Source of the DNA: Planctomycetales bacterium
GTDB taxonomy: Bacteria > 4484-113 > JAFGCY01
Length of the DNA stretch: 32,000 nt
NCBI GenBank assembly: GCA_022646745.1
Contig: CP060262.1
Coordinates: forward strand, 1,140,001 to 1,172,000
Reading direction: 5' to 3'
This document shows, in pieces, positions 1 through 32,000 of the stretch. How positions within the stretch are numbered: the stretch's first letter is position 1; each line of letters opens with the position of its first letter. The notes beneath the pieces are model-generated. The model was given only the letters and a program-made list of their open reading frames with translations. It did not search any database and had not been told where the DNA came from. Position numbers and translations under genes: made by a program.

Positions 1-300
1 GAACATGCTGTTGAGCGTGAGGTTGCCGCGGCGCGTATGCGCCTCGTCGATGATGTCATCGTGGATCAGGGTGGCGGTATGCAGAAGCTCGCAGCAGGCG
101 GAGCAGTTGATCGCACTCGAGAATTCGGAGCCGCCGAAGATCTCGGCGAAGCTGATCAGCATCCGCGGGCGCAGGCGCTTGCCTCGCGACTTGGAGATCT
201 CCGTCACGTAACGGGTGACCAGCTGGTCGGAATCGGCGAGTATCTCGCTGATCCGCTCCTCCACGAGGTCGATGTAGTTGTTCAGCTGCTCAGCCCGCAT
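1..300 (-). CDS. Polyprenyl diphosphate synthase (trans-prenyltransferase, IspB/HepT-like), N-terminal 100 codons only; continues past the window start
   Basis: Absent from the ORF track because it has no in-window stop. Manual minus-strand translation from the ATG at 298-300 gives MRAEQLNNYIDLVEERISEILADSDQLVTRYVTEISKSRGKRLRPRMLISFAEIFGG...CELLHTATLIHDDIIDEAHTRRGNLTLNSMF. KRLRP and the first Asp-rich motif (LIHDDIIDE) are typical of trans-prenyl synthases. The ATG lies 1 nt after the resB stop. Confidence 0.75.
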   Translation of the reverse strand, partial: MRAEQLNNYIDLVEERISEILADSDQLVTRYVTEISKSRGKRLRPRMLISFAEIFGGSEFSSAINCSACCELLHTATLIHDDIIDEAHTRRGNLTLNSMF

Positions 301-301
301 G

Positions 302-1813
302 CTAACCAGCTGTGAGTATAGCGTGTATCCGCTTCTTGAGCCCCTTCAGCCCGCCACCGCGGGCACCGCTCACGAGCAGCATCGCCTGGCCATCCTCCAC
401 ACGTACATTCACCTTGTGGAACGGCACGTACAGCGCCACTCCGATGCCGATGATCATCAGGATCCAGCCGAGGTAAAGCATCGGCATGCCCGGATCACGC
501 TTGTAGGAGAAGATCGAGAAGTTCTGGATGCGGTCGGCCAGCTTCAGCTCGACCCACTGGCCGTCCATGCTGACCTTGAAGCCTTTCTCGGTATCAAGGA
601 TCTGGTCGCTGACTTCGTTCGTCATCAGGTTGTGCTTGTGCACGACCGTCATCGGGCCGAGGTGGCGGTCCAGCTTGCCGTCGATGTAGAGGTCGCCGGC
701 CTTGACCTTCTCCAGCAGGAATGCGGTGTCCGTGCGGCCGACGGCATCCTCGGCGCGGGCCAGGCGCGGATTGCCGGCCATGTCCGGGATGATGCCGATC
801 CACATCTCGGCCGGCACCAGCTCCTCGGTGGTCTTGCCATCCACCGTCATCGAAAGGAAGCCGCTCTGCTCGTAGCCGCTCTGGAACAGCATCAGCTTGT
901 CAATCACCAGCGGGTGGTTGACAATCACCTCGGCGCTGACGGTCTGGCCGTTGCGCTCGGCGGTCAGGGTTGAGACATAGTCCTTGACGAAGTAGTGGCT
1001 GTACTCCTGGAAGTCGTCACTGTACTCCTCGTCGTTCTGCAGCACGGTCGGCAGGATCAGCTTGCGGCCGTAGTCAATCCGGAAGCGGTCCTGGCTGAGC
1101 TGGTAGTCGCGCTTGGGCAGGCCATTGAGGAACCACTTGACCAGCGGGTGCTTGCCGGCGGCCACATCGAGCGTAAGCGTCTGCTGCTCGCCGTCCGCCA
1201 TGCGCACATTGCCCTTGTTGCCAAAGATGCTGCCGTAGATGCCGCCGAACAGCAGCACGAGCACTGCCACGTGCAGCACCACCATGCCCCAGCGCTGGTA
1301 GAAACCACGGTCGCCGTAGATGCAGCGCGCACCCTTGTCGTCCGTCTCCTCGACCACGCGGAAGCCTTCGTCACGCAGAAGCTTCGCCACATCCGCAGCC
1401 GGTGCATCCTTTTCCACATCGAATTCGATGGCACGGCGGTCGGCCCGGTAGAAGCCGGCACCACGCTTCACCGCAGGGGTCTTCCACTCGCGCATCGTGC
1501 GCTTGAAGCGCGTGATGTTGCAGACCGTGGCGCTGACGCAGAGCCACACGAGCGAGATGAAGAACACCGGTGTGAAGTAGATGTGGTGCAAGCCCAGGAG
1601 GCGGATGATCTCCCAGCGCTGCTCACCGTACTTCTGGATGTACTGCTGGTCGATCGGCATGTTGGACATGCCGCCCACCAGGTGCTCCTGCGGCAGCACG
1701 GTGCCCAAGGCGTTGAGCAGCGCGAGCAGCAGCATTACGTAGATTGCGATCGGCAGGCTGTTCAGCCACTTCCAGAGGAAGTTGAACGGCCCCCAGGTTT
1801 TATGTGCTGCCAT
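302..1813 (-). CDS. resB: Cytochrome c biogenesis protein ResB/Ccs1 (System II)
   Basis: 503-aa ORF. It has N-terminal TM segments (LPIAIYVMLLLALLNALGTV; FTPVFFISLVWLCVSATV), a large soluble middle and a C-terminal TM (MLYLGWILMIIGIGVALYV). It starts 2 nt after the ccsA stop, giving the canonical System II pairing. Confidence 0.85.
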   Translation of the reverse strand: MAAHKTWGPFNFLWKWLNSLPIAIYVMLLLALLNALGTVLPQEHLVGGMSNMPIDQQYIQKYGEQRWEIIRLLGLHHIYFTPVFFISLVWLCVSATVCNITRFKRTMREWKTPAVKRGAGFYRADRRAIEFDVEKDAPAADVAKLLRDEGFRVVEETDDKGARCIYGDRGFYQRWGMVVLHVAVLVLLFGGIYGSIFGNKGNVRMADGEQQTLTLDVAAGKHPLVKWFLNGLPKRDYQLSQDRFRIDYGRKLILPTVLQNDEEYSDDFQEYSHYFVKDYVSTLTAERNGQTVSAEVIVNHPLVIDKLMLFQSGYEQSGFLSMTVDGKTTEELVPAEMWIGIIPDMAGNPRLARAEDAVGRTDTAFLLEKVKAGDLYIDGKLDRHLGPMTVVHKHNLMTNEVSDQILDTEKGFKVSMDGQWVELKLADRIQNFSIFSYKRDPGMPMLYLGWILMIIGIGVALYVPFHKVNVRVEDGQAMLLVSGARGGGLKGLKKRIHAILTAG

Positions 1814-1815
1814 GG

Positions 1816-2946
1816 TCAGCTCTGCTTGTGCTCAGCAGGAGGCTGTGGGCTGCGCCCCGGAGGAGTCGGATGCAGGCCATCCGATGAACCGGGAGCACCG
1901 CCGCCGACGTGGCGCCGGATGCTGGGGACGATCTCGTCCTCCTCATCCTCAATGTCCTTCAGGTCACGTTTCGGACCCGGCAGGAACAACATCACGATTG
2001 GTGCCAGGCCACCGACGGCAAGGATCGCGAGGAAGTAGATGTCCTCCTGCCCGCCGTTCGAGTAGGCATGGATACTGTTCAGGCCAAACACATTGGCAAG
2101 GATGTTGACGCCCCAGAAGGTCATCAGCACGGCGCTGAATCCCAGCAGGTTGATCAGGGCCGGCCGGTAGCCAACCCAGCCCATCATGCGGAAGTGGATG
2201 TAGCCGAGGTAGACCAGCCAGATGATCAGCGCCCAGACTTCCTTCGGGTCCCAGCCCCAGTAACGGCCCCAGGCGGAGTCCGCCCAGACCGCGCCGAGGA
2301 ACACGCCGAGTGTGAGGATCGGGAAGCCGAACAGCACCATGCGGTAGCTGGTGCGGTCAAGGTCCTTCAGGCTGAACTTGGGGCTGAAGCGCTCGAGGTT
2401 GAGCACGCCCAGCGCACGCAGGACGTAGAGGAAGGCGAAGATCGCGCCCAACGCAAGGATCGCATAACTGAGGATCATGCAGCTGACGTGGATCCACAGC
2501 CAGTAGCTCTTGAGGGAGGGGAACAGCTCGCGCGGATCAGCGGCACCGGCGTCCATGGACATCGAGCGCGCGTTGAAGGCGAGCATCAGCAGTGGCACGA
2601 ACAGGGCGAAGGCGCCGAACAACCTGGTCTTGATCAGTTTCCATTCCACCCAGAGGTAGAACGGCACCGACAGCCAGACGAAGTAGTTCATCACCTCGAA
2701 CATATTCGTGGACGGCAGCACGAATCCACCGTGCTGCTCGAAGTAGAAGAGGGTACGCTTCACGAGGAACACCGTCTGCAGCACCCAGGCGGATGCCAGT
2801 ACAGCGGCTGCAATCTGGCCGACGCGGGGATTGCGTGCGAAGAACACGTGCACCGCGTAGAGAGTGAAAGCTGCCAGGTAGCCGAACACCGCGTAGTCGT
2901 AGAACTGCAGGGTATGACTTACCTGCTGGACATTTGCTTCATCCAT
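1816..2946 (-). CDS. ccsA: Cytochrome c assembly protein CcsA/ResC (System II haem handling)
   Basis: 376-aa polytopic ORF carrying the Trp-rich haem-binding WWD signature (WADSAWGRYWGWDPKEVWALIIW). AGGAGA Shine-Dalgarno sits 7 nt upstream of the ATG. The C-terminal ~55 aa form a low-complexity acidic/Pro-rich tail. Confidence 0.9.
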   Translation of the reverse strand: MDEANVQQVSHTLQFYDYAVFGYLAAFTLYAVHVFFARNPRVGQIAAAVLASAWVLQTVFLVKRTLFYFEQHGGFVLPSTNMFEVMNYFVWLSVPFYLWVEWKLIKTRLFGAFALFVPLLMLAFNARSMSMDAGAADPRELFPSLKSYWLWIHVSCMILSYAILALGAIFAFLYVLRALGVLNLERFSPKFSLKDLDRTSYRMVLFGFPILTLGVFLGAVWADSAWGRYWGWDPKEVWALIIWLVYLGYIHFRMMGWVGYRPALINLLGFSAVLMTFWGVNILANVFGLNSIHAYSNGGQEDIYFLAILAVGGLAPIVMLFLPGPKRDLKDIEDEEDEIVPSIRRHVGGGAPGSSDGLHPTPPGRSPQPPAEHKQS

Positions 2947-2966
2947 GATGGTTCTCCTGGTTCCAC

Positions 2967-2998
2967 AACTATATCGTTAATTCATTCACGATATAGTT
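2967..2998. promoter_or_regulatory. Perfect 10-bp inverted repeat (AACTATATCG-N12-CGATATAGTT) at the predicted ccsA transcription start / 5' UTR
   Basis: Read directly from the sequence. It lies between the predicted -10 (3004-3009) and the ccsA SD/ATG (2946). It could be an operator or a 5' UTR hairpin. Confidence 0.45.
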
Positions 2999-3003
2999 AC
3001 CCT

Positions 3004-3032
3004 ATTGTATCTCCACAACTCCCCGGGGTCAA
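3004..3032 (-). promoter_or_regulatory. Sigma70-type promoter for the ccsA-resB operon
   Basis: The minus strand reads TTGACC (3027-3032), a 17-nt spacer, then TACAAT (3004-3009). It sits in the 100-nt rnhB-ccsA gap. Confidence 0.5.
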
Positions 3033-3048
3033 TCCCAAACCTGCGATA

Positions 3049-3675
3049 TCACTTCCCGAAAAGGTCCTCTTGCAGCAGCTCACGCACCGGGGCGTAGCTG
3101 CGCCTGTGCACCGGGCAGGGACCAAGCCTGCGCAGGGCCTCCAGATGGCCGGACGTCGGATAGCCCTTGTGCAGTTCAAATCCGTAGCCCTTGTATTCAT
3201 CGGCAAGGCGCTCGAGAATCGCATCCCGTTCCACCTTGGCGAGGATCGAGGCTGCGGCAATGCACAGGGCCCGGCTGTCACCCTTCACGAGGGCTTCGGT
3301 TGGTATGCCGTTTGCCGGCGGCAGGCGGTTGCCGTCCACCAGTACATGCCCGACGCGGATCCCGAGTGAGGCCACGGCCCGGTTCATCGCTGCCAGCGAT
3401 GCATTGAGGATATTATCACGATCAATTATCGCGGAATCAATTGCGGCAAGGGAACTGGCAATCGCACAGCGCCTGATGGAGTCCGCCGCCCGCCGGCGCT
3501 GGGCCGCACTGAGCTGCTTGGAGTCCGCGATGCCTTCCGGCAGGGACTGGTAGTCAAGTACAACGGCGGCTGCCACCACCGGTCCGGCCAGCGCACCGCG
3601 GCCGGCCTCATCACAGCCGGCGATCGCCACCAGCCCGGATCTGATCAGCTCGCGTTCCCGCTCACCGATCCTCAT
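3049..3675 (-). CDS. rnhB: Ribonuclease HII
   Basis: Motifs GCDEAGRGALAGPVVAAAVVL, DSKQLS and GDSR..CIAAASILAKV are typical of RNase HII. I chose the internal Met (MRIGERERELIRSG...) at 3675 rather than the track start at 3777. That gives a normal length and a 14-nt overlap with the lspA stop. Confidence 0.85.
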   Translation of the reverse strand: MRIGERERELIRSGLVAIAGCDEAGRGALAGPVVAAAVVLDYQSLPEGIADSKQLSAAQRRRAADSIRRCAIASSLAAIDSAIIDRDNILNASLAAMNRAVASLGIRVGHVLVDGNRLPPANGIPTEALVKGDSRALCIAAASILAKVERDAILERLADEYKGYGFELHKGYPTSGHLEALRRLGPCPVHRRSYAPVRELLQEDLFGK

Positions 3676-4471
3676 CACTGCTGTCCGGAGCAGGGCCGCC
3701 GGGAGTGTCAAGCGGGATGTTGCCATGCCAGCCTGTCTGGGAGCGCGGGGTGAAGCGCTCGCCGCGGCGGATCTCATCCGCGGTCTGCTTCAGTTCCTGC
3801 AGCGCTTCCTCGTTCACTTCCAGACCGCCGGAATAGGGGTCATGCTGCTTCGCAGGCTCGGCCTTCTTGCGGCCCTTGCCGGCCAGGGCCTTGATGTCCA
3901 TCGCCACGAGCACCAGTGCCAGGCAGATCGTGCCGACCACCGCCGCGCTGTCCGCCACGTTGAAGATCGGGAAGTCGTACAGCTCGCGGCGGCCGATCAG
4001 CGGGAACTTCACATCGATGAAGTCCACCACCTCCTGCAGGCGCAGGCGGTCGATGAAGTTGCCAAGTGCCCCGCCCACGATCAGGCCGAAGATCCAGGTC
4101 ATGCCCAGCCGGCCGGAGAAGTAGCGCTGCCAGACGTAGATCAGCGCGAGCGCGATCACGATGCTGACGATGCTCAGGTAGATGCTGTTGCCACGGAACA
4201 TGCTCCAGGCGGCGCCGGTGTTGGTTGTCAGCTGCCACTGGAGCCAGGGATGCCAGACCTTCACCACCTGCACGGGCGGGAAGTAGCTTTCCTGGATCAT
4301 CTGCTTGCCCCACAGCGAGAAGTAGGGGCCGAGGAATGCGCCGAAGCCGGACTGGTCGTGCCTGCCGAGCATGAACACGAACCAGGCCTTGGACAGCTGG
4401 TCCGCGATGATGATGAATGCTGCGATTGAGCAGAAGAGCGCTGTATGGCTGCGGGCGGCGGGCTGGTTCAT
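3662..4471 (-). CDS. lspA: Lipoprotein signal peptidase (signal peptidase II) with a C-terminal ~80-aa charged extension
   Basis: Motifs IIIADQLSKAW, NTGAAWSMF, GGALGNFIDR and FNVADSAAVVG (catalytic Asp motifs) match LspA. At 269 aa it is about 100 aa longer than typical LspA. Confidence 0.88.
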   Translation of the reverse strand: MNQPAARSHTALFCSIAAFIIIADQLSKAWFVFMLGRHDQSGFGAFLGPYFSLWGKQMIQESYFPPVQVVKVWHPWLQWQLTTNTGAAWSMFRGNSIYLSIVSIVIALALIYVWQRYFSGRLGMTWIFGLIVGGALGNFIDRLRLQEVVDFIDVKFPLIGRRELYDFPIFNVADSAAVVGTICLALVLVAMDIKALAGKGRKKAEPAKQHDPYSGGLEVNEEALQELKQTADEIRRGERFTPRSQTGWHGNIPLDTPGGPAPDSSDEDR

Positions 4472-4512
4472 GCGGCTGTGAGTTTACAGCAAGAATCCTG
4501 CGCTCTCGCGCT

Positions 4513-4594
4513 GGTGGGGGATGGGGAATGCGGGATGGGGGATGGGCATATGGGGACGCGGGATGGGGGATGTGCATAGGATCAGGGACGGGAG
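4513..4594. repeat. G-rich degenerate heptamer array (GGGATGN-like units), left arm of an inverted pair
   Basis: Sequence reads ggtggggg atggggaatgc gggatgg gggatgg gcatatg gggacgc gggatgg gggatgt gcatagg. It contains many G3-G5 runs separated by 2-5 nt. Confidence 0.7.
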
Positions 4595-4782
4595 CTCAGG
4601 TATAGGGGTTCAGGCGCATTGCCATGGGTAACTAGTTTTTAGCGGATAGTGGAACCTCACATTGAACCGAGCTGCAGACCCAATCAAATCACCAATTAAC
4701 CGGACTGCAAACCATCAAGCTGATCGCCAACGCCGAAATGCAAGATCTATTGAACACTTTCGAGTAGCGAACCTCATTCTGC

Positions 4783-4826
4783 TCATCCCACATCCCACAT
4801 CCCGCATCCCGCTTTCAGCTTTCAGC
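4783..4826. repeat. Four CATCCC(N) heptamers plus two GCTTTCA heptamers, right arm (inverted) of the pair; abuts or overlaps the VOC stop codon
   Basis: Sequence reads tcatccc acatccc acatccc gcatccc gctttca gctttca gc. This is the reverse complement of GGGATGN units. The stop codon at 4822-4824 lies inside the last unit. Confidence 0.75.
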
Positions 4827-5190
4827 TTCTTTCCTCAAGCCCGAGGTAGCGCCCATCGGGGTCGCGGAATTCAGCGATGCGTACGGTGCTGCTCATCTGC
4901 TGCACCGGTTTCACATCCACCCCGCGGCGGATCAGCTCGCTGCGTACTTCCTCGATGCTGTCCACCTCGAACAGCAGCTGGTCCGGCGAGCTGCCTAGCG
5001 TATGTTCCTCGTAGGGCATCACTGCATTGAAGGCACAGAGGCACAGGAGCATGCCGCCGCAGTCGAAGCAGGCCCATCCGCTGCCGGGCTCAGCCTCCAG
5101 CTGCAGGCCGAGCAGGTCGCGGTAGAACTCCAGCGAGAACTGGAAGTTGCGGACGATGAACACCATGCGCGCAGCGCTGCGAATCTGCAT
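4822..5190 (-). CDS. VOC (glyoxalase/bleomycin-resistance/dioxygenase fold) family protein
   Basis: FSLEFYRDLLGLQLE near the N-terminus and IAEFRDPDGRYLGLEE at the C-terminus are typical VOC-fold signatures. The true start may be the Met at 5166 (MVFIVRNF). Confidence 0.7.
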   Translation of the reverse strand: MQIRSAARMVFIVRNFQFSLEFYRDLLGLQLEAEPGSGWACFDCGGMLLCLCAFNAVMPYEEHTLGSSPDQLLFEVDSIEEVRSELIRRGVDVKPVQQMSSTVRIAEFRDPDGRYLGLEERS

Positions 5191-5213
5191 CGCAGCATGG
5201 TAGCAAGCGGAAC

Positions 5214-5435
5214 TCAGGAGTGGGGCAGGCTGTGGCGCAGGAGGAAGCCGCCGAGCGCGGAGCCGGCCAGCAGGGCCACGAGCGCGAGTGCGATGAACAG
5301 GTTGCCACGGGCGGAATTGCCGCTGCGACTGCCGGCGATGAGGCCCCAGATGCCGCCGCCGAGCAGCAGTGCGGCCAGCACCAGCATCAGGTAGTAGAGG
5401 GAACCGACTGCTTCACCCTGCATTTCCATTGTCAC
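5214..5435 (-). CDS. Small hypothetical membrane protein (2 predicted TM)
   Basis: 73 aa with two hydrophobic stretches. Its ATG overlaps the stop of the upstream ORF (ATGA at 5432-5435), suggesting translational coupling. Confidence 0.5.
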   Translation of the reverse strand: MTMEMQGEAVGSLYYLMLVLAALLLGGGIWGLIAGSRSGNSARGNLFIALALVALLAGSALGGFLLRHSLPHS

Positions 5436-5677
5436 TCTCCCGGAAGCAGCCTGCGCAGTCCATATGCCCCAAGCACCAGGCCAAGCAGCAGGCTGAATAT
5501 GTACGCGGCGTTCATCTCGAAGTAGGAGCGGTTGTCATACTTACCCTCTGAGCTGAGCATGCCACTGATGCCGATCCAGATCAGGAGCACTGACATGATG
5601 ATGTTGCTGACAGGCGAGGTGAACAGCCCGTAGCCGTAACCCATGCCATAGCGCAGCAGTGCACATGTCGGAAGCAT
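5432..5677 (-). CDS. Small hypothetical membrane protein (2-3 predicted TM)
   Basis: 81 aa, hydrophobic, with high GC3. It is coupled to the downstream ORF. A TATAAT (5716-5721 on the minus strand) lies upstream. Confidence 0.5.
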   Translation of the reverse strand: MLPTCALLRYGMGYGYGLFTSPVSNIIMSVLLIWIGISGMLSSEGKYDNRSYFEMNAAYIFSLLLGLVLGAYGLRRLLPGE

Positions 5678-5727
5678 CCCTCCACCCCCGTGAAGATGTG
5701 TTTCAGTACAGCCGGATTATAGCGCTG

Positions 5728-5759
5728 GCCGGCCCCCGCCGTTGGCAACGGGGGCCGGC
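5728..5759 (-). terminator. GC-rich hairpin (11-bp perfect stem, 10-nt loop) downstream of the 5788-6114 ORF; no clear U-tract
   Basis: Sequence reads gccggcccccg ccgttggcaa cgggggccggc. The hairpin was read directly; its function is uncertain. Confidence 0.35.
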
Positions 5760-5787
5760 GGCCAGGTTGGGTAAATTGATCTTCGGC

Positions 5788-6114
5788 TTAGAACAGGATC
5801 AGGCGGGCCAGCAGGTTGACGACCATGCCGATCAGGCCGATCGTCCAGGCCTTTTCCCACTCGATCTCCAGCACCTGGCGTGCCGCCAGCGAAGTGGCGG
5901 CGAAGAACAGGGCATTGAAGAACAGGAAGGGGGCCAGCGCCTTGATCGGGAACAGCAGGATGCCGAACACCACGGCGCCCACGATCCAGAGGATCAGGTG
6001 CACGGTGGAGACCGCGAGAGCCTGGCCGAGGCCGATCCTGCCGACGCCGGTCTTCTGTGCTCCGTAATAGATTGCCGCCGTGTTGGCAGCGAAGGCGAGC
6101 ATACTAGCAAACAT
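5788..6114 (-). CDS. Hypothetical integral membrane protein (3-4 TM)
   Basis: 108 aa, strongly hydrophobic, with high GC3 coding signature. Confidence 0.55.
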   Translation of the reverse strand: MFASMLAFAANTAAIYYGAQKTGVGRIGLGQALAVSTVHLILWIVGAVVFGILLFPIKALAPFLFFNALFFAATSLAARQVLEIEWEKAWTIGLIGMVVNLLARLILF

Positions 6115-6281
6115 GGTTCACCCCATCTTCCCACCGCTGCCATCCTGGGCAGCGGACGGGTCCAATTTCAATGATTTCAAGTCCGGCTTCAGTGATCTTC
6201 AGATTCCGTTCAATGATCCTGATGCCGTACTTGGTGTGACGGAGTTATTTTTAGTTAGTTTCAGCCGCTGCGAGGAATTTC

Positions 6282-6632
6282 TCAGGCGGGCTTGATGATG
6301 TCAAAGGCAAAGGCGAACAGCAGGTAGGCGATGGCGCAGAACAGGCCGCAGCGCCAGGCCAGGCCGCTGCGGCTGCGCACGAAGGGCCAGATCGCCAGCG
6401 TGCTGACCGTGAACCAGACGATGGCGAGTACGGGACGGCGCACCAGCATCTGTGACTGGCCCGCCAGCAGCTTCAGCACGATGATGTGGACGACAAAAGT
6501 GGCGATGAAGCTGGCCAGCGTGGGCAGGACAGCCGCCTTCCAGGCCAGCCCGTTGACACGGAACACCTGCCAGACTGCAGCGAACTGCATGAGCAGCAGG
6601 ATGAGTCCCTCAAATGGTCCGAAGCGTCCCAC
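6282..6632 (-). CDS. Hypothetical integral membrane protein (about 4 TM)
   Basis: 116 aa and hydrophobic. It has a GTG start and no clear SD, so the start is uncertain. Confidence 0.5.
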   Translation of the reverse strand: MGRFGPFEGLILLLMQFAAVWQVFRVNGLAWKAAVLPTLASFIATFVVHIIVLKLLAGQSQMLVRRPVLAIVWFTVSTLAIWPFVRSRSGLAWRCGLFCAIAYLLFAFAFDIIKPA

Positions 6633-6682
6633 ATCGGGATTATCCCATCGGATCGCCTGCCGCCAGCTGAAACGGCTGCCCG

Positions 6683-6910
6683 TCAGTCCCCCTTGCGGTA
6701 GCGTGCGCGGTAGGGCTCGGGCTTACGTGGCGTGCGGCGGAACTGCACATCGGCCTCGATCAGCTCGGAAATGATTCGTTCGGCCTGCTCAGTGGTGATC
6801 TGCTGGCCCAGCTCGAGCTGCTCGATCGAATGCGGGCCGCTCATGTAGCGGCGCTCGCGCTCGGGCAGCGGCAGTTCCCGCTTGTCAGGCTGTGGTGAAT
6901 CGGCACTCAC
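6683..6910 (-). CDS. Small hypothetical soluble protein (charged, basic C-terminus)
   Basis: 75 aa with a GTG start, no SD and high GC3. It lies 35 nt downstream of the DUF4340-like gene. No recognisable motif. Confidence 0.4.
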   Translation of the reverse strand: MSADSPQPDKRELPLPERERRYMSGPHSIEQLELGQQITTEQAERIISELIEADVQFRRTPRKPEPYRARYRKGD

Positions 6911-6945
6911 AGTGCACTTATCGGCTGTGGCAATCGCGGCTTGAA

Positions 6946-8040
6946 CTACTCGCCGGCTTCGCCATCTCCTGCGGCATCGCCGGCCGCAGCATCGTCCGAG
7001 CCGGCATCCTCACCAAGCACATCGCCCTCGGCAGCTTCATCGGCAACCGGCTCCTCATAGAAGCTGAGCTGGCTGAAGTCCTGCTCCAGCAGGAAGCCGA
7101 GGTTCGAGCGGTTGGTCTTGTAGACCCGGCCGTCAGTGTCGCTGATGACGATGTTGCCTTCCTCGCGGCCGTCAATGCTCAGGCTGTAGCTCTTCCCATT
7201 CGCCTCCACCACAAGGCAGGGCGTGGCCTCCGGGTTGTACTGCTCAAGCGGCAGCTCGGAGGTGTCGTCAACGAAGCTCTGGATGCGCAGGGCTGCGAAC
7301 TTCTCGACGATCTCCTTCAGGTCGTTCTGGTTGCCATTGCTGCCGTCGCTGGCCAGCTTCCACAGCTCGCCGTCCTTCGTGAAGGACATCGGCTCGCCGG
7401 TGAAAGCGCCGTCCTCGGTGACGGGGGTGATGGTCACGCTCGTTGCCAGCAGCGGGTCATAGGCCCAGAGCTGCTTGGAGCGGTAGTCACTGAAGGAATA
7501 GCCCAGCGAGGTGCGCAGGTTGGCGCTGGCGCGGTAGACCGGGTCCTCCCCTGCCATGCGTACGAAGCAGCCCTTCATGTTCTCGGTGCTCTTGCCGACC
7601 AGCAGCGTGAGTTTCGGGTCGCTGCCACCGGCATACACCGATAGCTTGTAGGCCTGGTCATCGTTGAGCTCGAAGGTCGGATGGTGCTCCGGCTTGTCGC
7701 TCATCATCGCTTCCTGCTTCAGCTCCGGCAGCATGTCCAGCAGGGTGCTCGTACGCATGTCGTCAGCGAGGTACTGTTCGCCGTCGATCAGCGCGAACCA
7801 GCTGTCATCCTGCTTCAGGAGTGAGAAGCTGTCGCCATCCGGCTTCGTGATGTCCAGGCGGTTGATCGCATCGCGGTCCACATCCACCAGCAGGGCGCTG
7901 TCCCCGCCGCTGGCAGTGCCACCGCCCTCGCCCGTGCCGGCGCTGTCGCCGGAGGGCTTGAACGCGAACCAGGCCGCGACGACCAGCACCACGAGGATGA
8001 TGATCGGTGTTGTCAGGTTTGTCTTTCCACTGGCTGCCAT
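6946..8040 (-). CDS. DUF4340-like protein (last gene of the GldG-type ABC operon)
   Basis: 364 aa with an N-terminal TM anchor (IIILVVLVVAAWFAF). GGAGGG SD lies upstream. Its position after a GldG-like gene is the usual context for DUF4340. The acidic Ala/Gly/Asp C-terminus is low complexity. Confidence 0.65.
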   Translation of the reverse strand: MAASGKTNLTTPIIILVVLVVAAWFAFKPSGDSAGTGEGGGTASGGDSALLVDVDRDAINRLDITKPDGDSFSLLKQDDSWFALIDGEQYLADDMRTSTLLDMLPELKQEAMMSDKPEHHPTFELNDDQAYKLSVYAGGSDPKLTLLVGKSTENMKGCFVRMAGEDPVYRASANLRTSLGYSFSDYRSKQLWAYDPLLATSVTITPVTEDGAFTGEPMSFTKDGELWKLASDGSNGNQNDLKEIVEKFAALRIQSFVDDTSELPLEQYNPEATPCLVVEANGKSYSLSIDGREEGNIVISDTDGRVYKTNRSNLGFLLEQDFSQLSFYEEPVADEAAEGDVLGEDAGSDDAAAGDAAGDGEAGE

Positions 8041-8049
8041 CTTTCCCTC

Positions 8050-9726
8050 CTAGGCTCCGCTGTACCTTGCCTCAATCGCGCGGCGTTGCGCCTTGCGCAG
8101 GATGCCGAGCAGCAGTGCGAACAGCACGAGCAGCACCGGCACGCCGGCCATGTTGAGCCACTTCCAGGTGTTCTTCTGGGACTCGCTGAGCATCGGGTTT
8201 ATCGGGCGGTTGGTGACCGGCTTGGAACGGATGTTCAGCAGGTCGTCACCCAGCAGCTGGGTGTCAACGATGTTGGCGGCGAACAGCGCGTTCGTCTGGG
8301 CCTGCTGGAACAGGCGGTCCGTCATCGAACGCGCGCTGGCCAGCACGATCAGGTTGCCATCCTCCGTGCCATGTGCGATGTGCTCATGCCCGGCGAAGGG
8401 ATCTACCACCGGGTCCACGGTGCCGTCCTCATTCGGACGCGGGGCGGCCGGTGACGGAGCACCGTCCGGGAAGGCGGTGGTGAACTTGCCGCGCATCATT
8501 GCCACTACGGTGTAGGGGCCGCTGGAGTCAGACTCGGTGGCCTTGAAGTCCCAGTCCTGGTCGATGCTGACATCGAAGGGGCTGTTCATCGTGAAGCTGC
8601 CGGAGGTGGTCCGCGCCAGCCAGCTGAACTCGACGCCATCCGTCGGCACTTCCTCCAGCGGGCAGGTCATCGGCATCAGCATTGACTCCAGCCTGGCAAC
8701 CGCCGGCACGTCCTTGTTGAAGCCATCGGGCCCGATCTGCGTGTAGAGCGGATAGGGCATCGGGATCCGGAAGTAGTTGGTCGGCACCTGCACGATGCCG
8801 CAGGAGACCGGGTCGGCGACAAGCTTCTTGTTGAACTTCACGCCGTACTTCTCGAGCTGGTCCTCCATCGTCGGCAGGCTCGGGTAGGCCTGGTTCTGCA
8901 TGCCTTCCTGGTTGAGCATCATGATCGGGTCGATCGCCACGATCGCGCGCCCGCCACCCAGCAGGAACTGGTCGATGCTGTACTTCATCGAGTCGGAAAG
9001 GCCGAAGGCGCCGACGAGGAAGATGCCGTCGATGTCATCCGGCAGCACCTGCTCCTCGGCCCCGATGCGCTTGATCTCGTACTGGCCGTCCTGGCCGCCG
9101 AGCAGCTGGCGCAGGGTGTCGTAGGTCTGCTCCGGGGGCTGGCCCTGCTGCTGGTTGGTGTTGAAGGTGCCCTCGAACACGCCGAGCACCGGCTTCTTCT
9201 CCTTCGTGAGGCGCGTCAGCCGGCTGACGACGTCATACTCCAGGCTCTCGGTGCTGACCACGAAGGGGATGCTCTCGGTCTTGTCGAGGTGCGCCATCAC
9301 CATCCCGAAGAACACCTTGCGGGTGGACTGCTGGTTCTTCTCGATCACCTGCAGCTCGACCTCCGGCACGCCGTTGTCCTGCGCCTCCTGCTTCAGGTCC
9401 TCGTTGTCCTTCGGGTCGATGTAGCGGATCACGAGGTTGCCGCGCGCCATGCTCTCGAACTCGCCGAGGCGGTCCTTCACCTCGGTGCGCATCGAGGCCA
9501 GCTGCGGTGGCAGGTCGCTCGTCATGTAGAAGTCGATCGTCAGCGGGGCGTCGAGGCTGGCGAAGAACTCGCGCGTGGCCTGGCTGACGGTGTACATCTG
9601 GTTCTCGGTGAAGTCCACGCGGTAGCGCAGCAGCTTGTAGCCGAGCAGGTTGACGACCACCACGATCGCCAGCACGATGAAGATCTCGGCAACACTGTTT
9701 CCCTTTCTCTTTGCTCTGTTGTCCAT
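8050..9726 (-). CDS. GldG-like ABC-transporter-associated protein (ABC-type uncharacterized transport system domain)
   Basis: 558 aa with an N-terminal TM (IFIVLAIVVVVNLLGY) and a C-terminal TM (VPVLLVLFALLLGIL) flanking a large extracytoplasmic domain. GGAGG SD lies upstream. It follows an ABC-2 permease, matching gldA/F/G-like synteny. Confidence 0.7.
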   Translation of the reverse strand: MDNRAKRKGNSVAEIFIVLAIVVVVNLLGYKLLRYRVDFTENQMYTVSQATREFFASLDAPLTIDFYMTSDLPPQLASMRTEVKDRLGEFESMARGNLVIRYIDPKDNEDLKQEAQDNGVPEVELQVIEKNQQSTRKVFFGMVMAHLDKTESIPFVVSTESLEYDVVSRLTRLTKEKKPVLGVFEGTFNTNQQQGQPPEQTYDTLRQLLGGQDGQYEIKRIGAEEQVLPDDIDGIFLVGAFGLSDSMKYSIDQFLLGGGRAIVAIDPIMMLNQEGMQNQAYPSLPTMEDQLEKYGVKFNKKLVADPVSCGIVQVPTNYFRIPMPYPLYTQIGPDGFNKDVPAVARLESMLMPMTCPLEEVPTDGVEFSWLARTTSGSFTMNSPFDVSIDQDWDFKATESDSSGPYTVVAMMRGKFTTAFPDGAPSPAAPRPNEDGTVDPVVDPFAGHEHIAHGTEDGNLIVLASARSMTDRLFQQAQTNALFAANIVDTQLLGDDLLNIRSKPVTNRPINPMLSESQKNTWKWLNMAGVPVLLVLFALLLGILRKAQRRAIEARYSGA

Positions 9727-9736
9727 TGTCTTCCTC

Positions 9737-10459
9737 CTAGCTCCACTTGCGGCTTTCGACCATGCGCGTCGTCAGGAACGTGAACAGGTAGATCACGCTG
9801 CCGAAGTAGAGCAGGTCGCGCATGTCCAGCACGCCGCGTCCGAGGCTGGAGTAATGTGTCGTCAGTCCGATGTTGCGCAGCAAGACGGAGAAGCCGCCTT
9901 CGACGAAGTAGGTCACGAAGGGCAGGCCGAGGAACAGCAGCACGGCGATCGCGGCCAGTGAGAGGATGAAGGCCACGATCTGGTTGTCACTGAAGCTCGA
10001 GACCCAGCTGCCGATCGCGAGGTAGCTCGCCCCGAGCAAAAGCGCCCCGAAGTAGCTCATCAAGGTCTGCCCGCCGTCGATGCCGTTGGTGCTGAGCACC
10101 TTGACGGTCAGCACGAGCGGCGTTGTCAGCAGCAGGATCACGACCAGCAGCGTGACGCTGGCGAGGTACTTGCCGAGCACGACCTGCCACTCGGTGACGG
10201 GCAGGGTCAGCAGTGGCTCGATGGTGCCGGTCTTACGCTCCTCCGCCCACTGGCCCATGGTCAGTGCGGGGAGGATCAACAGGAAGGTCCAGGGCAGGAA
10301 GTCGAAGAAGGTCCGCAGGCTGGCCTGGCCCTCGAGGAAGAAGGTGCGGAAGTAGAGGAAGTTGGTCAGCGCGAGGAAGGCGATGATGATGATGTACGCA
10401 ATCGGGCTGAGCCAGAACGAGCGGAACTCTCGGTTCCAGACGGTGGCGATCTTACTCAT
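9737..10459 (-). CDS. ABC-2 type transporter permease (GldF-like)
   Basis: About six hydrophobic segments. I chose the Met at 10459 (MSKIATVWNREF...), which has a GGAGG SD 8 nt upstream and lies 4 nt after the ATPase stop. The track start is 10480. Confidence 0.8.
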   Translation of the reverse strand: MSKIATVWNREFRSFWLSPIAYIIIIAFLALTNFLYFRTFFLEGQASLRTFFDFLPWTFLLILPALTMGQWAEERKTGTIEPLLTLPVTEWQVVLGKYLASVTLLVVILLLTTPLVLTVKVLSTNGIDGGQTLMSYFGALLLGASYLAIGSWVSSFSDNQIVAFILSLAAIAVLLFLGLPFVTYFVEGGFSVLLRNIGLTTHYSSLGRGVLDMRDLLYFGSVIYLFTFLTTRMVESRKWS

Positions 10460-11426
10460 TGTCGCTGCCTCCTTCTGCATCTGCGGAAGCGCCGCGCCTG
10501 CCGGTGGTGCCGGTCAGGCTGAGGAACACGTCCTCCAGCGAAGTGGAGCGGTGCGACAGTTCCAGCAGCTTGGCGCCGCTGGCAACCGCAGTGTCGAAGA
10601 TCTGCTCGCGCAGGTCGGTGCCCTTCTCGGCGGTCAGCGTGCAGGTCAGCTCGCTGCCCTCCTTGCTGCTGACGAGGTTGTGCACCCCGCGCAGGTCCTC
10701 GAGCTTCTTCAGCGTACCGTCACCACCGCGCAGGCGGATGCTGTACTGCTCATTGCCGCTGACCATGTCCAGCAGCTCGTCCGAGGTGCCCTCGCCGACC
10801 AGCTTGCCGTTGCTGATGATCAGGATGCGCGAGCAGGTGTTCTGCGCCTCCGGCAGGATGTGCGTGGAAAGCAGGATCGCCTTCTCCTCGGCGATGCGGC
10901 GGATCAGCGCGCGGATCTCCACGATCTGCGCCGGGTCCAGGCCGCTAGTCGGCTCATCGAGGATCAGCACCGGCGGGTCATTCAGCAGCGCCTGCGCCAG
11001 GCCGACGCGCTGGTGGTAACCCTTCGAGAGCTGGGAGATGTCCTTGTGGGCCATCGTGCCGAGGCCGCAGGTCTGGATCACATCGTCGATGCGGCCCTGG
11101 ATGTCTGCGGCGGACACTCCCTGCATCCGTCCCATGTAGCGCAGGTAGTCCACCACACCCATCTCCTCATAGAGGGCGGTGCTTTCGGGCAGGTACCCGA
11201 CGGCGCTGCGGGCGGCGAGCGGCGCGTCGATGATGTCATGTCCATTGATGCTTGCCGTGCCTTCGGTCGGTGCGAGGTAACCCGTCAGCACCTTCATCGT
11301 GGTGGACTTCCCGGCTCCGTTGGGGCCGAGGAATCCGACGATTTCACCCTTGGACACGGAGAAGCTCACATCATCGACTGCCAGGACGTCACCATATTTC
11401 TTGGTCAGTCCCGATACTTCGATCAT
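10452..11426 (-). CDS. ABC transporter ATP-binding protein (GldA-like)
   Basis: Walker A GPNGAGKST, signature LSKGYHQRV, Walker B VLILDEPTSGLD and H-loop LLSTHIL are all present. Confidence 0.93.
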   Translation of the reverse strand: MIEVSGLTKKYGDVLAVDDVSFSVSKGEIVGFLGPNGAGKSTTMKVLTGYLAPTEGTASINGHDIIDAPLAARSAVGYLPESTALYEEMGVVDYLRYMGRMQGVSAADIQGRIDDVIQTCGLGTMAHKDISQLSKGYHQRVGLAQALLNDPPVLILDEPTSGLDPAQIVEIRALIRRIAEEKAILLSTHILPEAQNTCSRILIISNGKLVGEGTSDELLDMVSGNEQYSIRLRGGDGTLKKLEDLRGVHNLVSSKEGSELTCTLTAEKGTDLREQIFDTAVASGAKLLELSHRSTSLEDVFLSLTGTTGRRGASADAEGGSDNE

Positions 11427-11651
11427 AGCTTTCCCACTCCAGATTCCTTTAGTACTAATGGCTCATTGGCCAGGTCCGAGAATCAGAGCAGAGATTATAC
11501 AGGTCAGCAGACGCAGCACCACCCGTTCCCGGACGCTTCCCCGCAGCAATCACCCTTTGCAGGCAATGGCCGGCGGGGATTACAAAGTACTCTGGATGCC
11601 TGAACTAGAATATGTGTTCAATCATTCACGGAAAATCACCAGGAGACATCG

Positions 11652-12122
11652 ATGACCAGCCGCGGACTCCTCCTCAACGAACTGGAGCACGTGCTTCGCA
11701 ACTGCCGCAACATCATTGAGCTGATCGAACCCGACGACCTCGGGTTCAGGCCGGCGGCGAACATGCGCACGCTTGAGGAACTGGTGAACCACCTCGCACA
11801 GATCCCTGCGATCGACCTCCTGATCATGCGCGGGGCTGAAGAGGCCGAGGTGCAGGACCGTGAGAAGAAGATGTTCGCCCGCAGCCGCGATGACCTGTTC
11901 AAGAACATGGAGCGCGGCAGCCGCGACATGACCCGCTTCATGGAAGGCCTGACCTTCGACGAGTTTGAGAACGGCAACGGCGTGGCCTTCTATGGCCGCA
12001 GCCAGACCTACCAGCAGTGGCTGCTGGAAACGGTCACGCATATCTATCACCACCGCGCGCAGCTGCACATGTACCTGAAGCTCAAGGGCTACCCGGTGGA
12101 CACGAATACGCTGTACAACTAG
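11652..12122 (+). CDS. DinB-family (DinB/YfiT-like four-helix-bundle metalloenzyme fold) protein
   Basis: 156 aa with an AGGAG SD 6 nt upstream. His-containing motifs (LVNHLAQIP; THIYHHRAQLHMYLK) are typical of the DinB superfamily. This is not the DinB polymerase. Confidence 0.75.
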   Translation: MTSRGLLLNELEHVLRNCRNIIELIEPDDLGFRPAANMRTLEELVNHLAQIPAIDLLIMRGAEEAEVQDREKKMFARSRDDLFKNMERGSRDMTRFMEGLTFDEFENGNGVAFYGRSQTYQQWLLETVTHIYHHRAQLHMYLKLKGYPVDTNTLYN

Positions 12123-12127
12123 CGGAG

Positions 12128-12169
12128 GCCTGACGCAAGTCAGGCTGGGAGGTGCGGCGCAAGCTGCAC
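12128..12169 (+). other. Two tandem GCAA-tetraloop hairpins directly after the DinB-family stop
   Basis: The hairpins are gcctgac-gcaa-gtcaggc (12128-12145) and gtgcggc-gcaa-gctgcac (12152-12169, one G-T wobble). They may act as a terminator or stabiliser, but there is no U-tract. Confidence 0.5.
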
Positions 12170-12337
12170 AACAGGGAACAGGGAACAGGGAACTGGGACC
12201 TGGGAACAGAAAGTAGTCAGTGGTCTGTGGTCAGAATCCAGTAGCAGCGGCGCCCCCGCCGCTGAAAGGGAGCTGCGGCTTTAGCCGCACAACAGGGACC
12301 GGGGAACAGAAAGTAGTCAGTGGTCCGTGGTCAGAAT
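12167..12337. repeat. Direct duplication of a 50-nt unit; the first copy is expanded by three extra ACAGGGA heptamers
   Basis: Copy 1 (12167-12237) reads cacaacaggga(acaggga)x.. ctgggaacagaaagtagtcagtggtcTgtggtcagaat. Copy 2 (12288-12337) reads cacaacagggaccggggaacagaaagtagtcagtggtcCgtggtcagaat. Each copy is preceded by a hairpin of different sequence. Confidence 0.8.
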
Positions 12338-12435
12338 GGATCATTTAACGGTGCAGTACATAGCTGACTGATCGCCAGGCATACTGCCTGGCCTCCCCTA
12401 CAATGCTTTCGGGAATGCACTCAAGAGGGAGCACT

Positions 12436-12897
12436 ATGAAAGCAAGAATTTGCATCCTCCTGGTATTGGGAATCTATCTGGCAGTTTGCGGTTGTTCCAG
12501 TAATAAGAAGACGATTCAGTATCCTGCTGACTGGCCAGATTATCTGAAGCTTCCCAAGTCCAGTACCCCTGCCAAAATGACAACATGGAATCACTCCGGC
12601 CTGGAATTCTATTCAGATAAAACTCCCAACTGGTATGAAGCAGGTATAGGTTTTGAATTCAGAGGCTCGCGCGATGAACTTCTGAAACATTTCAGTAGCA
12701 TTTTTGAGAAACATCATGGTGGTGTTACAGTGGATGATTATGACAATGTAGTGAATTATCTAGTCGGTGGGCCACATATCACCTTCAGCATTGTTGCTGC
12801 TACGGATTCTGATGGAAGTAAAATCGCAAATAGATATCAGGTTCTGCTTGACATTCCAGCAGACTCCTTTTCGGAATTTGGCATAATCCTGAATTAG
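12436..12897 (+). CDS. Hypothetical lipoprotein (AT-rich gene)
   Basis: Signal peptide plus lipobox (MKARICILLVLGIYLAVCGCSS). GAGGGAG SD lies 4 nt upstream of this Met; the track start at 12403 is less likely. Local GC is far below the window average. Confidence 0.7.
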   Translation: MKARICILLVLGIYLAVCGCSSNKKTIQYPADWPDYLKLPKSSTPAKMTTWNHSGLEFYSDKTPNWYEAGIGFEFRGSRDELLKHFSSIFEKHHGGVTVDDYDNVVNYLVGGPHITFSIVAATDSDGSKIANRYQVLLDIPADSFSEFGIILN

Positions 12898-13005
12898 TGA
12901 CTCCACTCTGAGGCAATAGCTGAATTTCAAAAATTGAACTTCACCTGCGTCTAATATGAGTCTTGTGCCAGACTTTTCACTATCAGTTGAGTTACGAGGA
13001 TTCAC

Positions 13006-14160
13006 ATGCGTATCAATTTGACAGCTATATTGCTTGTGTCCGCCTTGATTGTGGCAATTCACTCTCAAATTGTCCTCGCCGCTGCACCCCCCAAGCAGGA
13101 CAACATCGCCACATTCAGCGTGGTGGCCTACAAGCCATCAACCGGTGAGGTCGGCGTGGCGGTGCAGAGCCGCTTCTTCGCCGTCGGCAGCGTGGTGCCC
13201 TACGCAGAGGCCGGCGTGGGCGCGATTGCCAGCCAGGCTTTTGGCAACACCACCTTCGGTCCGCTCGGGCTGGAGATGATCAGCCAGGGGATGGGCCTCG
13301 ACGAGGTGATGAGCACGCTCCTGCGAGACGACGAGCGGCGCGAGCAGCGCCAGGTCGGGATGGTGCAGGTCGGCGGTGGCAACTTCACGCCCGGCAATGA
13401 ATGGGCCGAGAGCAGGCAGGCCAGCTATGCGATGACGGAGGCCGGCCAGGCGCTGAGCTACACCGGCAGCGAGTGCATGGACTGGGCCGGCGGGCGCACC
13501 GGCGTTTCCAGCGAGGGTTACATCTTCGCGGTGCAGGGCAACATCCTCACCGGTAAGCCCGTGGTGGATGAGATGTATGCCGCGATGGCGGAGCCGGAGG
13601 AGTGGCTGTCCCAGCACCACCTCGAGAACGCCGAGATTGACCGCGCGGTCAGCATCGATGACATGGCCGGCCGGCTGCTTTTGTGCCTTGTGGCCGGGCA
13701 GACGATGGGTGGCGACAGCCGCGGCATGCAGAGTGCGGCAATGCTGATCCAGCAGGCCGGGATGGGCTACGGCGGCTACAACGACCTGAAGTATGACCTG
13801 CGGGTTGACGACGCCGAGGATCCCTTCAATGAGCTGGCGCGCTTGCTGAACATCGGCCGGCCCTTCGCACTTGGCAACGAGGCCTATACCGTGCTTTACA
13901 ATGGTGAGTACGAGCGCGCCCGTGAGCTGTTCGAGACCATCGTGCAGCTGGACCCGCAGAATGCCAACGCCTACTACAACCTGGCCTGTGCCTGCGCGAT
14001 GGGCGGCGATGTGGGAGCCGGCTTCCTCAACCTGGTGCTGGCGCTTGACCTTGACCCGAGCATGCTGGACCATGCCCTGCAGGACAGCGACCTTGACAAC
14101 CTGCACAGTGATGAGCGCTGGCAGACGATCGAGGCACGCCAGGCACAAGCAGGCGAATAG
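13006..14160 (+). CDS. Secreted DUF1028 (Ntn-hydrolase fold) protein fused to a C-terminal TPR-like region
   Basis: The signal peptide is MRINLTAILLVSALIVAIHSQIVLAAA. The DUF1028 signature is TFSVVAYKPSTGEVGVAVQSRFFAVGSVVPYAEAGVGAIASQAF. The C-terminus is TPR-like (PQNANAYYNLACACAMGGDVGAGFLNLVLALDLDP). GAGGA SD lies upstream. Confidence 0.78.
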   Translation: MRINLTAILLVSALIVAIHSQIVLAAAPPKQDNIATFSVVAYKPSTGEVGVAVQSRFFAVGSVVPYAEAGVGAIASQAFGNTTFGPLGLEMISQGMGLDEVMSTLLRDDERREQRQVGMVQVGGGNFTPGNEWAESRQASYAMTEAGQALSYTGSECMDWAGGRTGVSSEGYIFAVQGNILTGKPVVDEMYAAMAEPEEWLSQHHLENAEIDRAVSIDDMAGRLLLCLVAGQTMGGDSRGMQSAAMLIQQAGMGYGGYNDLKYDLRVDDAEDPFNELARLLNIGRPFALGNEAYTVLYNGEYERARELFETIVQLDPQNANAYYNLACACAMGGDVGAGFLNLVLALDLDPSMLDHALQDSDLDNLHSDERWQTIEARQAQAGE

Positions 14161-14163
14161 CAG

Positions 14164-14200
14164 AAAAACAAAAAGCCCCGCCTTGGCGGGGCTTTTGTTT
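14164..14200. terminator. Bidirectional rho-independent terminator between convergent genes
   Basis: Sequence reads aaaaacaaaaa-GCCCCGC-cttg-GCGGGGC-ttttgttt. It has a 7-bp GC stem with A/T tracts on both sides. Confidence 0.85.
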
Positions 14201-14218
14201 CCGTGGGGGAGGCCAGGG

Positions 14219-14863
14219 CTAGTTGCTGACCTTGCCGTTCAGGTAGGCGACCTGGCCGAGGCTGGCCGGGTTGCTGACGCTGGTGTGGAAGCCGTTGGCC
14301 ATCACGTTGCCGCTGATCGGGTTGCCGTGGCGGTCACGTCCGTTCCAGTCAGCCTTGTACTCGAAGGTCTGGTACGGGCTCAGCGTACGGGTTTCGAAGA
14401 CGAACCCGAAGAAGCGGCCCTCACTCCAGCGGTACAGCTCCTGGCCGTTCTTCACGATCGAGAAGTCGGCGCGCTTGGTGCTGTTGTAGGTGATGTGGCG
14501 GGCCTGGCTGGAGTTGTTGGTGACCTTCATCACGAACTGGTACTTGCCATTGCCGTCCGTCAGCAGCTGGTAGAGGTAGTCGATGCCGTCGATGTAGGCT
14601 GCATCGCTCGTGGCGACGTACCAGCTGGAGCTGGCCTCGCGATCCGCAACCACCTCATCCAGCGAGGGGGCCATCGTGTAGTCCACAGCCTTGGCATCGT
14701 CAGCCGGGGCATCCAGGTCAGCCATCGCTGAGCTGCCACCACCGCAGGAGGCCAGCAGGCCCAGGGCCAGCATGACCACCAGGGCCATCAGGTTGCGGAT
14801 CACGATGATCACGCCGTTGTTCTGCTTGTTGTCGTTACCGTTGATGTTCTTCTTAGCTTCCAT
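14219..14863 (-). CDS. Lipoprotein with BsuPI-like (intracellular proteinase inhibitor fold) domain, paralog 1
   Basis: Lipobox LLASCGG. The core VTNNSSQARHITYNSTKRADFSIVKNGQELYRWSEGRFFGFVFETRTLSPYQTFEYKADWNGRD matches the BsuPI pattern (...T...sgq.yDf.v...G.evwrWS....F.......l.pge...y...W). I chose the ATG at 14863, which has the same GAGGTGAnTGAC-ATG context as paralog 2. The track's GTG start is 14872. Confidence 0.72.
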   Translation of the reverse strand: MEAKKNINGNDNKQNNGVIIVIRNLMALVVMLALGLLASCGGGSSAMADLDAPADDAKAVDYTMAPSLDEVVADREASSSWYVATSDAAYIDGIDYLYQLLTDGNGKYQFVMKVTNNSSQARHITYNSTKRADFSIVKNGQELYRWSEGRFFGFVFETRTLSPYQTFEYKADWNGRDRHGNPISGNVMANGFHTSVSNPASLGQVAYLNGKVSN

Positions 14864-14990
14864 GTCAGTCACCTCAGATTAGTTTTTCAGTTCGGGGAAG
14901 TTCCTGCTTCCTTTTCCAAACCGTCTGTAATTCCCGCCCCAGGATGGTTCTAAACAGATATTTCGAAAAAATTCGAAAAATAGCAGAATT
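14864..14990 (-). promoter_or_regulatory. Conserved upstream leader/promoter element, copy 1 (partner at 19463-19590)
   Basis: A 21/21 identical block (14951-14971 = 19557-19577, TTTTTTCGAAATATCTGTTTA on the minus strand). A 33/37 identical block (14899-14935 vs 19505-19541, GGGAATTACA..CGGTTTGG.AAAGG.AGCAGGAACT). The SD context is also identical. Confidence 0.55.
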
Positions 14991-15118
14991 CAGCGAAATC
15001 GGGTGGTTGAGGTGGATTCGATTGAAGGCGTCTGATCTAGCTCAGGCCTGTCCAGCAAAGGACTGAGCAAAATTACGGACCGATCAGGAAGCTGGCTGGA
15101 GAATCGACCAGATTTGGG

Positions 15119-15294
15119 GTAGCGGTGGCGCATTGCGCCAACTGGGAGTGATTACGGCACTTTTATGAATCCGTCATTCCAGCCTATAGGAACGTGCCAT
15201 TGCTTGCTCGATGAGTTTCAAGGATTCTTCATTATGGATGCATAACGGAAATCTGGGAGATGCTCTTTCAATTGGCGCAAGGCGCCACCGCTAC
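15119..15294. repeat. 23-bp inverted repeats (22/23 complementary) enclosing 130 bp, inside a 650-bp non-coding gap
   Basis: The arms are gtagcggtggcgcattgcgccaa (15119-15141) and ttggcgcaaggcgccaccgctac (15272-15294). Each arm also holds an internal GGCGC-N3-GCGCC mini-palindrome. Confidence 0.7.
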
Positions 15295-15393
15295 ACATCC
15301 TTAAATGCTGATTGCGCGGACGGGCACCCTATCCAATGGGAGATGTCCCATCAACCCGACCCGGATGCGCGAATGCGCAGCCGCAGGGTCAGA

Positions 15394-15417
15394 CCCTCGA
15401 GTGCTCGCACGAGAGGG
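15394..15417. repeat. 24-nt hairpin motif CCCT-CGAGTGCT-C-GCACGAG-AGGG (second copy at 20837-20860)
   Basis: Both copies share the same inner 15 nt. The outer 4 bp covary (CCCT/AGGG vs CCGC/GCGG). Confidence 0.55.
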
Positions 15418-15510
15418 CATGAGAATTCGTCACTTCAGCGCGACCCGGCGAAACTTGCTTTCGCCGCAGCGCCAGACCAGTGAGCGCTTGCGCGAGCTGG
15501 AAGATCAATC

Positions 15511-15535
15511 ACGACTGACGCTTCGCGTCAGTCGT
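15511..15535 (-). terminator. Hairpin overlapping the lexA stop codon (11-bp perfect stem, 3-nt loop)
   Basis: Sequence reads acgactgacgc-ttc-gcgtcagtcgt. On the minus strand it is followed by GATTGATCTTCC, a weak U-tract. Confidence 0.55.
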
Positions 15536-16148
15536 ACTGCCGGATCAGGCTCTTGAGCTTGCCGAGCACGCGGATCTCGTTGAAGTACATGTCCGGGTAA
15601 AGCGGGTTGGCGGCCTTCAGCACAACTCGACCCGCCTGGCGGAAGAAGAACTTCACTGTGGCCTCGTCCTCCACCATTGCGGCGACGATGTCGCCGGTGC
15701 TGGCGGTCTGCTGCTCACGGAAGATCGCGATGTCCCCTTCCTTGATGCCGGCGTTGATCATGGAGTCGCCCTTCACACGCAGGGCGAACAGGTTGCCGCC
15801 TTCATGCTGCATGTTGTCCATCGGCATGTTGACGTAGTCCTCCACGTTGTGGTCGGCATAGGTCATCACACCGGCGGCGATGCGGCCGAGGATCGGGATC
15901 CGCGCCGCCTCCTCCACGCCAAGCACCTGCTTACCGCGCTGGCCGAGCAGGATGCTGCGGCTGCGGTTGCGCGCCCTTTCAATCAGGCCCTTCTTCTCGA
16001 GTGCCACGACATGGTCATAGGCACCCTTGACGCTGCAGTCGAACTTGCCGGCGATATCACGGATGGAAGGCGCATAGCCGTTGCCTTCGATGAAATCGGC
16101 AATGTACTGCAGCACTTCGCGCTGCTTGTCTGTGACACGTTTGGCCAT
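15528..16148 (-). CDS. lexA: LexA repressor (SOS regulator, S24 self-cleaving peptidase)
   Basis: The N-terminal winged helix is TDKQREVLQYIADFIEGNGYAPSIRDIAGKF. The Ala-Gly cleavage region is GRIAAGV. The Ser and Lys of the catalytic dyad sit in VKGDSMINAGI and VLGKL. Confidence 0.95.
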   Translation of the reverse strand: MAKRVTDKQREVLQYIADFIEGNGYAPSIRDIAGKFDCSVKGAYDHVVALEKKGLIERARNRSRSILLGQRGKQVLGVEEAARIPILGRIAAGVMTYADHNVEDYVNMPMDNMQHEGGNLFALRVKGDSMINAGIKEGDIAIFREQQTASTGDIVAAMVEDEATVKFFFRQAGRVVLKAANPLYPDMYFNEIRVLGKLKSLIRQYD

Positions 16149-16154
16149 AACAAA

Positions 16155-16183
16155 ATTATACTAATCACATTAGTACTTGTCAA
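16155..16183 (-). promoter_or_regulatory. Consensus sigma70 promoter of lexA; predicted leaderless or near-leaderless transcript
   Basis: The minus strand reads TTGACA (16178-16183), a 17-nt spacer, then TATAAT (16155-16160). Only 6 nt (tttgtt) separate the -10 from the ATG at 16148, and there is no SD. Confidence 0.75.
16159..16175. promoter_or_regulatory. Candidate LexA operator: perfect palindrome TACTAAT-N3-ATTAGTA in the promoter spacer
   Basis: TACTAATCACATTAGTA was read directly. It overlaps the -10 and fills the -35/-10 spacer of lexA itself, the classic autoregulatory position. Confidence 0.6.
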
Positions 16184-16216
16184 GTGTTTATGACACGATT
16201 TTCAAGAATTGGAAAA

Positions 16217-18646
16217 TCAGGGGGTTACAGAGGGGTCTTCTTCAAGTAGCCGCCTGGCAAGCCGGCTGAGTTCTTCCGTTGAGAGGCCATACTCGCGCAG
16301 CCGCCCATCGTCGTGCAGGGTCCAGAGCCTTGTGCCGGCACTATCCCAGTGAAGGTCCAGCAGGTCGCCTGCCCGCGGGTTCAGCCAGGCGATTGCCTGA
16401 TTCTCAGCAGCACAATCCAGCAGGCCAATCATTCCGGCACCATGGTCAGCCAGCAGCAGGCTGCCCTGCGGGGCAAAACCGAAGCTGACAGGATTGTCAA
16501 AGTGGAAATCACCGTGCTCACGTGTAGTGGAGCGGATCACAGGCAGCCTGTCCCAGCCATCCTCCCAGCGCCAGAGCTCCACTACAGCAGAGGTGCTGCT
16601 TGCGGCAACCGTTGTGGAACCAGCACTGAAGGAAATGTTTCCGTACAAGCGGCCGCCCCGCGCTTCAAGCAGGCCCTTTCTTTCACTGCCACGCCGCTCC
16701 ATCACCATCAGCTTGCCCCTGCTGCTAACCTGGGCAATCAGGCTTGAATCCGGACTGAAGCATACTGACTGTTCATCCTTCCAGCCGTACAGGTCATGCA
16801 CCAGTGCTTCCTCGCTCTGTCCCAGCAGTCTGAAATCCGGCACACTCCATATATATGAGCGACCTGCATATGTGGCGCAAGCCAGGAGCTCCCCGTCCGG
16901 GCTGAATGCCAGGCTGCCTGCACCGCCCTGCCAGATATCAAGGCTGGACAGCAGGCTGGCATCATCGGCCATATCAAACACATCCAGCTGCTCGCCATAG
17001 CCGCATAGTGCCAGCAGGCTGCCATCTCCATTCCAGGCGCAGGCTAGGTACTTTAGCTTTTCGTCATCACCCAGCGAGTGGAGCAGGCTGCCATCAGCAC
17101 AGGAATAGACTTGGGCAATGGCGTTGTTGTCAAGGCAGCAGATGTAGTTGCCATCAGGGCTGAAGGGATTGTCCGGCGGAAGATGGAGTCCAGGTAAGCG
17201 GATGATCGCTCCAGTCCCTGTTTCCAGCAGGCTTACCGTTTTGCGGAACTCCGGAAAGCTCTCCACGGCAATGTAGCGGCCGTCCGGACTGCCGGCCATT
17301 TCATGAATCTCTCCCTGCCCCGTTTCAATGCGGATTGCGGGATCGAAGCAGTCCAGCAGGTGCAGCCCACCGGCGGAGTCAGCAACTGCAAGGTAGCGCG
17401 AATCATCACTCCAGGCCAGATGCTTTGGATCCGCGATGGAGAATGGCAGCTGCACAACCCTTCTGGACCTGACACGGGTGTTGATCATTGCCAGGTTGCC
17501 ATCGCTCGAGCCAAAGGCCAGCCAGTTTCCATCGGGACTGTACTCCATTGCCAGCAGGAAGAAGCTTTCGTAGTCATAATCTCCGCTGCCAAGCAACTTG
17601 CGGTCCTCAAGTGCCCAGATCCGTAACTTGCCATCCCAGCTGAAGGTTGAGAACCTCTCATCCTTCCGGTTCCAGGCAATCCGCATTACCGCCTCGGAAT
17701 GCTTCCGTTCGCTGGCAATCAGCCGGAAGTCCTCCGTCACATCCCAGATCATCACATAGCCATCCGCATCAGCGGAGACGAGAGTTCGACTGTCCGGCGA
17801 CCAGGCCGTGGCGCTCACGATGAAGCTGTGAACTTCAGGCAGCAGGGTTTCACTGAATCCGTCAGTGCTGTCCCAGAGCTGCAGGCGCAGGTCATATCCC
17901 CCGGCGCAGAGCCAGCGGCTGTCCGGACTCCAGCTCACAGCAGACGCACTCTTGCCACTGAGGCTTGCTTCAAGCACCGTGCTGAACTCTTCTGTTTCAA
18001 GGATGTGCATCAGCCCGGAATTACTCACAAGCGCGATGTAGCGACCGTCAGGGCTCCAGAGGGTGCGATGCAGCAGATCGCCGTCAAGCTCTATCCTGTG
18101 GCGGACCGGAAAGCCCGGCTCCACTGAGCGTATGATGGCTGTGCCGTCAAAGCTGCCGCTGGCAAGCAAGCTGCCATCGGGACTGAATGCCACTTCGGTC
18201 AGGTCCCTGTCGTGGCCCACAAGGCGATCAGTCAGCTTGAATCCCTGCTCCCGGGAGTAGATGCGCAGCAGGCCGTCATCACAGGCAGCTGCCAGCAGCT
18301 TGCCATCCGGGCTCCAGTCCAGGCTGGTCACATCATCAGCTTCCTGAAGCAGTGAAGCCGGCTGCAGCTCGCGGTTGAGCGCAGCAAACACCCGCAGTTC
18401 GGCATCCCGCCGGACCGCCTCGTCCATCTCACTGCAAAGCTCCAGTGCCTGCGTTGCCAGCGAGGCCAATTCGCCGCGGTTCAGGGCATCCGGCCTGAAC
18501 TGGTCAAGCTGCAGCAGCAGCTTATCAAGCTGGATGCATTCGCCAGGCTCCGATGGGGTTTCCGCCTGGGCATGCACATTGCCGGTCAGCATCGTTGCCA
18601 GCATGAGAAAACACAGGATTACCGGCAGCCTTGCCGTGCGGCCCAT
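16217..18646 (-). CDS. Secreted multi-WD40-repeat protein (probably two beta-propellers)
   Basis: The signal peptide is MGRTARLPVILCFLMLATMLTGNVHAQA. There are more than 12 repeats of the type GH...V..vaFSPDG.lLASgS.DG (AFSPDGSLLASGSFDG, WSPDGRYIALVSNSG, YSPDGNWLAFGSSDG, FSPDGELLACATYAG, ...). The track start at 18757 would run through the upstream terminator, so I use the Met at 18646. The Met at 18670 is also possible. Confidence 0.85.
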   Translation of the reverse strand: MGRTARLPVILCFLMLATMLTGNVHAQAETPSEPGECIQLDKLLLQLDQFRPDALNRGELASLATQALELCSEMDEAVRRDAELRVFAALNRELQPASLLQEADDVTSLDWSPDGKLLAAACDDGLLRIYSREQGFKLTDRLVGHDRDLTEVAFSPDGSLLASGSFDGTAIIRSVEPGFPVRHRIELDGDLLHRTLWSPDGRYIALVSNSGLMHILETEEFSTVLEASLSGKSASAVSWSPDSRWLCAGGYDLRLQLWDSTDGFSETLLPEVHSFIVSATAWSPDSRTLVSADADGYVMIWDVTEDFRLIASERKHSEAVMRIAWNRKDERFSTFSWDGKLRIWALEDRKLLGSGDYDYESFFLLAMEYSPDGNWLAFGSSDGNLAMINTRVRSRRVVQLPFSIADPKHLAWSDDSRYLAVADSAGGLHLLDCFDPAIRIETGQGEIHEMAGSPDGRYIAVESFPEFRKTVSLLETGTGAIIRLPGLHLPPDNPFSPDGNYICCLDNNAIAQVYSCADGSLLHSLGDDEKLKYLACAWNGDGSLLALCGYGEQLDVFDMADDASLLSSLDIWQGGAGSLAFSPDGELLACATYAGRSYIWSVPDFRLLGQSEEALVHDLYGWKDEQSVCFSPDSSLIAQVSSRGKLMVMERRGSERKGLLEARGGRLYGNISFSAGSTTVAASSTSAVVELWRWEDGWDRLPVIRSTTREHGDFHFDNPVSFGFAPQGSLLLADHGAGMIGLLDCAAENQAIAWLNPRAGDLLDLHWDSAGTRLWTLHDDGRLREYGLSTEELSRLARRLLEEDPSVTP

Positions 18647-18704
18647 ACAGTTTGTCCACCACCCAGTCATCTGTCCCCTGAGCATAGCCGATTGCCGTGC
18701 CCGC

Positions 18705-18746
18705 AGAAAACAAAAAGGGCAGCCCCCATCTTTCAGGGAGCTGCCC
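18705..18746 (-). terminator. Rho-independent terminator after BsuPI-like paralog 2
   Basis: The minus strand reads GGGCAGC-16 nt loop-GCTGCCC followed by TTTTTGTTTTCTG. Confidence 0.8.
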
Positions 18747-18790
18747 GGTTCCTCCAACCTTTCCTGTGGGCTGGCTATTTGGGAGCAGGC

Positions 18791-19462
18791 CTACTGACCG
18801 TTCATCCAGGCAATGGCCTTCATCGTCGAGGGGTGGGAGCTGCTCACGTGGCGGGCTTCCACATCCACGATGCCGTAGAGCTTGTTGCCATGGCTGTCGC
18901 GTCCGTCCCAGAGCCTGGTGTACTCGATGGTCTGGTAGGGGGCCAGGCCGCGGAACTCGGGGAACCAGGCGATCTTGTTGTCACGGAGCACCTTCTTCAG
19001 CTGGCCGTTCTGCGAGATGCTGAACTGGTAGTGACGGTCCTTGTCGTAGATCAGCAGCTTCGTCGAGGCGGAGTTATTGGTGGCCTTCAGCACGAACTTG
19101 TAGTTGCCCATGCCGTCAGTCCAGAGCTGGAAGAGCATGTCCACGCCGTTGACGTAGTCAGCACCGGCGGTGGCGACGTACCAGACTCCGCTGGTGCCGC
19201 GCTCGATGTCGCCTTCAGCCGCATCCGGGATCGCCTCACTGTCGGCGACGATGTCGGCAGCGTTGCTGACCTCGGAGTTCACATCGGCGATCTCCTCAAC
19301 CGGAGCCTCGATGTCAACCACGGGGGCGGCTGCCTGCTCGGCGGCGCCATCCAGGTCGGCCATGGCGGAAGTACCACCACCGCAGGAGGCCAGCAGGCCC
19401 AGGGCAAGCAGTACGATCACTGCCAGGATGTTCCTCATTGCGTTGTTCTTCACTGCATTCAT
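18791..19462 (-). CDS. Lipoprotein with BsuPI-like domain, paralog 2
   Basis: It has the same lipobox (LLASCGG) and the same core layout as paralog 1 (VWYVATAGADYVNGVDMLFQLWTDGMGNYKFVLKATNNS...APYQTIEYTRLWDGRDSHGN). GAGGTG SD lies upstream. Roughly 45% of aligned core positions are identical to paralog 1 by eye. Confidence 0.72.
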   Translation of the reverse strand: MNAVKNNAMRNILAVIVLLALGLLASCGGGTSAMADLDGAAEQAAAPVVDIEAPVEEIADVNSEVSNAADIVADSEAIPDAAEGDIERGTSGVWYVATAGADYVNGVDMLFQLWTDGMGNYKFVLKATNNSASTKLLIYDKDRHYQFSISQNGQLKKVLRDNKIAWFPEFRGLAPYQTIEYTRLWDGRDSHGNKLYGIVDVEARHVSSSHPSTMKAIAWMNGQ

Positions 19463-19590
19463 GTCATCACCTCATTGCTTGAAAATACTTTTCGGTCCGG
19501 TCGGAGTTCCTGCTCCCTTTGCCAAACCGCTTGTAATTCCCAGGCCCGGAGGATCGTAAACAGATATTTCGAAAAAAATCGATAATTCGT
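19463..19590 (-). promoter_or_regulatory. Conserved upstream leader/promoter element, copy 2
   Basis: See copy 1 (14864-14990). The same blocks occur in the same order and at the same distance from the SD, apart from a ~7-nt indel. Confidence 0.55.
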
Positions 19591-19620
19591 GATATTTCAC
19601 AACTGAAGCGCAGCTGCGGA

Positions 19621-19626
19621 TAGAAT
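19621..19626 (+). promoter_or_regulatory. -10 element TAGAAT placed 5 nt before the ATG (leaderless-type promoter) for the 19632 gene
   Basis: Sequence reads tagaat-cagat-ATG with no SD. The -35 is poor. Confidence 0.4.
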
Positions 19627-19631
19627 CAGAT

Positions 19632-20771
19632 ATGGGTAAATGGGGACTCAAGCACAGGCTGGCACTGGTCGCAGCCCTGTTTGTGCTGCTGGGGCTGGCT
19701 GGCCTGCAGGCATTCGCCTGGCGGCTGGTGCGCAACCCACCCGGCACGGTATACAGCCTGCTGATGACCTGCGGCTCCTGGCACTACCAGCAGATTCCGC
19801 AGGATAACCAGGGGAGGATACTGCTTCCCCAGCAGCAGGACCTGAAACTGTTTGATGAAGATCTGCAAGATTCCGTAACACTGGCTGGCAGCTTCTACTC
19901 GATGGACAACCAGCCGTTCAACCTCAGCCAGACTGGCACTGCATACGGGTACGAGCGGGATGATGGCATCTGCCGCTACGACAGCACGGGCCGGCAGGTC
20001 TGGAGTTTCAACCCGGCGGATGTGTACTGGGTCCGCTCCGTGGAAGCGCTGGATGACGGTGCCGTTGTGGTGGATGGCAGCAGCCGCCTGCTGCGCCTGG
20101 ACCAGTCAGGCAATCTCATTTGGTGGTACAAGGCCGGCGAGCAGCAACCCAGCAAGTGCGGATACCATGATGAATACATTCGCATGGCCATCGGTCCAGA
20201 TGACGTAGTTGCCTACAACACCGCAGGAGTCGCGGAAGCAGATGTTGCAGTGGTGGATGCAGAGGGCCAGCAACGCTGGGTGCTGAATGACGACGATGCA
20301 TACTTCCAGCTGGTCAGCCAGGGCCGGGTTGGCAACACCCTGTTCATCAGCTGGCATGATTACAAGAGCGATGACCACCACCTGTTTTGCTATGACTGGA
20401 AAGGTGAGCAGACAGCCAGTCATCCAATCGAGATCCGCGAGGATGACCCGGTGGCATCCAGCCCCGGTACGTTCAGTGTGGCAAACCGGGAGAATCTTTA
20501 CGTATTCGACGAGTCCGGCCAGCTGAAATGGGAGTCTGCCGGTGAAGGCTATGTGTCGGCCGCACTGCAGCTGCCGGATGGCCGCTACCTGGCGGTGCGT
20601 GACACACAGGCGCGCAGGCCTGAGATCCAGCTGTTCAATGCGGATGGGCAGCCAGGAAGAAGTGTGCTATTGCCGACAAGCATCACAATGGTGCCGCTTT
20701 TACATGACAATGGGCTGGTGTACCTGGCGCTGCGGGACCGCATAGTGGCGATTGACCCTGCGAGGTTATGA
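19632..20771 (+). CDS. Beta-propeller repeat protein (PQQ-like/BamB-like repeats) with an N-terminal signal anchor
   Basis: The N-terminal hydrophobic segment is LALVAALFVLLGLAGLQAFA. G..vW-type repeats recur about every 40-50 aa (GRQVWSFNP, GNLIWWYKAG, GQQRWVLND, GQLKWESAG). Confidence 0.65.
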   Translation: MGKWGLKHRLALVAALFVLLGLAGLQAFAWRLVRNPPGTVYSLLMTCGSWHYQQIPQDNQGRILLPQQQDLKLFDEDLQDSVTLAGSFYSMDNQPFNLSQTGTAYGYERDDGICRYDSTGRQVWSFNPADVYWVRSVEALDDGAVVVDGSSRLLRLDQSGNLIWWYKAGEQQPSKCGYHDEYIRMAIGPDDVVAYNTAGVAEADVAVVDAEGQQRWVLNDDDAYFQLVSQGRVGNTLFISWHDYKSDDHHLFCYDWKGEQTASHPIEIREDDPVASSPGTFSVANRENLYVFDESGQLKWESAGEGYVSAALQLPDGRYLAVRDTQARRPEIQLFNADGQPGRSVLLPTSITMVPLLHDNGLVYLALRDRIVAIDPARL

Positions 20772-20836
20772 GGTGAGGTGGAAGGTGTAACTTCAGCGCA
20801 ATCAGCGAGAGGCTAAGCCTTGAGCTGTATTGCAGA

Positions 20837-20860
20837 CCGCCGAGTGCTAGCACGAGGCGG
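20837..20860. repeat. 24-nt hairpin motif CCGC-CGAGTGCT-A-GCACGAG-GCGG (copy of 15394-15417)
   Basis: Read directly. It contains the 10-bp perfect palindrome GTGCTAGCAC. Confidence 0.55.
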
Positions 20861-20882
20861 CAGAGGGCAGAAAAAACAAAAA

Positions 20883-20992
20883 CCCCGGGTATCAGGTGAC
20901 TGCCGGCGCCGTAATCATCCACTTAGCGCTGCTACCTTCCGGTCCTGACGCAGTTCATAGCGATCACCCGCAACAGGCCCGATACCACGGAG
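20883..20992 (-). ncRNA. ffs: Signal recognition particle RNA, small (4.5S-type)
   Basis: The minus strand contains the universally conserved domain IV core GUCAGGACCGGAAGGUAGCAGC (GGAA tetraloop; E. coli has GUCAGGUCCGGAAGGAAGCAGC). The 5' end CUCCGUGGUAUC pairs with the 3' end GAUACCCGGGG. A UUUUUGUUUUUU tail follows. A TAGAAT -10 (20999-21004) sits 7 nt upstream of the predicted 5' end. Confidence 0.85.
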
Positions 20993-21167
20993 CTAGATAT
21001 TCTACCGCAGACAATCCATAAGTAAAGGGCAATCTTCACACTTCAGATGGTGATTTCAACTTATCCAAAAACCATCAACAAACCATAGATAAAAGGTATG
21101 GCCAGCCCCACTGAATCGCAGGAACGGCCATATGTCTGACACTTGATTTGAGGCTGGCGGGATGGGC

Positions 21168-22088
21168 TCAGGCGCTGTCGCGCACCAGGAACTCCCGGAA
21201 CCAGCCGATCTGCTGCGGCGTGGCCGGATCAGCGGCCAGCTGCGGGGCGAACTCCAGCACGAGCGCCGTCATCAGCATGAAATCCTCCTTGCTGATGCCG
21301 ACCGGCCCGGGCAATTCGAAGCTGTCCCAGCCACGCTGCGAGAAGTAACGCTCATCGCTTTGCATGCCGGACTGGTACACGAATTCCTGCACCAGCACAT
21401 CACGCACCTTGGGCTTGAGGAACACGCCATCAGTGCTCTTGAAGGCATGGATCCAGTTGTCGATCTCGCGGTAAGGCTCGTCCTTCGTCTGGATCGGCTT
21501 GACGAGGCGGTTGTGCAGCGACTCGGCGGACTCGCTGTCCAGCCGCTGCCAGTCGTCGGCGTAGCTCAGCATCACGGCCCCCAGCCAGGCACGCAGCTCG
21601 GGGTCGCTGCTGAGCACGAACCATTCGGCGTCATAGCAGCACCAGAAGCCATACAGGGCGGCGATGTCCGGCTCCATTTCAAGGCTGCCGTCCAGCACGC
21701 CGTTCATGTAGCGGCTCTTGGCCAGCTTTGTGGGCTGATTGTCGCGGTAGCCGGTCAGGTACCACTGCGGAATCGGCAGCTCCGCCATTTTGTTCTGCAT
21801 CACAGCCACTTCCGGCAAGCTGGCCAGCTGGGCCTGGATCATCGCGATCGCCTCACCGTTGGAGACGGAATCGCCCATCGCCTGTCCGCTGAGCCGCCCA
21901 AGCGCGGGTGCGACCCAGCTTGCATCGTGCTTCTGGTCGAAGTAGGGCTGCCCCGGAGCCAGGTCGGATCCGGCAATCGTGCCGCTGATATGGTCATAGA
22001 TCCCCTCCGCGCTGGCGGCGGCGGGAAGCATGATGGAAACTGCCAGCAGCATGGCCGGCAGCAGCTTCATTCCAGTGATTCTGATCAT
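21168..22088 (-). CDS. Secreted hypothetical protein (no recognisable domain)
   Basis: 306 aa with signal peptide MKLLPAMLLAVSIMLPAAASA and a strong GGGAGGAG SD. It lies downstream of the cytochrome c gene. Confidence 0.65.
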   Translation of the reverse strand: MIRITGMKLLPAMLLAVSIMLPAAASAEGIYDHISGTIAGSDLAPGQPYFDQKHDASWVAPALGRLSGQAMGDSVSNGEAIAMIQAQLASLPEVAVMQNKMAELPIPQWYLTGYRDNQPTKLAKSRYMNGVLDGSLEMEPDIAALYGFWCCYDAEWFVLSSDPELRAWLGAVMLSYADDWQRLDSESAESLHNRLVKPIQTKDEPYREIDNWIHAFKSTDGVFLKPKVRDVLVQEFVYQSGMQSDERYFSQRGWDSFELPGPVGISKEDFMLMTALVLEFAPQLAADPATPQQIGWFREFLVRDSA

Positions 22089-22170
22089 GGTTCTCCTCCC
22101 ACATTCATGATTTCCTGGTGCTGTATCAGACCGGGAAATCCGCGCTGGCGTTCCATCCGCCAGATAGACC

Positions 22171-22197
22171 GAAGGCCCGGGCAGTACCCGGGCCTTC
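22171..22197 (-). other. Strong intercistronic hairpin (11-bp perfect GC-rich stem, 5-nt loop)
   Basis: Sequence reads gaaggcccggg-cagta-cccgggccttc and lies between the cytochrome c stop and the 306-aa ORF. There is no good U-tract, so an attenuator, stabiliser or partial terminator is possible. Confidence 0.55.
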
Positions 22198-22232
22198 CAG
22201 TGAATCGCGGTTTCTAAGACGTAGCTATGTCG

Positions 22233-23252
22233 CTAAACGTTCTCAGCAATATAGTGGGCAACATCCACGACATCCTGGTCGGAGAGGATGTCGGAGGCGT
22301 AATGCGGCATCGCGTTCTCCTCGAACACGCTGTCCTCATCATGGTGCTCGCCACCTTCATCGTGATGCTCCTCATGCTCGCCGCAGGGATTCTCATCCTG
22401 GGCCCAGGCGGTGTCGATGCCGAGCATCCAGGCCACGGCGCGGTCCAGGTCATGGCTCGGCACGGCGGCGGAGTTGACGGCATCCTCATAGGCACCGTAC
22501 CAGTCCTTCTGCTTGCGGATCTTGGCCATGATCTGCATCGGGTTGAGCCATTCGCTGGCACCGTGCAGCTCCTCGAGGCCCTCGATGTCGCCTTCATGGC
22601 AACGCTCGCAGGAATGCTCGTAAATGCGCTCGCCGTTCTCCATGTTGGGGGTCAGGCCGGCGACCGGCATGCTGCGGTTGATGTCCAGCACGAAGGGCGC
22701 GGCATCCCAGGCGGTCTCATCGGCGATGCTTTCAAGGTAGGCGGTCAGGGCCTCACCATCGCTGCCCTCGATCAGCTGTTCCTTATGCGCCATGTATGGC
22801 GCGCCGACGCAGAAGTTTGACGCTTCAAGCAAGGTGCCGGCCTTTCCGGCCCCCGCATCCAGCGAGGCCTGGTCGACATGCTTCCAGCTGCCACGCGGGG
22901 CAGCACCATAGGCGGTGTGTGCGATCAGGCGCGCTTCCTTCTCATCATCGGGGCTGGCGGCATGGCAGTGCGCGCAGGTCAGCCCGGTATTGCTGTACTC
23001 GGTTCCGCGGAAGATCGCCTCGCCGCGGGCCACCAGCTCAGTCCCGCTCAGTGCTCCACCTGCATCCGCGCTGCCATCCGTATCGGCGGCCGTACCGGAG
23101 TCACCTGAGCTGTCACTGGTATTGGTATCGCTGCTGGAAGTGCCGCCGCTGGATCCACCGCTGTCCGCATTATCACCGCCACCACCACCGGGGCAGCCGC
23201 ACAGCATCAGCAGTCCAAGCACGAGGCTGGCTATCAGGGCCTTGTTCATCAT
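22233..23252 (-). CDS. Dihaem c-type cytochrome, probable lipoprotein, with Gly/Ser/Asp-rich linker and His/Glu-rich insert
   Basis: There are two CxxCH motifs (CAHCH, CERCH). The candidate Met ligand context is ENAMPHY. The C-terminus is cytochrome-c-like (LSDQDVVDVAHYIAENV). The signal peptide ends in LCGC. The His/Glu-rich insert is CGEHEEHHDEGGEHHDED. GGAGGA SD lies upstream. Confidence 0.85.
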   Translation of the reverse strand: MMNKALIASLVLGLLMLCGCPGGGGGDNADSGGSSGGTSSSDTNTSDSSGDSGTAADTDGSADAGGALSGTELVARGEAIFRGTEYSNTGLTCAHCHAASPDDEKEARLIAHTAYGAAPRGSWKHVDQASLDAGAGKAGTLLEASNFCVGAPYMAHKEQLIEGSDGEALTAYLESIADETAWDAAPFVLDINRSMPVAGLTPNMENGERIYEHSCERCHEGDIEGLEELHGASEWLNPMQIMAKIRKQKDWYGAYEDAVNSAAVPSHDLDRAVAWMLGIDTAWAQDENPCGEHEEHHDEGGEHHDEDSVFEENAMPHYASDILSDQDVVDVAHYIAENV

Positions 23253-23334
23253 TTGTCCTCCATCTCTGGCATTACTCTGGTTATATCAATTCTTAACCGA
23301 AACCCGCTCAAATGCAATAAGCTATTCTCATTAA

Positions 23335-23712
23335 GTGAAGCTAGTTACTGATGAATTCCTGTTCTTCACCCTCGACCTGCCCGGATCCCGCGACTTTTAC
23401 GCGAAGCTGCTCGGCTACAGTGTGCTGGCAGAGGAGGACTGGGGTTTCTGCATGCTGGCCCTGCCGGACAGGGCACGAATCGGGCTGATGCATCCGCGCA
23501 ACTGGGCCGGCTGGCAGGAGGGAGACCCGCTGCCGGAGCCGGTACTCTGCCTGCGCACTGATGAGCTCGATTCAGCGATGGCCGAACTGAAGGCCGGTGG
23601 AGCAGCATGCGGCGAAGCGGATGGCGAGCGTGGCAGGGCGCGGGGCTGTCGCATCAACGACCCGGATGGGCGCACGCTCTACCTGTTCGAGGACCCGACC
23701 GAGCCGGTCTAG
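23335..23712 (+). CDS. VOC (glyoxalase-fold) family protein
   Basis: 125 aa with a GTG start. SRDFYAKLLGYSV and CRINDPDGRTLYLFEDP are typical VOC signatures. Confidence 0.72.
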   Translation: MKLVTDEFLFFTLDLPGSRDFYAKLLGYSVLAEEDWGFCMLALPDRARIGLMHPRNWAGWQEGDPLPEPVLCLRTDELDSAMAELKAGGAACGEADGERGRARGCRINDPDGRTLYLFEDPTEPV

Positions 23713-23758
23713 AGCGGACAGCAGATTGCCAACATGCGCATGGGCCGCATTCAATTGA

Positions 23759-23767
23759 TGCTAGAAT
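23759..23767 (+). promoter_or_regulatory. Extended -10 promoter (TGcTAGAAT) 9 nt before the DUF488 ATG; near-leaderless
   Basis: Sequence reads tg-c-tagaat-caaagccgg-ATG with no SD. Confidence 0.45.
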
Positions 23768-23776
23768 CAAAGCCGG

Positions 23777-24244
23777 ATGCCGCAGTACAGCGTCTATACG
23801 GTTGGGCACGGGAGCGAGGACTGGGACAGCTTCGCCCGCCGCCTGTCCGGCCATAACATCGAAGTGCTGATGGACGTGCGTGCCTGGCCCTACGTGGACG
23901 CCAGCTGGTTCAACCGCGACCGCCTCGAACACAACACCCGCAAGAAGGGCTGGGAGTACCTCTGGCTCGGTGCCAAGCTTGGTGCACTGACCGAGGACGG
24001 CCGGCTGGACTACCTCGCCAAGGAGCGGGAGAAGCGCTACCAGGACGGCATCGTCGAGCTGATGAACATGGCCGCCGAGCGCAATGTGTGCATCCTCTCA
24101 AGCCAGCTGGACCCGATGGAAAGCCACCGCCACCACCTCGTGGCCCAGACCCTGATGCGCCATGACATCGGCGTGAAGCACATCCTCGGAGACGGCGAAC
24201 TGCTGCCGGCGCAAGCCGACCTGTTCCACGGCCTGCCGGGCTAG
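23777..24244 (+). CDS. DUF488 family protein
   Basis: The N-terminal signature is VYTVGHGSEDWDSFARRLSGHNIEVLMDVRAWP. The rest (...GWEYLWLGAKLG ... CILSSQLDPMESHRHHL) matches the typical DUF488 pattern. Confidence 0.82.
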   Translation: MPQYSVYTVGHGSEDWDSFARRLSGHNIEVLMDVRAWPYVDASWFNRDRLEHNTRKKGWEYLWLGAKLGALTEDGRLDYLAKEREKRYQDGIVELMNMAAERNVCILSSQLDPMESHRHHLVAQTLMRHDIGVKHILGDGELLPAQADLFHGLPG

Positions 24245-24305
24245 GTTCCGCCGGCGGGCAAATTAATAAGTGTCCCGCAACTAAACCTAGTGGCTGTGTT
24301 GCCAA

Positions 24306-25013
24306 TCAATCCACCAGCCCTGGCTGCTGCCCATTACCAGTCGCCTGCCCCAGTACCTCGTCCTTATGCAGCAGTTCCGTCAGCAGGCGCAGCACGGCCA
24401 GCCGGCCATAGATGCCCTGCTGCGGATCATTGATGAAGCCGCCGCCCCGCCCGGCAGCCTCGATTCCGCGGCTTTCCCTCAGGTAGCGATCGATGATGCG
24501 CTGTGTGGCCGGGCCTGAGTTCGATGGCCTGGCAATGCGCTCCAGCATCCCGCTGCCGGCATCGTGCTTCTCATCATGCAGCAGCTGGTAGCACAGTTCA
24601 CGCAGCTTCATGTGGTGCCGCTCCAGCACATATGGGTTGATCACCACCAGCTCAGCCATTGCGGGGCGCTTGAGCAGGGTTGAGTAGAGCAGGTAGGCCA
24701 GCATTGTCATCAGCAGTGTCACGTACAGCGCTTCCGGGCCAACCATGAACCCGCTGGCAACCGCCAGCATGCAGCCGAGCAGCACGACCGGGACTACGTG
24801 AGCCATCCACCACTGCTGGACGCGGTTGAAGCAGTAGCGGGACACCTCATGGTTGGCAGCCAGCGCATGCCGACGCAGTGCTTCAGAATCGATCCCGCCG
24901 ATGCGCAGCACGTCAATGTCGATCCCCTGCATGAAGTGGACATATTCACGCTGCAGCTCAGGACGGTAAGGTCCGTCCTCCATTCTTACGCCAGGCAGAT
25001 GCTGTCCTTGCAA
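24306..25013 (-). CDS. Hypothetical 2-TM membrane protein encoded immediately downstream of the TPR-TIR array
   Basis: 235 aa with a TTG start and a GGGGAGGA SD 7 nt upstream. The central hairpin of two TM helices is WWMAHVVPVVLLGCMLAVASGFMV and ALYVTLLMTMLAYLLYSTLL. The ~120-aa C-terminal soluble part carries a Gly-rich loop (AAGRGGGFINDP). I recognise no domain. Confidence 0.6.
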   Translation of the reverse strand: MQGQHLPGVRMEDGPYRPELQREYVHFMQGIDIDVLRIGGIDSEALRRHALAANHEVSRYCFNRVQQWWMAHVVPVVLLGCMLAVASGFMVGPEALYVTLLMTMLAYLLYSTLLKRPAMAELVVINPYVLERHHMKLRELCYQLLHDEKHDAGSGMLERIARPSNSGPATQRIIDRYLRESRGIEAAGRGGGFINDPQQGIYGRLAVLRLLTELLHKDEVLGQATGNGQQPGLVD

Positions 25014-25102
25014 GGGCTATCCTCCCCATCGCCAATATACCGCCGCTGGTGCTGCCGTGCAAGTTTGCAGGGGTTGCTCGGGCAGCCAGTGCCGCGGGGC
25101 AA

Positions 25103-26773
25103 TCACTCCATCCACTTAAGCAGCTTGTCAATGAAGGCCGTGAAGAATTCCGTGGACCAGGACATGGCATTGATTCCCGCAACGGCGCGGATGTCCTCCG
25201 GCAGCTCTTCCTCAGCCGGCCACACAAAGCCTTCCATCATCACCGGGATGATATGGGTGCCGCAGTGCAGGGCAGTGGCGATTTCCTTCCTGACAACATC
25301 CTTCCCGTCCAGGCAGCGGTTGAAGAATCCTGGTGTCATCAGTAGCACCATGTGCCGACTGTAGCGGATCGCATCCTTCAGGCCGTCCTCGAAGCGTCCG
25401 CTTGACAATCCATCCTGGTCCCTGAACACCGTCTTCCGCTTGATGTCCATGTGAGCCTGAAGCAGCATGGAGTTTGAGAGTCCCGGGTCGCGCCGGTAAC
25501 AGATGAAGACATCGTGCTTCTTCTCATTGTCAGGCACGGGCTGGATTGCCTGTGGCTGGCTGGTGATCTGCTCCTCCACCAGCTTTTCCGGCTTTGGCGA
25601 CATCCAGTCCCTGAGGGTCTCCATCAGGAATCCGGGTTGCTGGACCCCGACCTTGCCGCACAGTGAGATCGCCCGGTATATCTCACTGATGGCATCCTCA
25701 CGCCTGCCGGCCTCATACATGGTGATGGCCCGCCTGAAATACCATTCCCATTCGTCGCCAATGCCCTGGCTGGTTGCCATCTCGCTTGCCCTGGCATATG
25801 CAGCCATTGCCTCATCGTATCGGCCCAGCTTGCCGAAATTGACCGCGCGGCCGACCTCAACATCCGGATGCACCGGAATTCCCTGGGCAAGGTACATCCG
25901 TTCGGATTCATCAAGGGCCAGCAGGGCATCCTCGTACCGGCCGAGTTTCTCATACACACTGCCACGGTTCGCAGGCAGCCCGGGAAACACCGGGATGCCC
26001 TGGGCCACGAAGAGCTGCTCGCTCCTGTCATACGCTTCAAGCGCTTCCCCATAGCGTCCCAGTCTCTCAAGCACCCAGCCCTCGTTGACCGGTACCACGG
26101 GACTGTCAGGCAGTTCCTGTTCGGCATTCCTCCGCCTGGAATCGGCAAATGCAAGCAGTGCGTCCTCATAGCGACCCATCGTGACCATCAGCAGTGCGCG
26201 GTTGGCAGCAATCCCCGGATGGACCGGCAGGCCCTGCGCAATGTAGGCCTGCTCTGATTCATTGAAGGCGCGTTGCCCAGCGTCATACCTTCCCGTATGG
26301 ACGTAAACAATGCCGCGGTTGAGGTGTGTCCAGGGATGGACTGGCTGGCCAGCGGAAGCGTAGCGGCGCATTGATTCATCCAGTGCTGCCATCGCATTGT
26401 CAAAATCCACCAGCCTGTAGAAGGCATTGCCCCTTACAGTGGAGATATAGGGACTGGCCGCAATCCCCAGCTCTTCGCATATCCGTTCAGCGTGATCGCA
26501 GGCCTGCAGGGCTTCATCAGCCCGGCCGAGCATCACGATGTCCATTGCCCGCAAGACCAGCAGATCTACATATTTCTTAGGATCCGGATTGCCGGAAAGT
26601 GCCAGGAACTCCTCGCAGGCTGCCAGCGAATCCTGCCAGCGCATCCTGTCCGCCAGCAGTTCAGCACGCCGCATGACCAGCCCGGAATCGGGAGGCTGGC
26701 CGGACTCAGCGAGCTTTTGCTCAGCGGCAAGCAGCTGCTCGAGTTCCTGCTGGGCTGTCAGTGGCTGGTCCAC
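25103..26773 (-). CDS. TPR-TIR protein, paralog A (KLC-like TPR array + C-terminal TIR domain)
   Basis: 556 aa with a GTG start. It has repeated ~40-aa units (NRG....LGRYE(D/E)AL.A.D.SE.....QG(I/L)PV(H/F)PG). The C-terminal 139 aa (about 25106-25522) read KKHDVFICYRRDPG...VFRDQDGLSSGRFEDGLKDAIRYSRHMVLLMT...DVVRKEIATALHCGTHIIPVMMEGF, a TIR (TIR_2-like) pattern. There is no Walker A. Confidence 0.85.
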   Translation of the reverse strand: MDQPLTAQQELEQLLAAEQKLAESGQPPDSGLVMRRAELLADRMRWQDSLAACEEFLALSGNPDPKKYVDLLVLRAMDIVMLGRADEALQACDHAERICEELGIAASPYISTVRGNAFYRLVDFDNAMAALDESMRRYASAGQPVHPWTHLNRGIVYVHTGRYDAGQRAFNESEQAYIAQGLPVHPGIAANRALLMVTMGRYEDALLAFADSRRRNAEQELPDSPVVPVNEGWVLERLGRYGEALEAYDRSEQLFVAQGIPVFPGLPANRGSVYEKLGRYEDALLALDESERMYLAQGIPVHPDVEVGRAVNFGKLGRYDEAMAAYARASEMATSQGIGDEWEWYFRRAITMYEAGRREDAISEIYRAISLCGKVGVQQPGFLMETLRDWMSPKPEKLVEEQITSQPQAIQPVPDNEKKHDVFICYRRDPGLSNSMLLQAHMDIKRKTVFRDQDGLSSGRFEDGLKDAIRYSRHMVLLMTPGFFNRCLDGKDVVRKEIATALHCGTHIIPVMMEGFVWPAEEELPEDIRAVAGINAMSWSTEFFTAFIDKLLKWME

Positions 26774-26881
26774 AGGACTAGTATCTCATGGAGTCAATCA
26801 GTCAACGAGTCACTAAGTCAATTGGAGTGTCGAGCACGTTGCTGCACAGTTGACTCATTGACTAAGTGACTTTGTGACTCT
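26774..26881. repeat. Intergenic element: four AGTCA-containing 8-mers, a 26-nt core, then four inverted TGACT-containing 8-mers
   Basis: The plus strand reads gagtcaat cagtcaac gagtcact aagtcaat (26791-26822), then the core, then gttgactc attgacta agtgactt tgtgactc (26849-26880). It abuts the stop of paralog B and ends 17 nt before the GTG of paralog A. Confidence 0.85.
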
Positions 26882-28555
26882 CTATTCCATCCACTTGAGC
26901 AGCTTGTCAATGAAGGCCGTGAAGAACTCATCGGACCATGACATCGCATTGATGCCAGTCAGGGCCCGGATGTCCTCCGGCAGTTCATCAGGCTTGGGCC
27001 AGGCGAAGCCCTCCATCATCACGGGGATGATATGCGTGCCGCAGTGCAGCGCCGTGGCAATCTCCTGCCTGACAACATCGGCCGGATCCTCACGGCAGCG
27101 CCTGAGGAAGTCCTCCGTCAGCAGGATCACCATGTGGCGGCTGTACAGGATCGCATCCTTCAGCGCATCCTCGAAGCGCCCGCTCAGCAGGCCGTCCTGG
27201 TCGCGGAACACGCGCTTGCCATGCATGTCCATGTGCGCCTGCAGCAGCATCGATGACGTCTTGCCCGGGTTGCGGCGGTAGCAGATGAACACGTCGTGCT
27301 TCTTCTCGCTGTCAGGCACTGCTCTGACAGCGGCGGGCTGGCTGGCAATCTGCTCCGCCACCAGCTTCTCGGGCTTTGGTGACATCCAGTCCTGCAGTGT
27401 CTCCATGATGAATGCCGGCTGCTCCACGCCAAGCTTCGTGCAGGTGGCTATCGCGCGGTACACCTCAGCGAGCGCTTCAGCCTTGTGTCCGGCCTCGAAC
27501 ATGGTGATGGCGCGGTCGAAGTACAGTTGCCAGTCCTCGGCGCGGCCCTGCTCGCGGTTCATGTCCTCCGCGCGCCGGTAGGCCTCGAGCGCCTGTTCAT
27601 ACTGGCCGAGCTTGCCGAAGATGTTGCCACGGGTGTGCACGATGCCTGGCCAGACCGGCAGGCCCTGCTCGCGGAAGCCCCGCTCCGCCTGGGCCAGTGC
27701 CGCCAGCGCTTCCTCATAGCGGCCGAGGCGCTGGTAGGCCATGCCGCGGTTGTTGGCAATGCCGGGAAAGACCGGCAGGCCCATCTCGATGATGCGGGCT
27801 TCGGCCAGGTCATACGCGGAAAAGGCCTCCTTATAGCGTCCCAGCCCCAGCAGCACCGCCCCGCGGTTGAGCATGATGCTGGGGTGCGGCGGCAGGCCCT
27901 GTTCCCGGTAGAGCTGCTCGGACCGGTCGAACGCAGCGAGGGCCTCGAGGTACATCCCGAGCTCCTCATAGGCAACGCCCCGGCTGTTGGCAATCCCCGG
28001 CGGCAGTGGCAGGCCCTGTTCAGCGCAGATCCGCTCGGCATCATCCAGCGCAGCCAGTGCCTCCTCGTAGCGGCCCATCTCGGACAGGGCGTTGCCACGG
28101 TTGATGGCAACCCCGGGCGCCCGCGGGATTCCCTGCTCAGCACAGATGCTGTCCGCCTCGGCCAGGGAGGCGAGGGCCTCCTCGAAGCGGCCCATCATGA
28201 AATACACCTTGCCCCGGGTGCTGCTGACCTCGGCATTGAGCGGTTCGCCCAGTCCGATCGAGAGCTGCTGCGCCCGGTCACAGGCAGCGAGCGCTTCCTC
28301 CTGGCGGCCGAGGATCATCAGCGACTGGGCCCGTGACAGTTCCAGTGCAGGGCTGGCCGGGCGGCCGAGCGTACGGCACAGCGCTTCGGCTTCATCGCAG
28401 GCAGCCAGTGATTCTTCCAGCCGTGAGAGGTCCCGCAGCAGTGCGGAACGCCTGAGCACATTTGCCAGTTCGGCGGGCTGGCCGCCTTCGTTGAGTTGCT
28501 GCTCGGCTGCAAGCAGCTGCTCCAGTTCCTGCTGGGGTGTCAGTGGCTGTCCCAC
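26882..28555 (-). CDS. TPR-TIR protein, paralog B
   Basis: 557 aa with a GTG start. It shares the head (MGQPLTPQQELEQLLAAEQ), has about nine KLC-like TPR units, shares the linker (DWMSPKPEKLVAEQIASQP..PDSEKKHD) and has a TIR C-terminus about 80% identical to A by eye. Confidence 0.85.
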   Translation of the reverse strand: MGQPLTPQQELEQLLAAEQQLNEGGQPAELANVLRRSALLRDLSRLEESLAACDEAEALCRTLGRPASPALELSRAQSLMILGRQEEALAACDRAQQLSIGLGEPLNAEVSSTRGKVYFMMGRFEEALASLAEADSICAEQGIPRAPGVAINRGNALSEMGRYEEALAALDDAERICAEQGLPLPPGIANSRGVAYEELGMYLEALAAFDRSEQLYREQGLPPHPSIMLNRGAVLLGLGRYKEAFSAYDLAEARIIEMGLPVFPGIANNRGMAYQRLGRYEEALAALAQAERGFREQGLPVWPGIVHTRGNIFGKLGQYEQALEAYRRAEDMNREQGRAEDWQLYFDRAITMFEAGHKAEALAEVYRAIATCTKLGVEQPAFIMETLQDWMSPKPEKLVAEQIASQPAAVRAVPDSEKKHDVFICYRRNPGKTSSMLLQAHMDMHGKRVFRDQDGLLSGRFEDALKDAILYSRHMVILLTEDFLRRCREDPADVVRQEIATALHCGTHIIPVMMEGFAWPKPDELPEDIRALTGINAMSWSDEFFTAFIDKLLKWME

Positions 28556-28672
28556 GGGATAAGTATCGCATGCTGCCTGTCAGTCATTCAGTCACTGAGT
28601 CAAGAAGTCGCTGAGGAGTCCTGAGCTCGATGCCCCGATGTTGACTTTTTGACTCCGTGACTTTGTGACTGC
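28556..28672. repeat. Second copy of the inverted 8-mer array element
   Basis: The plus strand reads cagtcatt cagtcact gagtcaag aagtcgct (28581-28612), then a 28-nt core, then ttgacttt ttgactcc gtgacttt gtgactgc (28641-28672). It directly abuts the stop of paralog C. The stop-proximal 14 nt (gtgactttgtgact) are identical to the other copy. Confidence 0.85.
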
Positions 28673-30091
28673 CTACTCCATCCAGCTCAGCAGCTTGTCA
28701 ATGAAGGCCGAGAAGAACTCGTCGGACCAGGACATCGCATTGACGCCCGTCAGGGCCCGGATGTCCTCAGGCAGTTCCGCCGGGCTGGGCCAGCTGAAGC
28801 CTTCCATCATCACCGGGATGATCGGCGTGCCACTGCTGAGCGCAGTTGCCAGTTCCTTCCTGGCAACATCCGCCTCGTCACTAATGCAGCGCTCGAAGAA
28901 GTCCTTGGTCAGCAGGACCAGCACGAAGCGCGAATAGCGGATCGCCTCCACCAGGTCCTCCTCGAAATGTCCCGCCCGCAGGTCATCCTGGTCGCGGAAC
29001 ACGGAGCGGCCCTTCAGGTCAAGGTGCAGTTTAAGCAGCATGGCATGTGGCAGTCCGGGCCTGCGGCGGTAGGAGATGAAAACGTCATGCCGCTTCTGGT
29101 GGTCCGGTACCTGGTCGGCCAGCCTGGACTGCCCGGCGGCCGGACCGGCAGGACCCGCTGCGGGTGCTGACAACCAGTCCTGCAGTTTCTCGCTGTAGAA
29201 GGGCTTGACAACGATTCCCTGTCGGCCGGCTTCTTGGATCGAGCGCATGCCCTCGGCCAGCGCCTGTTCCCGCTGTCCCGCGCGGGCCAGCGCCATCGCC
29301 CGGTGGAACATCAGCACATGTGATGGTTCCTGGCCCCGCTGCGAGCGGAGCTCCGCGGAGCGTTCGAACAGCTCAAGCGCACGGTCGTGGTGTCCCGTCT
29401 CGGACAGGAGGTCTCCGAGGTTCATCAGCATGTTGGCATCCTCTGGCAGTCCGGATGCCTTCAGCAGAGACATGGCCTTTTCATATGCCGCGAGCGCTTC
29501 ATCGAAGCGGAACATGAAACTGAGCACGACACCTCGGTTCATCTCCAGGTCGTGGTCAGGAGGCAGGCCCTGCTCCTCCAGCAGCCGCTGCGTGTTGCCA
29601 AACTCCGCCAGCGCATCCTCCAGTCTGCCCAGCTCCTGGTAGACCGCTCCACGGTTCATTGACAGGAAGGGATAGGCGGGCTGCCCCTGGGAAAGCTGGA
29701 TATCCTCCGCCTCGCTGTAGGCTGCAAGGGATTCCTTCAAGCGGCCCATCCTGCAGAGACAGTTGCCACGGATCTTGGCGAGCTCCCAGTCCTCCACAAG
29801 CCCCTGTTTCCGGATCAGGCTGGCCGCCCTGGCAACCAGGTCAAGCGACTCCTCGAAGCGGCCGATGCGGAACAGCACAGAGGCCGCTCCCTTCGCAGCG
29901 GCAGGATCAGGTGGCTTGCCGGACTGCTCAAGCAGCTCCTGCACAACGGTGTAGCCAGCCAGCGCCTCAGGGTAGCGCGCCAGGGTTTCCAGCAGACTGG
30001 CGCGCTGCAGCGCCACGGCAGGATCAGAAGCATGCCTGTTCTCCTGCTCGATCCACTGCAATTCGGATTCCGCTGTGGGAAGCTGGCCCAT
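28673..30091 (-). CDS. TPR-TIR protein, paralog C (shorter, more divergent TPR part)
   Basis: 472 aa with an ATG start. TPR-like units are present (LGRLEDALAEFGNTQRLLEEQGLPPDHDLEMNRG...). The TIR C-terminus reads KRHDVFISYRRRPG...VFRDQDDLRAGHFEEDLVEAIRYSRFVLVLLT...DVARKELATAL...IIPVMMEGFSWP. Confidence 0.85.
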   Translation of the reverse strand: MGQLPTAESELQWIEQENRHASDPAVALQRASLLETLARYPEALAGYTVVQELLEQSGKPPDPAAAKGAASVLFRIGRFEESLDLVARAASLIRKQGLVEDWELAKIRGNCLCRMGRLKESLAAYSEAEDIQLSQGQPAYPFLSMNRGAVYQELGRLEDALAEFGNTQRLLEEQGLPPDHDLEMNRGVVLSFMFRFDEALAAYEKAMSLLKASGLPEDANMLMNLGDLLSETGHHDRALELFERSAELRSQRGQEPSHVLMFHRAMALARAGQREQALAEGMRSIQEAGRQGIVVKPFYSEKLQDWLSAPAAGPAGPAAGQSRLADQVPDHQKRHDVFISYRRRPGLPHAMLLKLHLDLKGRSVFRDQDDLRAGHFEEDLVEAIRYSRFVLVLLTKDFFERCISDEADVARKELATALSSGTPIIPVMMEGFSWPSPAELPEDIRALTGVNAMSWSDEFFSAFIDKLLSWME

Positions 30092-30100
30092 GGAGAGGTT

Positions 30101-30125
30101 CCTGCCGCCGGCATGTGCCGGCAGG
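30101..30125 (-). promoter_or_regulatory. GC-rich hairpin 9 nt upstream of the paralog C start codon
   Basis: cctgccgccggcatgtgccggcagg forms CCTGCCG(ccg)GCA-tg-TGCCGGCAGG with one 3-nt bulge. No U-tract follows. It lies between the small ORF stop (30138) and the ATG at 30091, so it could occlude translation initiation. Confidence 0.45.
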
Positions 30126-30137
30126 CCGGGAGATTGA

Positions 30138-30470
30138 CTAACTCTTCCTGGTGAAGTTTCCGGCCGTCAGGTCCCGGTCCGCATCCGCACTGGTCAGCGG
30201 CACATCAATCTTGGACGGGGTGAAGTCGCCGGGCAGGTTCGCGCAGACGGAACAGGTGTACTGGTCACCGCTACCGCTTGGGACCTGGATTCCACTGACG
30301 CAGAACTGTCCGTTGGCATCAGTTGTGCAGCTGTTTTGCTGGTTGTTGCTGGTTGACACACTGACCTTGATTCCGGCAAGTGGCTTGCCGTCAGGATCAA
30401 GCACGGCACCCTTGAGGTTGCACTGCCCGCCCATGGTGCCTGAGTTGTTCGCTCCACTGCTATCCGTCAT
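30138..30470 (-). CDS. Small Cys-containing protein with carboxypeptidase-regulatory-like (transthyretin/Cna-B-like beta-sandwich) motif; no signal peptide
   Basis: 110 aa with a GAGG SD 6 nt upstream. The pattern LKGAVLDPDGKPLAGIKVSVS.......CTTDANGQFCV matches G.V.D..G.P..G..V......T.TD.NG.F of CarboxypepD_reg-like domains. It has 5 Cys. It is embedded between TIR paralogs C and D. Confidence 0.55.
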   Translation of the reverse strand: MTDSSGANNSGTMGGQCNLKGAVLDPDGKPLAGIKVSVSTSNNQQNSCTTDANGQFCVSGIQVPSGSGDQYTCSVCANLPGDFTPSKIDVPLTSADADRDLTAGNFTRKS

Positions 30471-30519
30471 AACCGCCTCACTGCATCTGCATAAGCTCCA
30501 GCTACTATAGACGACTGGT

Positions 30520-30562
30520 ATAAAAAATTAGAACAGGCAAATAAAAACATTTTAATTGCCTG
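30520..30562 (-). terminator. Candidate rho-independent terminator after paralog D, in an AT-rich spacer
   Basis: The minus strand reads CAGGCAA-14 nt loop-TTGCCTG followed by TTCTAATTTTTTA. Confidence 0.5.
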
Positions 30563-30689
30563 ATTTTCCGATTGCTCAGCTGTGTCAGTAGTGGCCGTCA
30601 CCTAGCATGTATGCCAGCTGGGAAATGTTCAAACACCCATCCGCACACTATTCGAGGGCTCTAGCTCTGGCAACACGGGGCTGATCTGC

Positions 30690-32000
30690 TCACTCGCCCA
30701 TCCAGCTCAGCAACTTGTCAATGAAGGCCGTATAGAACTCCGCGGAGTGGCTCATGGCGTTGATGCCGGTGATCGCGCGGATGTCCTCCGGCAGCTCCTC
30801 CGGCTTCGGCCAGGCAAATCCCTCCATCATCACCGGGATGATGTGCGTACCGCAGTGCAGGGCGGTGGCAATCTCCTTCCTGACAACGTCATCCTCATCC
30901 GAACAGCAGCGGCTGAGGAATTCCGGTGTCATGAGGATCACCATGTGCCGGCTGTAGCGGATCGCCTCGCGCAGGCCGTCCTCGAAGCGACCACTTGACA
31001 AGCCGTCCTGGTCGCGGAACACCTGCTTCCGCCTGAGCTCCATGTGGGCCTGCAAGAGCATGGAGTGGGTCTGCCCCGGATCGCGCCGGTAGCAGATGAA
31101 GACGTCGTGCTTCTTCTCGTTGTCAGGCACGGGCTGCACCGCGAGCGGCTGGCTGGCAATCTGCTCCTCAAGCAGCTTCTCCGGCTTTGGCGACATCCAG
31201 TCCTTGAGCGTCTCCTTCACGAATGCCGGCTGTACAATGCCGAGTTTGCCGCAGATCATGATGGAACGGTATGCCTCGTCAATGGCCTCCTCGCGATGGC
31301 CTGCCTCATACATCGTGATGGCACGCTGGAAGTACAGGTTCCACTGCTCGGCCATTCCCTGTTCACTGAACTGCTCCTCGGCCAGGGCATAGGCATCCAG
31401 AGCGTCCTCATAGCGCCCGAGCTTGCCATAGACAGCCGCCCTGCTGGACTGGATGCCCGGGTACGCTGGCAGGCCCTGTTCCCGGTAGAGCTGCTCCGAT
31501 TCATCGAAGGCGGCCAGCGCTTCCTCATAGCGCCCGAGCAGGGACAGGGTCTCCCCACGGCAGTTGGCAATGCCGGGAAAGACAGGCAGGCCTTGTTCCC
31601 TGAACATCCGCTCGCAACGGGCATAGGACTCGAGCGCTTCATCGTGCCGCCCGATCAGGTCCTGGGCATTGCCGCGGTTGAGGTATATGCCCGGGAAGAC
31701 CGGCAGGCCCTGTTCCATGTACATGCGTTCCGCTTCCGCGAAACTCGAAAGGGCCTCCTCATTGCGGCCGCTGTGATGATGCACAACCCCCATGTTGCAG
31801 GTGATGACCGGCGATGCCGGCAGGCCCTGGCTGGCCAGGCGCTGCTGGGCCTCACCGAATGAGGCAAGCGCATCCGCATAGCGGCCCAGGTTCTGGAAGC
31901 AGTTGCCACGCGTGTTGGCGATACCCGGCAGCAGTGCGCTGCCCTGTTCCCGGCAGAGGGCGTCAGCCCTGTCACAGCATTCAAGGGCATCATCAAACCT
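30690..32000 (-). CDS. TPR-TIR protein, paralog D (5' end beyond the window)
   Basis: The track lists 30690-31793 from an internal Met. Manual translation upstream in the same frame has no stop through 32000 and continues the TPR pattern (...RFDDALECCDRADALCREQGSALLPGIANTRGNCFQNLGRYADALASFGEAQQRLASQGLPASPVITCNMGVVHH...). The TIR C-terminus is about 85% identical to A by eye. Confidence 0.85.
   Translation of the reverse strand, partial: RFDDALECCDRADALCREQGSALLPGIANTRGNCFQNLGRYADALASFGEAQQRLASQGLPASPVITCNMGVVHHHSGRNEEALSSFAEAERMYMEQGLPVFPGIYLNRGNAQDLIGRHDEALESYARCERMFREQGLPVFPGIANCRGETLSLLGRYEEALAAFDESEQLYREQGLPAYPGIQSSRAAVYGKLGRYEDALDAYALAEEQFSEQGMAEQWNLYFQRAITMYEAGHREEAIDEAYRSIMICGKLGIVQPAFVKETLKDWMSPKPEKLLEEQIASQPLAVQPVPDNEKKHDVFICYRRDPGQTHSMLLQAHMELRRKQVFRDQDGLSSGRFEDGLREAIRYSRHMVILMTPEFLSRCCSDEDDVVRKEIATALHCGTHIIPVMMEGFAWPKPEELPEDIRAITGINAMSHSAEFYTAFIDKLLSWMGE

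Follow-up and report, generated by a model that had tools for sequence, protein, structure and literature searches.

Four tandem TPR-TIR genes with SARM1-type TIR domains in an uncultured wastewater bacterium: candidate stand-alone receptors without an NTPase

Introduction

What could a bacterium do with four neighbouring genes that each join a TPR array to a TIR domain and encode no NTPase module? The question is raised by a window of 32,000 nucleotides (the whole stretch of DNA that was analysed) from an uncultured wastewater bacterium, for which a sequence-only reading had proposed an undescribed TIR-based conflict or immunity locus. We followed up this proposal by computational analysis of the genes, their domains, their relatives and their surroundings.

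Results

Gene models of the array

Open reading frame calls and Pfam searches bore out the four minus-strand TPR-TIR genes A, B, C and D at the positions read before (Table 1). They have a common layout, in which a conserved N-terminal head helix is followed by 7-9 TPR-like repeats, a linker and a C-terminal TIR domain. All motifs given for head, linker and TIR in the sequence-only reading were found; the linker is divergent in C. The nearest relatives of C are P0008 and UBP7 L013_469. In the NCBI annotation paralog A is named 'tetratricopeptide repeat protein' (UNM09338.1).

Table 1. Features of the TPR-TIR array and its neighbours (window positions)
Feature	Position	Strand	Description and basis
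DUF488 gene	23777..24244	+	Convergent with array; Pfam DUF488 2e-13; PADLOC candidate PDC-M45B 3e-30
Orphan 2-TM protein	24306..25013	-	Downstream of A; called as 208-235 aa; ATG start 24983
Paralog A	25103..26773	-	556 aa; head helix, ~9 TPR-like repeats of 39 aa (9 inferred), linker, SARM1-type TIR; ORF, Pfam TPR families and TIR_2, alignment
A, TIR core	25106-25528	-	
A, catalytic-Glu codon	25283-25285	-	GAA; codon verified
A, extended -10-like element	26771..26788	-	TGAGATACT; 6 nt before GTG start of A
Paralog B	26882..28555	-	557 aa; residues: head helix 7-23, nine helix-pair repeats 30-374 (anchors 43+39k), two linker helices 381-404, TIR 420-556; ORF, Pfam, AF2 model
B, TIR core	26885-27310	-	
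B, Glu codon	27062-27064	-	Codon verified
B, extended -10-like element	28553..28570	-	TGCGATACT; 6 nt before GTG start of B
Paralog C	28673..30091	-	472 aa; divergent subtype, 7 repeats, different linker; ORF, Pfam
C, TIR core	28676-29101	-	
C, Glu codon	28853-28855	-	Codon verified
Cys-rich beta-sandwich ORF	30138..30470	-	110 aa; CarboxypepD_reg-like, Pfam E 2e-9; between D and C
Paralog D	30690..32000	-	Cut by window edge, frame open to base 32000; 8 repeats (inferred from length)
D, TIR core	30693-31118	-	
D, Glu codon	30873-30875	-	Codon verified

Paralog D was completed from the overlapping metagenome contigs L001 and L005, both of which match the window at 100% identity. The full protein has 519 aa, about 249 nt of its gene lie past base 32000, and its head is the same as in the other paralogs (VDRPLTAQQELEQLLAAEQ). 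Since the gene of a PlsC-type acyltransferase ends about 22 nt directly upstream of D, the array does not continue beyond the window as had been thought possible; it comprises exactly four genes and stops at D.

A motif scan of all four proteins gave no Walker A or P-loop motif, and Pfam returned zero matches to NTPase families in A-D. As the sequence-only reading had stated, the window contains neither an Argonaute nor a cyclase, and no SIR2, SLOG or Macro domain. No other ThsA-type domain that is known and no NTPase occurs anywhere in it either. PADLOC and NCBIfam recognised no more than a generic TIR. A CBASS, Pycsar or SPARTA TIR effector was also considered as an identity and rejected, as the window contains no cyclase or Argonaute as partner and A-D carry no SAVED, STING or APAZ sensor domain; SAVED-TIR models matched A-D weakly and in the TIR part only (best 5.6e-9, 34 bits).

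The -10-like element in front of the GTG codon of A suggests that this gene may have its own promoter and a leaderless mRNA. Before B and D the same element recurs at equal spacing, as it does before most of the relatives found in four other genomes, and paralog C carries an SD-like leader in its place. It appears that every paralog has a promoter of its own, with promoter-like elements at A, B and D.

The TIR domain is of SARM1 type

All four proteins were at or over the gathering cut-off of Pfam TIR_2 (PF13676; 28 bits), the profile named for this check beforehand, with 28.2 bits for A, which passes only narrowly, 38.2 for B, 43.8 for C and 37.9 for D. An identity of about 80% had been estimated by eye for the TIR domains; this holds among A, B and D (79-82%) but not for C (65-67%).

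When the family TIR profile was searched against the PDB by hmmsearch, human SARM1 was matched over the whole domain with an E value of 1.5e-37 and C. elegans TIR-1 with 8.5e-26, while the best structure other than these was a plant TIR at 2.8e-4. The TIR of B can be aligned end to end with that of human SARM1 at 41% identity and 67% similarity. In Foldseek, the top 36 matches of the TIR model were all SARM1 or TIR-1 (TM 0.53-0.67), the AF2 model being only moderately confident in this region (pLDDT 55-78). The TIR of A-D is thus SARM1-type. SAM and Arm domains gave zero Pfam matches in A-D; a SAM domain is carried by 22 of the 67 next-closest TIR proteins.

The functional residues of SARM1 for the alignment check were taken from the literature (PMC8266388). 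In this alignment the Glu of VVRKEI, suggested earlier as a candidate for the catalytic one, stands opposite E642, the catalytic Glu of SARM1. It is invariant in 10/10 family members tested, as are Y568, R569, D594, G601, F603 and C629; K628(R) and E686 are likewise conserved in all of them. Of the pocket or multimerisation residues, W638 is replaced by Val in 10/10 members and H685 by T, D, A or S, whereas the other closest SARM1-type TIRs have Trp in 128/147 and His in 109/147. As mutation of SARM1 at W638 or H685 lowers kcat about 100-400-fold (PMC8266388), catalysis in the family may be weak, altered or absent. The TIR dN/dS of 0.14-0.18 (A, B, D) indicates purifying selection, and the dS of 0.5-1.05 among these three argues against recent gene conversion.

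Variation of the TPR repeats

Pfam TPR_1, TPR_2 and TPR_12 match A-D far over their cut-offs (E 1e-13 to 1e-30), and the AF2 model of B contains nine helix pairs at a pLDDT of about 90 (mean of the model 81.9). The TPR repeats read before are hence real, although the six to nine units of about 40 residues need correction to 7-9 units with a period of exactly 39 residues (34 in the canonical TPR).

The TPR bodies of the paralogs share 26-50% identity and have, as noticed by eye, diverged much more than the TIRs. Entropy is highest at repeat positions 4, 5, 9, 12 and 13 (2.9-3.05 bits) and amounts to 0.56-1.12 bits at the scaffold positions 7, 8, 15, 20, 21 and 35. The canonical ligand-contact positions of TPRs are 2, 5, 9, 12 and 13 (PMC1261162), and four of these five (5, 9, 12, 13) are among the hypervariable ones. 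Judged from the repeat alignment, the variation is centred on the largely canonical concave ligand face and is not spread over the exposed convex face.

Between the window and the related MAG Ww346, TPR bodies reach at most 53-56% identity, against 79-85% for flanking orthologs and 77-91% for the TIRs. The TPR bodies therefore evolve far faster than the TIRs and the flanking genes. As dN/dS over the whole TPR region stays below 1 (0.28-0.67), with dS saturated, these values speak for faster evolution only and do not demonstrate positive selection. Both the concave-face variation and the fast TPR evolution lend real support to the TPR-sensor library proposed earlier.

Distribution and turnover of the family

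The source genome (4.1 Mb) holds at least five copies, four in tandem and at least one elsewhere; at least nine were found in Ww346 and three in the UBP7 MAG. Repeat number ranges from 7 to about 10 in the family, and Ww346 carries a decayed TIR remnant. Only a few uncultured lineages carry the family, which has expanded within them, and no phage homologs of it were found. The varying copy and repeat numbers, together with the decayed copy, indicate turnover by birth and death, as is typical of conflict receptors.

Singleton copies, in the source genome as well as in other lineages, stand alone among unrelated genes; hence no partner is required. This bears on the possibility that the four paralogs act only jointly, as one multi-subunit machine assembled as a hetero-oligomer through their common head, linker and TIR. 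Such an assembly would fit the finding that A, B and D differ in their TPR bodies while their head helix, linker and TIR are conserved, and also the tandem arrangement retained in Ww346. We nevertheless regard it as highly improbable in view of the singletons, the copy number that varies between genomes, the promoter-like element at each of A, B and D, and the absence of the shared linker from C.

Neighbouring genes and genomic context

Both small proteins pointed out beside the array exist, namely the beta-sandwich ORF embedded in it, which is probably co-transcribed with C, and the downstream 2-TM protein, in which two hydrophobic helices were seen. Homologs of the former were found in no related locus, the syntenic Ww346 array included. 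The 2-TM protein gave zero matches in Pfam, PADLOC and NCBIfam, its gene is missing from the syntenic Ww346 array, and only one other relative cluster turned up among 5.8 billion proteins. The suggestion that the two act together with the TPR-TIR proteins is not sustained by the Ww346 array, which lacks both, and by comparison of the loci they are no conserved partners of the array. Nor was an effector-type gene conserved beside the array or any related locus examined.

These results also bear on a Thoeris-like function, of which multiple adjacent TIR genes had been named a hallmark. The TPR-TIR proteins would then be signal generators, sensing infection and producing an ADPR-derived messenger for an effector elsewhere in the genome or, in this strain, for the adjacent 2-TM protein. 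Several adjacent TIR genes do resemble multi-ThsB loci, the family-specific changes at W638 (to Val) and H685, both in the ligand pocket, could alter product chemistry, and the 2-TM ORF follows A, TM effectors being present in newer Thoeris types (bioRxiv 10.64898/2025.12.03.692087). However, besides the lack of a conserved effector gene and of any known ThsA-type domain in the window, the 2-TM gene is nearly an orphan, and ThsB-type models stayed far under cut-off on A-D (PADLOC ThsB E 5e-3; NCBIfam ThcB4 at most 34 bits against 220). We therefore consider signal generation of this kind distinctly unlikely.

The DUF488 gene has an ortholog in Ww346 that is 85% identical and lies in the same place, and it marks where the array slot ends downstream, a boundary that is conserved. 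This slot, between acyltransferase and DUF488, is stable and kept across genomes. Its surroundings are mostly housekeeping (lexA, SRP RNA, cytochrome c biogenesis, gidA, ack-pta) and syntenic between genera. No defence-island or mobile-element context was found around the array, contrary to the defence-island association that had been envisaged.

Such a setting would also suit a non-immune role, in which the proteins are lineage-specific TPR adaptors with the TIR as an NAD-linked regulator or protein-protein scaffold, e.g. in stress or dormancy control, and TPR divergence reflects sub-functionalisation or relaxed constraint. Besides the stable slot and the housekeeping neighbours, the start of D so close behind the acyltransferase gene, the loss of two residues important for SARM1 activity and the TPR dN/dS below 1 agree with it. 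The invariant catalytic Glu and BB-loop residues under strong purifying selection, the placement of variation on the ligand face and the birth-and-death turnover (copy number, repeat number, decayed copy) argue against it, and we hold it to be rather unlikely.

Discussion

For the biological role of A-D we favour stand-alone TPR-sensor/TIR-NADase immune receptor-effectors, self-contained, cytoplasmic and free of an NTPase, a reading to which we give about an even chance. The TPR superhelix of 7-10 repeats would serve as the sensor, with specificity residing in positions 4, 5, 9, 12 and 13, and would keep the C-terminal TIR inactive. Binding of a foreign protein or peptide, probably phage-derived, might lift this inhibition or cluster the molecules, upon which the TIRs could assemble with one another via the conserved BB loop and so build a composite active site with the conserved Glu at its centre. 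Cleavage of NAD+ would then arrest or kill the infected cell. The paralogs would form a germline repertoire of differing specificities, which changes as genes are duplicated or decay and as repeats are gained or lost. For A-D we infer the immune role itself and NADase activity, and likewise the binding of a ligand, autoinhibition and oligomerisation.

TIR-II, DSR2 and SARM1 (solenoid plus TIR) were counted as precedents for the receptor reading. Counted against it were the housekeeping syntenic context, the generic TIR calls of PADLOC and NCBIfam, the absence of phage homologs from the search, the loss of W638 and H685, the TPR dN/dS below 1 and the moderate AF2 confidence of the TIR.

Animal SARM1 and C. 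elegans TIR-1 are NAD+ hydrolases of ARM-SAM-SAM-TIR architecture. Beyond the catalytic Glu E642, they have in common with A-D the BB-loop residues D594 and G601, as well as Y568, R569, F603 and C629. In both, the TIR lies C-terminal to an alpha-solenoid, which autoinhibits the TIR in SARM1, and the SARM1 TIR branches inside a bacterial clade (PMC13142454). In contrast, A-D have no SAM, their solenoid is TPR instead of ARM, and W638 is Val with H685 unconserved; being multi-copy bacterial genes without ARM and tandem SAM, they are not SARM1 orthologs.

Among bacterial systems, the available part of the TIR-II report (Nat Commun 2024, PMC11350192) describes this E. coli system as a single-protein TIR+TPR antiphage system in which one gene suffices for protection and the active site of the TIR is necessary; about 70% of its members are without an ATPase and about 30% carry an Avs-like one. 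TIR-II, which we compared by this published description, thus resembles A-D in having TIR and TPR on one polypeptide with no obligatory partner. The members with ATPase suggest a TIR-(NTPase)-TPR order, which would be the reverse of A-D, and tandem arrays or a SARM1-type TIR are not reported for TIR-II in that part. DSR2 (defence-associated sirtuin 2) unites an NADase and an alpha-solenoid sensor in one chain without an NTPase and is switched on when a phage structural protein binds to it directly (PMC11850899). It shares with A-D an NADase-type domain joined to a solenoid in this way, but its NADase is an N-terminal SIR2 and the sequences are unrelated. The word 'undescribed' was too strong for the locus, since TIR-II (PMC11350192) and DSR2 (PMC11850899) precede it. 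The general kind (single-chain TIR+TPR and solenoid-NADase sensors) is already described, and A-D most likely belong to it as a variant with a SARM1-type C-terminal TIR.

Thoeris TIR genes may likewise occur as several adjacent copies, and in type VIII, with ThsI/BcTpr as nucleosidase-TPR effector and a separate TIR, TPR and TIR cooperate; in A-D, however, the two are fused and no effector gene is present. STAND, Avs and bacterial NLR-like proteins (TIR-NTPase-TPR/WD40) also combine a repeat sensor with diversifying repeats and a TIR effector, but A-D have no P-loop NTPase (NB-ARC, NACHT, AAA) and their TIR is C-terminal, so that the order is reversed.

A further-reaching possibility, which we think very unlikely, is that A-D are an NTPase-free germline receptor repertoire on a bacterial 'proto-SARM1' plan, in which a solenoid-locked TIR and a hypervariable TPR groove go with an active site that has been remodelled (W638V, loss of H685) to give a new product or activation rule. 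If so, TIRs would be switchable by ligand-driven assembly alone, and the family might mirror the architecture from which animals acquired the solenoid-gated SARM1 TIR.

If the receptor model is true, the family would offer a compact, partner-free system, on a single polypeptide in a bacterial host, for the gating of a TIR NADase by a repeat sensor without an NTPase or a SAM oligomerisation module. The 41% identity makes the TIR near enough to human SARM1 for direct structural comparison, and the loss of W638 and H685, which is specific to the family, amounts to an experiment by nature on the active site of SARM1. With a common TIR and differing groove residues, the paralogs are a ready specificity series for a phage-trigger search. 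The family behaves like a multigene receptor family, unlike a mobile defence-island cassette, and under the receptor model single-chain TIR+TPR immunity would reach into poorly known uncultured phyla.

Four-gene array of TPR-TIR proteins

The four consecutive minus-strand ORFs (A to D) were recovered in the ORF list exactly where the sequence-only reading had placed them, and the frame of D, described there as cut at its N-terminus, is indeed open to base 32000. Metagenome contigs 100% identical to the window complete D at 519 aa; its head peptide, an N-terminal helix, is shared with the other paralogs. Because a PlsC-type acyltransferase gene ends ~22 nt upstream of the completed D, the array consists of exactly four genes, and the suggestion that it might continue past 32000 was not borne out. 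The coordinates of all features are collected in the table below.

Positions of the features discussed (window numbering unless another contig is named)
Feature	Contig	Position	Strand	Remark
TPR-TIR gene A	window	25103-26773	-	
TPR-TIR gene B	window	26882-28555	-	
TPR-TIR gene C	window	28673-30091	-	
TPR-TIR gene D	window	30690 to past 32000	-	
DUF488 gene	window	23777-24244	+	
2-TM ORF	window	24306-25013	-	downstream of A
Beta-sandwich ORF	window	30138-30470	-	between D and C
Bacterial small SRP RNA	window	20887-20984	-	58.9 bits
LexA repressor gene	window	15528-16148	-	
Extended -10-like element TGnNATAMT	window	26771-26788	-	
Extended -10-like element TGnNATAMT	window	28553-28570	-	
Extended -10-like element TGnNATAMT	window	14870-14889	-	
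Extended -10-like element TGnNATAMT	window	6630-6647	-	
45-nt intergenic stretch	window	15351-15395	+	just downstream of lexA
Counterpart of 45-nt stretch	L013 (UBP7 HKST-UBA01)	10660-10703		
WD40 beta-propeller gene	window	16217-18757	-	846 aa
GC dip	window	12001-13000		0.49 vs ~0.61 elsewhere
164-aa ORF	window	12403-12897		no Pfam match
MASE1 membrane-sensor ORF	L006	506-1516		
MASE1-C junction of L006	window	28757		
TIR C-terminus remnant	L007 (Ww346)	8258-8500		81 aa
Neighbour of '4484_113' singleton	L015	4045-5802	-	
Neighbour of '4484_113' singleton	L015	9455-9892	-	

In Pfam, TPR_1, TPR_2 and TPR_12 lay far above threshold in A-D, and a C-terminal TIR_2 domain reached at least the gathering score in all four paralogs. 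No NTPase domain was found by Pfam and no Walker A motif in A-D, in agreement with the claim that an NTPase module is lacking; the head, linker and TIR motifs quoted earlier were likewise all found. The repeat array also stood, but its period of ~40 aa had to be corrected to exactly 39 residues. Repeat anchors in B fall at residues 43+39k, and the AlphaFold model of B contains nine helix pairs, with a mean pLDDT of 81.9 overall and ~90 over the TPR part. C has seven repeats and D eight, the latter inferred from its length. A TIR identity of ~80% holds for A, B and D (79-82%) but not for C (65-67%), while the TPR bodies have, as proposed, diverged more (26-50% identical). Full-length Foldseek searches returned only generic TPR superhelices and SARM1 at low TM, with nothing on interdomain geometry. 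No intrinsic terminators were predicted between the array genes.

A SARM1-type TIR with a remodelled pocket

Searched against solved structures, a profile built from the TIR cores of A-D matched the human SARM1 TIR over its full length (E 1.5e-37), followed by C. elegans TIR-1 (8.5e-26); the best of the remaining solved TIRs, a plant one, had only 2.8e-4. An alignment of B with the human SARM1 TIR covers 138 residues with two small gaps, at 41% identity and 67% similarity. Foldseek with a TIR-only model (pLDDT 72) ranked SARM1 or TIR-1 in the top 36 places and plant TIRs thereafter; bacterial TIR structures were absent from its top 50 matches. The nesting of the SARM1 TIR inside a bacterial clade is already established (PMC13142454), and bacterial SARM1 homologs were not found in an earlier survey (PMC7075850).

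Residues were then compared at the SARM1 positions functionally tested in PMC8266388. Y568, R569, D594, G601, F603, K628 (as Arg), C629, E642 and E686 are kept in 10/10 family members, and so the catalytic Glu guessed at in the sequence-only reading, equivalent to E642, is present in every one. The position of W638 is Val in all family members and Trp in 128/147 other close TIRs, and that of H685 is T, D, A or S in the family and His in 109 of the same 147. This residue-level comparison thus supports the catalytic Glu and predicts a TIR pocket that is remodelled relative to SARM1, with W638 and H685 lost.

Distribution of the family

A first TIR-only word-index search gave 4 matches, which marks its sensitivity limit, and an exhaustive search of 1.84 billion cluster representatives was needed. 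It yielded 25,403 relatives (4,912 at E <= 1e-10), of which the close family makes up only about six clusters, all TPR-TIR proteins of 477-519 aa, before the score falls steeply. Of the next 67 matches, 22 have SAM domains, and these 22 therefore look like animal SARM1 orthologs; few of the 67 carry repeat domains, and TPR is absent from their listed families. With full-length B as word-index query, only 11 clusters scored above E 1e-100, all TPR+TIR_2, and scores then dropped steeply to TPR-only proteins. In a representative library, the 453-aa proteins P0071 and P0108 form a more distant branch of the TPR-TIR architecture, with 5-6 copies of the same 39-residue repeat and a C-terminal SARM1-type TIR in which W638 and H685 are kept and G601 is replaced by Arg.

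Of 185,579 species-representative genomes, only three, all MAGs, contained relatives. 'Planctomycetales bacterium Ww346' has at least nine copies on five contigs, several in tandem, 'UBP7 HKST-UBA01' has three, and a Segetibacter MAG gave one weak match. A MAG labelled '4484_113' holds one singleton copy; two of its neighbours on contig L015 share the N-terminal motif PIVIGV-x-x-HRH, and neither has a Pfam match. The window's own 4.11-Mb genome contains a fifth copy (P0009, UNM09458.1), a singleton near gidA ~120 genes from A (UNM09338.1). That the array paralogs work only as an obligate hetero-oligomer seems to us very improbable. A search for phage-encoded homologs of the TPR-TIR family found none.

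Gene turnover and variation of the TPR groove

Ww346 has a comparable array in the same chromosomal slot, with the acyltransferase gene on one side and the DUF488 gene on the other (aa identities of 79% and 85%). Directly after its acyltransferase gene lies a TIR C-terminus remnant fused to a head-peptide fragment; this decayed paralog testifies to gene death in the array. TIR identity between the window genome and Ww346 is 77-91%, and the TPR bodies reach only 49-56% in their best pairings, much less than the flanking genes. Repeat number varies from 7 to ~10 across the family. Recent gene conversion as the source of TIR conservation is excluded by a TIR dS of 0.5-1.05. TIR dN/dS is 0.14-0.18 for A, B and D; that of the TPR part is 0.28-0.67, with dS saturated.

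Per-position entropy was taken over repeats 2-8 of 22 family members. Helix A positions 4, 5, 9, 12 and 13 are the most variable (2.9-3.05 bits), scaffold positions 7, 8, 15, 20, 21 and 35 are constrained (0.56-1.12 bits), and the outer helix B lies between the two. The canonical TPR positions that are concave, contact the ligand and vary most are, according to Magliery and Regan, 2, 5, 9, 12, 13, 33 and 34 (PMC1261162). Compared with these canonical positions, the divergence within this narrow family sits in the predicted binding groove. The available strains, compared for TPR microdiversity, were 99.8-100% identical and gave no informative differences.

The metagenome scaffold L006 has a MASE1 membrane-sensor ORF joined in frame to the final 27 codons of C, with B and A after it. 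Either the assembly is chimeric at the repeated TIR end, or C and D have been replaced in this strain.

Promoter-like elements

An extended -10-like element, TGn followed by (G/C/A)ATA(C/A)T, stands 6-7 nt before the start codon, in most cases GTG, of A, B and D and, in four other genomes, of most relatives. This suggests that these genes each have their own promoter and a leaderless mRNA. C-type genes have an SD-like leader in its place. The four elements of the table stand 5-8 nt upstream of GTG starts, that of a BsuPI-family gene among them, suggesting frequent use of leaderless, GUG-initiated mRNAs in this organism. Since the element also occurs at another gene start in the window, it is a habit of the genome rather than special to the TPR-TIR family.

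Genomic context and candidate partners

The window is core chromosome, with genes for ResB/CcsA, RNase HII, an ABC/GldG-like transporter, DinB, LexA and cytochrome c; the LexA gene and the SRP RNA confirm this context. PADLOC gave weak TIR-region matches for A-D and generic domain matches elsewhere, and nothing exceeded the NCBIfam cut-off. The neighbours of copies at six other loci are mostly housekeeping genes. The expected defence-island association was therefore rejected: among 36 neighbour ORFs of the six related loci and 21 further ORFs of the window, PADLOC and Pfam recognised housekeeping genes and generic domains, with only one unvalidated PDC-S11 cluster near one of the six loci. No association with a tRNA or integration site was found.

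Neither proposed partner held up. The 2-TM protein, for which 5.8 billion proteins contain just one other relative, is absent from the syntenic Ww346 array, and the beta-sandwich ORF is without a homolog at any related locus, the Ww346 array included. The DUF488 protein, kept beside the array in Ww346, matches the PADLOC candidate-system model PDC-M45B (3e-30); as a partner at other loci it was rejected, the 155-aa neighbour in L016 being unrelated.

Elsewhere in the window, the 45-nt stretch near lexA shares 98% identity with its counterpart in UBP7 HKST-UBA01, which lies ~230 nt past a TPR-TIR gene; for coding DNA the identity of the two genomes is only ~66-77%. Stable hairpins are predicted from its sequence (z -3.76), no Rfam family reaches the gathering threshold, and a conserved small RNA or a structured element is a candidate reading. 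One window protein, which may be the WD40 protein, matches the PADLOC model HEAT-ARM_XIII (4e-22).

Proposed mechanism and relation to known systems

The best reading of each TPR-TIR gene, to which we give an even chance, is a single-chain receptor-effector. The TPR groove would bind a foreign protein or peptide, and binding would release or cluster the TIR. The conserved BB loop could then drive TIR-TIR assembly, by which the active site would be completed around the Glu, and the assembled TIR would consume NAD+. By analogy, every step has a precedent in SARM1, DSR2 or E. coli TIR-II. SARM1 is held by a solenoid lock, and its catalysis depends on assembly. DSR2 joins a solenoid sensor to an NADase without an NTPase and is activated by a tail tube protein of phages (PMC11850899). 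In E. coli TIR-II, phage protection comes from one TIR+TPR protein and depends on the TIR active site, and ~70% of members are without an ATPase (PMC11350192). The main doubts about the receptor-effector reading are the housekeeping context and the missing W638 and H685. As a rival, regulation or scaffolding outside immunity is unlikely, though it deserves some weight.

SARM1 orthologs have SAM and ARM domains, whereas A-D have neither and thus are not SARM1 orthologs. The defining features of Thoeris, STAND/Avs, CBASS, Pycsar and SPARTA were tested and not found, so A-D belong to none of these systems. That the genes encode Thoeris-like signal generators whose effector is unlinked is a rather improbable reading. 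In architecture the locus resembles TIR-II.

The locus, then, fits a kind already described, a repeat sensor fused to an NADase with no NTPase. What is new is its C-terminal SARM1-type TIR with a pocket remodelled at the residue level, its regular 39-residue TPR with variation focused on the predicted groove, and, in little-known uncultured lineages, its multigene arrays with birth-and-death turnover at a conserved place in the chromosome.
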